A DNA stretch of 64,000 nucleotides from IMG/VR virus record IMGVR_UViG_3300009161_000021; one strand, given 5' to 3'. Of this stretch, positions 1-64,000 are shown piece by piece. Source of the DNA: a virus (taxonomy: Duplodnaviria > Caudoviricetes). Position numbers and translations under genes: made by a program. Under the pieces are notes generated by a model. It did no database searches. It was given only the letters and a program-made list of their open reading frames with translations, and was not told where the DNA came from. The first letter of the stretch is position 1; each line of letters opens with the position of its first letter.

Positions 1-1212
1 GTCGTACATTCCAACCGTTGTGACGAATGAGAAAGCGCGCTGCGTGTCCTCCTGGCCATCATCGATCACAATGATCTTTCCGTCTCCGTCAACGTACGTT
101 GGATTTGAGGAGTAGTTGAACTCGTCCGCGGTTGCTCTGCAGAAGAGCAGTGTGCTGTTGATGTTCGTGACGTTTTGGAACGTAACAGCAGTGTTAGATC
201 CAGAGCTGAAACGACAGGATGAAAAATAATCGACAATGTCATCGATGCTTCCCGAGGTCAGGAAGTCAGGGATGAAACGAGCGTATGGATTTGAACCGTA
301 AGCTGTCTGCATCGTACTTCCCGATCCAATTATGGTCTCATTTGTCGCGAGACCCGTCACAGTCGGATTACCGACAACCGAAGAGATTGTTCCAGAGACG
401 TGCTGGTCTCCCCAAATTATCTTCGAGATATCGAGAACCGCGGTTCCAGCGTCATAGAACATAAGTCCAACTTTTCTGGTCGTGTTGGATGCATCAACGA
501 TCTCTCCAACCTCTCCTCCGAAAGTTGTTCTCTTTGAGCTTGCAGCTCCAACATCCGTGAAAATTGCAGACCCTGAAGGCGAAGTCCTATTGAGATTGCT
601 TCCAGTAGTGTTGAAGGACGATAAACCAAGCGCGTTCTCTGCGGAGGACTTGTTAGCGACGGGAGCTCCGTCAAGAACACCAGTCGTGTAAAATCTCATC
701 GCGAATGTTTCACGCTTGATCTTGTCACGAGCAAACAGTCGCTTGAAGTCTAGAAACAGCGCGTTGTCGATCCTGTCCGCGGAGGTCAGGGTCGGGTCGG
801 TCGAGACCTGGAACGGTGAATAAAAAGCCTGCGAAGAGTCACCGAGAAGCTTTCCGGCGTGCTGCCTGTACACGTCAATCTTCTCTCTCATCTGCATTGA
901 TGAGCTTGGAAACTGGAGCTTCCCTGCTGTGTCCTCACCAATTTTTATGTTCTGAACGGTCGACCCTGAGTACCAGAGTCCCACCGACATGTCGAACATC
1001 GGATTTGCGGTCTGCAGCGCGTAATCCTGGTCGTAAACTGTCTGAAACAACGAGGCAGTAACGCTTGTCGCTCCCGAGCCTGTGACGAAAACTTGATAAG
1101 AGCGGCGGCTCGCTGAACCAGACACGTCCTCTTGAATTATATCAACGAGTTGGTTCAGGGCAGACTTGCTAGTCTTGACATCTGCAGCTGAAATTTCTTT
1201 AAAGGTCGCCAT
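1..1212 (-). CDS. Virion/baseplate-associated protein, partial (runs off the left edge)
   Basis: Not in the ORF track because it has no stop in the window. Translated by hand at both ends: ATG at 1212 gives MATFKEISAADVKTSKSALNQLVDIIQEDVSGS..., and the window edge reads ...DGQEDTQRAFSFVTTVGMYD in the same frame. It follows 1224..1934 directly. Confidence 0.8.
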   Translation of the reverse strand, partial: MATFKEISAADVKTSKSALNQLVDIIQEDVSGSASRRSYQVFVTGSGATSVTASLFQTVYDQDYALQTANPMFDMSVGLWYSGSTVQNIKIGEDTAGKLQFPSSSMQMREKIDVYRQHAGKLLGDSSQAFYSPFQVSTDPTLTSADRIDNALFLDFKRLFARDKIKRETFAMRFYTTGVLDGAPVANKSSAENALGLSSFNTTGSNLNRTSPSGSAIFTDVGAASSKRTTFGGEVGEIVDASNTTRKVGLMFYDAGTAVLDISKIIWGDQHVSGTISSVVGNPTVTGLATNETIIGSGSTMQTAYGSNPYARFIPDFLTSGSIDDIVDYFSSCRFSSGSNTAVTFQNVTNINSTLLFCRATADEFNYSSNPTYVDGDGKIIVIDDGQEDTQRAFSFVTTVGMYD

Positions 1213-1223
1213 TTATTTCCTCG

Positions 1224-1934
1224 TTACTGTGAGATCTGCACTTCGAATTCTTTCGTGGCACCGGATTGCAGTCCCGTGACGCTCACCACTGTCGTAATGA
1301 TCGATTTATTACTTGAGTTGCCGTACACAGTAAACTGCGTGTCAGTGATGGAGCGAACAGCGAGCGGAAGAACTATTGAAGATCCTCCAGCTGCTGTTTC
1401 CCCTGAAGCTCTGAGGAGTATGTACGTAGCGACGCCGTCCTTGTCGATAGTGTCGGGAGTGAAACCCGTCAAGCTTACAAATTGATTGGCCATCTTGACG
1501 ATGTAAGCTTGATCTCTAAGCTCAGGATCGATTAACGATTCTCCCGAGATTGTCTGTGTCAGGGTTACCGACCTCGAGGAGCCAGATCCTGTCCTTGTCA
1601 TCGCGATGAGCGTGCCTGTTGAGTCAAGTCCATCGCTCGTGAGAGAAACTTTGGGCATTCTCACGAGATTGGGATTTGAGACCGAGACGGATCTAAACTT
1701 TAGAGCGAGGTTGGCGTTTGTCTGAGCTTCGAATACAGGTGTATTCTTCTCAATTTTCTCCTTACCGACAGTTCTTCCGAACTTTCGGATCATCGTGTAG
1801 TCAACCTCATCGTCTCCAAGAGCAAACTTCACGATAGAGAAGCTTCCATCATTTCTCGCGAGAAATTCGCGACCGATGTCAGTTAGTACGGCATCGACAA
1901 TGATGTTGTTAGTAGAATGGTCCAGATATCCCAT
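1224..1934 (-). CDS. Baseplate/tail-associated protein with a tail-collar (DUF3751-like) N-terminal motif
   Basis: N-terminus DAVLTDIGREFLARNDGSFSIVKFALGDDEVDY resembles the LT-x-x-G-x-x-x-LA...I-x-x-x-A-x-GD start of P2 gpH-type tail-collar domains; structural-module context. Confidence 0.55.
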   Translation of the reverse strand: MGYLDHSTNNIIVDAVLTDIGREFLARNDGSFSIVKFALGDDEVDYTMIRKFGRTVGKEKIEKNTPVFEAQTNANLALKFRSVSVSNPNLVRMPKVSLTSDGLDSTGTLIAMTRTGSGSSRSVTLTQTISGESLIDPELRDQAYIVKMANQFVSLTGFTPDTIDKDGVATYILLRASGETAAGGSSIVLPLAVRSITDTQFTVYGNSSNKSIITTVVSVTGLQSGATKEFEVQISQ

Positions 1935-1988
1935 GTTGTTTGTCCTAAGCTAGATATTAAAGTTTTTTAGACTCCGGATAAACTTTTT

Positions 1989-3767
1989 TCAGTCTTTACC
2001 GGAAGATCCGTCCTGGCGAAGATTTCGAAGATCTTTAAGCGAAACATCAATGTTCGACTGAAGCTGCCTGTCGGTGTTTAACAGAGAGAACCTGTAAAGC
2101 CCACCTCGAGCATCAGTTTTTAGAAACTTCAAATCTTTGTTGTCTCGATCTTTCACCGCAAGGTACTCAGGATCGAAGAAAATTCTCATTTTCTCTGTTT
2201 TCGTTGACTTGACGCTATCCAAACTCAGCTCTGCCTTCAGGTAAGTATTCGGATACTGCTTTGCTGCGCCCGACTCTGACACAAGAGATTTGATTAATCT
2301 GTTCTGAACTCTGTCGAACCTTACCCTAAACTGAGCGCTGTAATTGGACGTCATCGCGTGAGCGTCTATTGAGCAAATCGCGTAGATGAAATCCGAGTCT
2401 TTATTAAACTCCGGCTCAACGTAGAAAGTGGTCGAAGATGTAAATTTCTTGATAAGGCTTTTGTCTATTGTCTCAGCAGAGGGTGTCTTTATGACCGAAT
2501 CATCAAAATCGAGCTGAGCGATAAGCGAAAATGGCTCGTCTATCGTCTTTCGTCTAAAAACTTGCCAACCCTTGACGTCGCGCTGCGGATTGGACGGAAA
2601 TGCCCAATTGATCTGAAGAGCAGCTCGCTGATAGTCCCAGTAGAAATTAAGGTCCGCTGGTGAGGGCGGGGGAACGTACTCCTCGGTCAAAATGGAAGAG
2701 AATGTTGAGGGTCTTGAAGCGACAAGAAATTTTGACTTCTGGAGTCTTGAATTTTCGTCGACTGCCGTTACGAAGAAAGCAGCGACCGACCTAACGCTGT
2801 AGACATACTGTACTCCATATCTGATATTGAGATCTTTGTAATTACAAATTCTAGGATTTGAGATGTAGAAGGTTCGCTTTGAGCCGATGCGGTCTCCAGA
2901 GCCTATCTCGAATCTCTCTATCATATAGCCCAGATGCTGCACTTTCTCGATATTCGAGGTTGCCTCTGTGGGAATGTCTTGTATGGATGGCATCTCGATT
3001 TCTGTCTCTGAGTCGTTTACCATCTTGCTACGTCTTTTTCTCATCTTACCGGTCATCATTCTCGAGTTATTTCTCACTTGAGAGCCGCATGATGAGACTG
3101 GTGAAACCGGTGTTTCTCTCGTAGAGTTCAGAAGAAAGTCGTTGTCGATAACAATCGCGAGCTGATCAGCAGCTGAAGCATCGACCGGTTCTACTTTCTT
3201 GTCTCCATCTATGAACAATGATCTGCTCTGCGATGCAAGGCTGAGAAATCTTTGCATCGAGTTTCCCTGCTGAGACAGAATCGTCGTGTCACCGTTTTGG
3301 TCAAGAGCTGAGGAAGCATTTGAGGCTCGGGACGTCATCAATTTCGCAGCGATGTCAGTGCTAGATCCGCTGGCAAGACCTCTTAGCCGCGCTGAGGATT
3401 CATATCTCTCACCGATCCTGTTGAGATAGTCAAAGTCCTGGAAATAAAGCATTGAAAAATCAGCGAGAATTTTCGATTCGTCAACAATTTCTAGCTTGTT
3501 GTCTTCGAGAAAGCTCTTCTGGTATGCAAATTCAGTCGATCGTCGAGGATCAAAGCTGGATTTCTTCCAGCTAACGGTGACGTATCTCGGTATTTTTATG
3601 CTGATCTCGCGAGGCGTCAACGCCGACAAGGGCTTCTTAAGAAATGGCGGGTTATCATCAACGCGCTCGTCAGCTTCAAAAAAGTTATATGTGAACTTTA
3701 CGATCGGCTTTGAGGGAACAGGAACGTCGAAAATCTGAACGGGTCTGCTAGCGTAAGTCGGTTTCAT
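1989..3767 (-). CDS. Hypothetical structural protein with FN3-like domain(s), 592 aa
   Basis: PPPSPADLNFYWDYQRAALQINWAFPSNPQRDVKGWQVFRR and YKDLNIRYGVQYVYSVRSV are FN3-like patterns; TAATG coupling with the upstream gene. Confidence 0.55.
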   Translation of the reverse strand: MKPTYASRPVQIFDVPVPSKPIVKFTYNFFEADERVDDNPPFLKKPLSALTPREISIKIPRYVTVSWKKSSFDPRRSTEFAYQKSFLEDNKLEIVDESKILADFSMLYFQDFDYLNRIGERYESSARLRGLASGSSTDIAAKLMTSRASNASSALDQNGDTTILSQQGNSMQRFLSLASQSRSLFIDGDKKVEPVDASAADQLAIVIDNDFLLNSTRETPVSPVSSCGSQVRNNSRMMTGKMRKRRSKMVNDSETEIEMPSIQDIPTEATSNIEKVQHLGYMIERFEIGSGDRIGSKRTFYISNPRICNYKDLNIRYGVQYVYSVRSVAAFFVTAVDENSRLQKSKFLVASRPSTFSSILTEEYVPPPSPADLNFYWDYQRAALQINWAFPSNPQRDVKGWQVFRRKTIDEPFSLIAQLDFDDSVIKTPSAETIDKSLIKKFTSSTTFYVEPEFNKDSDFIYAICSIDAHAMTSNYSAQFRVRFDRVQNRLIKSLVSESGAAKQYPNTYLKAELSLDSVKSTKTEKMRIFFDPEYLAVKDRDNKDLKFLKTDARGGLYRFSLLNTDRQLQSNIDVSLKDLRNLRQDGSSGKD

Positions 3768-6700
3768 TATCGCTGTATCCCCTTGCTAATTATGCTTTTC
3801 GAGATTTTGGAAGAATCCTGATTCTGAGATCCTGCTTTGATCTTCTTTTCAGACTTATCTTTTTGAGTAAGAACAGCTTTCGCTATCTTAAGCATTGAGC
3901 CTTCGGTCTTACTTGACGTGTGAGGTATGAATTGGCAAGAAATGTCTCCAACAGAGAATCCACCGTTTAAGGGATCTCTCGGTATCACCAGGGTCGAGCC
4001 GTTAGACTCGATTAGGTATCCGTTTTTTTGAAGAGATTTCAGCATGCTCTTTCCGACCTCTCCGTTTTTCTTAGTCGTCTCTTCTTTATCGACAGCGAAA
4101 GTATCAGGATCGACAGCGACAAGAACGACTCTGTCAAAAAGAGAGTTTGCAAGAAGACGATCGATCGGCTTCTCTTCTCTCATAAGATACGATGAGACTA
4201 AAGCGGCGATTAGCTCCTTGTCTCCAGTCGTTACGTCCTCAGCTTGATTCAGGTAGTCGATATCTCCAGTATCAAGCAGGAAAGAAGAAAGTTGAGCTGG
4301 GGTTGGAAGGACGAGATCTGTCAATTTCTGCTGGGAGACCGAATTGAGCGCAGCGAGAGCGGTCGACAAAACGGTGTCTTTCACGTCTAGCGTGACAGAT
4401 TCATCGAAAACTAATCCTGTCGTCTTATAGAGGTAGCTTTCCATGAGATATGAAAACGTCGCATTTTTGACTATTTCATCTATCTGCTTCGATGTGAGAT
4501 CCTTGTATCTTGAATTTGAAGCGAAGTCCTGATAGCTAAGCGTTTCAGACCCCTCACGAGAGTAGAGCTTGTAGCTTATTCTTTTGGCAATCTCGAGCGA
4601 TCGATCAGAAGTTGAGGAAGTTTTTGATCTTCTGTAAGTGTCGAATGATCCTGGAACAACGTAAAGCTGCGGATCGAACAGGAATATTTTCTCTTTGAAA
4701 ATCAGATCATCAAGCTCGTGGTCACGACGGTGTACGACCATCTCGACCATTCCCGTATAATTCTGCTGGCCCAAGTCTGGGTCTCTGTACTTTTTGCTGT
4801 TGTCAATTGTTCCAGCTGGAATAGCCGCTGCGATCAGCCTGATATTTTCCGATGATCTGTCAGAGAACTGTGGAGCTGTTAGCAACGATTTGAGAGCGAT
4901 GGATTCAGGAAGCGAGAAAGCAAATTTCGCGGGTAGATAACCCGATTTTTCGATGGGTCTGTACTTGTCGAGAAGAGACCTACGATAAACGATTTGCTGA
5001 GTTGTTAAACTCGACATCATCTCCCTTCCTTTCGGGGTGTCGAGCACGTCTTTACGTGATGAAGTTTCAAGTATATTCGAGAATGCATCGATAAGATCAT
5101 TCTTCGAATTTTGCATTACTTTCGAGAATGCAGTGAGGTAAGCCACAGAATTCTGGTAAGATGAGACGTCAGATCTCAAGTAGCTTAGAGCTTCGCTTGC
5201 GAGAGTTGCTGAGCTGAACTGAAAGAGTTTTGTCTCGCTCTCCGTCATGTCAGATGTCAAAAGCGTTAGCTCTTCTCTGTAATCTTTGATCAAATTCGAA
5301 GAGAATCCGATCACCGCCATCTCGTTTCCCTTCAAAAACGCGTCGAGAGCATCAGCTATATCTCCGCTGTTGACAGCATTAACAAACTCCTGAATTCTTC
5401 CTTGCGGTGTCTTGTAAGATCTAGCGACACTGATTCCAAGCGGAGCTGAAAGAACAACAAAGCATCTTACGATCATGGCGAGAAGTCCGAACTCGTCAAA
5501 ACCTCCGTAGAGAGTTCTTCCCAAAGCGTCCGTCATCTTTTCACCGTCTGGTAAACGCTTTTCAGCTTTCTGAACTATTTCATCGTAAGCTTTGACGATA
5601 AATGACCAGAAAGTTCCGCTCGTCTTTTTCATAGCATCTTCGTAGTATTTAGCGATGACTTTTTCTTCAGTGTAGGGAGGAGTTCTCGCAGCTTGAGCTC
5701 TTAGATCCCTAATGTAAGATTTGACAGAATCGATTTGCTTGTTTATCCGATCTGTTGCAATTTTAAGATCATCTTTGTCTTCAATGGTTAAGACAAAATC
5801 AGTCTTAAAGCTTTCGAGATTTTTCACGAGAGCAGTCGCGATAGTCGCTCTTTGGTTTAACTCTTCGCCAGTGAGCTGATCTGATCCTGCAATCAATCTC
5901 ATGAAGGCGAGCATTAAGCCCGACATGTCAGCGCTTGGGGGCGAACCTCCGGCGGTCCTGGTGATAGTTCTGGTCGTTGGAGTGTCCGATTTGTTCTCAG
6001 TTTGAGTTGTCGTCGGAACGGCATCGCTCTTCAAACTTTCGCTTTTTTCTGAAACTTTCGCAGTGACCAGCTTTGTTGTGGTCGTTGCGTCCTCACCCGT
6101 ACCGGTGCCAGATCGTGATTTTACTTTGTAGTATTTGATTCTGCCGGCGATTCTTAAAATCTGATGGTTAAGCGATGCATTACTGTTTCCCGAATTTCCT
6201 GCTAGGCAAGTGTAAAGAAGCTGGTACTTTGAGCTTTCATCAGAACTTGCAAGACCAAGAGCTTCGTTGAAATTTGATAGTATCGTTCTAAAAACTTCTA
6301 CAGTTGTTATCCCGTTAGTGGGATCGAGAAGACCCAACATCTTTTCAGAATACGCTTCAATATCGAGACGACCTTCTTCGAATTTTGAGATGAAAGAATC
6401 TAGATCAGAGAATTTGTAATCTCCTGCCAGCAGCGGCTCTCTGATAAGAGCGGTTGGACCAGATTTGTAGTCTCTTTTCTCGGGTGCATCCTCAATTTCA
6501 ACGGGAACGATCCAAGTCCCGTCAGAGCTCTTATACTGTAGCATTGAAAGAGCGATAAGGCTCGAGCTCGCAGAGTTCTTCTTAAAAGGAAGCGGATCTG
6601 CAACTTGTCCTCCGTTCGCAGCGGGTTTTGTCCCTTCGAACATTGAACCAAGATTCCCCATCTTGAATGAAAGCTTCTGAGCTAAGCTGTCCTGCTCGAC

Positions 6701-7579
6701 TCTTACGATTCCAGTTGATATGCTTAGGGCTCTCGTAAGAATCTCTACAGGTTCTACTAGAGATCTAACCCCAGTACTGGAGAAATACTTCCAATATCTG
6801 CCACCGTCTATTCCAGATTCAAGACCCGCTGGGTTTAGGTCCTTCACGTCTCTTCCCTGTCCCCATGAATCGAAAAGAACCCCGAATGGCTTCGTGTCAA
6901 TTTTCGATCTGATCTTTTCGTTTAGAATCTTTTTGAGAGCGGTGGCGTTTCCACCTGTCGAAGAGAAAGTCTCTGATGGAAGAGGGGGATTAGGATCCGA
7001 CAGAGTCGGTAACTTAACTAAGATGCTGTCAATTTCGAACTTCCTTTCGGAAGCTGGAGTTTCATAGTCCCTAAGTTTCGACGTAAGGTAGTCTTGCCCA
7101 GCCTGCTGAATGTCTGGATCTCCGGGACGAATGAAGTCCAGAGACTTTATCGCCTGCTCAAGCTTCTCATCAATTCGAGCAAGATCTTCCACAAAATCAT
7201 CGGCATCTTCTATCGCAGATTCTAGAGAAGTTTTAAGAGATGACCACTGGCCGCTGGTGTCTTTTTCGATGCATTTTGATGTTGCGTAAGAGACGTCATC
7301 GGTGGTGACAGAGTGAACGGCGTCCAACGCTTCGTAGTATCTCCCGTAAGGAGTAAGAAACCCACCGGGCTCATATACCCTATTGAAATCAGCGAGCGCA
7401 ACAATCTCAGTTGGTTTCGATTCCTCGACTTTTTCGATGCTAACGTTAGTGTTACTGGATTGCTTGGAGAGGCTCAGACTTGAGGCTGCGATAGCAGTCA
7501 CGCCGGTCGAAGACTTTATCGTACCGGTAGCTGGGCTTGAGACCTTGACTCCCTTTCCTATTGCTGACTTAGGCGGCAC
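3767..7579 (-). CDS. Large hypothetical protein, 1270 aa, probably structural
   Basis: Long open frame with GTG start, coupled to both neighbours; Thr-rich linker near aa 490-545; no recognisable domain. Confidence 0.75.
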   Translation of the reverse strand: MPPKSAIGKGVKVSSPATGTIKSSTGVTAIAASSLSLSKQSSNTNVSIEKVEESKPTEIVALADFNRVYEPGGFLTPYGRYYEALDAVHSVTTDDVSYATSKCIEKDTSGQWSSLKTSLESAIEDADDFVEDLARIDEKLEQAIKSLDFIRPGDPDIQQAGQDYLTSKLRDYETPASERKFEIDSILVKLPTLSDPNPPLPSETFSSTGGNATALKKILNEKIRSKIDTKPFGVLFDSWGQGRDVKDLNPAGLESGIDGGRYWKYFSSTGVRSLVEPVEILTRALSISTGIVRVEQDSLAQKLSFKMGNLGSMFEGTKPAANGGQVADPLPFKKNSASSSLIALSMLQYKSSDGTWIVPVEIEDAPEKRDYKSGPTALIREPLLAGDYKFSDLDSFISKFEEGRLDIEAYSEKMLGLLDPTNGITTVEVFRTILSNFNEALGLASSDESSKYQLLYTCLAGNSGNSNASLNHQILRIAGRIKYYKVKSRSGTGTGEDATTTTKLVTAKVSEKSESLKSDAVPTTTQTENKSDTPTTRTITRTAGGSPPSADMSGLMLAFMRLIAGSDQLTGEELNQRATIATALVKNLESFKTDFVLTIEDKDDLKIATDRINKQIDSVKSYIRDLRAQAARTPPYTEEKVIAKYYEDAMKKTSGTFWSFIVKAYDEIVQKAEKRLPDGEKMTDALGRTLYGGFDEFGLLAMIVRCFVVLSAPLGISVARSYKTPQGRIQEFVNAVNSGDIADALDAFLKGNEMAVIGFSSNLIKDYREELTLLTSDMTESETKLFQFSSATLASEALSYLRSDVSSYQNSVAYLTAFSKVMQNSKNDLIDAFSNILETSSRKDVLDTPKGREMMSSLTTQQIVYRRSLLDKYRPIEKSGYLPAKFAFSLPESIALKSLLTAPQFSDRSSENIRLIAAAIPAGTIDNSKKYRDPDLGQQNYTGMVEMVVHRRDHELDDLIFKEKIFLFDPQLYVVPGSFDTYRRSKTSSTSDRSLEIAKRISYKLYSREGSETLSYQDFASNSRYKDLTSKQIDEIVKNATFSYLMESYLYKTTGLVFDESVTLDVKDTVLSTALAALNSVSQQKLTDLVLPTPAQLSSFLLDTGDIDYLNQAEDVTTGDKELIAALVSSYLMREEKPIDRLLANSLFDRVVLVAVDPDTFAVDKEETTKKNGEVGKSMLKSLQKNGYLIESNGSTLVIPRDPLNGGFSVGDISCQFIPHTSSKTEGSMLKIAKAVLTQKDKSEKKIKAGSQNQDSSKISKSIISKGIQR

Positions 7580-9926
7580 TGTCCCTCTCCTTAACAGGAC
7601 CGATCAATCGACCCTGCGAAAAATTCTGAAAAATCGGTTGTATGTAGTAAGAAACGTCGTTTAACGAAGCTTTAAGTCTATCGTCAAGGTACACCATCGA
7701 ATCGTTTCCAAAAAAGTGAAGAGCTCGAAGCGGAGCTAGCTTTCCATTATACTCGGCGAAGATGATTATGTGATCTATCTTCTGCAGTCCTTCGTTGACT
7801 TTCCACCTAACGACGTTTCCCCTAACAGTTTCTTCAACAGAGGGATCAGTTATGTCAGTATCGACGTGAGGGACAGTTACTATGACCTCACCCGTGAGCG
7901 CAGTCCTTCCCTGGATCATTTCACTCGCGCTTCCAGCCGCTGGATCCAGCTTGAAGCTAGCTCTTGAAGTAACTCTTAATTGCTTAGAGTTCGAAGTTAG
8001 TGTCCCTTTTTTTAGAACAACCGGAGAATTAAATTTCTTCATTAAGACCGGATAGCTTTTTCCCGTTTCGAGGTCGTTTTTGCTAACGCTCGACTCTGAA
8101 AAGATTGTTCCAGGAGCTCTGACAAGAAGGCGAAACTGGTAAATGTACTTTCTGCCACCGACAAGCGATGAAACGTTTGCTGCCCTTTGCGACCTTGAGT
8201 CATCTTGAAAAAGTCCAGTTTTGACAACTCCGAAAGATTCATTCAACCCCGTAACAGTATCAAATCTAAGCATCTCGAGAGAGACTATTTTGTTAAAGAG
8301 CTCTTTGTTACTTTTGATCTCATCAGTGTAGAGACTGTCAAGACCGGCGTCTATCAACGTGCCGTAAATGAGATCAAGAGACGCTTGGTTGGTGGGAGCG
8401 TCAACCTGAAATGACACGCTAAGAGATCCTGCGTCCCCAACCCTAAGAGAGTTTGAATAAAGTGAATAGCTCTCTTGATCCTCAATATCACCAGAAAAGT
8501 GAATGATGGCTCTATTTTGTGATTCTCTCTCGTCTCCGTAGGAATCTATCATTACGATCTTATACTCGTAAATTGCAGAAACTCGACTTGGGACATCCTG
8601 AAATTCAATATTTGATGTTGTCTTGTCGAACTTTCTAAGACTTCCTCCTAAAACGTTCGAAAGATTTGTAAATGATGACTCATGAGTTGTCAGATTCTTT
8701 CTGATCAACCTGATCGCGATGACTTCGGAGGGTATGTTAAAAACAGAAACTTTGACTGCGCCTGAAACTTCAGAAGCAAGCAAAGTTAGATTGTCAGGCT
8801 CAATTTTATTATTTTTAGACTTGATACCTGGGGCTACAACGCTGGAAAATTCTCCTGATGAAATCGAAAGTTCGTTGAAAGGAATAACTCTATAAAGCGT
8901 TTTTTCTGACTGGCTGGGGCGATCAGTGAATTGAATCTCTTCTCCAGGAAGCAACGGAATTGTCGTTATTTTCTTAAAAGTCTCTTCATCGTTTCCCGTG
9001 ACTGACTTACGATAGACAGCGATAGAATTGCTGTTCTTATCTTCCTGCTTGATCTTCATCACTCTGTAGTTTCCGACATTGGTGAGATGCAGGCGCGGAG
9101 CTTGAGTCGGTATTATGTGTTTCTCAAAAGCATCTCTAAAGTTCACCTTAAATTTGAGAACTTGGTTCCTCGAATCAACTTCAACTGTGTAATTTTTTAG
9201 TTGAAATTTTCTGATCTTCACAGTGAAAGGTATTTCTATCGTTGTTACGTCTTCCCCATCGAATGAAGATTTCACAGCGTTTCCAGAAATCTTGACGAGA
9301 GACGCACGAACTGATTCGAGCTTTTTATCAATCTTTGACATATCGGAAGTTGTTCGAACTCCACGAACAGAGCTGAGAATAGGAGCGTGAAAAGACGCAG
9401 AATTTATTTCTTGAGCTGGGTCCTTTGTTTTTCTATGAAGAAGGTCGAGGTACGACGACTTTAGAGAAAGATCAACCTCGACATCTGAGTGTTTCGAAGA
9501 GTCAAGATTTGAAACGCTCTTGCTTTCAAGAGATGAATTGCTTTCTGACTTCAGTCTCTTTTTACGACGAACAGGTCCGCCAGCAAGTATCTTAGCGATC
9601 TTGTCATTGGGAATCTGCTTGCTAAGATCAACTACTCCCTTAAAAATCGCCCTTGATATCTCTGAGATAGCAGACTTTTTCTTTGAAGCAGATCTGTGAA
9701 AAGAAGAGCTTGCTTCAAGAGCTTTTAGCTTAAGCTTCGGAGGATCGAGCTTTCTCTCATCGTACACTCTAAAGTTGCAAGTTGTCACTTTCTCTTCGAT
9801 AGCAGCCTCTGGGTCGATCTCAAAGAAAACTTGAAAGAAAACAATGTCATCTTCGATTCTCATGACCTCAGCTGGCCTTGAGCTGACTGACATGATCTGC
9901 TTCTTTGGCTTCGACTTAATCTTCAC
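7569..9926 (-). CDS. Hypothetical structural protein with Ig/FN3-like segments, 785 aa
   Basis: Long ORF with beta-sandwich-like motifs (FTDRPSQSEKTLYRVIPFN, FQDVPSRVSAIYEYKIV, VVRWKV); start may be the ATG at 9893. Confidence 0.65.
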   Translation of the reverse strand: MKIKSKPKKQIMSVSSRPAEVMRIEDDIVFFQVFFEIDPEAAIEEKVTTCNFRVYDERKLDPPKLKLKALEASSSFHRSASKKKSAISEISRAIFKGVVDLSKQIPNDKIAKILAGGPVRRKKRLKSESNSSLESKSVSNLDSSKHSDVEVDLSLKSSYLDLLHRKTKDPAQEINSASFHAPILSSVRGVRTTSDMSKIDKKLESVRASLVKISGNAVKSSFDGEDVTTIEIPFTVKIRKFQLKNYTVEVDSRNQVLKFKVNFRDAFEKHIIPTQAPRLHLTNVGNYRVMKIKQEDKNSNSIAVYRKSVTGNDEETFKKITTIPLLPGEEIQFTDRPSQSEKTLYRVIPFNELSISSGEFSSVVAPGIKSKNNKIEPDNLTLLASEVSGAVKVSVFNIPSEVIAIRLIRKNLTTHESSFTNLSNVLGGSLRKFDKTTSNIEFQDVPSRVSAIYEYKIVMIDSYGDERESQNRAIIHFSGDIEDQESYSLYSNSLRVGDAGSLSVSFQVDAPTNQASLDLIYGTLIDAGLDSLYTDEIKSNKELFNKIVSLEMLRFDTVTGLNESFGVVKTGLFQDDSRSQRAANVSSLVGGRKYIYQFRLLVRAPGTIFSESSVSKNDLETGKSYPVLMKKFNSPVVLKKGTLTSNSKQLRVTSRASFKLDPAAGSASEMIQGRTALTGEVIVTVPHVDTDITDPSVEETVRGNVVRWKVNEGLQKIDHIIIFAEYNGKLAPLRALHFFGNDSMVYLDDRLKASLNDVSYYIQPIFQNFSQGRLIGPVKERDSAA

Positions 9927-9928
9927 TT

Positions 9929-10843
9929 TTAGTCCATCTCTAGTGTAAAAATATTGATGAAAGTAGGATTACCAAACCCATCTCGTAGTATCTTTCCCGC
10001 GAAGAGCGTTCTTACCATTTTCGACTTGTCTTTTGTCGAAGGGCGTGAACCGTAATCTATCACGTCCAGCTTTATCATCCCGTCGTCGCCAGACAGCTCG
10101 AACACTTGCATGATGAAGTTATTTTCGATTGAAGTCTGAACAAATTCAACATCAGCAAACTCAAGCAAGCTCAATCTCTTCTCAAGCTCTTGAACATTGG
10201 TTCCCAAAGTTTCGTTTGTATTTGGAAACTTTCCGATCTCTTTTCCCGCAAGGACACCTGAGCTGTTAACGGGAGGAAGGTACTTGAAGTTCTGAAGCTT
10301 TGAAAGTCGTACATCATCGCTTAGATTCTCAATATCATCGAGTACGGCAACTTTTACGTCCTTCGAGCTAAACGGAAATTCTTCACGAATTGAGAAGGTT
10401 ATAGAAGCACGAGAGAGTGTGAAACCCTGCTCATCATCAAGAGGATCGTCAGTTCCGATGACCTGCAGGTTGTTCCAACTCTCAAGGATCGCTTTCGAGA
10501 TCGCCTCAGCAGATCCTGAAACGTTAGACTCTTCTCTAACAGACCCAGAGAGGATAAGATTCTTTCCGGAAGCCGCGAAAGAATCAGCCCTGTATGGGAC
10601 CAGGAACCCAGAGTCGTCGGTCTCGAAAGTTATGAGATCCGAAGGAAGGTCTGACGGAGCCTCAAAGTAGATCCTACCCGTCGGGTCCTCTATCACTCCG
10701 TCCTCGTCTCCGGAGTAGAACGCACCGATGTCGGTGAACGTCGCGTACTCGATCTTCATCTGACCGCTCGCGAGTTGGCGACGACCCTGCTCGGTGATCA
10801 CCACGTCCATTATCCTTGACTTCGAATCGAGTATGCCAGCCAT
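9929..10843 (-). CDS. Baseplate/tail-associated protein, distant paralogue of 1224..1934
   Basis: N-terminus DVVITEQGRRQLASGQMKIEYATFTD parallels DAVLTDIGREFLARNDGSFSIVKFALGD. Confidence 0.55.
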   Translation of the reverse strand: MAGILDSKSRIMDVVITEQGRRQLASGQMKIEYATFTDIGAFYSGDEDGVIEDPTGRIYFEAPSDLPSDLITFETDDSGFLVPYRADSFAASGKNLILSGSVREESNVSGSAEAISKAILESWNNLQVIGTDDPLDDEQGFTLSRASITFSIREEFPFSSKDVKVAVLDDIENLSDDVRLSKLQNFKYLPPVNSSGVLAGKEIGKFPNTNETLGTNVQELEKRLSLLEFADVEFVQTSIENNFIMQVFELSGDDGMIKLDVIDYGSRPSTKDKSKMVRTLFAGKILRDGFGNPTFINIFTLEMD

Positions 10844-10861
10844 CTATTGGTACCGCCAACT

Positions 10862-10869
10862 CTAATTAT
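10862..10869 (-). promoter_or_regulatory. Candidate late-promoter motif ATAATTAG
   Basis: Intergenic, 18 nt upstream of 10843; matches the aTAnTTA(g) consensus. Confidence 0.5.
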
Positions 10870-10888
10870 CGGTGAGAGCAGTTCTCAG

Positions 10889-12142
10889 TTAAAGCTTGGT
10901 GATGGTTATGACAGTGTCCTGACCGTCTCCCGTTTTATCGATCGCATTCGCGTAAACGTTTAGATTCGAGACGTTGGAGGCTAAATTAACCTTCACTGTG
11001 ATGGTCGATCCTGCTCTCAGGTACGAAGTCTTGCTCACAGAGATTGTCTTGTAACGTGTTGTGTTGTTAGGTACAAGCCCTCCAACGATCGACGTTCCTG
11101 TTGCTCTCTCAACCTCGGATGAGCTTACGAAAATAGCTGCTTCAAGATTGACATTAGTCGAGCTTAAGTTCGTAGTTGGGGCAAGTTTGTAAGCAGCATC
11201 AAAATCGATTCGATATCGTCCCTCTTTTCCCGAAGCTATCGTGAAGGTTGAGCCAGCAGAAAGGTTTCCAGTCTTTGTTAGCAGAGCCCCAGTATTAGTC
11301 TCAACATCGTTAAAATAAAGCTGCTTGTCGGAATTGTATGTCAGGGACGTGTCAGCGCTTAAAGCATCAACGTATCTATTAATTCCAACTCCAGCATCTC
11401 CTTGATCACCTTTCACGCTAGTAGTTTGACTTGTCCAAGCTCCGCCCGTATACTTGTGAATCACGTTGTTGATGATCGCAGTGTCTCCCTCTATACCCGA
11501 CAACCCAGTGGAGGAGGCAAAAGCTCCCTTGAAAACCGTTCCTTTGAACGTACCTCCGATTGCAGTCCACGTGAAAGAAGCGCCCGACGCTGATCTTCTG
11601 TAGATCTTGTGATTTGTTGCATCGATTAGGATGTCACTTCCCTGCGTAGTTGAGTACGCAGTGTTGGAAGCTGGACTTCCACCGTCGGATATCGATGTTG
11701 TCGTGTAGGTGGCTTTTCCGTCGGTTCCGTTGCTGCCGTCGGAGCCCTTAACACTGACCGATTGATTCACCCACGACCCAGCGACTCGCTTGTAGATCAG
11801 ATTGTTATAGATCGCTGTATCGTTCTCGTTTCCAGTATCGCTTAAAGATGAGAGAATTCCCTTGAAACTTAAACCAGCCGCTCCGTCAGTTCCCTTGAAG
11901 ATAGACCCAGCGCTCCAAACACCGTTTGACTTTGTGAAAAGCTTGAAGTTTGTCGTGTCGATGTAAACTTCTCCATCACGTCCAACGCTTGAGCTCGGAT
12001 CACCGCTTCCAGTTAGAACTGATTTTCCATCAGCGCCTGAAGAAGAGGTACTCGCGGGTCCTATCTTTTCAGTAACTCCGAGCTGAGATTGAATCAGGTA
12101 GCTTTGACCTGATTGCTGAAGAAGGAGTTTATTCGATTTCAT
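10889..12142 (-). CDS. Short fibre/whisker-like protein with collagen-like G-X-Y stubs and a C1q/TNF-like C-terminal domain
   Basis: GADG, GTDGAAG, GSDGSNGTDG and GDQGDAG stubs separate duplicated knob-like modules; C-terminal FTIASGKEGRYRIDF...SYLRAGSTITVKV matches the C1q-like pattern. Confidence 0.6.
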   Translation of the reverse strand: MKSNKLLLQQSGQSYLIQSQLGVTEKIGPASTSSSGADGKSVLTGSGDPSSSVGRDGEVYIDTTNFKLFTKSNGVWSAGSIFKGTDGAAGLSFKGILSSLSDTGNENDTAIYNNLIYKRVAGSWVNQSVSVKGSDGSNGTDGKATYTTTSISDGGSPASNTAYSTTQGSDILIDATNHKIYRRSASGASFTWTAIGGTFKGTVFKGAFASSTGLSGIEGDTAIINNVIHKYTGGAWTSQTTSVKGDQGDAGVGINRYVDALSADTSLTYNSDKQLYFNDVETNTGALLTKTGNLSAGSTFTIASGKEGRYRIDFDAAYKLAPTTNLSSTNVNLEAAIFVSSSEVERATGTSIVGGLVPNNTTRYKTISVSKTSYLRAGSTITVKVNLASNVSNLNVYANAIDKTGDGQDTVITITKL

Positions 12143-15100
12143 GCGATCACCTGAACGAGAGATTCATCGGGATTATCTGGTCTATTACGAGCGACGCTAT
12201 CGTCGAAATAGGGCATTGATGATGTTGCAAAAGTGCTTAAGTTCTGAGAGTACGTTAACATCGGATCAATCGCCGTCGATCCTGAGACGAATCTAGCTTT
12301 AACAGGAGGAGGAGCATCAAACAACGCTGTCAATTGTCTTGGTTCAAGAATGTCTCGAAAATGACCGAAGTGATCAGACTTCCAGCGACATGACGAGAAC
12401 TCTGGCTTCGTATTGGAAATACCGTACCTAAATGGTCCTCTGACCTCGCCCCTGTTGGACTCGTCAGAAGATCTATGCGTTAAACCGAAATCGAAAGGTA
12501 AAGGTAGTGAGCTGTAGAAAGTCGAATATCCAACTCTAAATGCATGGTCAGCCGCAGTCATATTATTTCCAAAGATCGATGCTAGCGCAGAGTTGTCAGT
12601 CGACCAGGTAAAAACGTTGCCCCTAATGACACCATTCGAAGATAGTTTTCTAACTGGATTTCTTTGAAACGGAAACTGATTGGGAAAGAAGTTTGCTGGA
12701 AGAAATTCGTTGGGGGTTGTAATTCCAAAATTTACTTCTTCAGCGAAGTTGTCGATGTATGACCCGGATCTAACACCGATACGCACAGTCGCGTCTGTTG
12801 ATCCGCTAAAAAAATCAGAGTAGCTCGGAAGACAGCTATCGTACGTTCTTTCAGAAGAGTCTGAGATTTTAGAAAATCTCTGAAATGATCCTGTAGTCCC
12901 CGCTTGACCCAGTGAGACTCGAGAGATAACACGTCTCGATTGATCCTGGCTGGCTGTCGAGAACAGGACACCACCTAAAATCGGATTTGCCATGCTACCA
13001 GTAACGATCTCATCAAGGTACGAGCCGTAGTACGATGATACAGGCTCGATCTGAAACTGATCTAGCAGGGGTTCAGCTCCAATAATCTCATGAACAGAGT
13101 TTGATGAAAGATCCTGATTCAGAGTATTAGCGTGAGCAGCGTCATTTTTTATCTCTGACCCGAATAAAGTTACCTTAATTTGACTACCTTCCGTGAACCT
13201 CATGAAGAAATCATCAAAAGTTTCAAAATCATCCATCCCGTGATGAACCGAAATTCCAGCATCGACTCCGAAAAATATCTCATCGTGAGGCATAAGAATG
13301 TAAGGAGAAATTGCAGAAATTTCGCTTACTGCGATATACGACAGAAGATTATCACTTTCGATAAAATTGTCAGAGTTTTCTCCTCCAAATTTTCGGAACG
13401 CTCTACTCGATATATCGGAAGTCACCCGTGTTTCATCGAGCTCAAGAGGAGATGTAAGAGTCGTTGTTTTTGAGAAGAAGTTGCCAGATGACCTTGATGA
13501 CAACGAGCCGGTTGGGAACTCTGCCATCACGGTAAACTCAAAAATTGATGCTGTAAGGACGTAGTTAGATGGACTGTACTGGACGTCTTGTATTGCTAGC
13601 CCACCCGGAAACGCATCGAATTGTAACGTTATCTTTTCTGTTGAAACGAGCGTAGGCCCTGCTATTAAAGTTGAATTTGGAATGGACCTCAATCCGATAC
13701 TTTGCAAAGGGGGAGCTGTCGTCGGATAAAATTCAAGATTTATGGACCCACTGTACGTCGAGAACGTCCCGCCACCCGTGGTTGCAAAGATTTCACCGCC
13801 GGGTGGGTAAGAAGCGACGGTCACTTCGGATGAGAAAGGGGTAGCTCCTCTGAAAATAACAGTATTTGGATTAGCAGAAACCGTGTATTGGGCTGTCTCA
13901 AGGACTGAGACGTAAGTAGGGTTTGCTAGTATTGCGTTGACGATATTCGTAGCAGTCTGCCCAGAGGCTATCACAAAGTGAGTTCCCGCTATCAAAGGCC
14001 CAACTGAACCCCCAGGTGCGAATATCAATTGCACTGGCTGGCCAGGCGTAAGGCTGTCGGGATTGGGAAGCGAGATTAATGGTTTTGAGATCGAGCTGTT
14101 GAAGTTGTGGGAGAACGCAGGAGAATGTGTGGGACCAGACATGTTGCTGAACGTTAGATACGTCGGCAAATTATAGAAGCACGCCGATGCTGTCGCAAAA
14201 ATCTCGCGAATAGACGAGCTTACTTCCCACGCAGCGTCGACATTTGAAGAGTTGTTGTATCCTGATAGACCATTTCTTCTTCCCACGAACTGACGACCGA
14301 GGAAAAAAACATAGTTATCCTGCAGCCTAGAGCTTACTCCGTAAGTCCGCGGATTCAGCGCGGTAGATTCTGGAAACGCCGCATCTGTTGAATTTTTTGA
14401 TCTTTGAACTTGAGCGTTCGATACCTCTATCGATATCTTTTCCAGTAAGAATGGGCTTCTTATCAAATCAGACATCTTCAGCAGCTGGGACGATGTAGCG
14501 TAATACTTGTTGTCTGCTGGTGCGAACGCGGAGATGGTCGGCAATCCTACGTAAGAATTGTTTACCGCGTCATCGTAAAAAGGAGTATCATACTGATTTT
14601 CAGGCTTCACGAACATTTGAACCATGCTCTGAGACCCTGTCGATCTGTAGAACTTTTTTAATCCGTTAACCACCTGTATTAAATCTGCGCAGATGTCAAA
14701 ACTAATAGAACTCGCACGAGATGATGGATCATTTAAGCCCTTGTATTCAAACTTTGATTCATCAAAATTAAAATATGCGACGCCGGTTCGATCAGCTGAA
14801 TTTCCTCTGGACGTGAGACCAATTCCTAGTTGAAATTCACTAGAATTGACGATAGACTTTTGCAAAATAATTTTAGATCTTGCAGGAGCGCTGAACCCTG
14901 GCACAATATCGGGATCAGTCCCGTTCAGGAAGAAATCCGTCGCAGGAATCGAGCGATTCTCATTGAACGGCCCGACGTTCTCAGTCGGTGAGTAATGCAA
15001 GTGATTCGGCTGTTGGAATGATCTGATCGGCAGCGAAGCGCTGATATCCGATTCCTGTCCGATGATGTCGACGGCCTGCGATGCGAACGAGCTGCCCTTC

Positions 15101-16146
15101 GGAAGCATCGTCGGGAAGACAATGTTCCCGGATTGGGAAAATACGATTGATGTGGCATCATTAAAATTTGATGATAGGGCACCTGTTCGGGTAGGATCGC
15201 CGGTGCGACGGACGGTCGAGTATGATCCAGGAAGGTCATCGAGCTCACGGAGCATGAGGCGAGGAGAACGTGAGATGAAACCTGAGCTGCTGTTGAGTTC
15301 AAGACCACCTGATCTTGATCCTGAATAGATCGCCGATACCTCTGCCGATGAGAGCTGCCGTCTCCAAATTCCAACTGCGTAGATATTTCCATCAACATCG
15401 GAGGTTGCATCGATGTTTCCAGAGCTGTTAATGTGAGCTCCAAGACGTGTTAATCCACTTGAGCCCGAGACTCCTGGGTAAGCCCCCACAGAAGCGTTAT
15501 TCTCTGCTACCGATACACCATCAACGTACATGGCAAAGCTATCAGTTGAAGAGTTTGCTATCACTCCATCGTAAGTTACAACAACATGATGCCATGCGCC
15601 ATCTACGATAATGCCGCTATTAGATCTGATGGACTTAAAAACACCTTCATTTGTTCCGTTCCCAAGACGAAAGTTGACCTGATTGCTCGAGTTAACGAAA
15701 AAATCAAGTTCTCTTTTCCCGGCTGCGTATTTTTCAAATATGACACTTACTGCCGAGGTGCTGTTCAGCTTAAACCACACAGAAATGCTAAATGGGACAT
15801 CTCCAGTGCCATCGTTTCGACGCATGACGTGATCTGGTAATTCTTTCGAAGACTCGACATAGTCAACCAAGTTGTTTGTCGTGTCAGACTTGAAAACTAA
15901 GCTAGTAGCAACTCTGCTTGCGATTATATTCGATTCCGGATTGTCGGATGAAATACCCGGACTCAGTCTCCCTGGTTTTAGGTAAAGATCATTGCCTCTT
16001 CCAGTTTCGTCTCGTAGTATCCCGTTTGTCGCGTATGTCGGTCGGTAATAAGAGACTAAATCTTTGCTGACATCCCAGGTAGTCCCATTCAGAAGTGTGA
16101 ACGGTCTCGAAAGGTTGATCGGGATCTCTTGGTTTATTCTTGGCAT
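12139..16146 (-). CDS. Large virion protein with an N-terminal LamG/concanavalin A-like domain, 1335 aa
   Basis: FSISVWFK...DGAWHHVVVTYDG...MYVDGV...DGNIYAVGIWRRQLSSAEVSAIY is a LamG_3-type signature. Confidence 0.8.
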   Translation of the reverse strand: MPRINQEIPINLSRPFTLLNGTTWDVSKDLVSYYRPTYATNGILRDETGRGNDLYLKPGRLSPGISSDNPESNIIASRVATSLVFKSDTTNNLVDYVESSKELPDHVMRRNDGTGDVPFSISVWFKLNSTSAVSVIFEKYAAGKRELDFFVNSSNQVNFRLGNGTNEGVFKSIRSNSGIIVDGAWHHVVVTYDGVIANSSTDSFAMYVDGVSVAENNASVGAYPGVSGSSGLTRLGAHINSSGNIDATSDVDGNIYAVGIWRRQLSSAEVSAIYSGSRSGGLELNSSSGFISRSPRLMLRELDDLPGSYSTVRRTGDPTRTGALSSNFNDATSIVFSQSGNIVFPTMLPKGSSFASQAVDIIGQESDISASLPIRSFQQPNHLHYSPTENVGPFNENRSIPATDFFLNGTDPDIVPGFSAPARSKIILQKSIVNSSEFQLGIGLTSRGNSADRTGVAYFNFDESKFEYKGLNDPSSRASSISFDICADLIQVVNGLKKFYRSTGSQSMVQMFVKPENQYDTPFYDDAVNNSYVGLPTISAFAPADNKYYATSSQLLKMSDLIRSPFLLEKISIEVSNAQVQRSKNSTDAAFPESTALNPRTYGVSSRLQDNYVFFLGRQFVGRRNGLSGYNNSSNVDAAWEVSSSIREIFATASACFYNLPTYLTFSNMSGPTHSPAFSHNFNSSISKPLISLPNPDSLTPGQPVQLIFAPGGSVGPLIAGTHFVIASGQTATNIVNAILANPTYVSVLETAQYTVSANPNTVIFRGATPFSSEVTVASYPPGGEIFATTGGGTFSTYSGSINLEFYPTTAPPLQSIGLRSIPNSTLIAGPTLVSTEKITLQFDAFPGGLAIQDVQYSPSNYVLTASIFEFTVMAEFPTGSLSSRSSGNFFSKTTTLTSPLELDETRVTSDISSRAFRKFGGENSDNFIESDNLLSYIAVSEISAISPYILMPHDEIFFGVDAGISVHHGMDDFETFDDFFMRFTEGSQIKVTLFGSEIKNDAAHANTLNQDLSSNSVHEIIGAEPLLDQFQIEPVSSYYGSYLDEIVTGSMANPILGGVLFSTASQDQSRRVISRVSLGQAGTTGSFQRFSKISDSSERTYDSCLPSYSDFFSGSTDATVRIGVRSGSYIDNFAEEVNFGITTPNEFLPANFFPNQFPFQRNPVRKLSSNGVIRGNVFTWSTDNSALASIFGNNMTAADHAFRVGYSTFYSSLPLPFDFGLTHRSSDESNRGEVRGPFRYGISNTKPEFSSCRWKSDHFGHFRDILEPRQLTALFDAPPPVKARFVSGSTAIDPMLTYSQNLSTFATSSMPYFDDSVARNRPDNPDESLVQVIA

Positions 16147-16147
16147 C

Positions 16148-16993
16148 TTACCTCTTCATCCCTGCGTATGCGATTGAATCTGTACCCGGAGAATCCTCCA
16201 AGTTAACCAGCTGCCCACTGCGAGCTGATATTGAACCTCGAGGGAAAAACTGTTCCGACGACTCTCTGCTCTGGTACAGTGCGCTTCTGATATCTCCCTG
16301 AAGCTCGAGAGCTGCGTCCTCCCGATCGGTTCCATCTTCGAATGGTGGCGCAAGATCCGAGGGATCGGAGAGATATGCGGGCTGCGGCAATCCGAGTGTG
16401 TCCTGTTCAAAGCACTCATCAAGGTAAGGTTCGACCGGTCGATCGATCGGGAAAACGTAATCTACAATCATGTTCACACGACGTCTGACGTCCTCAGCGG
16501 CATTCGAGACTGCTCCACGTACGTCGTGTGGATCATAAGGCCAATCGATGGAGTTTCTGGATGCACGAGCTCGAATTGTGAGGGGCTCGATCACTCCGTC
16601 GTAGGAATCCGTATCTTTTGCGGAAAGATTCCAAAGCACCTGCGGATAGATGAGGGTTGATCCCTCATCCTGAATGAAGGTGACCGGGTTGAAGTTCGCC
16701 ATATCTTCAAGTGTCGTGTCGTCCCTAAAGTCTTTCGGCATTCCAAATGAGAGAACTTCAAGCTCAAAATTTGGGAATTGCTCAACTTTTTTTGTTCCAA
16801 CCTGGGTTGACAGATTCTCGTCAAACAGTTTGAGATTATCGATCCTCTGTCCGTCAACAATCATGACAGGAGAATTCAAGGGTCTTATCTTGGGCATCAT
16901 GCCCTGATAGACCTGCCCGAAGGTTCTTAGCTCAACTCCCTGCAGGCTACCCGAGATTGACTCTGCGCCGATTGTTATCGCCTGTGATGCCAC
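16148..16993 (-). CDS. Hypothetical protein in the baseplate module, 281 aa
   Basis: GTG start, 1-nt gaps to both neighbours, plausible composition. Confidence 0.7.
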   Translation of the reverse strand: MASQAITIGAESISGSLQGVELRTFGQVYQGMMPKIRPLNSPVMIVDGQRIDNLKLFDENLSTQVGTKKVEQFPNFELEVLSFGMPKDFRDDTTLEDMANFNPVTFIQDEGSTLIYPQVLWNLSAKDTDSYDGVIEPLTIRARASRNSIDWPYDPHDVRGAVSNAAEDVRRRVNMIVDYVFPIDRPVEPYLDECFEQDTLGLPQPAYLSDPSDLAPPFEDGTDREDAALELQGDIRSALYQSRESSEQFFPRGSISARSGQLVNLEDSPGTDSIAYAGMKR

Positions 16994-16994
16994 C

Positions 16995-19900
16995 TCAGAT
17001 TCTCCTAACTGTTGCCGTCACCTGACCGAGCTTGATAGTTCCGCGAAGACCGCGACGATCATTCTCACCGATGTATATTCCGCTCTGTAAGTAGTTAAAT
17101 TTCGACCTTTCGAGCGAGTGGGGCTCAACAACGTAGTTTGATCCTAGAAATCTAGTGTTGCTGGGAATAAACTTCTCTATCATCGCGCCCATTGAAGCAT
17201 CGAACCACTTGAAAAACTCGTAGAGCTGCTTCATCTTTATCTTCTCTGTCAGACGATTGAAGTAAACATCTCTCAGGGCGTCAAGACGAGGATAGTCAGG
17301 TGAGAATTGAAGCTCGGGCGACCCGATCGCATCGTCTATCTCATCCAGGGTCGCAAATATCTTGGAGATATCCTCGTCTAGAACTCTGGTCGCTGAGACC
17401 TCTATCGAGAATCTAAGGTCATCAACTGGAACCTCGGACCTTACGGTTTCATAAACAGGAGAGATCTCCGCATTGTCACGAATCGCCTGATCGTAATCCT
17501 GGAATCCTCGTATTCTTATCTTGTTCGTGGTCTGCGCCTCGTCAAATTGCATCGAGATCACTGACGATGCGACCCTTTCATTAACGATCACCTGCTGTTG
17601 ATTTCCGAAACCCGAACCGATGAGATGAAGGTTGTTTTGCGAGAAGTCGATCAACCTAAGCGATCCACCAGCAGCCGATGATGTCAGCTCTTGGGTGCAT
17701 GCAGCGTCAAATCTCAGCCTCTCCCATGATCCAGACATCGTGCGAACGAAGTTGTAGTTTGTGGCTGGATTTTCCACGCCGACGGATTCGACGTTTCTAG
17801 CATGCTCGAGAAGCTCATCGTTGGTGAGAGCTTTTGACCAGAACTTGATCCTTGAAATCTTTCCGCTGAACATCGACTCTTTCGCGTCTGCGGGAATCGA
17901 CGTTGCGTTAAGGAGCTTCGAGCCTGCCTCGTACAAGGCCTGCGGACCAACGCAGAAGAACGCTCCTGATGTGTTGTATGACGAGATGGTGTCAACTACA
18001 GTACCAGCATCGAAGTAGGATCCAGTGACACGCAGGTAGTCGGAAACACTTGGACCCTGGCGAGCAGCCCAGACGTAGTAGGATGAGCTCGGTTCATTCT
18101 CAGTCATGTCGCGACCGAATGAGACATGCCACGTAGAACCGTCGAAAAGATCGCTTCCAGTCAAAGTAAGACGAAGGTATGGGTTTGATGATCCGTTCGA
18201 AGTTGCGACATAGAGATCGAGAGATGATGTCGCTATTCCGGACGTGGCGACAAGATTTGCGAAAACTCCGTGATGGTTGCTTGGAGATGAGGTTCCGGTG
18301 ACATGAAACCGGGCCAAGCTCTGAACGGGCGCGTGATTTACTCCTGGCTCGAATTTGTAGAAAGCTTCGTATGACCATGAACCTGAGGTCATCAAGCCGT
18401 CTGAAACCGTGTTTGATTTTGTCGGAAGACCCGGTTCAACTCGTGAGGCGCTCAAGTATGAGCTTGAAACGAACGGAAGATAGTTCGGGATTCCAGTGAT
18501 AGAATTGTAGCTGACTGCACCTTCGAAGAGAGAACCGCTGAAATTCAGCATTCCCTGAACAACGGATTTGTTGGACCTGTTTGGAAGTATGTACCCGCTC
18601 TTTGTTCCGCCGTACTCTTTAAACTTTAGTATGCTGTCGGGTTCGATTCCAGCAGAACGAATCAGGCTCTTAACAGCGTGCAGGGTTCCTTTCGATTTCA
18701 TGATGAAAGGAAACTCTTTGAGAACTCGCCTCCAAATCGTATTTTGAACAGCTTGATACGAAGCTTCTAGATCCATAACTTCGGAGGCCATTGATTCTCC
18801 AAGAACAAACCTTGAAGTTTCAACGTTCCTAAACATGTTCGGTAAGTTAAGACCGTAATGTTGAGCTAGAAATGGAAGCATCTGATCGGATATCGTTCCT
18901 GCATCAGAGTAATCCGTTGTTCTTAGCTTCGAGAAGTGATCAATGAAGCATTTTACCTCATCGAATTGCTTCGCCCAAACATAGAGCAACGAGCTTATGA
19001 GCTGAACAGACCCCAGCCTCGTGTCACGAGGGAGTGTGTTTCCAGAATCGATGCTGTCTCCGACACCTCCGTCTATCGAATCTAGAACGTAGAAGTCCTG
19101 CTCCCTGGTAAGATAGTGCTGCGGGATTAGCTTTGTGATAAGATTCGGGTTATTGGCATCGTATTGGGACGCTGAGGTCAGCAACGACGTGTTAAGAGAG
19201 ACCACGTCCGGATGATCTGGGAAAAGAACCGGTGAGTGCTCTATCTTCTCAAAAGTTAAGGGTGATGCAGCGTGCGCCACTCGTTGCGAAGTCGAGTAAT
19301 TGCTAATAGTGGCATGAAGTCCATTACCCGAGCTGTCGATAACCGTTGAGTTGTTCGTATACGATCCTGTAGGCTCGTTGAACCTATACAGCAATTTAAG
19401 AGATTGCTCAGAGTACACAGTCGATCGCATGCTGGAGCTTATCTCAAGAGCAGTTCTATTCCTGTGGAAGATACGAAGATCATCAATAGATCCTGAAAGC
19501 TTTGAGGCTGGTATGAACGTGTACGAGCTCCCAACACTGTGATTGGTGCCAGAACCTATCAAAAGAGGGCTCGACTTAAAATCTATCTGACCAATGTACG
19601 TTGAGTTGCTAGACGATGAAACTAGCTCTCCGTTCTTGAAGAGGTAAAGTCGATCGACGCCCGGGCTTCTGTTGAACTGTGCAGCAACAGATTGAAATGT
19701 GCCTTTGCTGACCTGCACCGATGAGGTCATGAAAGCCGATCCGGATGAGACGAAAAAATTTAGATTGCAGGTGCTTCTTGAAGAGCTCTGCGAAAGAGCT
19801 AGTGTGAACCCTTTATCAGAACCGCTTAGCTTTTGCAGAATTATTTGGTTTCCGTTGATCGCCGATGGGACGAACAGCTGCATCTCGACTGTCATCGATG

Positions 19901-20381
19901 ATAAGCCCGGATCAAGTTTCGGAGCACCAGATTTGTCTCTCGACATCACGGGTATTTCAGAACCAGCACTGTCGACAACTTTAACGTAATTACTTGTGTC
20001 AAAGTTTAGATAACCGACGCTCTTCGGTGATGAGTCGAAAACGTATTTCTCGAAACCAGTTAAGTTATCAAAGAAAGTCTCAATCTCTAAGCGAGGACCA
20101 TCGAAAGGAAACGAATTGAAGATAGTCTCAAAAGCTACGTTCGTTTTTGCCTGAGCTGAGTTAAAGAACGTGTGATTCTCAAAAAGAGACCAGTCAAGTG
20201 GCAGCTGCTGTGTGGACTTAAAACCGGAGCCCGGGGGATCAAAACGAAAAGATGAAGAAGTTGAGAGGTTCAGCTCTTCAACATCAGCAGCGGTGACATC
20301 GCGAATAACAGAGCTGTTACCCTCCAGCTCTTTCGTAAGCTGCTCTTTGGCGAATCCGCCTGCGTAGAAGCTGTTAGGCAC
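16995..20381 (-). CDS. Baseplate wedge protein (P2 gpI/T4 gp7-like motif) with LamG-like domains, 1128 aa
   Basis: ISDQMLPFLAQHYG...IWRRVLKEFPFIMKSKGTLHAVKSLIRSAG is a gpI-like wedge motif; two LamG-like segments (LSGSIDDLRIFHRNRTALEI; WHVSFG...FSGKISRIKFWSKALTNDEL). Confidence 0.65.
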   Translation of the reverse strand: MPNSFYAGGFAKEQLTKELEGNSSVIRDVTAADVEELNLSTSSSFRFDPPGSGFKSTQQLPLDWSLFENHTFFNSAQAKTNVAFETIFNSFPFDGPRLEIETFFDNLTGFEKYVFDSSPKSVGYLNFDTSNYVKVVDSAGSEIPVMSRDKSGAPKLDPGLSSMTVEMQLFVPSAINGNQIILQKLSGSDKGFTLALSQSSSRSTCNLNFFVSSGSAFMTSSVQVSKGTFQSVAAQFNRSPGVDRLYLFKNGELVSSSSNSTYIGQIDFKSSPLLIGSGTNHSVGSSYTFIPASKLSGSIDDLRIFHRNRTALEISSSMRSTVYSEQSLKLLYRFNEPTGSYTNNSTVIDSSGNGLHATISNYSTSQRVAHAASPLTFEKIEHSPVLFPDHPDVVSLNTSLLTSASQYDANNPNLITKLIPQHYLTREQDFYVLDSIDGGVGDSIDSGNTLPRDTRLGSVQLISSLLYVWAKQFDEVKCFIDHFSKLRTTDYSDAGTISDQMLPFLAQHYGLNLPNMFRNVETSRFVLGESMASEVMDLEASYQAVQNTIWRRVLKEFPFIMKSKGTLHAVKSLIRSAGIEPDSILKFKEYGGTKSGYILPNRSNKSVVQGMLNFSGSLFEGAVSYNSITGIPNYLPFVSSSYLSASRVEPGLPTKSNTVSDGLMTSGSWSYEAFYKFEPGVNHAPVQSLARFHVTGTSSPSNHHGVFANLVATSGIATSSLDLYVATSNGSSNPYLRLTLTGSDLFDGSTWHVSFGRDMTENEPSSSYYVWAARQGPSVSDYLRVTGSYFDAGTVVDTISSYNTSGAFFCVGPQALYEAGSKLLNATSIPADAKESMFSGKISRIKFWSKALTNDELLEHARNVESVGVENPATNYNFVRTMSGSWERLRFDAACTQELTSSAAGGSLRLIDFSQNNLHLIGSGFGNQQQVIVNERVASSVISMQFDEAQTTNKIRIRGFQDYDQAIRDNAEISPVYETVRSEVPVDDLRFSIEVSATRVLDEDISKIFATLDEIDDAIGSPELQFSPDYPRLDALRDVYFNRLTEKIKMKQLYEFFKWFDASMGAMIEKFIPSNTRFLGSNYVVEPHSLERSKFNYLQSGIYIGENDRRGLRGTIKLGQVTATVRRI

Positions 20382-21893
20382 TTAGGACCCCACCGTGAAT
20401 CTTACGTTTTTATCTTCGACAATGTACTCCGATCCTTGATCGATTACCAGATAATCTACTGTCATTAGCTTACCAGCTGGTAAGCCGTCGGTGTAAAGAT
20501 CAAAGAACAAACCTGAAGCATCATTTGAAAGTCTTGTTCCACCTCGATCTCTCTCAAAAGGAACATAGACATTACTCTCTATGTCTCTTATCCTGTAGTA
20601 CATCTCTGGAAGCGCGCTCTTAACGGGCTTGGGAACACGAACAGCAGACGGTTCGTAGTTCGAATCATACGCGAAGACTCGTAAGCGATGGGACGAATTA
20701 GCATCGTACTTCGACCTGAAGTTTGTTGTCTTAATCGAAAGTTGCCGCGGAACTGCACTCAGAGCTGTTCTCTCTGGCATCGAGCATGTTAGAAAAGTTG
20801 AGAGATAGACCACGCTTCCATCTATCGATTGCCATTTTTCGCTGAAAGTGATGGACCCTGAGGCTCGCGCGTAATCAGAAATTTTGAGAGTCCCTGTTAC
20901 GACCGAGCTGTCTTGCGCCGAGATGAAGAAGGATCCAACGTAAGAACCTGGTTTTTGGAACGAACTGACTGTCTGCTGTGAAGCAGAAATGATCTTTGTG
21001 AAAGATCCAGTGGAAAGAACGATGCGCAAGCAGTTCGATCCCGTGATACTCTGGGAAGATGAAAGCAAGTTGCTCGCCACAGACCCGACCACGTTGTTGA
21101 GATATAAAGATCCAGAAGCATCAAAGAAAGAAGATATATGCGCATCGAAGATTGCACTATTCGAGCTGACTTCTAAGTGAGGGACCAGCTCTTTGTTAGT
21201 CACATGCCTTGAAGCAAACCTCTTGACGAACCTCGTCGTCTGATCAGTCTCCTGGCTGGATGTGAAAGCTACGACAAAACCATAGTTCGGTATCAAGTTT
21301 GAGATTGTTGCGGATACCACGTCGGTTACGTCAACGAAAAGATCCTCATTACCAACAACAAACTGCTGCTTTGACTCAAGGCTTCTAAGTCCTAGACCGT
21401 CTTGAAGATTACCTGATGAGAAATAATCTACCCCGGTGTCTCCTACAGCTCCAGATCCGTAAGCTCCGGAGATCGACCATAGAACTCCAGATGAAGAGCT
21501 AAGATAGTTGCAAGAGTCGATATCCGTGAATGAAGCTACATCACGACCGAAACCTTCACTAAAGTCTCTCGCGAGCGGAAAAACTGAGACGGTGAAATTT
21601 TGCGGAACAGGCAAGTTCGTTGCAACTGATCTCAATCTAAGACGTGCCGTGAAAGTGCTAGAATTCACGTCAAGAGACCCAGAAGAGAGAGAAACCAAAC
21701 GAGAGATGTCAAACTTTAGGAGCAGTCGAGAGAGTTCTGTGTGTCCGCCTGTTGATCCAGAGAGAGTCTCGTCATAGAGCTTAAAAAGATCAAGAGTTCC
21801 CGCTCGTCCGACGTTAGCGTCTTTAACGCGAGATCCATCGACTATCTTATTCGTGATGTAAGTGTCAGCTGAAGCTGTTGCGATTATGTACAT
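20382..21893 (-). CDS. Virion protein with a DNRLRE/CBM96-like domain, 503 aa
   Basis: ADTYI...N-x-G...SRLLLKFDIS...ARLRL...FSEG...VDVTDVV...NYGFVV pattern typical of DNRLRE domains. Confidence 0.55.
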   Translation of the reverse strand: MYIIATASADTYITNKIVDGSRVKDANVGRAGTLDLFKLYDETLSGSTGGHTELSRLLLKFDISRLVSLSSGSLDVNSSTFTARLRLRSVATNLPVPQNFTVSVFPLARDFSEGFGRDVASFTDIDSCNYLSSSSGVLWSISGAYGSGAVGDTGVDYFSSGNLQDGLGLRSLESKQQFVVGNEDLFVDVTDVVSATISNLIPNYGFVVAFTSSQETDQTTRFVKRFASRHVTNKELVPHLEVSSNSAIFDAHISSFFDASGSLYLNNVVGSVASNLLSSSQSITGSNCLRIVLSTGSFTKIISASQQTVSSFQKPGSYVGSFFISAQDSSVVTGTLKISDYARASGSITFSEKWQSIDGSVVYLSTFLTCSMPERTALSAVPRQLSIKTTNFRSKYDANSSHRLRVFAYDSNYEPSAVRVPKPVKSALPEMYYRIRDIESNVYVPFERDRGGTRLSNDASGLFFDLYTDGLPAGKLMTVDYLVIDQGSEYIVEDKNVRFTVGS

Positions 21894-23731
21894 CAGAGTG
21901 CCGTCCCGATAATGTCATTCTGGGGATATCTAAGCTCAAAAATACTTCCGGGTGGTCCAAAGACCACACCTCGCTTCGTGTACTGCTTGACGTTATGAGT
22001 CACGTTCGAGTACGTTCTTTCCTGAATCACCCCACTAAGACTTTCGACCTTAAGGTCGACTAGGGTCAATACCCCGGGGGTGTTGATTATGACGTTCTGC
22101 ATGTCTGATAGCATGATCGGCTGATCGATCTGGAAGTTATTTACGGTCAGAATTCCAGTAAGTCTCGAAATAACGGACTGCAGTGTGGTTGATTTGTTGG
22201 CGTTAGGTGAAATGAAAACAGTGAACTTAACGCGGAAGTTGATCACTTTAGCGTCAAGAACGTCTATCGCATCGCTGATCAGTCTATACTCATTAAGATA
22301 GACTCGTAGGTTCTTCTTAAGAGTATCAGGAGAGACCGTTAAGAATCCCGAGCTGTCCTTCGAACAGATGAAGAGTTGGCTTGCCAGAGGATTGTCTGGA
22401 TTCGGCCTAACGGCAGCTCGATAGGCTCTCCCGAGCTTTGTTGGAAGCGTGTACACTCTAGAGATCAGGTCCTCTTTTGTAACGATTCTCTCTTGCTGAT
22501 TTCTAGCGGCAGGAATCTGAGAACGAATTTCTTCGAGAGTCGGCGCATTGCTGCCTCCTGAAGCAGGCGAATCGTTTCTAACATCGAACGTGGTTCTGAT
22601 GGAGGAAGCGACCGACGCAGGACATGCATCCGGAAATTCCATCTTAAGCGTCTGTATTCCACGAATTGTTCGCGCGGCAACGTTATGAGATGCTCCGCCT
22701 CCGTATCGATAAGTCACTGTTATTGTAGTATTCTCGGGTTTGACGCCCAAAGTTTTCGTGTTTAGAAGCGAGCTTGGGTCGATGCTAAAACGACTTAAAG
22801 TTGAAGTTCCGTAGAGCGGCAGAGCCAAAGTTTCAGGATCTGGAATCGCATCATCAGCCGTGGTAAGAGCAGTTCCACCCCCGAACTGTATCTTGGACTT
22901 TCTAGATGTCACATCGAAGTTATGAACAAATCTTCTTGGAGCCGGAATAACCTCGATGGATCTGGAAACTTCTTCGGAATCGACAGAAAGATTTGGGAAA
23001 GTTCTAAAAACGGTGTCCTGACTTAAAGTTTGAACTTCGTAGTAAACATTCCCTTCTGAGTCAACGACCTCCACAATTTCGCTCGGGTCAGAATTTCCAA
23101 GTGAAATTGTGAAAAATGGATCTGGATTTGCTGCTATCTCGAAAGATTCGATCGCAATCTTTCCGGATACGCATGAGACGTCACGCTTCATTACGAAGCT
23201 TGAGGGATTTCCGGATGCGTCAACGTTTCCAACCACGTATTTCGACGCAAGCCCACCAAGTCGATTTTTCTCAGCAAAATCGACGTCCTCGGCAGTCGAG
23301 AATATGATTCCAGCTGATGACGCCAAAAGCGTGCTCTGGAGAACTTTAGGAAGAGTGTCCTCATCTGGGACGTATTCCCCATCGATAAATCTTGAAGGAA
23401 CTTCTACGAACATCGATACTGTAGCGACCGAAGGAGAAGCTCCTTTCGGTTTGATTCCAGCTTCAGTTATCATCCTTGAAACGTTCGCGTTCTCGACAGC
23501 TGTCGACCATGACATTTCTCTGAACTGGTGATCGAGATAAAATGACATCGAGTCTGCCACGGAAGCAGCCATATCGAGCATCAAACCACCGACGCTTGCT
23601 TCCGAGAAGTCTTGTATTTTGTCTCCGAAATACGTTCTAGCGTATCTCAGGAGATCGCCTCTGAAAGAATCGAAATCTTTGTTAAGATACGTTCGATTTC
23701 TCAAGTTCTTAAGCTGCTGGTCACCCGCCAT
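21893..23731 (-). CDS. Baseplate wedge subunit (T4 gp6 / baseplate J-like), 612 aa
   Basis: YLNKDFDSFRGDLLRY, IQDFSEASVGGLMLD, QFGGG, VTYRYGGG...N, GGSNAPTLEEIR, QERIVTKEDL motifs; directly downstream of the gp25-like gene. Confidence 0.9.
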   Translation of the reverse strand: MAGDQQLKNLRNRTYLNKDFDSFRGDLLRYARTYFGDKIQDFSEASVGGLMLDMAASVADSMSFYLDHQFREMSWSTAVENANVSRMITEAGIKPKGASPSVATVSMFVEVPSRFIDGEYVPDEDTLPKVLQSTLLASSAGIIFSTAEDVDFAEKNRLGGLASKYVVGNVDASGNPSSFVMKRDVSCVSGKIAIESFEIAANPDPFFTISLGNSDPSEIVEVVDSEGNVYYEVQTLSQDTVFRTFPNLSVDSEEVSRSIEVIPAPRRFVHNFDVTSRKSKIQFGGGTALTTADDAIPDPETLALPLYGTSTLSRFSIDPSSLLNTKTLGVKPENTTITVTYRYGGGASHNVAARTIRGIQTLKMEFPDACPASVASSIRTTFDVRNDSPASGGSNAPTLEEIRSQIPAARNQQERIVTKEDLISRVYTLPTKLGRAYRAAVRPNPDNPLASQLFICSKDSSGFLTVSPDTLKKNLRVYLNEYRLISDAIDVLDAKVINFRVKFTVFISPNANKSTTLQSVISRLTGILTVNNFQIDQPIMLSDMQNVIINTPGVLTLVDLKVESLSGVIQERTYSNVTHNVKQYTKRGVVFGPPGSIFELRYPQNDIIGTAL

Positions 23732-23734
23732 TTA

Positions 23735-24217
23735 TCATCCCGTAAAGTTGAATGTGATTGATAGTGTCTGCTGCGTCAAGTTTGCGCGTGGCACAGAGTA
23801 AGTAATTGCTAATTTTATCTTTGAAAGAGCTGTTAGCCCAGCATCCTGGGGAGTTGCGATAAAATTTTCAAGAATTACGAACGGCATATACTTCGAGACA
23901 GCAGCGCTGATCCTTCTCATTGCTTCCTGGTCACCGTCTTCTGAAGCAAGCTCATGTAGAATGGGCTTTAGATTAGCTCCGAAATCCACAAATCCGAGCC
24001 TCTCATTACGATTAGTGAGGATCAAGTTCGCTAGATTGTCTCTTATCTGGTCCCCAAGAGAACGATGCATCCTGAAGATTCCATCCTCGGTACTTCCAAG
24101 CTCTAGCGGAGTCTTAATTCCGATCGGAGGGGCGGTGACAACCGCTTTGCTGCGCTCATCAAAGTCAGATTTTTTTGTTCCGACACTGTTGAAGCTGTAA
24201 GATCTTGCTTGTGCCAC
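23735..24217 (-). CDS. Baseplate wedge protein, GPW/gp25 family
   Basis: QIRDNLANLILTNRNERLGFVDFGANLKPILHE...ISAAVSKYMPFV is the gp25 signature. Start moved from 24235 to the GTG at 24217, which has a GAGGA SD 6 nt upstream. Confidence 0.9.
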   Translation of the reverse strand: MAQARSYSFNSVGTKKSDFDERSKAVVTAPPIGIKTPLELGSTEDGIFRMHRSLGDQIRDNLANLILTNRNERLGFVDFGANLKPILHELASEDGDQEAMRRISAAVSKYMPFVILENFIATPQDAGLTALSKIKLAITYSVPRANLTQQTLSITFNFTG

Positions 24218-24233
24218 CGGAGTTCCTCTCAAC

Positions 24234-24256
24234 ATAAATAGAGCGATCCTCTATTT
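24234..24256 (-). promoter_or_regulatory. Candidate late motif CTATTTAT overlapping an 8-bp inverted repeat
   Basis: AAATAGAG-N5-CTCTATTT at 24236..24256, upstream of the gp25-like gene. Confidence 0.35.
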
Positions 24257-24273
24257 TCGTGAATCGCTTAGCG

Positions 24274-25746
24274 TCACTCTCCGTAGATGATCGTTGAACC
24301 AAGACCTATAGCTGCAGTCTTAAGCTGTACTTGTTTCGTCAGAATTGAAGCTTGCAAGCTCGTTGCTGCTACAGTCAATGTTGTTCCAGCGATAACTGCT
24401 CCAGGGACGGGACCTCCTGCATTCGCTGACGTCGTAAGAGAGCTTGCGACAGTTGTGAGCTGCGTGCAGAAATTGTTGATATCAGCCAGTATGCTATTAA
24501 GGAAATCGACGAGAACGCTGTACTTGACGTACGGTTCTTTTGCTCCTTTCGAAGCGTATGACATCAATCTAATTTGCTTTCCAGACAGATGTAGAACTCC
24601 AGTTTCATGAAGGATAACTGAAGCGCCGTCGAGCTTTGCCGCTCCAGACTCGTTCGTACTCGGTTCCTTCATGATTATGATTGAACCAGGATCTTTTTTC
24701 TCTCTGTTAAAAAGACCCTCGAACCCCTTCGCTTCAGGTAACGTTCTACTTCCCCTTGAAATTAAGCGAAGATTGTCAGCTTTTAAGACGGCGAACGATC
24801 CGTTGCTCTTCTTACTCGCAGGAAAACCTAGAAATCCAGCATCCGACGGAAGCTTAAGAGAAAGAAGATTGTCTGGATGATTCTTTTTGTCTTGTGAGGT
24901 TCCAGCAACTAGATAAAGTCGGGCTGCGTCCTCTTTGAAATCTGCATCGCCTTCGGTCGGTCTATTGGTTCGCTTATCGTTCTCTGGAGTATTCAAAAAT
25001 GAATCTTTTATCTCAGTTGCAGCTGTAACTGGTCGACCGCCTCTACCGACAACGATGTCAATGGCTCCCATATTGGGATCAACGTCGTCGTCGTTTGCGC
25101 TAAACTTGATCGAATCAGAGTTAGCTGCAAAATGACCTCGAGCCTCTCCTAGCATTATCAACGTGTTGTTGGAACCTTGAAGGATCAAGTCACCAGCTCT
25201 CTTGTTGTAACGAGGAACTGCCTCAAATCTATGAGTTTCTTTCGCGTACTCAAGAACTTTGACCATTTCTTCAGGATCGGTCGTTGGGCTTTCTATCGTT
25301 GATTGATCATCAGACTCATCTTCTTCATTAGAAAATTTTGCAGAGAGAGATTTTGGCTCTTTGACAGCGGGTTGTCCGTACGTTCTCTTAAAGAAAGTGA
25401 AGTTTGTGTCTTCAACGTGATTAGGAGCACTGACTCTTGACATCCAATAGCCGACACCTCCACCCTTGTTGTCTGCATTCTCATACACGAACCAGACTTC
25501 TTCTCCGGGTTTAAGAGGAAGGCAAAAGTGAGAAGAGAAGAAAGGATAGCAAACAATCTCTCTATCACTCTGCTTTGACTCTCCCATCGAGATCGGCTTC
25601 ACAACTGCTGAATTTCTTGGAATCTCTGCGTAAGCAGGTGTGAAGACAAGCGATTTATAGTCGCTAAGAGATCTTCTGCGATCAGTAAGTCCTGAAACTG
25701 TGTTAACAACATCAACGACAAGACCGCGAAAGAAAACTGTCGACAT
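24274..25746 (-). CDS. Probable baseplate hub/central spike protein (gp5/gpV-like), 490 aa
   Basis: N-terminal OB-fold-like CYPFFSSHFCLPLKPGEEVWFVY, GDLILQGSNNTLIMLG and a C-terminal helical spike-like region; position next to gp25. Confidence 0.55.
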   Translation of the reverse strand: MSTVFFRGLVVDVVNTVSGLTDRRRSLSDYKSLVFTPAYAEIPRNSAVVKPISMGESKQSDREIVCYPFFSSHFCLPLKPGEEVWFVYENADNKGGGVGYWMSRVSAPNHVEDTNFTFFKRTYGQPAVKEPKSLSAKFSNEEDESDDQSTIESPTTDPEEMVKVLEYAKETHRFEAVPRYNKRAGDLILQGSNNTLIMLGEARGHFAANSDSIKFSANDDDVDPNMGAIDIVVGRGGRPVTAATEIKDSFLNTPENDKRTNRPTEGDADFKEDAARLYLVAGTSQDKKNHPDNLLSLKLPSDAGFLGFPASKKSNGSFAVLKADNLRLISRGSRTLPEAKGFEGLFNREKKDPGSIIIMKEPSTNESGAAKLDGASVILHETGVLHLSGKQIRLMSYASKGAKEPYVKYSVLVDFLNSILADINNFCTQLTTVASSLTTSANAGGPVPGAVIAGTTLTVAATSLQASILTKQVQLKTAAIGLGSTIIYGE

Positions 25747-26108
25747 TACTTCTTGATCCTTTCAAAGATTTCTTCTTCTGAGATCTCAACGCTTGAGCTC
25801 TCTGATTCAGAGATTTGCTTTGATAAGTTAAGTAACTGCTCGTTGCTTTTTGACATACGCTCAAGGTACTTGGTTAAAGTTTGTCCAAGCGTTGCGTGAT
25901 CAGCAGCCGACCCACCCATCTGTGAATAAAGATCAGTGAAAAGAATGTGAGCGTTAGTTCGATCTACTACAGCATTCTCGTAGATTTCTTTCCAAAGCAT
26001 CTTTTTCTTTTCTGAAGCATTCTCGATTCCGTCCAAAATATCAGAAAACTGCTCGACTTTCTTGTCGTTTTCCTTCAGCTTCTCGAGCATCTTGTCTATC
26101 GTTCCCAT
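25746..26108 (-). CDS. Hypothetical helical protein, 120 aa
   Basis: Coupled to both neighbours by 1-nt overlaps; coiled-coil-like composition. Confidence 0.7.
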   Translation of the reverse strand: MGTIDKMLEKLKENDKKVEQFSDILDGIENASEKKKMLWKEIYENAVVDRTNAHILFTDLYSQMGGSAADHATLGQTLTKYLERMSKSNEQLLNLSKQISESESSSVEISEEEIFERIKK

Positions 26109-26827
26109 CAGAGAAACCCTCCAGTACCTTTAGTTATTGTCCTGTAGTGTTTCCTGATGACTGACATCGCAGATCCTAACTGCTTTTGATTCAAATTCGA
26201 GATGTTCTTGACGTAGACAAAGACAGCTCTCTTATTCAGGAAATCAAGATCGTCGATCTGCTCAAACACAGTTATGATAGCATCGATGCAAGCCTGCTCA
26301 TGTGGTTGATTAAGAGACTTCTTGATCTTTCGAAGCATCTCAAGTATAGCATCTCGTTGTCCAGCACTTACTATCTGATCCTCTGGCGTTGATCCGATGA
26401 GAGTATTGTGGTACATCTCAGCTTCAGCTGATTTGCTTTCCTTCAGATCTTCTATCGATACGAATCTCTTAATCTTCTTCTGACGGTTCTTTGATGATAT
26501 TACGAGCCAATTTCTAGCCACAACGTTGAAGTACGAAAAAGCTTTTGTCCCGCGAGTCGCGTCAAATTTATGCAAAGACTCGTAGAGAAAAGTGACGCAG
26601 TCATTCTTCATGTGCTCAATTGGCTCATTGGGACTAGCGAAACCGTAGATGAAGATCAAACTTTCAACCAGCTTATCAAAAGCTGGCATAATCTTCCTGA
26701 GATAAAGCTCGTGTCGAATCTCATTCTCTGTAGCTAGCTGAAACAGCTCGATCGCTTTCTGAGTGTTAGCATCAAAGTATAGGGTTCCCGTTCCGTTACC
26801 CCTCTTTATTATTCTCTTCGTTCCCAC
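26108..26827 (-). CDS. Phage RNA polymerase sigma factor (sigma-70 region 2; gp55-like late sigma candidate)
   Basis: MKNDCVTFLYESLHKFDATRGTKAFSYFNVVARN is a region-2 signature. The likely start is the GTG at 26827 after AGGAAG (ORF track 26929). Confidence 0.8.
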   Translation of the reverse strand: MGTKRIIKRGNGTGTLYFDANTQKAIELFQLATENEIRHELYLRKIMPAFDKLVESLIFIYGFASPNEPIEHMKNDCVTFLYESLHKFDATRGTKAFSYFNVVARNWLVISSKNRQKKIKRFVSIEDLKESKSAEAEMYHNTLIGSTPEDQIVSAGQRDAILEMLRKIKKSLNQPHEQACIDAIITVFEQIDDLDFLNKRAVFVYVKNISNLNQKQLGSAMSVIRKHYRTITKGTGGFL

Positions 26828-27110
26828 TGTCTTCTTCCTGTATTGAGGTAAGTTGATTTGCGACATACAGCACGGCTTCACGTGATTTTCTGATGTCTTC
26901 GACTGCCCTCTTGATCTCGGGAGAATCATAGAAGAGGGGAATTTTCAGTATCTTAGATATTGATTCGTAGCGTTTATCGAGAACATCAAGTGATTCCTCA
27001 ATCGCATCTTGAACCCTAAAGATTGCTGACGCAGCTCGAAATGCAAAAATCGAGACAAACGCAAGCAAAACAGTTTCTAAGAAGATTATCGTACCAAGAG
27101 CCCAGATCAT
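26796..27110 (-). CDS. Small single-pass membrane protein with a coiled-coil tail
   Basis: N-terminal hydrophobic stretch MIWALGTIIFLETVLLAFVSIFAF followed by a charged helical region. Confidence 0.65.
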   Translation of the reverse strand: MIWALGTIIFLETVLLAFVSIFAFRAASAIFRVQDAIEESLDVLDKRYESISKILKIPLFYDSPEIKRAVEDIRKSREAVLYVANQLTSIQEEDSGNEENNKEG

Positions 27111-28267
27111 GCTAAAAATTGACCCAGCGCTCTTTCGTATTCTTCGTTGATAGCTTGAGGGCTGTGGCTTACCTTTAACTTCTCAGCAAGCTCTTGTGCC
27201 CACTGACGAGGAACATCCGGCGAAGACTTCAGCTTTCTTAGCTTTTTCTTAAAATCTTGCTCTCTAACATTTGCCCACTTTGATCCACGCATCCAGATGT
27301 GCTCATCGCATCTAGACTCATGGACTTCTTCCAGGTCGTACTCAAATTTGACGAACTTTCCTAACTTCATGAAGTCCATGTGTCCAGTACCGTCAGTTGC
27401 CGCGACTGGGAGACCTGATGCTGATGCCTCAAGAAGTGGTAGCCCGAAACCCTCTCCACGAGTTGGAGAAACAAGAGCTTTGATCTTTGGATGCTTGTAA
27501 AGACCAACAATCTCATCGTTAGACATCATTCCGTGAATAATATGAACTTTCGGGAACGGTCCTCGTCTGACCTCTGAGACAGCTTTCGAGATCATATTCT
27601 GAACTCCGTCCCAATCGACACGCGTTCCACGACCCACGTTGGTCTTAAGGACTATTCCAACGTCAGGATCATTCGCAAATTCCTCACAGAGCCACTTCAA
27701 CGCAAAAAAGATATTCTTTCTGTCGTTGAAAGGGTTGTTCCCTGTCATAGTTCCTAAAATCAAGAAATTGAAATTTGTTTCAAGCTGCAAATCAAGCTTG
27801 TGATTTGATGTGATAACTTCGTTGGTGAAGCTTTCAGGAATCACAAGAACAGGTGTCCTCACGTTGCCTGAATTTCTTAAGGTCTTTTCACAAAACGTTG
27901 ACGGCATAACGACGACATTCATTCTGTTGCAAGCATCGACCCAGCCAGAATAGCACTTGTCAGCTTCCACAAGTGCAGTGATTCCTACGTTAAAATTAGC
28001 TAGATTGGTGTCCCACTCGTTTGGGAGTTGAATCTGAAATGAAACATCAAATTTTTGGTCAACAGCTCCAGTTCTCTTCATGATCTCGCTGACAAGACCA
28101 CCCTCGGCATCAGGATTCACGTACCAGCTCGTGCTGCCCCAAGGAAGCACCTGAACCACTATCTGGTCCTCAGAGTGCTTGCTAAGTAACCAACGGAAAA
28201 CTTGACGCGCATGATTTCCGTAACCAGACTCGCTAAGAAGCGGACCACGTACTAGAATCTTCTTCAT
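27107..28267 (-). CDS. Glycosyltransferase, GT-B fold (GT4-like)
   Basis: ALVSPTRGEGFGLPLLEASASGLPV (E-x7-E motif); N-terminal SESGYGNHAR. Confidence 0.9.
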   Translation of the reverse strand: MKKILVRGPLLSESGYGNHARQVFRWLLSKHSEDQIVVQVLPWGSTSWYVNPDAEGGLVSEIMKRTGAVDQKFDVSFQIQLPNEWDTNLANFNVGITALVEADKCYSGWVDACNRMNVVVMPSTFCEKTLRNSGNVRTPVLVIPESFTNEVITSNHKLDLQLETNFNFLILGTMTGNNPFNDRKNIFFALKWLCEEFANDPDVGIVLKTNVGRGTRVDWDGVQNMISKAVSEVRRGPFPKVHIIHGMMSNDEIVGLYKHPKIKALVSPTRGEGFGLPLLEASASGLPVAATDGTGHMDFMKLGKFVKFEYDLEEVHESRCDEHIWMRGSKWANVREQDFKKKLRKLKSSPDVPRQWAQELAEKLKVSHSPQAINEEYERALGQFLA

Positions 28268-29505
28268 ATCGTGACTTTCTCCCAGGACTTGTAACGACTT
28301 TTCCAGTTTTCTATTGTCTCGTTCAGAGTTTCATGCCATCTATCAATCACATTTTGGTAAGAGAACTCGCTCTGAACGTATGCTCTTGCCTTTTGACCAA
28401 GCTTCTTTCTTTCGTCTGGATCCATTCTGTACATCTTCTCTATCGCATCAGCCACAGTTTCATTTGAAACGTAGTCTTCGTAAATGTACGGAACAATTTG
28501 CGAGCCGACGCAAGTCTTGAATTCAACTGGAAGAGCTATTCCATTCTCAGTTCCATCTCGATGATCGACAACCTGCCTAGTCAGGCCTCCAGTTTTAACA
28601 GCGATAATCGGATTTCCACATTGCATAGCCTCAAGAGTCGGGAGACCGAATCCCTCTGCGTATGAGATGTTCATGCAAGCATCTGAGATGTTGTGCAGGA
28701 CATTCATCTTTTCAAAGTCTATTCTGTCAGTTGAAAAGATAACGCTATCTTGAACTCCGAACATCTTGACAACTTCGTGAAGATTCGGGCCCTCTTGGTC
28801 GAAAGGATCTGTGTGCATGATAAGAACTGCGTCTTTCTTACCTTGAGCGATCATTCTCTTAATGAAGATAGACCAAGCTTCGATCACATCAGAGGGTCTC
28901 TTACGACGGGCATTTCTGTTGACCCAAAAAAGAGTGAAGAAGTCCTTCTTGCTCTCTCCTAAAATTTCACGCTTGTTTATCTTGATCTGAGATTCTGGAA
29001 GCGGGTAAAAAAGCTGATCTGGAAGAGCGTGCGGAACGAAGTTTGTCTTCTCTGGAAAGTCTTGCTTACAGATTTCGTATGTAAGGTACGAGTGACAGTT
29101 GATTAGATCTGTCGATTTATAGAAGGGAGCATTGAACGAAGGCTTCGGCCAGTTGTCCCAAACGTGCCACCATGCTATTGGACAGACCTGGTGTATCTCG
29201 TCTTCCATCTCAAAAAGCCACGTAAAGAAACGCGGGTCCGTGAATATTAGGATAAGATCGGGCTTCTCTGTTGCTAGAGTGATCCTGAGCATCTCCTTCG
29301 TACCGAATCCGTCAATGGGTTTGATGATGAAATCTTCATTAACGACAATGGTTCGATAATCAGCGTGCTTCATCGCTGCTCCGAACTGCCTAAATGTCCA
29401 TTCTCCCTTCTGGAGAAGTCCATTTATGAGATGCCTTGTTTGAGTTCCAACGCCAGACGTTGAAAGAGCATGATCTGATAGGACTAAAATCTTCTTCTTA
29501 CGCAA
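28264..29505 (-). CDS. Glycosyltransferase, GT-B fold (GT4-like)
   Basis: ISYAEGFGLPTLEAMQCGNPII motif. The likely start is the TTG at 29505 after GGAGG (ORF track 29595). Confidence 0.9.
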   Translation of the reverse strand: MRKKKILVLSDHALSTSGVGTQTRHLINGLLQKGEWTFRQFGAAMKHADYRTIVVNEDFIIKPIDGFGTKEMLRITLATEKPDLILIFTDPRFFTWLFEMEDEIHQVCPIAWWHVWDNWPKPSFNAPFYKSTDLINCHSYLTYEICKQDFPEKTNFVPHALPDQLFYPLPESQIKINKREILGESKKDFFTLFWVNRNARRKRPSDVIEAWSIFIKRMIAQGKKDAVLIMHTDPFDQEGPNLHEVVKMFGVQDSVIFSTDRIDFEKMNVLHNISDACMNISYAEGFGLPTLEAMQCGNPIIAVKTGGLTRQVVDHRDGTENGIALPVEFKTCVGSQIVPYIYEDYVSNETVADAIEKMYRMDPDERKKLGQKARAYVQSEFSYQNVIDRWHETLNETIENWKSRYKSWEKVTI

Positions 29506-29552
29506 GAAATTGCCTCCTTGAAGAAAACTATGATTTCTGCGCAATAAGTAAA

Positions 29553-30347
29553 TTAGGTGCAGTGTTCTGTGTTCACGTAAGGGCAGTACAAGCATGACTG
29601 TCGATTCTTGACTTTCACGCCCTTACGCATCCCAGCGATAGTGTTCGAGACAAGTTTGTTCGCTTTCTGCATCGCCACAGGTCCGACAGATACAGTGAAG
29701 AGTTCAACGCACTTTCCGGGTTTCGCTCCCTTCTTCAGAAGGATGTATCCACACTTAACATAGCGAGCGCCGTCAAAAAGATCCCTATGCTTGTTCATCA
29801 GGTAGGACTTGTAGAGAGCAACCTGCGCTAGGGTGAGTGGGTTCTGCTTCTTGTCTGCTGACCAGCCCCCTGCGCCCGCCGTCTTCCAGTCTAGAACCCA
29901 GAGATCGTAACCACCCTTCTCACGAGGAACCTTGATGATGCAGTCAACGAATCCCTTGAAGTAAGCATCTCGATCCTCAATCGACTCGTAGAGCGCTTCC
30001 TCGGCAGACACCGTCTCCCACCCTGGGAAAGTCTCATCAAGCCATGCAGGAACTTCCTCGAGCGCATTCTTTGCCCATGTCGCCCACTTCTCAACCTCAG
30101 GGAATCCCTTGGAATCCCAAGCTGAAACGATGTCCATCAGGCAACGATCGACGTCCATGACTCGTGTCTTCAGGTAACCTTCACAGGCTGAGTGAACAGA
30201 CGTTCCAAAATCAAGATGCTCACTCGGCTTATCGAGGTTGATCTTCTTGATCTGCTGGAGATAGTGCCTGAATGGACACTCATTCCAATTTCGGACTTCC
30301 GAGTACGAGACGTGAGCTTTACCAGTAGGTAGAAGAGTATCAGACAA
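29553..30347 (-). CDS. Cas4-like/RecB-family PD-(D/E)XK exonuclease with four Cys (Fe-S candidate)
   Basis: SYSEVRNWNECPFRHY, FGTSVH, KGFVD, LDWKT, Q-x-x-LY and C-x-x-CPY-x5-C. The likely start is the TTG at 30347 after GGAGG. Confidence 0.85.
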   Translation of the reverse strand: MSDTLLPTGKAHVSYSEVRNWNECPFRHYLQQIKKINLDKPSEHLDFGTSVHSACEGYLKTRVMDVDRCLMDIVSAWDSKGFPEVEKWATWAKNALEEVPAWLDETFPGWETVSAEEALYESIEDRDAYFKGFVDCIIKVPREKGGYDLWVLDWKTAGAGGWSADKKQNPLTLAQVALYKSYLMNKHRDLFDGARYVKCGYILLKKGAKPGKCVELFTVSVGPVAMQKANKLVSNTIAGMRKGVKVKNRQSCLYCPYVNTEHCT

Positions 30348-31437
30348 GCTCCCTCCGCGACTTCTGCAGGGCGGATCCAACAACCTGATGCATGTCGTAG
30401 TACTTGTACTCGGCAAGACGACCACCGAATATCACGTTTGACTCACTCTCAGCTGCTTCCTTGTACATTCGATAAACCTCATTGTTTTTTTCATCGCCGA
30501 TTGGATAGTAGGGAGTCGCGTCTCGACTCCACGCGATCGGGTACTCTCTAGTATAGATCGTGCTTGTCAGCTTATCAAGACGTTCTGGGGTGAAATGCTT
30601 GTGCTCAGTGATCCGTGTGTATGGGATCCCAGCTTCACCGTAGTTGATGATAGCGTTGCCTTGGAAATCACCATCACGGCGTTCCTCCTCAAACCGAAGC
30701 GAACGATACTCGAGATCGCCGAACTTGTAATTGAAGAACTCGTCAATCTTTCCAGTGTATACGATACGCTTCGCCATCGAGTTCCAACGATCTCTATCCT
30801 TAAAGTAATCCTCGTTAAGAGCGAGATCGCATCCCTGCAGCATCGACTTGAAGATACTGGTGTATCCCTCCTTTGGAATTCCCTGGTACGTATCGTTGAA
30901 GTAGTTGTCATCAAAAGTCATCCTAATCGGAAGACGCTTGATGATCGATGCAGGTAGATCTTTAGGATCGCGCATCCACTGCTTCATCGTGTAGCCTCGA
31001 ATGAAGATCTCGTAAATTTCAGGACCAACTTGGGAGAGGATCCACTCCTCAAGATTACGAGGGTTCTCGCATGGAACACGAACCTCATTCAGCTTTTTGA
31101 CTGCCTCATCCGGGCTGGTCACTCCCCACACCTGATGCAGGGTCATCAGGTTGATCGGGAACGAGTACAGCTTGTCCCCGTGCTTGACCTTCGGTCGCAA
31201 CGTGAAATTGTTGAACTCAGTGAATTGATTCATGAACTTCCAGATCCGGTCATCGGATGTATGGAAGATGTGTGGGCCGTACTTGTGAACGTCAATTCCT
31301 TCACGACGCTCGCTGTAGCAGTTTCCGCCGATGTGCTCGCGTTTGTCTATCAGAAGAACCTGCTTGCCCTTACGACGAGCTTCATGAGCAAAAACACTTC
31401 CGAAAAGACCGGCGCCAATAATGAGATAGTCGTACAT
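30340..31437 (-). CDS. glf: UDP-galactopyranose mutase
   Basis: IIGAGLFG, HIGGNCY, HKYGPHIFHT, YQGIPKEGYT, YTGKIDEFF, YRSLRF, TRITEHKHF, YYP, FGGRLAEYKYYDMHQ. Confidence 0.97.
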   Translation of the reverse strand: MYDYLIIGAGLFGSVFAHEARRKGKQVLLIDKREHIGGNCYSERREGIDVHKYGPHIFHTSDDRIWKFMNQFTEFNNFTLRPKVKHGDKLYSFPINLMTLHQVWGVTSPDEAVKKLNEVRVPCENPRNLEEWILSQVGPEIYEIFIRGYTMKQWMRDPKDLPASIIKRLPIRMTFDDNYFNDTYQGIPKEGYTSIFKSMLQGCDLALNEDYFKDRDRWNSMAKRIVYTGKIDEFFNYKFGDLEYRSLRFEEERRDGDFQGNAIINYGEAGIPYTRITEHKHFTPERLDKLTSTIYTREYPIAWSRDATPYYPIGDEKNNEVYRMYKEAAESESNVIFGGRLAEYKYYDMHQVVGSALQKSRRELV

Positions 31438-31442
31438 GGCTT

Positions 31443-31471
31443 ATATTAAACCACGTACGACCACTTTTTAA
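31443..31471 (-). promoter_or_regulatory. Putative sigma-70-like promoter for glf, leaderless geometry
   Basis: Minus strand TTAAAA-N17-TAATAT-N5-ATG(31437); no SD upstream. Confidence 0.35.
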
Positions 31472-31483
31472 GCTCCAGATCAG

Positions 31484-32362
31484 CTACTGCTTAAGATAGT
31501 CCTCTAGCACAACCTTCGGAGTCCAGCCGAGCTCCTCACGAGCTCGCATGTTGTTTGCTAGGGTCTCACGAGTCTCTCCGACTCTCTCAGCAACGTAGAT
31601 ACGGTCTCCTCCGATCATAACGGCGAGATCATTGATAGAGTAGTTTCGACCCGTTCCGATGTTCACTGGACCAGTTACATTCAGCTTCTCTGCTGCTAAC
31701 AAGTTCGCCTCAACAGCATCGCTGATGTGTGTGAAATCCCGACGCTGCTTCCCGTCACCCACGATCGTCATCGGTTGTCCAGCTTCCTTCTGTCGTTTGA
31801 ACAGGCCCATAACTGGTGCGTACTCACCCTTCAGAGGTTCACGAGGACCGTAGACATTGAAGTATCGCAGAGACACAGTCGAAAGACCGTACAACTTGGT
31901 GTAAAGATCGCAGACTTCTTCACCCTGCCATTTGGAAAGAGAATACGGGGTAGCGCAACCCTTTGGAGCATACTCAAGAAACGGTGGCAGCGATGCATGA
32001 CCGTAGTAGGAAGATGAAGCTGAGTAAACAACTCTCTTCACGCCTGCTAACCTGCTGAGCTCCAGCACGCGCTGTGTTCCAAGAACATTGACAGAGAAAC
32101 ATTCCGAAGGATTGTTAACGGTCGGTTGGATCCTGGATCGAGCAGCAAGATGAAACACAACGTCAACGCCATGATAAACGCTCTCGTCAAGATTGCGAAT
32201 ATCAGCGTTGATATTTGTCGCTGCATCATTCCAGTAGAATATCTGATTCTGAGGAGCAGACTTATCGTCAACGCAAATGACCTCATCACCGCGTGCGATT
32301 AGAGCATCAACCACATGGGAGCCGATGAATCCAGCTCCACCCGTTACAAGCGCTTTCATCAC
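31484..32362 (-). CDS. NAD-dependent nucleotide-sugar epimerase/dehydratase (UDP-Glc/GlcNAc 4-epimerase-like)
   Basis: VTGGAGFIGSH, VFHLAA, SASSSYYG, PYSLSK, LRYFNVYGPR, GKQRRDFTHISD. Confidence 0.9.
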   Translation of the reverse strand: MMKALVTGGAGFIGSHVVDALIARGDEVICVDDKSAPQNQIFYWNDAATNINADIRNLDESVYHGVDVVFHLAARSRIQPTVNNPSECFSVNVLGTQRVLELSRLAGVKRVVYSASSSYYGHASLPPFLEYAPKGCATPYSLSKWQGEEVCDLYTKLYGLSTVSLRYFNVYGPREPLKGEYAPVMGLFKRQKEAGQPMTIVGDGKQRRDFTHISDAVEANLLAAEKLNVTGPVNIGTGRNYSINDLAVMIGGDRIYVAERVGETRETLANNMRAREELGWTPKVVLEDYLKQ

Positions 32363-33330
32363 TGCCTCCGCTTGCTGACTGCGCGACCGACCTGCTTCTC
32401 CCAGTCGCGATCATCAGGACCACGAACCTCGAGATTCTTATCCCATGCAGCCTGCATAACAGTCGGATCAATGTCGTACTTACGAGCAACGCTCATGAGC
32501 GCGTTGATGTCTTTCGGGAAGCAGTGACCACCAAAACCTCGGACGTAACGACCATCATGCGTCGGGACGGGACCAGGAACGGACCAGTGCGTCTCACCGA
32601 GACGACGATCAACCTTGGCATACTCGACCACCTTGTCGTAATCGATGTTGAGACCATCAGCATCAAGAGCCTCGCAAACCTGCGCGATCTCATTCGCAAA
32701 CGAGACCTTCACTGCAAGCATGCAGTTTGTCACGTACTTCACCATCTCCGCAGTGGTGGAGCTCGTCTTGATGATGGGAATCTTCGGAAACGCACGCTGG
32801 AATACGTTTCGGACGGTATTGATATGCGGACGAGGTCCACCGAGAACAATTCGATTCTGCTCGCGCATGTCATTCACAGCGTTTGCCTCAGTCAGAAACT
32901 CGGGATTGAACACGACGTGGAGACCACGATCGTTGAACATCTTGTTCCAACACTCAGTCGAACCCGGTGGAACAGTTGACTTGATAACTGCAATTCGCTG
33001 AGGAGAGTCAGAGGAGTACGGAGCCTCGCAAACAAGCTCAAGAACGTCCTCTACAATTGAGACGTCGGGAGAACCGTCCTCATACATAGGAGTTGGGACG
33101 CATAAGAAAAACACCCCCGAGAATCCAGACTTTCCTTCACACTGCTGAACAAACTCAGCGATAGATCCAGGGTAAAGAACTTTGGTCGAGTTGCTCTGCT
33201 TAAATCCGTTGATTCCGCCGGTTGCAAGCTTCCCAGCCTTGTCATACACGAAAACTGTCTCACCACGTTCGGAAAAAACGGTCGTAAGACTTCCACCGAC
33301 AAATCCTTGACCAATTACGCCAATGCTCAT
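32359..33330 (-). CDS. UDP-glucose/GDP-mannose dehydrogenase family protein, short form lacking the C-terminal domain
   Basis: GVIGQGFVG, CVPTP, KSTVPPG, NPEFLTE, AEMVKY...KVSFANEI, GFGGHCFPKD (catalytic Cys); only 323 aa. Confidence 0.9.
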   Translation of the reverse strand: MSIGVIGQGFVGGSLTTVFSERGETVFVYDKAGKLATGGINGFKQSNSTKVLYPGSIAEFVQQCEGKSGFSGVFFLCVPTPMYEDGSPDVSIVEDVLELVCEAPYSSDSPQRIAVIKSTVPPGSTECWNKMFNDRGLHVVFNPEFLTEANAVNDMREQNRIVLGGPRPHINTVRNVFQRAFPKIPIIKTSSTTAEMVKYVTNCMLAVKVSFANEIAQVCEALDADGLNIDYDKVVEYAKVDRRLGETHWSVPGPVPTHDGRYVRGFGGHCFPKDINALMSVARKYDIDPTVMQAAWDKNLEVRGPDDRDWEKQVGRAVSKRRQ

Positions 33331-33372
33331 TTTGACTCCATGCTCAAATACTAGATCAGAAAATGAGCTTTT

Positions 33373-33738
33373 TCAATCTCCCTTTTTCAGACGAATAGAA
33401 TCTTCTTCAAAGTGCTGAGTTGAAACCTCTAGCAGCTCTGAGTCTTCAATTGCTATCATCTGGTGTCTCATTCCAGTTGTGACATGAAAAACGTCACCCT
33501 TCTCAAGCATTAGAGTTTGAGCTTCCTGAAGGTCATCGCCATGAGAAACTTTAAGCTCTAACTTTCCGCTAAGAAGATAGAAAACTTCATCTTTGATGTT
33601 GTGATAGTGCCAGCTGCACCTCTTACCAGCCTCAAAGCGAAGAATTTTCCCGCAGTACTTTTCAGAGTTAGCGACCCACTCTTCGTGTCCCCAGCCCTTC
33701 TTGTGAAATTCGCCCTTACTCTTTGAAAAAGTTAACAT
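33373..33738 (-). CDS. Cupin (mannose-6-phosphate isomerase type II-like / sugar isomerase)
   Basis: KGWGHEEW, SWHYHNIKDEVFYLLSG, GMRHQM, EVST; ATG at 33738 after AAGGAG. Confidence 0.8.
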   Translation of the reverse strand: MLTFSKSKGEFHKKGWGHEEWVANSEKYCGKILRFEAGKRCSWHYHNIKDEVFYLLSGKLELKVSHGDDLQEAQTLMLEKGDVFHVTTGMRHQMIAIEDSELLEVSTQHFEEDSIRLKKGD

Positions 33739-34036
33739 CTGATTCTCCTTTGTCGTCAATGTAAATGTCAGCGGAAGGCTTGCCAAGAATTAGATCATGA
33801 AATTTCACGCCCCAGTCGCTCAATTGCTTTCTTGTCAAATCTTCAAACATGCTTTTAACTTTCGAAACGTCGCCGCCAGTTCTTCCCATACCTCTAGCAG
33901 TGAATATTGTAATGTGATTTCCGGATTCGAAAAGCTCATTCACTTTTGATATTCTCTTAAGATTTGGAACTGCCAGAGCGTAGTTACCCTCAGTGTTGTT
34001 ACAAAGAGTTCCATCTAAATCAAAGACAATTCTCAT
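33716..34036 (-). CDS. Small HAD-like phosphatase (capsule-biosynthesis phosphatase type)
   Basis: FDLDGTLC, IFTARG, GKPSADIYIDDK. Confidence 0.85.
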   Translation of the reverse strand: MRIVFDLDGTLCNNTEGNYALAVPNLKRISKVNELFESGNHITIFTARGMGRTGGDVSKVKSMFEDLTRKQLSDWGVKFHDLILGKPSADIYIDDKGESDVNFFKE

Positions 34037-34409
34037 CAATTATCCTCGTACTTGAAAGATCTTTGATCCTATCAAAGAATTTTACGTCAACAATTTCGCT
34101 TCCGATCACTCTCTTATTTTGATAGTCCGAACCCACCACTATCAATTTAGCTCCTGACTCTTTGATCCTCTGGATCAACTCTTCATCGCTTGAGAAGCGA
34201 ACGACCTCATCAACAAACTTCAACGAGGAGATAACTTTCATCCTCTGCTGCAAGCAATGAATGGGTCTGTTTTCTCCTTTTGACTTTTTCACACGTTCGT
34301 CAGTGTCAAGACCTACAACAAGTCTGTCGCCCAGGCTGCGAGCGTATTGCAGCATTTCAACATGACCAGCGTGTATGAAATCAAAGCATCCGTTAGTCCA
34401 GACGGTCAT
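34020..34409 (-). CDS. Cytidylyltransferase-family nucleotidyltransferase (HldE/RfaE domain II-like)
   Basis: NGCFDFIHAGH (HxGH), GDRLVVGLDTD, KGENRPI, GSDY, LSSTRII; start likely the ATG at 34409. Confidence 0.85.
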   Translation of the reverse strand: MTVWTNGCFDFIHAGHVEMLQYARSLGDRLVVGLDTDERVKKSKGENRPIHCLQQRMKVISSLKFVDEVVRFSSDEELIQRIKESGAKLIVVGSDYQNKRVIGSEIVDVKFFDRIKDLSSTRIIDENCL

Positions 34410-35157
34410 TTGGCGTTGAGACTCCTCGCTTCTGAACGACTTTTGTTGCGCAATCATTAGCAAACTTTAAGCATTCTGGAAGATCTTTTCCTGCCAAAAT
34501 TTGAACTGCAAGAGCTGAGATAAACGTGTCACCCGCGCCCGCAACGTCCTTAACGCTTACGCTATCAACGCTGAATTTCTGACATTGAAAAATGCATCCG
34601 TCTTTCCCAAGGGTGACAATAAGCTTTTTCGAAAGTCTTTCGCTGATAACTGACTTTGTCTTAGAGTACTCGTCTCCGTTTATCTTAACGTATTTGACGT
34701 ACTCGCACCAGTCACCAAGAATCTTTTTGCTATCGAGGAGCACGACATTATTCCTGGACGATATCTTGATGATATCGCTTTCCAATAAAAAGCCCTTATT
34801 GTAATCTGACAGAATTACAACGTCATATTCTGAGACTTTCTCTAGCATCTCATCCGTGATTGCAATCCGACTGAATGCTTTATCATTGCAATCGACTCTA
34901 AGAAACATATGATTGGTTCTATCATCAATGTATCTGGTCTTTGTGATGCTTTCCCAATTTTCATTGGTCCAGATATCGCAATCCACTCCAAGAGAGTTCA
35001 CATTGCGCTTAACATTCATAGCCATCCCTGGATTCTCCGTCCTTGAAACTTCAAGGAACACAGGAGCAGGCGCTTCAGGTGCTAACCTGTTCGAGACTCC
35101 ATAGACAAAAATGTCCTGGCAAGATTCACCGACAACCAGAACTTTACGATTAGACAT
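34393..35157 (-). CDS. PfkB-family sugar kinase (HldE/RfaE domain I-like)
   Basis: VVGESCQD, RLAPEAPAPV, KTRY, SDYNKG, VTLGKDG, DVAGAGDTF. Confidence 0.85.
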   Translation of the reverse strand: MSNRKVLVVGESCQDIFVYGVSNRLAPEAPAPVFLEVSRTENPGMAMNVKRNVNSLGVDCDIWTNENWESITKTRYIDDRTNHMFLRVDCNDKAFSRIAITDEMLEKVSEYDVVILSDYNKGFLLESDIIKISSRNNVVLLDSKKILGDWCEYVKYVKINGDEYSKTKSVISERLSKKLIVTLGKDGCIFQCQKFSVDSVSVKDVAGAGDTFISALAVQILAGKDLPECLKFANDCATKVVQKRGVSTPNDRLD

Positions 35158-35160
35158 CAG

Positions 35161-36177
35161 TTACCTCACAATGAAATTTTCTTCGGAGGATACTCTATCT
35201 CTCCAATAGTTGAGCAGATCATTCATAGTTTTCTCAAAACTGATCTGCGGCTCCCATCCAGTATGGCTCTTGAACTTACGTGTGTCAGGTATCTGGAGAT
35301 CGGCGTCAATGGGTCGTAGCCTCTCAGGATCAACTTCAACTTTGATATCCTTTCGCGTTGAGATGCTAAGAAGATAATCAAGCGTCTGCCTTACCGTGCA
35401 AGTGTAAGAACCACCAATATTATAGTACTCACCAGCGATCGGATCCTTAGTCACAAGAGTATGATAAGCCCTAACAGCGTCTCTTACGTCTGACCATGTT
35501 CTAAGAGAATCAAGGTTACCAACTTTTAGAACAGGTGGAATCTTACCTGCCTCAATAAGAGCGATCTGCTTCGCAAATGATGACTCTGCAAAAACGTCAC
35601 CACGACGAGGACCAGTATGAGTGAACATCCTTGTTGTCATAACCTTCATACCGTAGGCTTCAGCGTAGAATCTACCGATAAGATCAGTCCCAACTTTGGA
35701 TATCGCGTAGGGAGAAGCAGGATGAAAATTAACATCCTCGTGAATCGGTAGCTTCTCAGCAGGAACTCTTCCAAACACCTCGGAGCTTGCGCAAACATGA
35801 ATCACGGTATTTTCGAGATTTGTCTTTGAAACTCTCACAGCTTCAAGCAACGCGCAAGTTCCCATGATGTTAGTCTGAAGCGTCTCCAGCGGAGAATCGA
35901 AACTCGTCTTCGGATAACTCTGGGCTGCCAGGTGAAAGATAAAGTCAGGTTGAACCTTATTCACAAGCGAGATCAAGCTTGCGAAATCATTCAGGTCGGC
36001 GTTATGAAGAAAGACACGATCTCTCTCGTTGATCCTACTTGCAAGATGATCGATGTTTTTCGTGCTATCAGCCCATCTCGTCATTCCATGAACATCCCAG
36101 TCGGTGTTCTCGAGAAGATGATCTGCCAGATGAGAACCGACCATGCCCGTTATTCCTGTAATCAATGCTCTTTTCAC
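35161..36177 (-). CDS. gmd: GDP-mannose 4,6-dehydratase (Gmd/Rmd family)
   Basis: ITGITGMVGSHLA, FHLAAQS, ASSEVFG, PASPYAISK, GNLDSLRTWSDVRD, RLRPID, W-x-P-x-x-SF; GTG start after GGAG. An Rmd-type reductase is not excluded. Confidence 0.75.
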   Translation of the reverse strand: MKRALITGITGMVGSHLADHLLENTDWDVHGMTRWADSTKNIDHLASRINERDRVFLHNADLNDFASLISLVNKVQPDFIFHLAAQSYPKTSFDSPLETLQTNIMGTCALLEAVRVSKTNLENTVIHVCASSEVFGRVPAEKLPIHEDVNFHPASPYAISKVGTDLIGRFYAEAYGMKVMTTRMFTHTGPRRGDVFAESSFAKQIALIEAGKIPPVLKVGNLDSLRTWSDVRDAVRAYHTLVTKDPIAGEYYNIGGSYTCTVRQTLDYLLSISTRKDIKVEVDPERLRPIDADLQIPDTRKFKSHTGWEPQISFEKTMNDLLNYWRDRVSSEENFIVR

Positions 36178-36189
36178 GTTGTCTCCAGT

Positions 36190-36921
36190 TCAGACAATTT
36201 TAGATGAATTTGGTGAATCGTAACGATCGAGCAACTCTCTCTTGGCAGTCCATCCAGGCCAGAATGGATCTCCTTCGTTGATATAAACGAAATACATCGT
36301 TCGACGCCAGCGGGTCGGATGCTGATTCTTATTCGCTTTGTGGATAAGATGACCGTGCACGCAGAGAACGTCTCCTTTCTCGTATTTTAGCTGAAGAACG
36401 GGGAGATCCTTTGGAATTTCACAGTTGTTTCCGATCGGAGCTGAATTATACAGCCTTCCTGATTCGTCAACAGAAAAGTTGGCTTTCGGATTACACGGCA
36501 GATCGCCCAGCTTGTGACTTCCAGGTATGATCATAAGAGAACCGTTCTCTTCGTCAGCGTCGTCAAGAGAAAGCGTTAAATTAAGGTAAGATCCGAACGG
36601 AGCTTTACCGGCGTAATTGTCCTGATGCCAGGTTGAACCGTTTTCCAAAGAGTTGTTAGGCTTGCAGAAGAAAAAGATGCTTCCTATTGGAATCGCTCGA
36701 TTCTTTAAGATGCTATCTCCGATATCACACATCTTCTTACCGGTATGAATCTTGCTAAAGACTTCATTCTTGTGCATATCAAGATAGTTCGTGTAGAAAC
36801 CATTTGCGTGTTTTTCTGACGCATCGATGGCTTCCTGACACTCTTCATCTGAAAAGACCTTCTTCAAATGAAGGTAACCGTTTTCTTTAAAGAAGCTGAT
36901 CTGTGAATCAGTGAGCTGCAT
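36190..36921 (-). CDS. Phytanoyl-CoA dioxygenase (PhyH)-family 2OG-Fe(II) oxygenase
   Basis: ENGYL, WHQD, LDDADEENGSLMIIPGSH, GDVLCVHGHLIH, RR. Confidence 0.85.
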   Translation of the reverse strand: MQLTDSQISFFKENGYLHLKKVFSDEECQEAIDASEKHANGFYTNYLDMHKNEVFSKIHTGKKMCDIGDSILKNRAIPIGSIFFFCKPNNSLENGSTWHQDNYAGKAPFGSYLNLTLSLDDADEENGSLMIIPGSHKLGDLPCNPKANFSVDESGRLYNSAPIGNNCEIPKDLPVLQLKYEKGDVLCVHGHLIHKANKNQHPTRWRRTMYFVYINEGDPFWPGWTAKRELLDRYDSPNSSKIV

Positions 36922-37886
36922 CAGCGTGCCACATTCTTCCTATACCACAGCAACGTTTTGATGATACCCTCATCAAGAGAATGAGACGGAGACCAGCCAA
37001 GTACTCTCTTAGCTTTAGAGCAATCGAGGAAAAGAGAGGTAGGTATCGTGGGCTGTGACAGATCGTGAACAATCTGAAGGTCTCGGCCTGAGTGATCGAC
37101 AATCTTTCGAACGAGATCCTTTATCTTGATCCCTTCTCCCAAGCCAACGTTAAACAGCTCGAACTTGCTCTCCTGCTTGTCAATTGCATCATTGACAAAT
37201 CCAACAAGATCTTCAACAAAAAGAAGATCCCGAGCTTCCTCGCCAGTCCCCCAAACGTTAATCTTGCCATCCGCAGACGTCATGACCTTGGTCACCGTTG
37301 CTCCAAACACATGTGACTTCTCAAGATCATACTTGTCATGAGGACCGTACATGTTGGAGTGACGAATGACGGTGTGCTTTGTCGACCCAATTCGTGAGTA
37401 AAACTCGCACATCTTCTCAAGATAAACTTTCGTGTTTCCTGCTCCGAAATAGAACGGAAGAATTTCGTCGGAAGGATTGAAGTCATCTTCCTTTATCGCA
37501 GTTTCAGACTTCTGATACATGATAGTGCAGCTAGGGAACACAAAATGCTCGATCTTCTTCTCGAATGCTTCCCTAAGAAGAAGAGAGTTCATAACAGCGT
37601 TGTCTGTTACGTGTATGTAGGGCTTTGAGACGATGTCCCTCGCTCCCGTTGTGGTAGCTGCAAACTGCAGAACAATATCAACTCCAGACAGAGCGCTTGA
37701 AACGTGTTCAGGATTTCTTAGATCGCAGTTGATCCACTCGACCCCATCGTAACCTTCAACTGCAGGTCTGCGAAAGTGAGTGGCTCTTATGTTGTACTTT
37801 CCCTGCTTATAATAGAAATCAAGCAGATTTCTTCCAATAAACCCAGTCGCGCCGCAAATCAGTATCTTCTTCTTATTTTCTACCAT
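36921..37886 (-). CDS. Extended SDR, GDP-fucose synthase (Fcl/ColC)-like epimerase/reductase
   Basis: GATGFIG, NMYGPHDKYDLEKSHV, VWGTGEEARDLLFVED, NVGLG; the catalytic motif is atypical (AGNTK). Confidence 0.75.
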   Translation of the reverse strand: MVENKKKILICGATGFIGRNLLDFYYKQGKYNIRATHFRRPAVEGYDGVEWINCDLRNPEHVSSALSGVDIVLQFAATTTGARDIVSKPYIHVTDNAVMNSLLLREAFEKKIEHFVFPSCTIMYQKSETAIKEDDFNPSDEILPFYFGAGNTKVYLEKMCEFYSRIGSTKHTVIRHSNMYGPHDKYDLEKSHVFGATVTKVMTSADGKINVWGTGEEARDLLFVEDLVGFVNDAIDKQESKFELFNVGLGEGIKIKDLVRKIVDHSGRDLQIVHDLSQPTIPTSLFLDCSKAKRVLGWSPSHSLDEGIIKTLLWYRKNVAR

Positions 37887-38451
37887 CTAGAATGAGCTCC
37901 CGATCTCTTTTTACGAATGAATCATACACTCTGTCTATCACGAAGTTTATGTCCATTGCGTTTTGTCTGTCGGGAGTAGTTTTTATGTTTGTAGGGTAGA
38001 CATCGAGAACGTTCAAATTGTTGTTCTCTGACTTTAAGCTTTGCGAAAATCCTCTTAAACCCCACTTGGTAGCTGAGTACAGGGTCCTATTAGCTTTGAT
38101 CTCAAGCCCGACCATAGAGTTGATGTTAATCACGTCCGATAGGTTTGGAAGAAGCTCATATGTCAAGACTACCGGAGCCGTAAGATTAACGGCAATCATG
38201 CTCTGAATCTCTGAGAGATTGTAATCTTCTAATTTCTTTCCTGGGCATGTGATTGCAGCGTTGTTTACAAGAATTTTGACTCCCTGCGAACGAGCTTCAC
38301 GTGCTAAAGACTCGACCTCTTCTATTTTGGAGAGATCGAAATGCTTCCGTCCTTCATGACGAAAAACTTCATGACCCTCTCTTTCGAATTTTGAAGAAAG
38401 GTAAACTCCAAGACCTGAGCTAGCTCCGGTTATAAAAACTTTTGATTTCAT
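37873..38451 (-). CDS. Classical short-chain dehydrogenase/reductase
   Basis: ITGASSGLG, LVNNAA, NINS, YSATK. Confidence 0.9.
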   Translation of the reverse strand: MKSKVFITGASSGLGVYLSSKFEREGHEVFRHEGRKHFDLSKIEEVESLAREARSQGVKILVNNAAITCPGKKLEDYNLSEIQSMIAVNLTAPVVLTYELLPNLSDVININSMVGLEIKANRTLYSATKWGLRGFSQSLKSENNNLNVLDVYPTNIKTTPDRQNAMDINFVIDRVYDSFVKRDRELILDGRK

Positions 38452-39353
38452 CTCATCAACTCTCTTATTGTTTTTTCGTGATATCCAAAATCTGAACCCG
38501 GTCTAAATTCAGCTTTTCTGATTCCATCACCCCGAAAAACTGGAACCCCATCGATCAACTTCCACTCAAAATCTCTAACAAGAATTAACCTGACATCTAT
38601 CGATATCTTAGTTGTTAGATCTCGTTGTGATCTGTGAGCTGCAGCGTGTATGCATCTCGAATCGAACATCAGAATCGAGTTGTAGATATCGGAAGCTTCG
38701 GATGCGTTCTTGTATCCAAGAGACATGAAGTTCTTATCTCCACTAAAGCAGATCGACTTCCAGATCTCTCTGTCAAACTCAAGCTCCGAAAACCATCTTT
38801 TTGATGACTCAAAATTCTGAACCCAGAAATCTGAACGATCATTGTCAGTAATGCCGAACCAGATATTATACTCTCTGGGGTTGTGACCCAGGAAGCAATC
38901 TGAGTGCCAGGCTGGTAAACTAAGATTACCTTCCGCACCGGGAGCGTGAAATCTGACCGTTGGTATCTTCTGAAAGAAGAAATCTTCTTTTATCACTTCA
39001 TCATGAATCCACTTCATGAACTGATGATATAGGTTCTCTTGCTCTGCAATAAAATCGAACACGATGTCGGCGATTATAGGACGTGAGTTGTTGTTTTGCC
39101 CCACGGTCTGATATTCAAGATACTTTTGTTCAATCGTAGAATGTAATTGCCTGAGATCAGAATCAGATGACTCGCAGATTCCTTTGCTAACAAGAAATTT
39201 AGCAAGTTCATCGTGGAATATCTTGTTCCAGTGCTTGCTTTTAGAAGTTTGAACGTAAGCTATGTCACTTCCGAAAGTCTTTTGAAAGCTGCTTGTCTTG
39301 TCGTACTCGCTCTCTAAAAACTCTCTTAGCTTAAGACTTGTTGAGCTTTCCAT
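38448..39353 (-). CDS. StrG-like 2OG-Fe(II) oxygenase-fold protein
   Basis: FQKIPTVRFH, WHSD (HxD), NIWFGIT, CIHAA, TKISIDVR. Confidence 0.6.
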   Translation of the reverse strand: MESSTSLKLREFLESEYDKTSSFQKTFGSDIAYVQTSKSKHWNKIFHDELAKFLVSKGICESSDSDLRQLHSTIEQKYLEYQTVGQNNNSRPIIADIVFDFIAEQENLYHQFMKWIHDEVIKEDFFFQKIPTVRFHAPGAEGNLSLPAWHSDCFLGHNPREYNIWFGITDNDRSDFWVQNFESSKRWFSELEFDREIWKSICFSGDKNFMSLGYKNASEASDIYNSILMFDSRCIHAAAHRSQRDLTTKISIDVRLILVRDFEWKLIDGVPVFRGDGIRKAEFRPGSDFGYHEKTIRELMR

Positions 39354-40217
39354 TTACTCATTCTTCCATCGAACTTTTTCGATTTCTCTAACTTCGCACA
39401 TGATGTCAGAGTAATGATAGAAAATATCGTCAGCTACTTTCTTCGCGACAGGTTCAATCATAGAAAAGTTCTCATCAACTGCCCATTTCTTAAAGAACTG
39501 GTCACGATTGAGACCGTTGACAGTAACTTTCAGAGCGTTCTTGTTGTCAATTAGGTCTTCGTATCTAACTTTTGCTTGAAGAAGTCTAGAGTACCCAAAT
39601 CTCACGCTAAGGATATGGGCAAGAGCAGCGCAAAGGAAAACAATATCTGCGCCCTTGTAATCATCATCAAAAAAATCTCGGATTGCCATCCACCATTTCT
39701 TAGTGCAGATGGGCAGCATTTCATGATAATGATAAATGAGACGAGCTGGATCTCTCAAAATTGGCTTGTTTGCGCCGTTGAACGGGTCCCAAGCGGTCCT
39801 GAACTGTGATGTCAAAGCATTAAGATTTCTTCCGAGCGGGTTTGTGGTGTGCAACATGAAGATTGCATCGTCAAACGCATCTTTCTTTTTTAGAATTTCA
39901 GAGTCCCAATTTCTTGAAAGTCCCCAAAAATCGTCAGTGACCGCCCAGACAAAGTAGTAATCATTTGACTCGATGAAGTCAAAGAAAGCTCTCATCATGA
40001 ACGGAGAGTTCGGTCCTGCGTGTGGTGGATTCACGCAGACCACGTTCGAATATCTTGAGACTACCGATGAATAGAGATCTATCTGATCATCATCAATTAA
40101 AGCGAAAATGTCAAAGTTGTTGATAGAGCTGCAAGTCTCTATCAACATATCAACTGTTTTACCGAAAGATTCAGGGTTGCTCCTGGTCGGAATATAAACA
40201 GCTATATCCTTTGACAT
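39354..40217 (-). CDS. GT-A fold glycosyltransferase (GT2-like)
   Basis: IAVYIPTRSNP, LIDDD, WAVTDDFW (DxD-like). Confidence 0.65.
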   Translation of the reverse strand: MSKDIAVYIPTRSNPESFGKTVDMLIETCSSINNFDIFALIDDDQIDLYSSVVSRYSNVVCVNPPHAGPNSPFMMRAFFDFIESNDYYFVWAVTDDFWGLSRNWDSEILKKKDAFDDAIFMLHTTNPLGRNLNALTSQFRTAWDPFNGANKPILRDPARLIYHYHEMLPICTKKWWMAIRDFFDDDYKGADIVFLCAALAHILSVRFGYSRLLQAKVRYEDLIDNKNALKVTVNGLNRDQFFKKWAVDENFSMIEPVAKKVADDIFYHYSDIMCEVREIEKVRWKNE

Positions 40218-40221
40218 AAAG

Positions 40222-41190
40222 TCACTTTCTCATTGACTTGAAAGCGTCAACGCTGCTATTGGCAACATTCTGATTCTTGACGTACCATTCGACCGTTTCT
40301 TTAATTCCATCTTCGATTGAGATCTTTGGAAAGAATCCAAGAGAATGAGCTCTAGTCATGTCAAAAACTCGACGAGCATCACCGGTCGGCTTTGTTGTGT
40401 CCCAGACAACTTCAACGCCAGCGATATTAGCGACAGCATCAGCAACCTGCTTTATTGTCACTCCGTCGCCAGACCCAAGGTTGACAGGCTGAGTTATCTT
40501 ATTCTCGACAACAAAAAGCATTCCCTCTGCAACGTCTCGAGCGTGAATGAAGTCTCTAACGGCCGAACCGTCTCCCCACACTTCCATCTTGTCACCCGAA
40601 AATGCCTTCCTGATCAGCGAAGGAACAACCATCGAGCTGTCAGGGTCAAAGTTGTCGTAAGGACCGTAGACGTTAGCAGGACGAACGATGCTGCACTTTC
40701 CTGCTCCGTACTGCTTCTCGTAAGCCTGACACTGAAGCTCTCCCATCCTCTTTGCCCAACCGCCGAACCAATCATTTCTAGACGGTTGAGTCTGCCAAAC
40801 GTCGTCCTCACGAAGTACCTCTGCGGGCTGATACACGCCGACGGTGCTAGTGTACAGGTACCAGTCAACTCCTTCATTCATCGCAGCTTCAAGCATATTC
40901 GTGTTGAACTGCATCATAGGGCCCATGATATCAGCAGGTCTCTCTAAACAAACTTTTGGAGAGCACTTGATACCAACAAGATTGAAGACGTAGTTCATGC
41001 CCTTAACGATTTTCTTGCAATCAGAAAAATCTCGAAGATCCGCTCTAACAAACTCGATGTTGCTCATATCGACCGGGTCCTTGATATCAGCAACCCTTAC
41101 TTTCGCACCACGCTTCTGAAGGAGTGAGACAAGCTCTCTCCCAATCATGCCGCTACCACCAGTCACCAGTACATTCTTGTTCTCAAACAT
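40222..41190 (-). CDS. Extended SDR, Fcl/ColC or GDP-mannose epimerase-like
   Basis: VTGGSGMIG, VRPANVYGPYDNF, WGDGSAVRDFIHARD, NLGSG; the catalytic motif is atypical (GGWAK). Confidence 0.8.
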   Translation of the reverse strand: MFENKNVLVTGGSGMIGRELVSLLQKRGAKVRVADIKDPVDMSNIEFVRADLRDFSDCKKIVKGMNYVFNLVGIKCSPKVCLERPADIMGPMMQFNTNMLEAAMNEGVDWYLYTSTVGVYQPAEVLREDDVWQTQPSRNDWFGGWAKRMGELQCQAYEKQYGAGKCSIVRPANVYGPYDNFDPDSSMVVPSLIRKAFSGDKMEVWGDGSAVRDFIHARDVAEGMLFVVENKITQPVNLGSGDGVTIKQVADAVANIAGVEVVWDTTKPTGDARRVFDMTRAHSLGFFPKISIEDGIKETVEWYVKNQNVANSSVDAFKSMRK

Positions 41191-42361
41191 TAGAGATCCT
41201 CTTGTTTAAAGCTTCACAAAGCGTCTTGACCCTGCTTGGGTTGACTTCACAGTGATTTCCGATGTATAAACCGAAATCATGGATGTGATCAACATTTTCC
41301 ATGGGTCCTTCGATCCTATGAGAATAATTCTCAAGATACGGTTGACGAGCTTGATTACCGCCGCCTGCCGTTCCTTTTCGATATTCTACTCCAAGAGACT
41401 CTAGAGTTCTGCAGATAGCGTGGAATTTTTCGCTGCTTTTTTCTCTAAGAATCAAAGGAAGAGAAAAATTGCTGCTGCCGGATCTATCAAAATCTGTGAA
41501 GAAATGATCCGAATCCAGATTGTCAAGCCAAGCATTTAAGTTCTCTGTCCTTGCTTGAATCGCATCATCCAGTCTCTCCAGCTGCTCGAGACCGATTACT
41601 GCATTGATCTCAGTTCCTCTCATGTTGAATCCTGGAACTGCAAAGGTGAAGAGTGGATTTAAGCTGGGGTACTTCTGGGAAAAATGAGACTTTATCTCCT
41701 CACTAGAATCTCTTATCATCCCGTGGGATCGATAAAGCTTGGCCAGATGATAGAGCTCAGTGTTGTCCGTGCAAATCATCCCCCCCTCTATCGTAGTCAT
41801 GTGATGACCAAAATAGAAAGAGAAGTTTGACATATCACCAATTGTTCCGACCTTTCTTTCATTAAAAGTCGCGCCGTGTGACTCACAGCAATCCTCGATA
41901 AGCATCAAGTTATGCTCTTTAGCAATTTCTACGATCTTTTCATTGATGCCGTTGAAACCAAGGGTGTGAACGAGAACAATCGCGCGCGTCTTGTCAGTTA
42001 TTGCAGCTCTTATTCCATCCTCAGTAATTGCCATATTCTCCATAGAGACATCGACAAAAACAGGAGTCATTCCGAAATTAACAACCGGCGCAATGTCAGA
42101 GACCCATCCAAGAGGCGGAACGATAATTTCTCCGTTACCGCACTTATCTCGAATGATGGCAGTCATGATGTAGTTGGCAGAAGCTCCTGAGTTAACAAAA
42201 ACGCTATGCTTCACGCCGAGCCACTTCGACCACTTGATCTCGAACTCTTCTACTTTTGCTCCCTGGGTAAGGCGAACATTTGGCTCTGAAAGAAACTTGA
42301 TCAATGCGAGCTTGTCAGCTTCAGTCACGTTATCGTTGATCAACGGCCAAGAGTAATTCAT
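41183..42361 (-). CDS. colD: DegT/DnrJ-family PLP enzyme, ColD-type GDP-4-keto-6-deoxymannose 3-dehydratase
   Basis: VNSGASAN, EDCCESHGA, SFYFGHHMTTIEGG with His in place of the Schiff-base Lys; no visible [2Fe-2S] Cys motif of RfbH/E1. Confidence 0.7.
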   Translation of the reverse strand: MNYSWPLINDNVTEADKLALIKFLSEPNVRLTQGAKVEEFEIKWSKWLGVKHSVFVNSGASANYIMTAIIRDKCGNGEIIVPPLGWVSDIAPVVNFGMTPVFVDVSMENMAITEDGIRAAITDKTRAIVLVHTLGFNGINEKIVEIAKEHNLMLIEDCCESHGATFNERKVGTIGDMSNFSFYFGHHMTTIEGGMICTDNTELYHLAKLYRSHGMIRDSSEEIKSHFSQKYPSLNPLFTFAVPGFNMRGTEINAVIGLEQLERLDDAIQARTENLNAWLDNLDSDHFFTDFDRSGSSNFSLPLILREKSSEKFHAICRTLESLGVEYRKGTAGGGNQARQPYLENYSHRIEGPMENVDHIHDFGLYIGNHCEVNPSRVKTLCEALNKRISNV

Positions 42362-42843
42362 TATTTGTCCCTCAACTGTAGTATTGGATTTTCGCTAGGC
42401 CAATCTATCGCTATTCTACTGTCGTTCCATCTTAAAGTGAATTGATCTGCAACGTCAGGGTACTTTCCTTCATATGACCACTTGTAATAGAAAACAGATT
42501 GCTCGCTTAGAGTGTAGAAGCCGTTTCCGAATCTGGGAGGAACGAGAACCATTCTCTTGTTGTGCTCAGAAAGTATTGTCCAATCCCATTGCAAATATGT
42601 TTCTGATTCGGGTCGATTGTCAACAACCACAAAATAGACTTCTCCGTGAAGACAAGTTATCAGCTTCGTTGATTTATTGTCTCCATGAATTCCACGAAGA
42701 ACATTCTTTCTAGAAGAAGAGACTTTGTCATGATTGAAGTTAACCCCAGGACAAGTCTCTCCTTGCTTCCACAGTGTCCACAAATCGCCTCTGTAATCAG
42801 AATGAAAATCAGGATTTATTACCTTGACTTCTTTGAACTTCAT
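42361..42843 (-). CDS. rmlC: dTDP-4-dehydrorhamnose 3,5-epimerase (RmlC) family
   Basis: DYRG, SSRKNVLRGIH, GEVYFVVVDNR, VPPRFGNGF, FYYK, IDWP. Confidence 0.85.
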   Translation of the reverse strand: MKFKEVKVINPDFHSDYRGDLWTLWKQGETCPGVNFNHDKVSSSRKNVLRGIHGDNKSTKLITCLHGEVYFVVVDNRPESETYLQWDWTILSEHNKRMVLVPPRFGNGFYTLSEQSVFYYKWSYEGKYPDVADQFTLRWNDSRIAIDWPSENPILQLRDK

Positions 42844-43745
42844 GATCTCAGAACCGAAAGAGACTTCTCAACAATTCTTTCACAATTCGGAGGAAATACG
42901 TCAACGTCCGGGTGGAAACCTGCTGTTCTGTTCTCAATGCAAAGAGTGTGAACATCTTTCTTTGAGCTTAACATTAGCTGATGCGCGAGGCTTGAAGCCA
43001 CCCCCTGCTCATAGTCATCATCAAGAACTATCCCACCATACTTTGATCGTAGCAAAGCTTCAATTGACTTTTCCTTTGAGGAAAAGGGCTTAATCCACAT
43101 CTGGTGGACAATATTCACTTTGTAGCCCAATTTCTCAAGAGCAGCTCTAGCTTCTTCAGCTGCGAATCGAGTGACTGAAATTGGGAGAAGCGTAATGTCT
43201 GCATCCTCATGAATGAAATCTTCCAGCTCTCGAGTGTTGTCATAACTCTTTCTATGCTCGGAAACGTAATAAGGAACATCATCATTCATGAAGCTCTCAT
43301 ACACGCTCTCGTACTCATTCGGAGTCATAGGAGCAGCGATCTTAAGACCAGGCATCCTATCATACAGAGAATGATGGGAAGAACCAGCTACGGGTCCGAC
43401 TCCACCTTCCATGGCGATGCTTCTTACGAAGATTGGGCAAGGAATTCCCCAAATATCGTTTGACTTTGCAGCGTAGTTGATAATAGACGGAGCGTTGTAC
43501 CACTGAAAGCCTTGATATCGAACAACGTAGATCGGTCTTTCTCCAGCTAATGCGATTCCTGTGGCTATCGCTCCGCCAGCAACATCGGCCATAGAAAACT
43601 CGACCATTCCGTCTTCTTCATAAAGCTCAGGCAAAGTTCCACCCACCCAACCAACTGCAGTGAGGCACTGCCCGAAGCATCTACCACCCTTCTCAAGGTG
43701 TGAACGAGTCAAGCTCTTTATCGTCTCTCTAACCGTTCTTGCCAT
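42840..43745 (-). CDS. ThDP-dependent dehydrogenase E1 beta / transketolase-like subunit
   Basis: GIALAGERP, GPVAGSSH, PGLKIAAP, PYYVSEH, IKPF. Confidence 0.85.
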   Translation of the reverse strand: MARTVRETIKSLTRSHLEKGGRCFGQCLTAVGWVGGTLPELYEEDGMVEFSMADVAGGAIATGIALAGERPIYVVRYQGFQWYNAPSIINYAAKSNDIWGIPCPIFVRSIAMEGGVGPVAGSSHHSLYDRMPGLKIAAPMTPNEYESVYESFMNDDVPYYVSEHRKSYDNTRELEDFIHEDADITLLPISVTRFAAEEARAALEKLGYKVNIVHQMWIKPFSSKEKSIEALLRSKYGGIVLDDDYEQGVASSLAHQLMLSSKKDVHTLCIENRTAGFHPDVDVFPPNCERIVEKSLSVLRS

Positions 43746-44551
43746 ATTTTTTCAACCCTTTGCTTGGTCTGTTGATCAATCTCTCTTGCAGAGTCACCGA
43801 TAATTGACATTTCATTTTCGTATCTATCGAAAATGCTATCATCGTCAATTCCAGCGCCAGCATGCCAGAACTTTCTGTGAGTATTCACGTTTAAAAGCAT
43901 TGGACCATCAAACGCTCCTTCCAATGCATCTTTAATTGTCATCGGATCATCGTCAATGTTCATGCCTTTCATGCCAAAAGACATGGCAACATCGTGCATT
44001 TCCCATGACCTTCTAATCTTTTTCTCAGTGAGAATTGAGAGATTGTTGTCTTCAACGATGAAAAGAATTGGAAGCTTCTTAGTTGCAGCCCAGCCAAGAG
44101 CTCCAAGAGCGTAGTCTTCCTCGGCAGATGCATCTCCCATGAAAACAACGGTGGGGTTCTTCGTTGAATAGCAGTGACCCACCGCTATTGGAACCTGGCT
44201 TCCCATCAGACCGTCATGTCCGAATATCTTCTTTTCTCTGGATTGTATGGAGGCTGAGCCTCCCATCCCATTAGAACAACCAGTCTTAAGACCCAAGAGC
44301 TCATCCGCCAGTTGCTCAATTGGAGCGTCAAAAGACAGATACGTTGAATGACCACGGTGCTGTATGAATATGTTGGGTTCGATTCTCTTTTGAGAGAGAA
44401 CCTCGGACAATGTTGAAGCAGTGTATTCCTGCCCAGCTGACAGATAAATTGGAAATTTGAAAGTCCCTGCTCGGATTAAGTCAAAAACTTTCTTCTCAAA
44501 ATTTCTGCAGAGAGAAGCTCTTCTAAATACGTTCAGTCTAAAATCACTCAT
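43718..44551 (-). CDS. ThDP-dependent dehydrogenase E1 alpha-like subunit
   Basis: YLSAGQE, HRGH, GMGGS, MGSQVPIAVG, GDAS...EDNN ThDP-binding motif. Confidence 0.88.
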   Translation of the reverse strand: MSDFRLNVFRRASLCRNFEKKVFDLIRAGTFKFPIYLSAGQEYTASTLSEVLSQKRIEPNIFIQHRGHSTYLSFDAPIEQLADELLGLKTGCSNGMGGSASIQSREKKIFGHDGLMGSQVPIAVGHCYSTKNPTVVFMGDASAEEDYALGALGWAATKKLPILFIVEDNNLSILTEKKIRRSWEMHDVAMSFGMKGMNIDDDPMTIKDALEGAFDGPMLLNVNTHRKFWHAGAGIDDDSIFDRYENEMSIIGDSAREIDQQTKQRVEKIWQERLERR

Positions 44552-44936
44552 GATTTTCCTCGATGTATCTCATTGTGCTCTCCCAGCTTTCAAATCTATA
44601 ACCTTTATCGTCAATGTACAGCTGGGCACGTGGCTTCTCGCTCGTTATCTCACGAATGCAAGACAGGACACCATGCTTGTCAAGCCACTCTGAAACAAGC
44701 TGATGTCCTGTCTTTCCGTCGACAAGCGGTCTATTCGGCTTCGCTTTTGCGGTGAAGATTACGATATTGAATCTCTTTGAGAGACTTCTCAAAGCGTCAA
44801 GAGAACCTGGTAAAGGATCTCCGTAGCATGTTCCATCATGCCACCCTTTACTAAAATCGTGAATCACACCATCAAAATCAATAGCGATGTTATCTACTTC
44901 ACTCTCAAACCCAGGAGGAACTTCCTTCTCTTTCAT
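44544..44936 (-). CDS. HAD-superfamily phosphatase
   Basis: IDFDGVIH, IFTA, KPRAQLYIDDK. Confidence 0.85.
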   Translation of the reverse strand: MKEKEVPPGFESEVDNIAIDFDGVIHDFSKGWHDGTCYGDPLPGSLDALRSLSKRFNIVIFTAKAKPNRPLVDGKTGHQLVSEWLDKHGVLSCIREITSEKPRAQLYIDDKGYRFESWESTMRYIEENHE

Positions 44937-45601
44937 TACTCACCTTCGTGAGTCAATACTATTGTTCCTTCTTCGATTTTATCAAACACTTCAAGCAAAC
45001 GATGAAGCACATTGCTCGAGACAATGTCACCAGGACTGGCCACTGCGACTCCGTACTCGGTCAAAAGACCACCCTTCAAGAACATTACATTTGACGAACT
45101 TGAGGCTTCTTTAAGATCATCAATTGTTTTTATTCCAAGAACTTTGATCACTTGCCCATCAAAGTTATAGATTTCGCTTTTTCCTGGTTCTGGCTCTTTT
45201 ATCCAAAGACACTCTGACTCTTTGGGGTACTCGTATGACTCGTCCTCGTAAGGCTGGCCGGTTCTGCCGTAACTGTCACGGAGCCTTACGAGATCATGCT
45301 TGTCAACAGGTGTCTCAATCTCAAAGAGAGATAGATGTCCATGATGAGCTCTTGTCGAGTGGAAAAGACCCTTGCGAATCATGATCTTTTCAGAATTTGA
45401 GAGTTTAACGGAGTCAGCTAAAAATGATACTTCGGCTTGACCAGCGACGACCATCAGCCCCGTCGTCTTGTTCGGATGACAGTGCATGGAAGTTTGCTGG
45501 TCACGAAGAATCTTTAAAAACCATAGAGCTACTTTATCGTTCTCATATGCGAGATACTCGTAGCCCCATGGCTTCTTAACTACGTTACTCTTGTAATTCA
45601 T
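44936..45601 (-). CDS. Cupin-domain protein (M6P isomerase-like) with a C-terminal extension
   Basis: KPWGYEY, TSMHCHPNK, FHST, FEIETP. Confidence 0.75.
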   Translation of the reverse strand: MNYKSNVVKKPWGYEYLAYENDKVALWFLKILRDQQTSMHCHPNKTTGLMVVAGQAEVSFLADSVKLSNSEKIMIRKGLFHSTRAHHGHLSLFEIETPVDKHDLVRLRDSYGRTGQPYEDESYEYPKESECLWIKEPEPGKSEIYNFDGQVIKVLGIKTIDDLKEASSSSNVMFLKGGLLTEYGVAVASPGDIVSSNVLHRLLEVFDKIEEGTIVLTHEGE

Positions 45602-46128
45602 TTGACTAGATCAATCGCTCGCTTCATCCAAGGTCCCATGTGCTTGTAATGAGGCGAAGTTACGATGTTATCGGAAACTACGGCTGCAGCATCGACATAA
45701 CGAGCGCCAGCATTCTCAATATCATCCTTGATGCTGTAGTAACCAGAGATGTCGCGGCCCTTAACGATCTTTGCAGAAATCAACAGCTGAGCACCGTGAC
45801 AAATGCAGGCAATGACCTTGCCACGACGATTCCACTCAGCAATGAAATCGAGGACATTCTTCTCCTGACGAAGATACTCAAGTGCCTTGACACCGCCTGG
45901 AATAACGAGCATATCGTACTCGAGCAACCGATCATGGATCTCTGGATTATCGAGATCCGTCGTTAGATGAGTTCCGTTCATGTAGGTCCCGAGGATTCCG
46001 TAGAAACGACCCCTCTTGTTTGACATAATCTCAACCTCATAATCGTCCTCAGTCAAACGATAATAAGGGTAGATGACCTCATGGTCCTGATAACCTTCGT
46101 GAGTTAGAAGAATAGCTTTCTTTGACAT
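45598..46128 (-). CDS. DJ-1/PfpI family protein
   Basis: DHEVIYPY, YDMLVIPGG, ACICHGAQLL, NIVTS; the start is the ATG at 46128, overlapping the upstream TAA. Confidence 0.9.
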   Translation of the reverse strand: MSKKAILLTHEGYQDHEVIYPYYRLTEDDYEVEIMSNKRGRFYGILGTYMNGTHLTTDLDNPEIHDRLLEYDMLVIPGGVKALEYLRQEKNVLDFIAEWNRRGKVIACICHGAQLLISAKIVKGRDISGYYSIKDDIENAGARYVDAAAVVSDNIVTSPHYKHMGPWMKRAIDLVK

Positions 46129-46529
46129 TACCAACTTACCTCCCAATCTTTGAAATCTGCAGCAAGACAATCAATCTTGTAATCCTTTCGACCACCCACA
46201 GCTTCCTGTATCTTGTTCTTCGCTGTGTTTCTGATCCCATTCAGTCCATGGGTCAGCTCAAGGTTATTGCCATCCTTGATGCCCTTTCGATAGTTAGACT
46301 CGTTATGCCAGATGTGAAGATTCATCTGAGAAAGAACCACAATGGCTCTTACCGTGTCGGCGGTGATCTTACCATCGTTGCTGTCAAGGCACTCTTGGAT
46401 ATCATGACAGATGTCTCTGATCTCCTGAGAGTATTCGTCCTTATGATCCGTGATGAAAACCTCTTTCAGCTGTGTGATAGAAAGACGATCTATCAGCTCA
46501 GCGAAAGTTGGCAAATACTTTCTACTCAT
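46128..46529 (-). CDS. Hypothetical helical protein, 133 aa
   Basis: Coupled to both neighbours; plausible globular sequence (ELIDRLSI...IWHNE...NGIRNTAKNKI). Confidence 0.75.
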   Translation of the reverse strand: MSRKYLPTFAELIDRLSITQLKEVFITDHKDEYSQEIRDICHDIQECLDSNDGKITADTVRAIVVLSQMNLHIWHNESNYRKGIKDGNNLELTHGLNGIRNTAKNKIQEAVGGRKDYKIDCLAADFKDWEVSW

Positions 46530-47256
46530 TGTTTTCCTCTATGAATTTGATCAATTTTAGACGATCTTCATTGCGTTTTGCAACAAGCTCAGGAGTATTG
46601 TAAAGAAAGTGCCCATTTTGTTTATCAGCCAAAGCTCTAGTCTTCAAATGAGTCTCATCCTTCTCCATTTTACCAGCTTCAACGTGCATGTGCTCTAGGA
46701 AAAGATGCTCTCTATTAGGTACGAAAATTCCTCGTCCTATCGAAACAGCGATTTCCTGATTCCACTTGTCGGTCCAGTCGGCAACAAAGTAGGGAGGATT
46801 AACGTACCCAAGAGCTTTGACCCAGTTTCTGTGGACAAAAGTGTGAGAAGCAAGCTCTCCGTTCCACAGACCATCATCTGACCAAAGAAGAATTATCTTA
46901 TCTTTGAAAAGACCAAAAGCTTCACGAGCGACAACATCCCAGTTCTGGGATCTGAAAACAACGTCATCGGCAACGTTCGCAACGATATCACCCTTTGCGA
47001 TGGAGAAGCAAAGATTTGCAAAATTGCTCATCTTCTCGCCGGGCTCAAATAGCTTCACTGCTATTCTTTCGTCTCCAAATCGAAGCTTGAGTTCGTCAGC
47101 AACTTCAAGCGCAGCTGTGTCGTTGTTGTCGATTCCAAAAACAATTTCCATCATTGACGGATCAGAGCAATTCTTGAAAACAAACTCTGCAAAACGTCTC
47201 TGCAGCTCTGGTCTCTTGTGGGTCGGACAAAGAACACTAATAAACTCTTTACTCAT
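46522..47256 (-). CDS. GT-A fold glycosyltransferase (GT2-like)
   Basis: ISVLCPT, GIDNND, KGDIV, VADD, F-x-x-DWTD, LEHMH. Confidence 0.75.
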   Translation of the reverse strand: MSKEFISVLCPTHKRPELQRRFAEFVFKNCSDPSMMEIVFGIDNNDTAALEVADELKLRFGDERIAVKLFEPGEKMSNFANLCFSIAKGDIVANVADDVVFRSQNWDVVAREAFGLFKDKIILLWSDDGLWNGELASHTFVHRNWVKALGYVNPPYFVADWTDKWNQEIAVSIGRGIFVPNREHLFLEHMHVEAGKMEKDETHLKTRALADKQNGHFLYNTPELVAKRNEDRLKLIKFIEENNE

Positions 47257-49018
47257 TCATCACGCTCTTGATTGTGTTATAGATCTGTTCGTCAGTGTTC
47301 CAGAAGCTCTTCTTGACAATCTCAAAATTTTCTTTGATGTAATCCATACGAGAATAGTAATCATCTTCCGTCAGATTTTCGAGGATACTGTCAAGTTCTT
47401 CTAAAGAATTAAAGTGAATGATTCCTCTTTCATTGAAATGTTCATTCACTTTCTGGCTGCCCCAGAAAATTGGAACTGTCCCAGTTATCATAGAATCCGC
47501 TATTTTTGCGAACCAAGTATCCATCTTTACGTTCTCAATCACAATGGAGAACATGTAATCTTTTAGAGCATTAACAGCACCATGAACTGGGAATGGGTTA
47601 TAACCGCTTCCCCAAAGATCTATCCCGTGCTTTTCAGATAGCTTTTTTGCGATCTCATGACGAAGAGCGTGACCCTCCGTTATGATCTTGTTGCTTGCTA
47701 TCATAGAAACTCTCTTGCTCTTATTATGAATTTTCCACTCTTCTTCTTTAATTCTAACGTGAGAGAGGGGCATGAGACGGCAATTTTTGTACTTGTCGAT
47801 CAACCTCTGATCGAACGTGAAGACATAATCAAAGTCTTCAATCATTCCGATCAGATTCTGGTAAGCGAAACCATGAATTTCAGGAGGCTCCATGATCCAG
47901 GCTATCTTGGTCTTACAATCGATAGAATTTACAAATTCTTTGTTAATGAAGTGATCTGTGAAAATTGTAATTCCAGAATAGTCTCTAAAGCTTTGATGAT
48001 ACGGTTGATATATGATCTTCTTTGTACGAGGGATAGGTTCTCCATTCGCAGAGACAAACCCGTAGTCCGGCAAGTTTACCGTATGGATAAAATGCTTGTC
48101 AAAAAGATTGACAATCATCGGTTGCTCTACCCCCGCGTAAGCAGGATCAGGCTTCTCGTACATCCTATAAAACTCTCGCCAGTTTGAGGGAGAAGCCTCA
48201 TGCGGCGGCATGTATTTCGGATGAAAGCTGAATCCACCTAAATCATAGAAATGAGGAACAGGTTGAGGCCCTCCCCACATTCCCCACTGAAGCTGACTTT
48301 CTGTGTAAAATCCCTTCATTAGCAGGTCAATTATTGCCTCAAATGACAGTCCAAGAACGTTCACTCTGCCTGGGCACTGCCTCGAGACCGAACCCTTATT
48401 GACCCATCTCGAGGGAACTTTTTCGAAAGTCGGGTCAGCGGTTCCATAAACTTCTTCTTTGAAAGTTGACGAAAGGTAGCTGCCGTCAATCTCAAAGTTC
48501 CATGGAGACCAATCATGCTCAAGGAACTTGAGCAGGTAATCTTTTCTCCACAGAGCTGGTTGAGTGCTGATTCTGTAGAGAGCTCCCTTGTCTATTGAGA
48601 TTATACCGTATCCGTCCCTCATCTCAACGAGCTTATGGGAGCAGTAATTAAATGCATCGTAGCTAAGGCAAAATCTTCCGATGTTACTGTTATCTTTCAT
48701 CTTTTCTACGATAACAGAGAACATCTGCTCATCAAGCGAGCAGCATGGGAAAAAATCATCCAGCGAGAAGATCAAAAATTCGTCAGTCACACTATTGACG
48801 TACTCAGCGATATATCTCGTCCACTTCTTAGATCCTCCCTCTTGCTTCGGAGCAATCGAGATGAACCTGTGATTTTCTGGAAGAGTGTAGCTTGGATGAG
48901 AGAACCCGATAAAATCGATCTCATGACCAGGCCAGTACTTCTCGAACAGATAAGAGGTGACCCTTACGGCGTCTAGAGTTTCATCGCATAGCGGTATAAT
49001 GTGCCTGATTTTTGTCAT
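47249..49018 (-). CDS. Two-domain glycosyltransferase: N-terminal GT-A-like plus C-terminal GT10 (fucosyltransferase)-like
   Basis: N-terminal LDDFF, YRISTQPALW and SPWNFE; C-terminal SMIASNK, GHALRHEI and YMFSIVIEN...KIAD...GTVPIFWG. Confidence 0.7.
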   Translation of the reverse strand: MTKIRHIIPLCDETLDAVRVTSYLFEKYWPGHEIDFIGFSHPSYTLPENHRFISIAPKQEGGSKKWTRYIAEYVNSVTDEFLIFSLDDFFPCCSLDEQMFSVIVEKMKDNSNIGRFCLSYDAFNYCSHKLVEMRDGYGIISIDKGALYRISTQPALWRKDYLLKFLEHDWSPWNFEIDGSYLSSTFKEEVYGTADPTFEKVPSRWVNKGSVSRQCPGRVNVLGLSFEAIIDLLMKGFYTESQLQWGMWGGPQPVPHFYDLGGFSFHPKYMPPHEASPSNWREFYRMYEKPDPAYAGVEQPMIVNLFDKHFIHTVNLPDYGFVSANGEPIPRTKKIIYQPYHQSFRDYSGITIFTDHFINKEFVNSIDCKTKIAWIMEPPEIHGFAYQNLIGMIEDFDYVFTFDQRLIDKYKNCRLMPLSHVRIKEEEWKIHNKSKRVSMIASNKIITEGHALRHEIAKKLSEKHGIDLWGSGYNPFPVHGAVNALKDYMFSIVIENVKMDTWFAKIADSMITGTVPIFWGSQKVNEHFNERGIIHFNSLEELDSILENLTEDDYYSRMDYIKENFEIVKKSFWNTDEQIYNTIKSVMNE

Positions 49019-49872
49019 TAGATCAGTTCCATGATTTCTTGCAAAGTGAATCTCTCAACATCGTTTGAGCTTGGACCCTGCTCGAGTATCTTCTCGTGAA
49101 GATTCTCTCCTTGCTGGAGACCGATCGTCTTGACGTCTATCGTAGTACCAGCTTTAGCGTACTTCTTGATCATCGCATCAAGAAGATCTCCAACACTCAT
49201 CGCTTTCATCTCAGGAACCCAAGGACTGGAATTCTTGGCCTCTCTTAAGCACTGAAAGATCAGATCGATGGCTTGCTCTCGAGTCCAGAAAAAACGAGTT
49301 GCAGTGGGCTCCGTTACTATTACCTGTTCACCATTCTGGATCTTATCCTTCCACTTACAAAGCACCGAACCAGTAGAGTAGAGGACGTTTCCATACCGGA
49401 CGATTCGGTACTTAGTGTCAGGATTTAGCTCTTCAAACTGAAGGAAAAGTCTTTCCATGAGAAGCTTTGTAGCTCCGTAGGTTCCAGAGACTTGGGCCGC
49501 CTTATCAGTGCTAATTCCAATCACAAAATCAAACTTATTCCGCAAAGACTCATTGAGAATGTTGATAGTTCCGACAACATTGCTTCTAGTGCACTCAAGA
49601 CCGTGCTTCTCAGCCATCCCAACATGCTTGTAAGCAGCTAAATGGTAAACCGCGTTGACTCCCTTGCACGCTTGATGCGAGTCAAATTCATTCGCGATAT
49701 CACCGGTAAAAATTTCGATGCTTGGGAATCGCTCCTTGAGCATAATGAGCTTTCCCTCGTTTCTTGAGATAATTCTCACTCTATCTCCTTGAGAAAGGAG
49801 CTTCTCAACTAACTTTTCGCCAAGAAAACCGGTTCCGCCAGTGACTAAAATAAGCTTCTGGTCTTTTTGCAT
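49018..49872 (-). CDS. UDP-GlcNAc 4,6-dehydratase (PseB/FlaA1/CapD family)
   Basis: VTGGTGFLG, HLAAYKHV, STDKA, YGATK, RYGNV-x-x-STGSV, TRFF; ATG at 49872 after AAGGAG. Confidence 0.85.
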   Translation of the reverse strand: MQKDQKLILVTGGTGFLGEKLVEKLLSQGDRVRIISRNEGKLIMLKERFPSIEIFTGDIANEFDSHQACKGVNAVYHLAAYKHVGMAEKHGLECTRSNVVGTINILNESLRNKFDFVIGISTDKAAQVSGTYGATKLLMERLFLQFEELNPDTKYRIVRYGNVLYSTGSVLCKWKDKIQNGEQVIVTEPTATRFFWTREQAIDLIFQCLREAKNSSPWVPEMKAMSVGDLLDAMIKKYAKAGTTIDVKTIGLQQGENLHEKILEQGPSSNDVERFTLQEIMELI

Positions 49873-49950
49873 GCTTCTCCTTTGTTTGGATATTTTCATT
49901 CAACTCTACAACGACAAAGCTGGTTGTTCCGTTGTTTTGCTGATTATCTC

Positions 49951-50709
49951 TCAGATCTTATCGTACGGCTTCCTTGATCTGATCAGAGCCTCATTCGAGA
50001 GCTGCTCATTTCTTGAGCTCAGATGCTCGGCTGCGGGATTCATGCGATTGTAGCAAAGAAGAATGTTCGGTATGAAGCAAGATCTCTCCCTTGCCATCTC
50101 GATCAGAGGAAACATGATCGCTAGATCGCAGCTTGCCATAAAGTAATTGCCGTTGTTGTCTTTGAAATCCTCATCTCTAATCTTTGACCACAGATGGGAC
50201 TTGTACGTCCTTAGATGCGACGTGCTCCACTGAGCCTTTCTGTAATTGCCGCTGAGATGAAGGCTAGGGTCGATTGGTGTGCTAAACTTTCCAACCTCTC
50301 CAAAGGGCCACTCAACGTAACTTCCCCACGTAACCAGACATCCAGTTGATCTGTAAGCATAATCTAAGATGTGAAGGACTGCGGGGCTATAGAGCCAGTC
50401 ATCTCCGTCCAGGTTGATGAGAACAGCTTCAGGAAAGCTTTCACAAGATTGCATCTTGTATCCTTCGATAAAGTTTCTCATTATTCCAAGACGTGAGCTG
50501 TTTCTTTTCATAAGAAACTTTTTCGAGAGATCAGGTCCAAGAAGATTGATGTAGGAAACTATTTTTTCCCATGTGTCATCGGTCGATGCATCATCGATCA
50601 CAGCGCAGGTCCAGTCTCCTTCATACTGCTGACTTGCAACCGAGTCAAGGCATCTCTGTATCCAGGGACCTGCATTTCTCACCGGGACAGTTATCATGAA
50701 CCGAGTCAA
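49951..50709 (-). CDS. Glycosyltransferase family 2
   Basis: ITVPVRNAGPWIQRCLDSV, IDDASTD, LDGDDWL, D-x-A; the likely start is the TTG at 50709, overlapping the upstream TGA. Confidence 0.9.
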   Translation of the reverse strand: MTRFMITVPVRNAGPWIQRCLDSVASQQYEGDWTCAVIDDASTDDTWEKIVSYINLLGPDLSKKFLMKRNSSRLGIMRNFIEGYKMQSCESFPEAVLINLDGDDWLYSPAVLHILDYAYRSTGCLVTWGSYVEWPFGEVGKFSTPIDPSLHLSGNYRKAQWSTSHLRTYKSHLWSKIRDEDFKDNNGNYFMASCDLAIMFPLIEMARERSCFIPNILLCYNRMNPAAEHLSSRNEQLSNEALIRSRKPYDKI

Positions 50710-51617
50710 GATACAAACTCCAAAGTTCTCTTCCAAAAAACTTCTCTTCTATTATAGAGCCACTGAAGAGTGAAGTTCACATCAGGATTCTCAAGCCACT
50801 CCTCTCCGACATGTTGGACGTTCTCGTTAGTAACGATCTGACATCCAAGAAGACGCGCTTCGGTTACCATTCGATTTGAAACGTCAGCACCACGAGGAAG
50901 GCAAACAAAACCTTCAGAGTTTGCCATCAGCTCAAGGACTTGATCAGGTGATAGGTTCTTGATCAGAGTGTGTTCTTTATTGTTTTCTACCAGCCACTTC
51001 TTAGCATCATCAGTTCCCTTGATCCAAGAATCAGAGTCGAGAGTCAACCACCCAGCTTTCTTTCTGGAAGGTATCGACTCGATAAGAGGAACAATCTTGA
51101 GAAAAAAGTCCTCTCCAAATACTGCAGATAGAACTTCACAGTTAGCTGTTTTTAGACTTGGAAATCTGTCAAAATACCGCTGCATATGACGCTGGGAACA
51201 GAACCAGACTTGCTTCGCGTTAATGTAGAATCTCTCAATGAGCTTGCCCCAGATCTCAGACTCACAGTGACATTCCTCTCCTCCCTCGGTCAGATGCCTC
51301 TCTACCGATCTCCATCTACAAAACTTATAGTCATGCTCGAATACGGAGTAGCTAATTTTAGACACTGAAAAGTACTGGATAAGTGCTGGATTCAGTTGAG
51401 CAAAATTCCCAAAAACCCAGTGACAGTCCCGGTGAGTCTCTATCATCTCCAGGGTGACCTGACCTGACCTGATCCCAGCAAATGGGACTGGAGCTGATCT
51501 ATGAAGAGCGTCCATCGACAACTCAGCTCCTCCGACAAGATCAGAGAGAAAAAAGTCTTGGACAAATACTATCTTAAACTCAGGCTTCTTCGGCTCTGTA
51601 AATGGGCTGCTGAACAT
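50706..51617 (-). CDS. Glycosyltransferase, GT-B-like (divergent GT4-like)
   Basis: VGGAELS, HDYKFC, KGTDDA, GFVCLP...NRMVTEARLLGCQI; start placed at the ATG at 51617 (track uses TTG 51623). Confidence 0.65.
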   Translation of the reverse strand: MFSSPFTEPKKPEFKIVFVQDFFLSDLVGGAELSMDALHRSAPVPFAGIRSGQVTLEMIETHRDCHWVFGNFAQLNPALIQYFSVSKISYSVFEHDYKFCRWRSVERHLTEGGEECHCESEIWGKLIERFYINAKQVWFCSQRHMQRYFDRFPSLKTANCEVLSAVFGEDFFLKIVPLIESIPSRKKAGWLTLDSDSWIKGTDDAKKWLVENNKEHTLIKNLSPDQVLELMANSEGFVCLPRGADVSNRMVTEARLLGCQIVTNENVQHVGEEWLENPDVNFTLQWLYNRREVFWKRTLEFVS

Positions 51618-51622
51618 GAACA

Positions 51623-51651
51623 ATTATAGCAAGCCTCTTCACAAATGAAAA
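51623..51651 (-). promoter_or_regulatory. Putative sigma-70-like extended -10 promoter heading the glycan locus, leaderless geometry
   Basis: Minus strand TTTTCA-N17-TATAAT with a TGn extension (TGCTATAAT), 5 nt before ATG 51617; no SD. Confidence 0.55.
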
Positions 51652-51672
51652 CGGCCGGTGGTTAGCCGGCCG
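51643..51672 (-). terminator. Rho-independent terminator after the tail-fibre genes
   Basis: Minus strand CGGCCGG-CTAACCA-CCGGCCG followed by TTTTCATTT, about 20 nt after the stop at 51692. Confidence 0.8.
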
Positions 51673-51691
51673 AGATCATATCAGGTTTCGA

Positions 51692-53800
51692 TCACCTGCT
51701 CTCATCAAGCTCCGGAACTCTCTCAAGGAGGAACTTGTATCTCTTACCGTTCTTGTTGAAGCGGATGGAGAGGAAGTCAGGTTCCTCGATTAGGGTGTAG
51801 TCACCACGCTCATTGCGAAGGTGCAAGTCTCCGGTGTATATGTGAGCCCAGCGGAAGTCTGAAGAACCCAGTGTGTGGGTGACATCAGCCGCAGGGAGGA
51901 TATTGGAGTTAACAGTTGCGTTGAAAGTAACTCGATCGCTTGCAGAACGTCCCAGAGTCGTCGATCCAGAGACCGTAAGAGTTCCGGAAACGTGAGCTCC
52001 TGAGTCCTCGTAAACTCTGAACTGGCTGACGTTGTTCCAGTTCGCGATATCAAAGTAATGACCTGTACCATCATTGTTGATGTCAAGCTTCGAAACAATG
52101 TTTCCGCTTGAGATGAGAGTGATCGGAGTGCCATTTCCTTGAACTGCGAGGTTACCAGTTCCCAGGAAAAGATCATTGTTGATCGTTGTTCTTCCGGTAA
52201 GAGCTCCGATGCTGACCGTGGTTGCGCTTCCAGTACCGATGTTGATCGTGGTCGGAATCGTGGGCCCAAGGTTTAACGTTGTGTTTGAACCCTGCGAGTC
52301 AAGCGAGACAACGTTCGATGACGGAGACCACGTCTTGAACAAATCGGACCCGGCACTCTGAACAACGAAGCCGTTGGATCCGACAGTATTGGCGTAGACG
52401 GTCGAGCCGCTGACGATCGTATTCTTTGCACTTGCCGCTTCAAGAACCAAGGAGGTTGCGCTGAGACCACGTAGGATTGCGGTGTTTCCTTCACCAGCCG
52501 CCGAACCGCCGGTTCCTGCAGTGATAGAACCCGAGAGCAGTCGAACGTAGTTTCCACCCTGTATTGTCTTGATGGTGAAGTTGTTTCCAGCATCGTGCTG
52601 AACGACCGCGGTGCTACCGCTGAGGTTGACGTTGCCTGCCGCTCTCAGGGTGAGATCGTATGTGCTCTGTCCAGTTATATTGACATTGCTTCCTGCAAGA
52701 CCGACATTGAGGAAGTTGGTGCCATTGCTGTAGTGGTTCGTACCCGCAACATCCGCAAAGAGTTCAACCTGCGAGCCGCTTAGCTGGATCGAAGTGCCGT
52801 TACCCTTCAGCTCTGCAGTCGAACCGCTGACCTGGAACCTAGAAGCCCTGATCGGCTGGAGGTCGGCTACGTTAAACGTGGTTGACGTAGAGTCAGAATT
52901 TGTCTTAGTAGCTACGAACGCCGTGTTCGAAAGAGAGTATCCGAAAGCAACGTTGCTGTTACCAGATCCGGTGTACCCGCCGATGAACCCGCGGTCTCCA
53001 GTGCTGCTTGCCGGAAAAGCTCCGGAAGCAAATCCAAATCCAACGAGAGGGTCTTTGATGATTAGGTTACTGGAAGATACGGTTGTTGTCACTCCCTGGA
53101 CTTCGAGATCACCAGGGATTACAACCCTACCGGTGCTTGAACCGAGGTTAACTGTTGTAGCGGAAGAAGCTACGTTGAACGTTCCAGCGGTGGTTGTTAT
53201 GTCTCCACCGTTGACGGCAACGTCTCCCGTGACTGTGACATTTCCAATCAGAGCGCTTGTTCCCTGGACGGACAGGTTTCCGGCGGACTGAAGGCCAGAG
53301 CCGCTGATGACACCCAAACCGTCGATACTAGCTACAGGAAGACCCGAAAAAATATCTTTGAGAGTGAACGACCCAGAGCCTACGATCGGACCGGAGAACA
53401 CGGACGTGTTGACGGCTGGGTTGCTGCTTGAAACTGCAAAGAATACGTCTGATCCTTTGGAGTTAGCCGCAGAGCTGAAACCGATCGCGATGGACGACGT
53501 CGTGTAAGCTGCAGCTGCGCTAGCTTCGCTGAAGACTGTAGGTGCACCGCCGCCACCGCCGCCTGTCGATGCGATGGTGACCGAGCCGTCCGAGCCCGTT
53601 GTGAGCGTGATGTTGCTGCCCGGCTTGAGGTACTCTCCCCCACCCGCAAGTCTTGTAAGCGAGCCCGTTATATTCGTTGCGTAAACGGTTTGCCACTTAT
53701 TCGCCGAAGAGCCGATGTCATTCGTTGCAGACACAGGAATCAGTGAACCAGTTACTGCGATGGTTCCCAGCGAACCAGATAAACTACCTACGAAAGCCAT
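51692..53800 (-). CDS. Tail fibre protein, Ser/Gly/Thr-rich, 702 aa
   Basis: Low-complexity beta-rich repeats, Gly-run linker and a C-terminal RWAHIYTGDLHL-x-NERG module of the kind found at phage fibre ends. Confidence 0.75.
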   Translation of the reverse strand: MAFVGSLSGSLGTIAVTGSLIPVSATNDIGSSANKWQTVYATNITGSLTRLAGGGEYLKPGSNITLTTGSDGSVTIASTGGGGGGAPTVFSEASAAAAYTTSSIAIGFSSAANSKGSDVFFAVSSSNPAVNTSVFSGPIVGSGSFTLKDIFSGLPVASIDGLGVISGSGLQSAGNLSVQGTSALIGNVTVTGDVAVNGGDITTTAGTFNVASSATTVNLGSSTGRVVIPGDLEVQGVTTTVSSSNLIIKDPLVGFGFASGAFPASSTGDRGFIGGYTGSGNSNVAFGYSLSNTAFVATKTNSDSTSTTFNVADLQPIRASRFQVSGSTAELKGNGTSIQLSGSQVELFADVAGTNHYSNGTNFLNVGLAGSNVNITGQSTYDLTLRAAGNVNLSGSTAVVQHDAGNNFTIKTIQGGNYVRLLSGSITAGTGGSAAGEGNTAILRGLSATSLVLEAASAKNTIVSGSTVYANTVGSNGFVVQSAGSDLFKTWSPSSNVVSLDSQGSNTTLNLGPTIPTTINIGTGSATTVSIGALTGRTTINNDLFLGTGNLAVQGNGTPITLISSGNIVSKLDINNDGTGHYFDIANWNNVSQFRVYEDSGAHVSGTLTVSGSTTLGRSASDRVTFNATVNSNILPAADVTHTLGSSDFRWAHIYTGDLHLRNERGDYTLIEEPDFLSIRFNKNGKRYKFLLERVPELDESR
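52815..53232 (-). repeat. About 140-aa fibre module, copy 1 (paralogous to 57174..57586)
   Basis: GDVAVNGGDITTT...GDLEVQG...DP...GDRGFIGG...FVATKT...LQPIRAS. Confidence 0.85.
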
Positions 53801-53826
53801 GATATCACTCCAATTTCAGTTCATCT

Positions 53827-53834
53827 CTAACTAT
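53827..53834 (-). promoter_or_regulatory. Candidate late-promoter motif ATAGTTAG
   Basis: Intergenic, upstream of the fibre gene starting at 53800. Confidence 0.5.
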
Positions 53835-53846
53835 CAACGAATACGG

Positions 53847-54758
53847 TTATTCGTCGATTAATTGCATCAACATCTTGTAGTTTTTTCCAGTCTTGTTGTT
53901 TACAATTCTGAGGAAGTCGTTTTCCTCGATCACAGTCCAGTCGCCGCGCTCGTTTCGAAGGTGAAGGTCGCCTGTGTATATGTGAGCCCAACGTATCGCA
54001 TCAGTTCCAAGAGTGTATGTGTTGTGAGCGTCAGGAACGATGGATCCTTTCATTCCGACTGAACCGGTGATGTACAAGGAACCCGACATATAAATGTTGG
54101 AAGTCCCAGCTGTGTCAGTCGTCCCGATCCTGATATTTGTTGTCGACCCTTGATCTCCGCCCTGACCGATGTTAATGTTCTTTATGAGACCTGAGACCGT
54201 CGCCCCAGTAGCCAGATTAATACCAATCGAGCCAGTCCTGCTTGCTGCAACGTTGAGCGTGAATCCGTTAGCGTTGCTGGAATTTCCGAACGATATTGTT
54301 GAAGCAGCCCCACCGATCGCAACCGAGCTCACTCCTGTCGCAAATATTGTGGTTGATGATGCTGAGCTCGTGATGTCGCCGCCGTCAACTGCAAGATCTC
54401 CCGAGATTGTTAATGAGTTTGATCCCGTTGCGAATACAAGACCAGAAGAAGCTCCAAGAACTCCATTGTCATTAAACTGTATCTGTGTGTTTGATCCCGT
54501 TGGAGGGGAAACAAACTCGATTAAGTTGGCGTCAGCTACACCATCACGATACCAGTACTTTTTTGAGGATCCGCTGACGATGAGTCGAACTTCCATCGAC
54601 TTAAATCTAAGAGCGGATGGAATGCCAGCGTTTGCTGCGGTGAGAGCAGATGGAACGGTGTCGGCGGAACCAGTGAATGGTCCCGAGTACGAGTCAACTG
54701 GAACAGCATTGACTGGCTGGATTCCATATGGTAGCTGAAGTCCGGGAGTTACTGGCAT
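53847..54758 (-). CDS. Short tail-fibre-like protein, 303 aa
   Basis: Shares the C-terminal RWAHIYTGDLHLRNERGD module with 51692..53800, and the QFND-x-G and GD-x-AV-x-GGDIT modules with 54771..58124. Confidence 0.7.
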   Translation of the reverse strand: MPVTPGLQLPYGIQPVNAVPVDSYSGPFTGSADTVPSALTAANAGIPSALRFKSMEVRLIVSGSSKKYWYRDGVADANLIEFVSPPTGSNTQIQFNDNGVLGASSGLVFATGSNSLTISGDLAVDGGDITSSASSTTIFATGVSSVAIGGAASTISFGNSSNANGFTLNVAASRTGSIGINLATGATVSGLIKNINIGQGGDQGSTTNIRIGTTDTAGTSNIYMSGSLYITGSVGMKGSIVPDAHNTYTLGTDAIRWAHIYTGDLHLRNERGDWTVIEENDFLRIVNNKTGKNYKMLMQLIDE

Positions 54759-54766
54759 GCTGCTCT

Positions 54767-54774
54767 CTAATTAT
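54767..54774 (-). promoter_or_regulatory. Candidate late-promoter motif ATAATTAG
   Basis: Overlaps the stop at 54771; 8 nt upstream of 54758. Confidence 0.45.
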
Positions 54775-57700
54775 GCCCTTACGATCGAGTGACGGTGACT
54801 CGAGGCGTACGGGGAAGCGATTGTCATAGTGTAGACCTTGTACGAAACAGCAGTACCACCACCATCATTCACGTTGAACGTGGAGAGCACGTAGCTCGAT
54901 GTGATGTCAGCGTTCAAGGCGTCCAGATCGGTTACGGAAGAGATGGTGTCTGATGCCGCAACCGTGGTTGGCAGCGCCATGGTGAAGTTGACTTGGGTAT
55001 TTCCAGTATCAAGCTGCGTGGTGCCACCGGCGCTCACCAGCGTCTTTGTTCCAAGTGCTCTGACGTTTGCAGAGTTCACTGGGGCGGAAGCGGAAGGACC
55101 GTAGAAGATTCCGTACTGGAACGTGATTGTTGTGCTTCCTGATGTTGAAGTCTGGTAAGCATCAACAACTTGGACTCTGTAGAGCAACGACGTGGACGTG
55201 TTGAGAGAAGAGTCGTTGTGGCTTGTCGAAGGAATTGAGATTGAGGATGGGTTACCCGAGACAGGAACTGCGCTCAAACCTGGAACGTCTGTCCAACCTC
55301 CCGTTCCATTGACCTGATACTGAACAGAGTAACTTGAAATTGGCGCGTTCGACCTGTTCCTGGTAATGGTGCCGGTGATTGTTGAACCGACATTTCCACG
55401 CTCTCGAAGCGTGTTTGTCTCGTTTGAGAACCCACCACCTGTCGTGGTCGTGACAGTGAGCGCCATTGTCGGAGCGGCATAAGCTTGTGGAGTCAAGTTC
55501 ACGGCAGTTGTGAGCGTAGCTCCCGCGCTGTCAGTTATGATGTACTGGTAGTTGAGAATTGTGGTGAAGAAAGAACCAACCGTGAAAGTGTGATCGTAGT
55601 ACAGAGGATTTGTCGTTGCGCTTGTCAGAGTCGTCCAAGCCCCTGTTGAGCCGCTTCTGAACTGAAGCGCTGCTGTCGAGACTGTTGCGCCGAGAGTGTT
55701 GATCGTATAACTTCCAGTGATGGATGTTGTGATTGACCCGGAGATACCGAATGTGGAAGTGATCGGGTTTGTTGGAGTAAGATTCACGGTCGGATTGATA
55801 GGCTCTGCAATTGCAAGGAGGATGACTTCCGCAGGTGTCTTTCCAGTTGCTGGGATCGTGGTACCGGTTGCGTATCTTCCAAAAGTTCTTCCACCAGTCA
55901 AAGAAACTGAAAGATCACTCGGGAAAACGTAAGAGTTAACAGTGACCTGACCGTTGGCGGATCCCGAAGTAATCGAGATGCTTCCTGTCTGTGCCATGGC
56001 GCTGGATGAGCTTGCAACAAGGTAAGGTGTACCGTCCGTTAAGCTTCTGAGTGATCCGCTCAATCCACCAGTTGCTTTGATCGTGACACCAGTCAGAGTA
56101 TCAGTCGTCTTATTGTAAGTTAGACCGCTGTCACCACCGAATGTTGTTCCACCATCATTAAATTGAACGTAAGTGTCGGATCCACCCGGAGACCCACCGC
56201 CACCGCCTGAAGCAGTGAGTTCCCACTGTCCGGAAGAATTGTAGTTGACGGTTACACCGCTTCCGGTGATGAAATCAAGACCGCCAGTAGTCTTTCTAAG
56301 AGACCCAGTTATATTCTGCGCAATAAGTGAGCCTGTTACCTGAACGCTTGAACCGCTGATCGTTACAGCAGAGTCGCTATTGATAGAGAGGCTCTTACCA
56401 GTGTAAGCGCTGATGGTAGCGTTCTGTCCTGAGCCGCTAACAACACTCAAAAACTGAGAGTTGTCTTTCTCAAATCCAATTCCCTGAGAGCCTGCAGTGA
56501 TTGATAGCAAGCTACCGGTTAGCTTGGTTAAACCCGTTCCGCCGATCTGAAACGTCTTACCGGCTGCAGCTGCGAGTGATGTAAGATCTCCCGATCCGCT
56601 GCTAATTGTTGCGAAATTAGTTCCATGACGCTGGAAGTTGATAACACCAGCGCCGTGATTAATAGAGACTGTTGAACCGCTTAGCTGAGTCGAAGCTGTT
56701 CCGCCAACGCTTAAGTTTAGGGATTGAGCTGAGATGACAGAGTCACTTGCGCCGTCGTAGGTCGCTCGAAGAAACTCTGAAGCTCCGCGATAAAGTAAGA
56801 TTTGACCGTCGTTAGATCCAAGCGTTAGGGTAGATCCACTAATCGTGAGATTTACCGGTGTTCCTGACTGTAATCTTCCAAGTATCTTTGGGCTGAATAA
56901 GTTGGAGCTATCAACCGCAAGTCCGCCGTTGGAATTCGAATCAAACCATGTAAGACCAGAGTACGAATCAATGTGGACTGAGCTGCCAGAGAGATACAAC
57001 GACGGAAAAGCAGCTTCTGTCGATCGAATGAGAGCTGATGAACCACCAGATCTTGAAAAAGAGATGTACTCAGACTCAGCTTCAAAGAATTTAACCGTAT
57101 TTCCAGAAGCAGCTTTCAGCTGGACTGCAGTTCCGCTGGCAACTAGCGTCGAACCGTCTGAAGACGTAATAAAAGCTGTTGTTCCGTTGACTTGAAGAGA
57201 TGAAGCTCTGATCGGCTGCAAGCTGCTAACAGCAATTGCAGTTGCGCCGGGAGTGGATGTTGTCTTTGTGGCGACAAATGACCCGCTGTTGTTCGACCAT
57301 GCAAAAGCGACATTGTTACCAGCTCCCGTGATACCACCGATGAATCCACGATCTCCAGCTGATCCAGCCACCGATCCGGTGGTGAAACCAAGACCTATGA
57401 GCGGATCTTCAACCGTGATATTGGAAGCGTCAACAGTTACAGTCGTTCCCTGGACTTCAAGATCGCCCGGAACTACGACCCTGCTTGTGCTTGATCCGAG
57501 GTTGAGAGTTGTTGCTGAAGTTGCAAGGTTAAACGTTGACGCAGTTGTGGTAATATCTCCACCGTCGACCGCAACGTCACCCGAAAATTGAGCGTTTGTT
57601 CCCGTTACGTTACCAATTACGTAATGTGATCCAGAGATGACGACATCGCCACCGAACACAGACTTTCTAGCAGTAGCATCAGTAATGCCAGATGTTCCGC

Positions 57701-58124
57701 TGACAAAGAAGAATACATCGGAACCGGCGTTCTGGGCTGCGTAACTTGACCCCAGAGCTCCCGCAATGGATACTGAAGCGGTTGAGTTGAGACGTGGGGA
57801 TGGGGAAAGCTCATTCCAGTTGCTTGTGCCTCCGCCCCCTCCTCCGACAGAATATGACGCGCCCGCTGAGTTGTAGATTGTACCTGAAATGACGACGTCA
57901 CCCTTGAAAGTGACAACTCCACGAGATGATGAATTTTTAGAACCTGCAGTTCCTGAAATGAAAAGCCAGGTATCAGATCCGGTCGTGAAATGTGATGCGA
58001 AGAACCCACCTGACTGATCCGTTGCAGAACCAAGCCCATAGATCAGAAGCGGTGAAGATGCAGTGCTTCCAGAGTTGATGATCTGGTTAACGCGTATCTG
58101 TCTTGCGCGAAAATCTGCTGACAT
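54771..58124 (-). CDS. Long tail fibre protein, Ser/Gly/Thr-rich, 1117 aa
   Basis: Repetitive xSGS segments, GGGGG linkers, QFNDGG module and Ig-like C-terminal region. Confidence 0.75.
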   Translation of the reverse strand: MSADFRARQIRVNQIINSGSTASSPLLIYGLGSATDQSGGFFASHFTTGSDTWLFISGTAGSKNSSSRGVVTFKGDVVISGTIYNSAGASYSVGGGGGGTSNWNELSPSPRLNSTASVSIAGALGSSYAAQNAGSDVFFFVSGTSGITDATARKSVFGGDVVISGSHYVIGNVTGTNAQFSGDVAVDGGDITTTASTFNLATSATTLNLGSSTSRVVVPGDLEVQGTTVTVDASNITVEDPLIGLGFTTGSVAGSAGDRGFIGGITGAGNNVAFAWSNNSGSFVATKTTSTPGATAIAVSSLQPIRASSLQVNGTTAFITSSDGSTLVASGTAVQLKAASGNTVKFFEAESEYISFSRSGGSSALIRSTEAAFPSLYLSGSSVHIDSYSGLTWFDSNSNGGLAVDSSNLFSPKILGRLQSGTPVNLTISGSTLTLGSNDGQILLYRGASEFLRATYDGASDSVISAQSLNLSVGGTASTQLSGSTVSINHGAGVINFQRHGTNFATISSGSGDLTSLAAAAGKTFQIGGTGLTKLTGSLLSITAGSQGIGFEKDNSQFLSVVSGSGQNATISAYTGKSLSINSDSAVTISGSSVQVTGSLIAQNITGSLRKTTGGLDFITGSGVTVNYNSSGQWELTASGGGGGSPGGSDTYVQFNDGGTTFGGDSGLTYNKTTDTLTGVTIKATGGLSGSLRSLTDGTPYLVASSSSAMAQTGSISITSGSANGQVTVNSYVFPSDLSVSLTGGRTFGRYATGTTIPATGKTPAEVILLAIAEPINPTVNLTPTNPITSTFGISGSITTSITGSYTINTLGATVSTAALQFRSGSTGAWTTLTSATTNPLYYDHTFTVGSFFTTILNYQYIITDSAGATLTTAVNLTPQAYAAPTMALTVTTTTGGGFSNETNTLRERGNVGSTITGTITRNRSNAPISSYSVQYQVNGTGGWTDVPGLSAVPVSGNPSSISIPSTSHNDSSLNTSTSLLYRVQVVDAYQTSTSGSTTITFQYGIFYGPSASAPVNSANVRALGTKTLVSAGGTTQLDTGNTQVNFTMALPTTVAASDTISSVTDLDALNADITSSYVLSTFNVNDGGGTAVSYKVYTMTIASPYASSHRHSIVRA
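57174..57586 (-). repeat. About 140-aa fibre module, copy 2
   Basis: GDVAVDGGDITTT...GDLEVQG...DP...GDRGFIGG...FVATKT...LQPIRAS. Confidence 0.85.
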
Positions 58125-58450
58125 TAACTTAGAACCTCAATCGCATGGATATGGACAGAATCGCTAGTCGGAGTGGAAGCTTTTAAAGTGACGCTTGAAG
58201 CCGAAATACTTACGATATACACGCTGAAGTTCGCAGTTGCTCCTTTTGGAGTAACAGTAACTTTCGGTGGAAGAGAAAACTTGCCAGTAGGAAAGCTATA
58301 CGTAAGCTCATCGCTACCGCCAAAAGTAGCGATTGCAGCGTCTATATTCACATTAGCCAAGTCAGACTCCGTCAGGAAGTAATTTCTGGGTTCACGACGC
58401 AGGAATGGATACGTCTTTTTGTAGCGTTGTAGATCGATCCTCGTCGGCAC
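58124..58450 (-). CDS. Small fibre-associated beta protein, 108 aa
   Basis: GTG start after GGAGG; FSLPPKVTVTP...VYIVSISASSVTLKAS resembles small lectin-like fibre-tip modules. Confidence 0.6.
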   Translation of the reverse strand: MPTRIDLQRYKKTYPFLRREPRNYFLTESDLANVNIDAAIATFGGSDELTYSFPTGKFSLPPKVTVTPKGATANFSVYIVSISASSVTLKASTPTSDSVHIHAIEVLS

Positions 58451-58465
58451 AGCCCGCCTCCAGCA

Positions 58466-58473
58466 CTAAGTAT
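58466..58473 (-). promoter_or_regulatory. Candidate late-promoter motif ATACTTAG
   Basis: Intergenic, upstream of the SD and GTG at 58450 that head the fibre module. Confidence 0.5.
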
Positions 58474-58479
58474 TCTGAG

Positions 58480-59787
58480 CTAGAGCATCTGACCTGCGAG
58501 AGTCGCGAGTTCCGACCGTTCTCCTCTCTCAAGAGTAATATGACTTGTGAGATGAGAAGTCTTTAGCTTTTCAACAGAAATAGTCAAACCGTTAGAGTAG
58601 CTGTCAATGTAAGGAGTGTCAATCTGATCAGTGTCTCCAAGGAGAACGATCTTGCTGTTCTTACCAGTTCTCGTGATGATCGTCTTCAACTCATGAATTG
58701 TCGTGTTCTGAGCCTCATCAACAATGATGAAAGCATCAGCGAATGTTCGACCACGAATGAAAGAGAGCGGAGCAACGTCAATATCACCTCGGGCTCTCAT
58801 CATCTCAAAGAATGTTGATTCTCCAAACGCTTGCCTGAAGTTGTCGACAATCGGAGATAGCCACGGAGCCATCTTGTCGTTGATATCACCGGGTAGGAAG
58901 CCAAGCTCCTTACCGACGGGCTCAATTGATCTTGTGATGATGATACGCTTGTACGTCTTCTCACTGAAACCCTGCATTCCAGCTGCGAGAGTAAGGAAAG
59001 TCTTACCGGATCCAGCAAGACCTGAAAGAGAGACGAGGGGAATCTCTGGATCAAGCAGAGCGTGAAGAGCAAACTTTTGCTCTTTGCTCCTAGCATTGAT
59101 GCTGTTGCACTTGTAGTTTAAGGGCAGAAGCTTTCCGTTCTTATGGATTGCAAGAAAAGACTTCTTTGGATCAAGATCGGAGACAGCGTACACAAACTGA
59201 TTCGGAAAGAGCTCAGGCATCCATTCCTCGACCTCAAGCTCCTTCCTGGAGTAGAAGGTATCAATGTCACGATCAGCGAGCTCAATCGTCTCCTGACCTG
59301 AGTACATCTGGCGACCTTCCTTCACACTCCTGATGTGATCGCGGAAGTAATCCTCCGCGATAAGACCCAGCGCGTCGCACTTCACTCTAAGGTTAATGTC
59401 CTTCGTTACGACCTTCACAGGCACCCCTGGGTGTCTCTGCTTTAGGCCCAGGGCCACGATAACAAGTTGGTTATCACCTTTGGATGAATCGAGGCCAGAG
59501 GGCATCTGGATGCCCATAGGGCTCATCTCATTCTCAACCCGAATGGTCTGGTCCCCCGGCACCTGGACACCATCGTGAAGGTGACCTCCCTGCTGACGGA
59601 GCTGATCGAGGTACCTGTTCACGTATCGAGCTGACGATCCGAGTAGGTCTTGACGCTCCTTGAATCGATCCAACTCCTCAAGCACCACTAACGGAAGAAT
59701 CACATCATTTCCGGGAAATGAGTGAATGCTCTGCATGTCATGAAGGAGAACCGACGTATCAACTACAAGAATCTTTCTGGTACTCAA
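58480..59787 (-). CDS. phoH: PIN-PhoH fusion (PhoH2/YlaK-like)
   Basis: PIN: VVDTSVLL, LEELD, GDN, TKDINLR. PhoH: GLAGSGKT, IIITR, LGFLPG, RGRT, DEAQN, LGDTDQID. Confidence 0.93.
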   Translation of the reverse strand: MSTRKILVVDTSVLLHDMQSIHSFPGNDVILPLVVLEELDRFKERQDLLGSSARYVNRYLDQLRQQGGHLHDGVQVPGDQTIRVENEMSPMGIQMPSGLDSSKGDNQLVIVALGLKQRHPGVPVKVVTKDINLRVKCDALGLIAEDYFRDHIRSVKEGRQMYSGQETIELADRDIDTFYSRKELEVEEWMPELFPNQFVYAVSDLDPKKSFLAIHKNGKLLPLNYKCNSINARSKEQKFALHALLDPEIPLVSLSGLAGSGKTFLTLAAGMQGFSEKTYKRIIITRSIEPVGKELGFLPGDINDKMAPWLSPIVDNFRQAFGESTFFEMMRARGDIDVAPLSFIRGRTFADAFIIVDEAQNTTIHELKTIITRTGKNSKIVLLGDTDQIDTPYIDSYSNGLTISVEKLKTSHLTSHITLERGERSELATLAGQML

Positions 59788-59859
59788 CTTTTCCTATCGA
59801 GGTTGAAAATACTCGCCTCTCAAGTAAAGATATCATCTAAGAGACAAAGGTAACATCAA

Positions 59860-60114
59860 ATGGAGAACAAATTGACAGATACCGTGATTGGCACCACTTG
59901 CTTTGCTGAGCATGAAAAGCGTGGAGCGCAATGTCAGAAGAAGGGATGCAGGCAGTGGATGAATTCATCCTGTCACATGAACTGCGCGATCATCGCTGCA
60001 TCCCAGAATGATGAAGGTATGACTCTTCAGCAGATTGGAGATATATTCAACATCACGAGAATGAGAGTCTGTCAACTAGAAAAGGCCTCACTCCAGAAGA
60101 TATCTGTGGAGTGA
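59860..60114 (+). CDS. Stand-alone sigma-70 region 4 HTH protein with a Cys/His-rich N-terminus
   Basis: GMTLQQIGDIFNITRMRVCQLEKASLQKI is a region 4.2 signature; five Cys upstream of it; the only credible plus-strand gene. Confidence 0.8.
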   Translation: MENKLTDTVIGTTCFAEHEKRGAQCQKKGCRQWMNSSCHMNCAIIAASQNDEGMTLQQIGDIFNITRMRVCQLEKASLQKISVE

Positions 60115-60136
60115 GGCCTCGCCTATAATTTCGCGA

Positions 60137-60484
60137 TTAAGACTTGCTTGCAGCTGTCAAAAGAGCGATGATATCAGCCTTTGTGCTTGTGGGAGAGACG
60201 GTAAGACCCATCGAAACTGCCGCTTCGGTCAACTGCGCTTTGGTCCAAGTCGGATCCCAAGACACAACAGGAGCAGTCTCAACAACGTTTGCGTCGATCG
60301 GCTCAGGTGCGGGGGTCGTATCGGTCTGAACCGGAACGCTTTCTACCACCTCGGTTACAAGCTCTTTGATCTCTATAGGAGCTTGCTCCACGGGGGCTTC
60401 AACAATTTCTTGAGTTGCCTGGTCGTCGGTCGAAACCTCAGCAAAATGCGGCTTTCCAGCAAGTCGATAGAGAGATGCTGGCAT
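60137..60484 (-). CDS. Acidic low-complexity protein with a C-terminal HeH/Rho-N-like helical domain
   Basis: WTKAQLTEAAVSMGLTVSPTSTKADIIALL; start placed at the ATG at 60484, just after the upstream stop. Confidence 0.6.
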   Translation of the reverse strand: MPASLYRLAGKPHFAEVSTDDQATQEIVEAPVEQAPIEIKELVTEVVESVPVQTDTTPAPEPIDANVVETAPVVSWDPTWTKAQLTEAAVSMGLTVSPTSTKADIIALLTAASKS

Positions 60485-60485
60485 G

Positions 60486-60689
60486 TTACTCTGCAGCCTT
60501 CCTGCTCTTCTCAACCTCGACCATGGACTTGATAAGAGTCGCAGCTTCTTTCTTCAGAAGTCTGAGTCCACGACGAGCACGAACACCAGCAGACGCGTTT
60601 CCGCCTGCATTCTTCTGGATGTCAAGATCCATCGACTCGATTAGGGTCTTAACACGATTCCAAGTCTCAGCGATTGCTTCATTTGCCAT
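60486..60689 (-). CDS. Histone H1-like protein Hc1 family (short form)
   Basis: KNAGGNASAGVRARRGLRLLKK matches the Hc1 G-N-x-x-A-G-x-R-A-R motif. Confidence 0.75.
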   Translation of the reverse strand: MANEAIAETWNRVKTLIESMDLDIQKNAGGNASAGVRARRGLRLLKKEAATLIKSMVEVEKSRKAAE

Positions 60690-60692
60690 TTT

Positions 60693-60929
60693 TTACTCCG
60701 TTGTTATGATGTTTGAAGAAACTTGCGCTCCTTCGAGCGCTTCTTTGGCAACTGTAGAGATGACCATTAGGGCTTCTCTGTCTTCCAGCTCCATTGCCAA
60801 AAGCTTAATGATATTTAGAATTTGACGCTGATTTACGCCAAACTTCAATATTTCAGAGACAATTTGTCTTGATTTTAGAGTTTCCTGCGCCCACTTCTCA
60901 GTCTCTGTTTGTCCAACTTTCTCAGTCAT
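60693..60929 (-). CDS. Hypothetical protein, 78 aa
   Basis: ATG start, tightly packed with neighbours. Confidence 0.7.
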   Translation of the reverse strand: MTEKVGQTETEKWAQETLKSRQIVSEILKFGVNQRQILNIIKLLAMELEDREALMVISTVAKEALEGAQVSSNIITTE

Positions 60930-61372
60930 TAGAACGCCTCTATCCTGAACTTTCCGTCATCTACAAAAATTAATCTCTTACCGTGCAGGTCACCCACCTC
61001 GTCTTCCTCTTTAGCTAGTGTTATCCACTGATCCCAAGATTTAGTGAGATAAATCCACTCGGCCTGCTCCCATGTAGCAATGTCACATTGGTAAGATTCT
61101 AAGACTCTGATAAGATCTTGAGATATTGAAAATTTTATGTCTTCAATATTCGGAAGAGATTTTGCATCTTCTTTTGAGGTCAACTCTGATTTACAGATAT
61201 CTGTGATTTTATGAATGACACCACAGTTATTGCATTGAGCAAATTTCGGTTGGACAGTGTCAGAATCATCAATCACAGAAAAAACTGCAAACTTATGAAA
61301 TACGGGATCAGCAGCATTCTTAAACTGTGGAAGAATGCAATGACATTGAATTAAGTGCTTGATCCCTTGCAA
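60929..61372 (-). CDS. Hypothetical protein with a putative Zn site
   Basis: QCHC and QCNNCG Cys pairs; TTG start. Confidence 0.65.
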   Translation of the reverse strand: MQGIKHLIQCHCILPQFKNAADPVFHKFAVFSVIDDSDTVQPKFAQCNNCGVIHKITDICKSELTSKEDAKSLPNIEDIKFSISQDLIRVLESYQCDIATWEQAEWIYLTKSWDQWITLAKEEDEVGDLHGKRLIFVDDGKFRIEAF

Positions 61373-61375
61373 GTT

Positions 61376-61630
61376 TCACCCGAAGAGCTTGTTCTTCTTG
61401 GGAGCATCAGACTCTTTCTGAATTTCTTTGAAAAGCGAGATGTACTGATTAACGCCGTTGTACCCCACACTCTCAATCGTTGACTTTACGATGCTTGTCG
61501 CACGAACAACCTGATCGTCCGAAAGCTTCATCTCGTTCTTTAGGACCAAGGTCAAGTTAGCCGTTACGTTATCAGAAATTGCACCGAGAACGTCATGCGT
61601 TACTCTACCGACATCAGATTCAAGACTCAT
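61376..61630 (-). CDS. Hypothetical protein
   Basis: ATG at 61630 after GAGGAAAAA (track start 61666). Confidence 0.65.
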   Translation of the reverse strand: MSLESDVGRVTHDVLGAISDNVTANLTLVLKNEMKLSDDQVVRATSIVKSTIESVGYNGVNQYISLFKEIQKESDAPKKNKLFG

Positions 61631-61677
61631 TTTTTCCTCTCCATTAAAATTCACAATAAAGCTCAAAAAAGTAAAGG

Positions 61678-62121
61678 TTATTTTGTGAGTCTGTCAGCTA
61701 TTGTTGCAGCAGCCCAAGCGTCTGGCTTGATTGTCGGAGAGAATCCCATACCAGAAATGTAATTCTGAGCTATTTTTGCGACCCGATTAGACTTGTTCTT
61801 GGGATTCGACGCGATATCAGCGTGAACGTGTATTTGAAGATTAGGATTCATCTTTCTTATCTGATCGGCTACAGTAACTGAGCTGTGAACTTCAGACAGG
61901 AGCCTGTCCTCAAGACACGCGTAAGTTGATCTAACTCTTTTGTCTCTTTTGAAGAAATACTTACCGCCCCGTCCGGGCCAGTAGAGACAAATGACCGAGG
62001 CAAAGACCCAAGAACCTGACGAAAGCTGGGAATCCGATCCCACAAACACCTGGCACTCGTTGTCAATTTGAGAAATTATCTGTGAGAAATCGTTTTGATT
62101 TCCGCTCGGGTCTAACCACAT
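61678..62121 (-). CDS. RNase H-like YkuK (DUF458) family protein
   Basis: VFVGSDSQ, GRGGKYF, RLLSEV, HADI, GMGF, KPDAWAA-x-x-x-AD. Confidence 0.85.
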   Translation of the reverse strand: MWLDPSGNQNDFSQIISQIDNECQVFVGSDSQLSSGSWVFASVICLYWPGRGGKYFFKRDKRVRSTYACLEDRLLSEVHSSVTVADQIRKMNPNLQIHVHADIASNPKNKSNRVAKIAQNYISGMGFSPTIKPDAWAAATIADRLTK

Positions 62122-63344
62122 TTGTCAACCTCCAAAATGGTGCTACACTTGGTCAGAATAGAAATGAAAGATTTAGAGCTCGATGTTCCAGCTTTTAAAG
62201 CTGAGAATGGAAGAAGCGTGCCGGAGTAATTAACTACGCCGGAAGACATGCACGATTTTGCGTATCGAAGTCCAAAATCAACACGATCTCTTTGAATACC
62301 GGAAAGTGACTTCTTGTCAGCACCGATCTTTATTGTTACGAGACCAGAACCAAGTGCGCCAAGACGACGCCGGATGAGATCTGACTGATCTTGATCGCAG
62401 CTTGATAATTTTGATGCTAATCTAGAAACAACGTTAGAAACTCTATTCTCTTTAAACTCAATCTCAGTAGATGACAAGTTACAGACAATTTGATCAGCAG
62501 CAACGCAGGAATCTAGATCAACCGATGAGATAAGCTGTCCTTTGTCCGCCGATACAGGTTCCGCGCCAAAGCAATTCGCAAGATCTGCCATCCCATTCAC
62601 TCCAACTTCATCGAATGGAATCACCACAGGAACCACTCGTGCCGTCTGTCTCTTGATGTTGACGGCTGAGGTCGCGATGACCTCTTCGTTAAATCCTCTT
62701 GCGAAGATAACAACGGGAATTTTTTTGTCGTAAGAGTCTTGAAATATCCTATGACACTCTGAGACGCTTTCAATGATTCCATCGATAAAGACTATTTTGC
62801 AATTCTGGACTGCAATTTTAGATTGACCCGCAGCTGCAAAAAAATCTGACGGTGGATGCCATCGACATGATTGCGTTCCGTAGGTGATCTCTGTCTTTTG
62901 AACGTCACTAGAGTCTAAGACGATCTTTCCGTTTCTCCCAGCTATCGAAATTGAATCAACCACAATGTCAGAGACTATTTGGTCAGATAGAGACAGCAGA
63001 CTCTTCCTAAGATCATCCACACTGAACCTATGACCAAAGTCCAGATCTAAGTTTTTTGATCTAGCGATCTCAGAAAGAGCAACAAAAGAACCACCAGCGC
63101 TTTGCTGCTCAGCGTCAAGCAAGCATTTTAGAAGGAGGTTCCTGGTGGGAGACTCAGGAACAGTTTCTGAAATAGCTCTAATACTCTCACATTCGCAAAG
63201 AGAGATTGAAGAATCTCCAAGATTTACGAAAATACTTCTTTCTTTTAACTTTCTAAGAAGATCAGAAGCAAAAGATCTCCAGAGCTTTTGGCTGTTTTCG
63301 GGATTTTTTGTGAGTCTGCGCTTCATCGTTTGAATTGTACTCAT
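62112..63344 (-). CDS. Divergent GroEL/cpn60-like protein lacking the ATP-binding motif
   Basis: Apical-domain-like IVFIDGIIESVSE, PVVIFARGF, RRLGALGSG and IKIG segments; GDGTTT replaced by AGGSFV; 410 aa. Confidence 0.7.
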   Translation of the reverse strand: MSTIQTMKRRLTKNPENSQKLWRSFASDLLRKLKERSIFVNLGDSSISLCECESIRAISETVPESPTRNLLLKCLLDAEQQSAGGSFVALSEIARSKNLDLDFGHRFSVDDLRKSLLSLSDQIVSDIVVDSISIAGRNGKIVLDSSDVQKTEITYGTQSCRWHPPSDFFAAAGQSKIAVQNCKIVFIDGIIESVSECHRIFQDSYDKKIPVVIFARGFNEEVIATSAVNIKRQTARVVPVVIPFDEVGVNGMADLANCFGAEPVSADKGQLISSVDLDSCVAADQIVCNLSSTEIEFKENRVSNVVSRLASKLSSCDQDQSDLIRRRLGALGSGLVTIKIGADKKSLSGIQRDRVDFGLRYAKSCMSSGVVNYSGTLLPFSALKAGTSSSKSFISILTKCSTILEVDKCG

Positions 63345-63375
63345 TCGATGGTTAAGAGATAAACGATGGTGAACG

Positions 63376-63807
63376 TTATGTTGATCTATTCTTAACGGTC
63401 GACTCTGCCCAGTCGATAGCTCCCAGAAGATAAGGATAGCATCTTCTTCTCATTTCGTCCCAAGTGAGCCAATGATAGCCATCGTGCTCGTACTGCTTTG
63501 TTTCGGGATTCATGAGTATCTCCGGCTCCTGATCCGTAGATGCGATGTAGACGATAACATCTTTGTGAGGGCGTTCGGAAACGAAATAATGGTTCCCCCA
63601 CAGCATGTCAGATGAAGAAACATTGATACCAGCTTCTTCTCTGCACTCTCTCACTGCAGCATCAATATCACTTTCTCCAACCTCAACGTGTCCTTTTGGG
63701 ATATCAATCTTTCCCCACACTCTGAGACCGAGTACTTCCCACGTTGTACCGTTTCTTCGAACAATTACGAAACCAGCTGATCTTTCTTTTTGTTTTTTCG
63801 CTTTCAT
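63376..63807 (-). CDS. NUDIX hydrolase (Ap4A hydrolase-like)
   Basis: SAGFVI, PKGHVEVGESDIDAAVRECREEAG (Nudix box), EH-x-x-Y-x-W. Confidence 0.9.
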   Translation of the reverse strand: MKAKKQKERSAGFVIVRRNGTTWEVLGLRVWGKIDIPKGHVEVGESDIDAAVRECREEAGINVSSSDMLWGNHYFVSERPHKDVIVYIASTDQEPEILMNPETKQYEHDGYHWLTWDEMRRRCYPYLLGAIDWAESTVKNRST

Positions 63808-63868
63808 AATGACCTAAAGTTAAATAGATCTTATAAACAACTTCCGAACAAGTTCAGATGCAGGGAAC

Positions 63869-64000
63869 TTAACGGTAAATTTTATCCTTACCAACTTTCT
63901 GCGCAAAGTAGCTGAGCAATGAACCACCGGCAATGTTAGCTTGCCATTCTATCGGACTAAGGTGGTGAGGTTTCGTTATTTTTTCAGGGACAAGACCTAA
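63869..64000 (-). CDS. C-terminal fragment of a protein entering from the right edge
   Basis: Hand translation LGLVPEKITKPHHLSPIEWQANIAGGSLLSYFAQKVGKDKIYR, with TAA at 63869-63871. Confidence 0.5.
   Translation of the reverse strand, partial: LGLVPEKITKPHHLSPIEWQANIAGGSLLSYFAQKVGKDKIYR

Follow-up and report, generated by a model that had tools for sequence, protein, structure and literature searches.

A free-standing E1alpha/E1beta-type ThDP pair in a phage operon predicted to tailor an NDP-heptose

The window analyzed here, a 64,000-nucleotide stretch of DNA from a large marine phage, carries five overlapping minus-strand genes between positions 40222 and 44551. The first two code for a short E1alpha-type ThDP subunit of 277 residues (43718-44551; E1_dh, PF00676, 67.7 bits) and an E1beta-type subunit of 301 residues (42840-43745; Transket_pyr, PF02779, 50.2 bits, and Transketolase_C, PF02780, 26.9 bits). 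They are followed by a cupin C3/C5 epimerase of the GDP-4-keto-heptose type (42361-42843; dTDP_sugar_isom, 134 bits), a ColD-type PLP/PMP-dependent 3-dehydratase (41183-42361; DegT_DnrJ_EryC1, 232 bits) and an Fcl-like extended SDR (40222-41190; Epimerase, 161 bits). Successive genes overlap by 28, 4, 1 and 8 nt. The contiguous order E1alpha-E1beta-RmlC-ColD-SDR of the original prediction was thus confirmed from the coordinates, with Pfam scores for each gene.

Three minus-strand genes precede the pair. The conserved first gene of the cassette (45598-46170) encodes a PfpI/YhbO-type protein of the DJ-1 family (PF01965, 123 bits; TIGR01382 PfpI, 134.7 bits; 105 bits to PH1704/PfpI structures), with an ICHG nucleophile elbow in which Cys124 is conserved. 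Next come a bicupin of 221 residues with a weak PF01050 match (44936-45601) and a small HAD/PNKP-type phosphatase of 130 residues, similar to 'capsule biosynthesis phosphatase' and with a weak match to PF06941 NT5C (44544-44936). The AF2 model of the bicupin (pLDDT 93.2) has two beta-barrels, and Foldseek matched it to bicupins such as oxalate decarboxylase and quercetinase and to single cupins including PMI and KdgF. Mapping of the invariant residues located a PMI-type motif in the N-terminal barrel (KPWG ... TSxHCHPxK ... H81, E94, E96), and this barrel probably binds a metal. In the Atlas, the neighbors of the bicupin are PF01050/Cupin_2 clusters, and those of the phosphatase are PNKP/HAD capsule phosphatase clusters.

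Downstream of the five genes, the same strand encodes a classical SDR (37873-38451; PF00106, 91.6 bits), a second extended SDR of the GalE/Fcl-like type (36921-37886; PF01370, 114 bits; best PDB match UDP-glucose 4-epimerase, 91 bits), a PhyH-type 2-oxoglutarate/Fe(II) dioxygenase (36190-36921; PF05721, 82.5 bits), which is likely a sugar hydroxylase, and an NDP-heptose 4,6-dehydratase (35161-36177; PF16363, 273 bits). A block at 33716-35157 then comprises a split HldE, with a heptose-7-phosphate kinase (34393-35157; rfaE_dom_I, 135.8 bits; Pfam PfkB) and a heptose-1-phosphate nucleotidyltransferase (34020-34463; rfaE_dom_II, 126 bits; Pfam CTP_transf_like), and a small HAD-IIIA phosphatase (33716-34039; EcbF-BcbF phosphatase, 39 bits). 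Many glycosyltransferases are encoded near the operon.

The downstream Gmd and classical SDR genes announced by the original prediction are both present, but the identity of the former had to be revised. The 4,6-dehydratase scores 363 bits (E 1e-107) against the Campylobacter jejuni GDP-D-glycero-D-manno-heptose 4,6-dehydratase 7us5 and only about 160 bits against GDP-mannose 4,6-dehydratases, and its score on the gmd equivalog, 194 bits, lies below the cut-off of 415. A GDP-mannose dehydratase is therefore unlikely. Similarly, the gene first called RmlC does encode a cupin C3/C5 epimerase, but its nearest relative is the C. jejuni GDP-D-glycero-4-keto-D-lyxo-heptose 3,5-epimerase 8db5 (177.5 bits) rather than RmlC 1dzr (92 bits). 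The scaffold is thus most likely an NDP-heptose and not GDP-mannose. The split HldE and the small phosphatase may together supply it. No GmhA (SIS) isomerase was found in the window. The nucleotide is uncertain, since the activation genes are HldE-type, resembling those for ADP-beta-heptose, whereas the dehydratase and epimerase resemble enzymes acting on GDP-alpha-heptose. A four-enzyme route to GDP-3,6-dideoxyheptose is established in C. jejuni (PMC10440746).

The assignment of the 3-dehydratase as ColD-type holds. The protein matches ColD of E. coli O55 (2gms) with 200 bits, the CDP-sugar 3-dehydrase E1 3bcx with 168 bits and the RfbH model with 235 bits, and its sequence FSFYFGHHMTT aligns with ColD His188. 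His186 takes the place of the Schiff-base Lys and is kept in 58 of 59 orthologues. The product of 40222-41190, originally described as a reductase, is an atypical extended SDR that matches GDP-fucose synthetase of E. coli with 133 bits and has an intact GxxGxxG, but its function is uncertain because it departs from Fcl in the catalytic residues: Phe142 occupies the position of the catalytic Tyr136, and the equivalents of Cys109 and His179 are missing. Its orthologues have Tyr (17) or Phe (13) at the catalytic position, with K147, W145 and D140 invariant. In the classical SDR, the TGxxxGxG, NNAA and YSATK motifs are intact and the Ser/YxxxK triad is whole.

We next consider the ThDP pair itself. 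Across 104 sequences, the ThDP motif GDA-x26-NN of E1alpha is conserved, being invariant or nearly so together with other family residues, as is His230, the equivalent of the active-site His in the YHGHS motif of human E1alpha. In E1beta, Asp54 is invariant (104/104) at the position of the cofactor-activating Glu of canonical E1beta subunits; in an alignment with G. stearothermophilus E1beta, the phage 'sMADva' faces 'pLAEsg'. The references and both sugar-linked outgroups read DTPxxE where this family reads ExxxxD. This substitution is a new feature, and because every canonical E1beta and both of those outgroups carry Glu, catalysis by the pair may differ. Natural alpha-beta fusions are known (P0128, P0162).

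The family stands apart from other E1 proteins. For E1alpha, 61 clusters were matched at E<1e-30, after which canonical E1alpha proteins reached only about 105 bits, and identity to any E1 is 25-30%. In the phylogeny, the family forms one highly divergent clade (100% SH-aLRT, stem length 1.23), separate from the E2-linked PdhA of S. meliloti, Streptomyces PdhA and Acinetobacter AcoA. The nearest outgroups (P0204, P0207) likewise belong to NDP-sugar clusters that have no E2, and one such cluster additionally carries a YerE/ErwE-type enzyme, an aldolase and a dehydrogenase. On the PDH equivalog models the pair scores far under the cut-offs (110 versus 394 bits and 52 versus 321 bits). As had been stated, the window holds no E2 or E3, nor does it hold a lipoyl gene: three E2 proteins and an E3 protein used as tblastn queries gave no match there. 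The same approach detected no E2, E3 or lipoyl genes in 118 related loci, and PF00198 and PF00364 were absent from five related IMG/VR phage records, one of which spans 173 kb, has direct terminal repeats and is rated 100% complete.

E1alpha-E1beta occurs with the same neighbors in 107 loci on phage contigs and in bacterial genomes, a recurrence showing that the arrangement is not due to chance, and every occurrence of the clade lies in a nucleotide-sugar cluster. Metagenomes contain more than 2,500 intact homologues. The cassette is abundant in marine bacteria, SAR11 among them, and in uncultured jumbo phages, but none of 50,697 deposited phage records contains it. A His-type DegT gene lies within 7 kb of the pair in 57 of the 107 loci, and all five genomes that seemed to have none proved to encode one (within or beside the cluster in four and on a separate contig in the fifth), which ties the pair strongly to 3-deoxygenation. 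The PfpI gene is found directly upstream of the bicupin gene in 75/107 loci and the bicupin in 80/107; the small HAD phosphatase occurs in 30 loci, 22 of them viral, and a full-length HAD_2 protein adjoins E1alpha in 15 cellular loci. These three genes are one unit with the ThDP pair. Of 28 viral-type loci, 24 encode the epimerase, compared with only three cellular ones. Kinases and nucleotidyltransferases co-occur with the pair in most loci, the PhyH-type dioxygenase recurs in 26, the classical SDR ('adh') again follows the SDR in loci of both phages and cells, and B12-radical-SAM enzymes are often among the partners in related loci.

We somewhat favor the view, drawn from sequence comparisons, that E1alpha/E1beta forms a heteromeric ThDP enzyme of the alphaKADH2 kind, which stands alone rather than within a 2-oxoacid dehydrogenase complex and tailors the sugar of a phage-encoded NDP-heptose pathway. 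By homology, the split HldE and small phosphatase would yield NDP-D-glycero-D-manno-heptose, the 4,6-dehydratase would convert it to the 6-deoxy-4-keto-heptose, the ColD-type enzyme would strip the C3 hydroxyl to give NDP-3,6-dideoxy-4-keto-heptose, and the cupin epimerase would adjust C5 or C3. The pair, which is flanked by enzymes making such a 4-keto-3,6-dideoxy acceptor, would then decarboxylate a 2-oxo acid, for which pyruvate is a guess by precedent and hydroxypyruvate or another acid is possible. In the carboligation that we infer, the acyl-anion equivalent would attack the C4 carbonyl and create a tertiary alcohol bearing a C-acyl branch, as with YerE and the actinomycete alphaKADH2 enzymes; the position of the branch, C4 or C3, is likewise a guess. 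The lack of a catalytic Tyr in the Fcl-like SDR would fit this scheme, since a C4 tertiary alcohol would need no 4-reductase. The classical SDR, whose downstream location matches that of a YerF-like branch reductase, is the candidate ketoreductase of the branch carbonyl, in a YerF/Pau-type role. Further decoration could come from the PhyH oxygenase here and from B12-radical-SAM enzymes in related loci, and the nearby glycosyltransferases might put the branched sugar on virion proteins or the host envelope. The resulting sugar, a 3,6-dideoxy-heptose branched at C4, would have nine carbons. A heptose scaffold with a C2 branch would make a branched nonose rather than the yersiniose-like or C-acetyl-branched octose first envisaged.

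The PfpI protein, bicupin and HAD phosphatase are tightly linked to the pair but have no place in this simple model. One possibility is that they supply its donor, which, given these conserved partners, need not be pyruvate. It is conceivable, albeit unlikely, that the pair performs ThDP chemistry on the sugar pathway other than C4 acetyl-branching of the 3,6-dideoxy-4-keto intermediate: C3 branching once the bicupin has shifted the keto group by isomerization, transfer of an acyl group that is longer or hydroxylated and is prepared with assistance from the PfpI, HAD and bicupin proteins, or decarboxylation or C-C cleavage. Besides the otherwise roleless trio, the Asp-for-Glu change sets the clade functionally apart, alphaKADH2 enzymes branch at C3 or C4 (PMC12247030), and ErwE and MyGE take long functionalized 2-oxo acids and reject pyruvate (PMC9306805). 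In contrast, the alphaKADH2 enzymes studied to date use C2 donors only, according to a review (PMC12247030), a 3-deoxy intermediate offers no C3 carbonyl, and no aldolase or other donor-building enzyme was seen beside the pair in the window.

The PMI-like cupin and the phosphatase immediately upstream of the pair also hint at sugar-phosphate chemistry. The pair could act early, like transketolase or DXS, on sugar phosphates to give an unusual ketose phosphate that the bicupin would isomerize, a kinase and the HAD phosphatase would process and a nucleotidyltransferase would activate, following the logic of the lincosamide octose pathway. The homology of E1, DXS and transketolase, the kinases and nucleotidyltransferases of most loci and the missing GmhA agree with such a role. 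We nevertheless regard it as improbable: cellular loci commonly carry the GDP-heptose set (GHMP kinase, NTP_transferase, SIS, HAD), and many hold most or all of GmhA/HddA/GmhB/HddC, so that the pair is not needed for precursor building there and an extra route would be superfluous. Moreover, if pyruvate were the donor, a 1-deoxy-ketose would result, and PMI-type isomerases are unable to turn such a ketose into an aldose. The pair's regular companion, the His-type 3-dehydratase, is a nucleotide-sugar enzyme, and the closest outgroup pairs are surrounded by genes for NDP-sugar tailoring.

Loss of the cofactor-activating Glu might also signal a catalytically dead pair serving as a structural scaffold for the sugar enzymes. 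This is very improbable, as over 100 sequences, drawn from several phyla and from phages, show no variation in the ThDP/Mg motif or in many residues of the pocket, the Asp substitution is conservative and invariant, unlike random decay, and the metagenome homologues are intact. Finally, a metabolic E1 (PDH, BCKDH or acetoin dehydrogenase) borrowing host E2/E3, in which case the pair would serve central carbon flow as an auxiliary metabolic gene, is scarcely credible even though PDH E1alpha and E1beta are the best named models and the YHGHS His is retained, because the equivalog scores are below cut-off, the clade is distinct from E2-linked references, E2, E3 and lipoyl partners are absent from the 118 loci and from the related phage records, which include a complete one, the pair always lies within sugar operons, including in bacteria, and its subunits are shorter than canonical E1 with the catalytic Glu replaced; the original view that this is not a metabolic PDH therefore stands.

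Compared with known systems, the phage pair shares with the PDH, branched-chain and acetoin E1 enzymes the fold, the ThDP motif and the heteromeric alpha/beta organization, but it differs by its separate clade and low identity, the Glu-to-Asp change in beta, shorter subunits, the loss of an insertion of about 20 residues from beta and the lack of an E2/E3/lipoyl partner. The operon resembles the pathways for GDP-3,6-dideoxy-heptose in C. jejuni HS:5/HS:11 (Ghosh, Xiang and Raushel 2023) and GDP-colitose (Gmd, ColD, ColC) in its 4,6-dehydratase (7us5), His ColD dehydratase, cupin C3/C5 epimerase (8db5) and Fcl-like SDR. Unlike them, it adds the ThDP pair, PfpI, bicupin and phosphatase, its Fcl-like SDR has no catalytic Tyr, and its activation genes are of the HldE type rather than the HddA/HddC type. 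With YerE/ErwE it would share the succession of 4,6-dehydratase, PMP 3-dehydratase, ThDP carboligation on a 3,6-dideoxy-4-keto sugar and SDR branch reduction. However, those are acetolactate-synthase-type ThDP flavoenzymes with a single PF02776/PF00205/PF02775 chain, and the yersiniose/erwiniose acceptor derives from CDP-glucose, YerE acting on CDP-3,6-dideoxy-4-keto-glucose (PMC9306805), whereas that of the phage would derive from a heptose.

Heterodimeric E1-type sugar branching is already known from actinomycete antibiotic pathways, and the precedent cited in the original prediction is real and wider than stated, including Plm8/9, the aldgamycin enzyme AlmDI/DII and KbDH. AviB1/AviB2 and Plm8/Plm9 are alphaKADH2-type sugar-branching enzymes (PMC4802897), EvdU5/EvdS3 provides a further chemical precedent (PMC10338323), and KbDH-alpha/beta was assayed in vitro on keto-sugar analogues (PMC12247030). 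Compared by description, these enzymes and AlmDI/DII are, like the phage pair, two-subunit E1alpha/E1beta proteins without E2/E3, encoded within NDP-deoxysugar clusters beside enzymes producing keto-sugars, followed by ketoreductases and other tailoring enzymes. They belong to actinomycete secondary metabolism and use dTDP-hexose or UDP-pentose scaffolds, whereas the phage pair occurs in a Gram-negative, marine and phage surface-glycan context with a predicted heptose scaffold, and has shorter subunits and Asp for the activating Glu. What is new is a cassette with the conserved partners PfpI, bicupin and HAD phosphatase, often joined by B12-radical-SAM enzymes.

All long ORFs of the window are densely packed on the minus strand. 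Among them, five overlapping genes encode, in this order, an E1alpha subunit of 277 aa (43718-44551; Pfam E1_dh, PF00676, 67.7 bits, with a partial TPP_enzyme_C match), an E1beta subunit of 301 aa (42840-43745; Transket_pyr and Transketolase_C, PF02779 and PF02780), a cupin epimerase of 160 aa (42361-42843; dTDP_sugar_isom, 134 bits), a ColD-like 3-dehydratase of 392 aa (41183-42361; DegT_DnrJ_EryC1, 232 bits) and an Fcl-like extended short-chain dehydrogenase/reductase (SDR) of 322 aa (40222-41190; Epimerase, 161 bits). The genes of the two ThDP subunits overlap by 28 nt. A 4,6-dehydratase gene, the Gmd of the original prediction (35161-36177), lies downstream of this interval, as does a classical SDR (37873-38451) with intact Rossmann, NNAA and YxxxK motifs. 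The ORF order, the Pfam matches and these two downstream genes therefore confirm the arrangement described in the original prediction.

The window also contains phage-type genes, namely those for baseplate-wedge proteins (phrog_219, phrog_261), PhoH and a GroEL-like protein. Twenty-four viral contigs of IMG/VR, the largest of 318 kb, carry E1alpha homologues with 44 to 76% identity. A terminase gene was present in four of the five IMG/VR records tested, one of which, rated 100% complete, has 173 kb and direct terminal repeats. Among 50,697 deposited phage records, blastn found no match to the 4.3-kb stretch, and tblastn with E1alpha detected no family member, only PDH/AcoA-like genes of about 25% identity in records that resemble bacterial DNA. 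The best-conserved protein of the region is a 133-aa protein without Pfam match (46128-46529, minus strand), which shows about 80% identity across 20 to 22 phage-type loci and is absent from all cellular loci; its neighbors in the Atlas are viral DUF6165/DUF4254-like clusters.

We then compared the ThDP pair with the E1 components of 2-oxoacid dehydrogenases. Both subunits scored far below the cut-offs of the corresponding PDH models, E1alpha with 110 bits against 394 for TIGR03182 and E1beta with 52 bits against 321 for NF006667, and their identity to E1 proteins of solved structure is only about 25 to 30%. When 1.84 billion representatives were scanned in full with HMMER, a discrete family of short E1alpha proteins of about 270 to 300 aa emerged (61 clusters at E<1e-30, mostly 150 to 280 bits), below which the scores fall to about 105 bits for canonical E1alpha proteins of 315 to 330 aa. 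PLSDB plasmids yielded only canonical E1alpha proteins of <30% identity, which served as labeled references. A maximum-likelihood tree of E1alpha included metagenomic outgroups and three E2-linked references (PdhA of S. meliloti, PdhA of Streptomyces and AcoA of Acinetobacter). The family formed one clade in it (100% SH-aLRT; stem length, 1.23 substitutions per site), separate from these references. With three E2 proteins and one E3 protein as tblastn queries, no E2 or E3 gene was found in the window or in 118 related and outgroup loci. The search outside the window was extended to related phage records, and no 2-oxoacid_dh or Biotin_lipoyl Pfam domain was detected in five of them, including the complete one. 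With a separate clade and no E2, E3 or lipoyl-domain gene in these sets, the family therefore does not group with PDH or BCKDH enzymes whose partners are encoded elsewhere. That the pair is not a bona fide PDH, BCKDH or acetoin dehydrogenase E1, as originally predicted for PDH, is thus well supported.

The organization of the pair, with a PP domain in E1alpha and a PYR domain followed by the C-terminal domain in E1beta, is that of the alphaKADH2 enzymes, the heterodimeric E1-type ThDP enzymes for sugar C-branching (AviB1/AviB2, Plm8/Plm9, AlmDI/DII, EvdU5/EvdS3, KbDH-alpha/beta). Fused alpha-beta forms occur elsewhere; together with homology and the overlapping genes, these natural fusions support a predicted heteromeric enzyme. 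In E1alpha, the residues G139-D140-A141 and D168-N169-N170 fit the ThDP/Mg motif GDG-x(25-30)-NN, here in the form GDA-x26-NN, and the Gly, the Asp and N169 are invariant in 104 sequences. His230 is also conserved and aligns with the active-site His of the YHGHS motif. An activating Glu is near-universal among ThDP enzymes, and canonical E1beta proteins as well as two sugar-linked outgroups retain it in a DTPxxE sequence; in contrast, all 104 family members have an Asp at this column (Asp54) in an ExxxxD sequence. The family thus lacks one feature expected of the alphaKADH2 enzymes, a Glu in the beta-subunit PYR domain that activates the cofactor. Because Asp replaces Glu while the cofactor site is otherwise conserved, we read the Asp-type family as a clade of active enzymes with a distinct mechanism.

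More than 2,500 homologues are present in public data, in metagenomes; the best 120 are all at least 69% identical, and many come from the ocean, including Tara samples. In a scan that covered each GTDB species by one genome, 175 loci were identified, in Pelagibacteraceae (many single-cell genomes), SAR116, OM43-like Betaproteobacteria and small-genome marine Gammaproteobacteria, and also in Nitrospira, Omnitrophota, Bdellovibrionales, Terriglobia, Colwellia and others. In 107 loci, we clustered the ORFs lying up to 7 kb from E1alpha. Among them, the most frequent neighbors were E1beta (102 loci), a 221-aa bicupin (80), a PfpI/DJ-1 protein (75), an extended SDR (69) and a ColD-like DegT protein (57), followed by a GHMP kinase (45), B12-binding radical-SAM proteins of three clusters (38, 16 and 12), a PhyH dioxygenase (26), an NTP_transferase (18), a HAD phosphatase (15) and a SIS isomerase (11). 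Five genomes seemed to be devoid of a ColD-like gene near the pair, and all five proved to have a His-type DegT gene, four of them within or beside the cluster and the fifth on another contig. The Pfam-annotated examples agree with this picture of a family embedded in sugar clusters. A conserved variant of the cluster in Nitrospira (seven loci: L084, L086, L094, L099-L101 and L114), from which PfpI and the bicupin are absent, comprises a ColD-like gene, two SDRs, a GHMP kinase, an NTP_transferase, a classical SDR, a class I/II aminotransferase, E1alpha and E1beta, followed by a pair of B12-radical-SAM enzymes and a >2,000-aa glycosyltransferase/methyltransferase protein.

The two nearest E1alpha proteins examined outside the family (P0204 and P0207) are both encoded in nucleotide-sugar clusters without E2. 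One outgroup cluster also codes for a YerE/ErwE-type ThDP enzyme, an SDR, HpcH and DmpG aldolases and an acetaldehyde dehydrogenase, which together constitute the erwiniose gene set (PMC9306805). At locus L117 (metagenome contig ERZ24794600, 600-13800), this set lies in one cluster with an E2-less E1alpha/beta pair; the cluster also holds HldE, a TylCIII-type C-methyltransferase and two SDRs. A single heptose cluster could thus combine two distinct systems of ThDP branching.

In the E1alpha tree, the phage sequences are nested within a marine proteobacterial clade, and their sisters come from gammaproteobacterial and "Rickettsiales" assemblies of 1.0 to 1.6 Mb with the same gene order. No terminase was found in five "Thiothrix"-type genomes bearing the phage-like cassette, and their contigs were therefore treated as cellular. 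These data point to gene exchange between phages and such small-genome bacteria, and perhaps give a clue to host range. At four loci labeled Thiothrix or Gammaproteobacteria, from small marine bacteria (L031, L033, L034 and L038), the cassette is 57 to 63% identical and includes the small phosphatase of the phage type; these bacteria are possible hosts or gene donors.

Three genes directly upstream of the pair are conserved with it in both phages and bacteria. The PfpI/YhbO-type protein (45598-46170) keeps its Cys residue, and the bicupin (44936-45601) has a PMI-like metal motif. A fold search with the AF2 model of the latter (pLDDT 93) gave matches of a generic kind only, to cupins and bicupins (oxalate decarboxylase, quercetinase, KdgF, PMI), which fix no function. 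The third protein, a HAD phosphatase (44544-44936), has 130 aa in phages and is a full-length HAD_2 protein in bacteria. The trio suggests either that a donor other than pyruvate is supplied or that the chemistry takes place on sugar phosphates.

We next considered the sugar scaffold, which was originally predicted to derive from GDP-mannose. A 4,6-dehydratase is indeed present, but its best match is of the heptose type, with 363 bits (E 1e-107) to the GDP-D-glycero-D-manno-heptose 4,6-dehydratase of C. jejuni (7us5) versus about 160 to GDP-mannose dehydratases, and it scores well under the cut-off of the gmd equivalog. Similarly, the cupin epimerase yields 177.5 bits with the GDP-4-keto-heptose 3,5-epimerase of C. 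jejuni (8db5) and 92 bits with RmlC. The ColD-like protein (200 bits to E. coli O55 ColD) is devoid of a Schiff-base Lys, since its FSFYFGHHMTT sequence places a His at the position of the active-site His188 of ColD; this His is kept in 58 of 59 orthologues. A split HldE is encoded as separate heptose-7-P kinase (136 bits) and heptose-1-P nucleotidyltransferase (126 bits) genes, in a segment (33373-35157, minus strand) that also contains genes for a 107-aa HAD-IIIA phosphatase and a small cupin. A GmhA (SIS) isomerase was not found in the window; its place might be taken by the PMI-like bicupin or the small cupin, or the host may supply heptose-7-phosphate. The genes for GDP-alpha-heptose supply, the HddA GHMP kinase and the HddC NTP_transferase, were likewise not found in the window, which has HldE-type genes instead; cellular relatives carry a GHMP kinase and an NTP_transferase. 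The nucleotide signal is therefore mixed, with HldE-like activation genes and tailoring enzymes resembling GDP-sugar enzymes. In C. jejuni HS:5/HS:11, the GDP-3,6-dideoxy-heptose route involves a 4,6-dehydratase, a PLP-dependent C3-dehydratase, a C5 epimerase and a C4 reductase (PMC10440746). By comparison, the window has a heptose-type 4,6-dehydratase, a His-type 3-dehydratase and a cupin C3/C5 epimerase, and from these homologies the scaffold is probably a heptose.

The Fcl-like SDR lacks the Fcl epimerase residues Cys109 and His179; Thr and Lys are present, with a Phe at the position of the catalytic Tyr. Its orthologues have Tyr in 17 cases and Phe in 13 at this position, while D140, W145, K147 and R148 are invariant, and the protein may represent an atypical SDR subfamily. 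The NAD(P) motif is intact both in this protein and in a second Fcl/GalE-like extended SDR (36921-37886, minus strand). Other SDRs of the locus could serve as a C4 reductase.

More glycan genes are found in the same co-oriented block (26108-33330 and 46522-51623, minus strand), including those for a UDP-galactopyranose mutase (30340-31437), two GT4-like transferases, a UDP-glucose dehydrogenase-like protein, a PseB-like 4,6-dehydratase (49018-49899), a 589-aa protein with a GT10 fucosyltransferase-like C terminus and three GT2 proteins, one of them weakly matched. A gene for a PD-(D/E)XK/Cas4-like exonuclease (29553-30425, minus strand; PF12705, 83 bits) lies amid the sugar genes. No Wzx, Wzy or initiating transferase was recognized in the block. 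Its location, between baseplate genes on one side and large uncharacterized proteins on the other, suggests that it serves protein (virion) glycosylation.

Heterodimeric E1-type enzymes attach a pyruvate-derived two-carbon unit to NDP-keto-sugars (PMC4802897, PMC10338323, PMC12247030). The paper on Plm8/Plm9, which act in this way for paulomycose, also refers to AviB1/AviB2 and to kosinostatin (PMC4802897). EvdU5/EvdS3 have been proposed to do the same for eurekanate (PMC10338323). A review of the alphaKADH2 enzymes reports knock-out and feeding evidence for aldgamycin, ketone carboligation in vitro by KbDH-alpha/beta, and about 120 gene clusters (PMC12247030). The acceptor of YerE is a 3,6-dideoxy-4-keto sugar (PMC9306805). 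In the operon of the window, the pair is accompanied by the predicted acceptor-making enzymes, a 4,6-dehydratase, a 3-dehydratase and an epimerase. Because of this context, the alphaKADH2 architecture, the lack of E2 and E3 and the downstream classical SDR, we lean toward a role of the pair in late-stage C-branching at C4. C4 would then become a tertiary alcohol and the pathway would need no C4 reductase, which fits the Phe of the Fcl-like SDR; the intact classical SDR could reduce the branch carbonyl. The original prediction of a C-branched 3,6-dideoxysugar thus remains plausible and is better framed as a probable heptose derivative made by an alphaKADH2-type pair of the Asp clade with additional partners. 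A two-carbon branch on a 3,6-dideoxy-heptose would give a nonose rather than the yersiniose-like octose.

The pair might alternatively act early, in a transketolase- or DXS-like reaction. This possibility is weakened by the presence of standard GDP-heptose genes in many of the same clusters, and by the constant association of the pair with a nucleotide-sugar 3-dehydratase. A plain colitose pathway (Gmd-ColD-ColC) was rejected, because the dehydratase and the epimerase both belong to the heptose type and the Fcl-like protein lacks the ColC/Fcl catalytic residues. A YerE-type ThDP flavoenzyme was also dismissed, as it requires a single chain with TPP_enzyme_N, M and C domains and the pair is of the E1 type, with only a partial TPP_enzyme_C match in alpha.

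We also tentatively put forward a broader scheme, which we regard as possible rather than probable. The PfpI protein, the bicupin, the HAD phosphatase and the Asp-type pair would form an unrecognized, widespread cassette that turns a 3,6-dideoxy-4-keto-heptose into a C-branched sugar of nine carbons, or more with B12-radical-SAM methylases, possibly from a non-pyruvate donor. The product would decorate SAR11-type and other marine bacteria, whose jumbo phages would carry the whole pathway for virion glycosylation or host-surface remodeling.

The 3,6-dideoxy-heptose part of the window is a further case of an already known pathway, and the kind of enzyme is also known. Literature searches found nothing relevant on a phage-encoded version of E1-type sugar branching or on heptose-linked E1 pairs. 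Experiments are warranted by the Asp-for-Glu active site, by the occurrence of the cassette in phages and ocean bacteria, and by its abundance. The cassette is carried by Pelagibacteraceae, SAR116 and small-genome Gammaproteobacteria, which rank among the most abundant bacteria of the ocean, and by uncultured phages of 110 to 320 kb. For phage biology, the virus stands out by bearing a long rare-sugar pathway beside its own fiber and baseplate genes. The replacement of the activating Glu by Asp in a natural ThDP enzyme is of mechanistic interest, and of biocatalytic interest as well because the predicted products are tertiary alcohols. To our knowledge, E1-type ThDP enzymes for sugar C-branching are known only from actinomycete antibiotic clusters, and C-branching in the sugars of Gram-negative surfaces has until now been ascribed to YerE-type enzymes; the cassette would extend E1-type chemistry to heptose-based surface glycans. 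In its architecture and genetic context, the pair resembles the alphaKADH2 enzymes, being composed of two subunits, devoid of E2 and E3, and encoded among NDP-deoxysugar genes for the predicted production of a keto-sugar acceptor.
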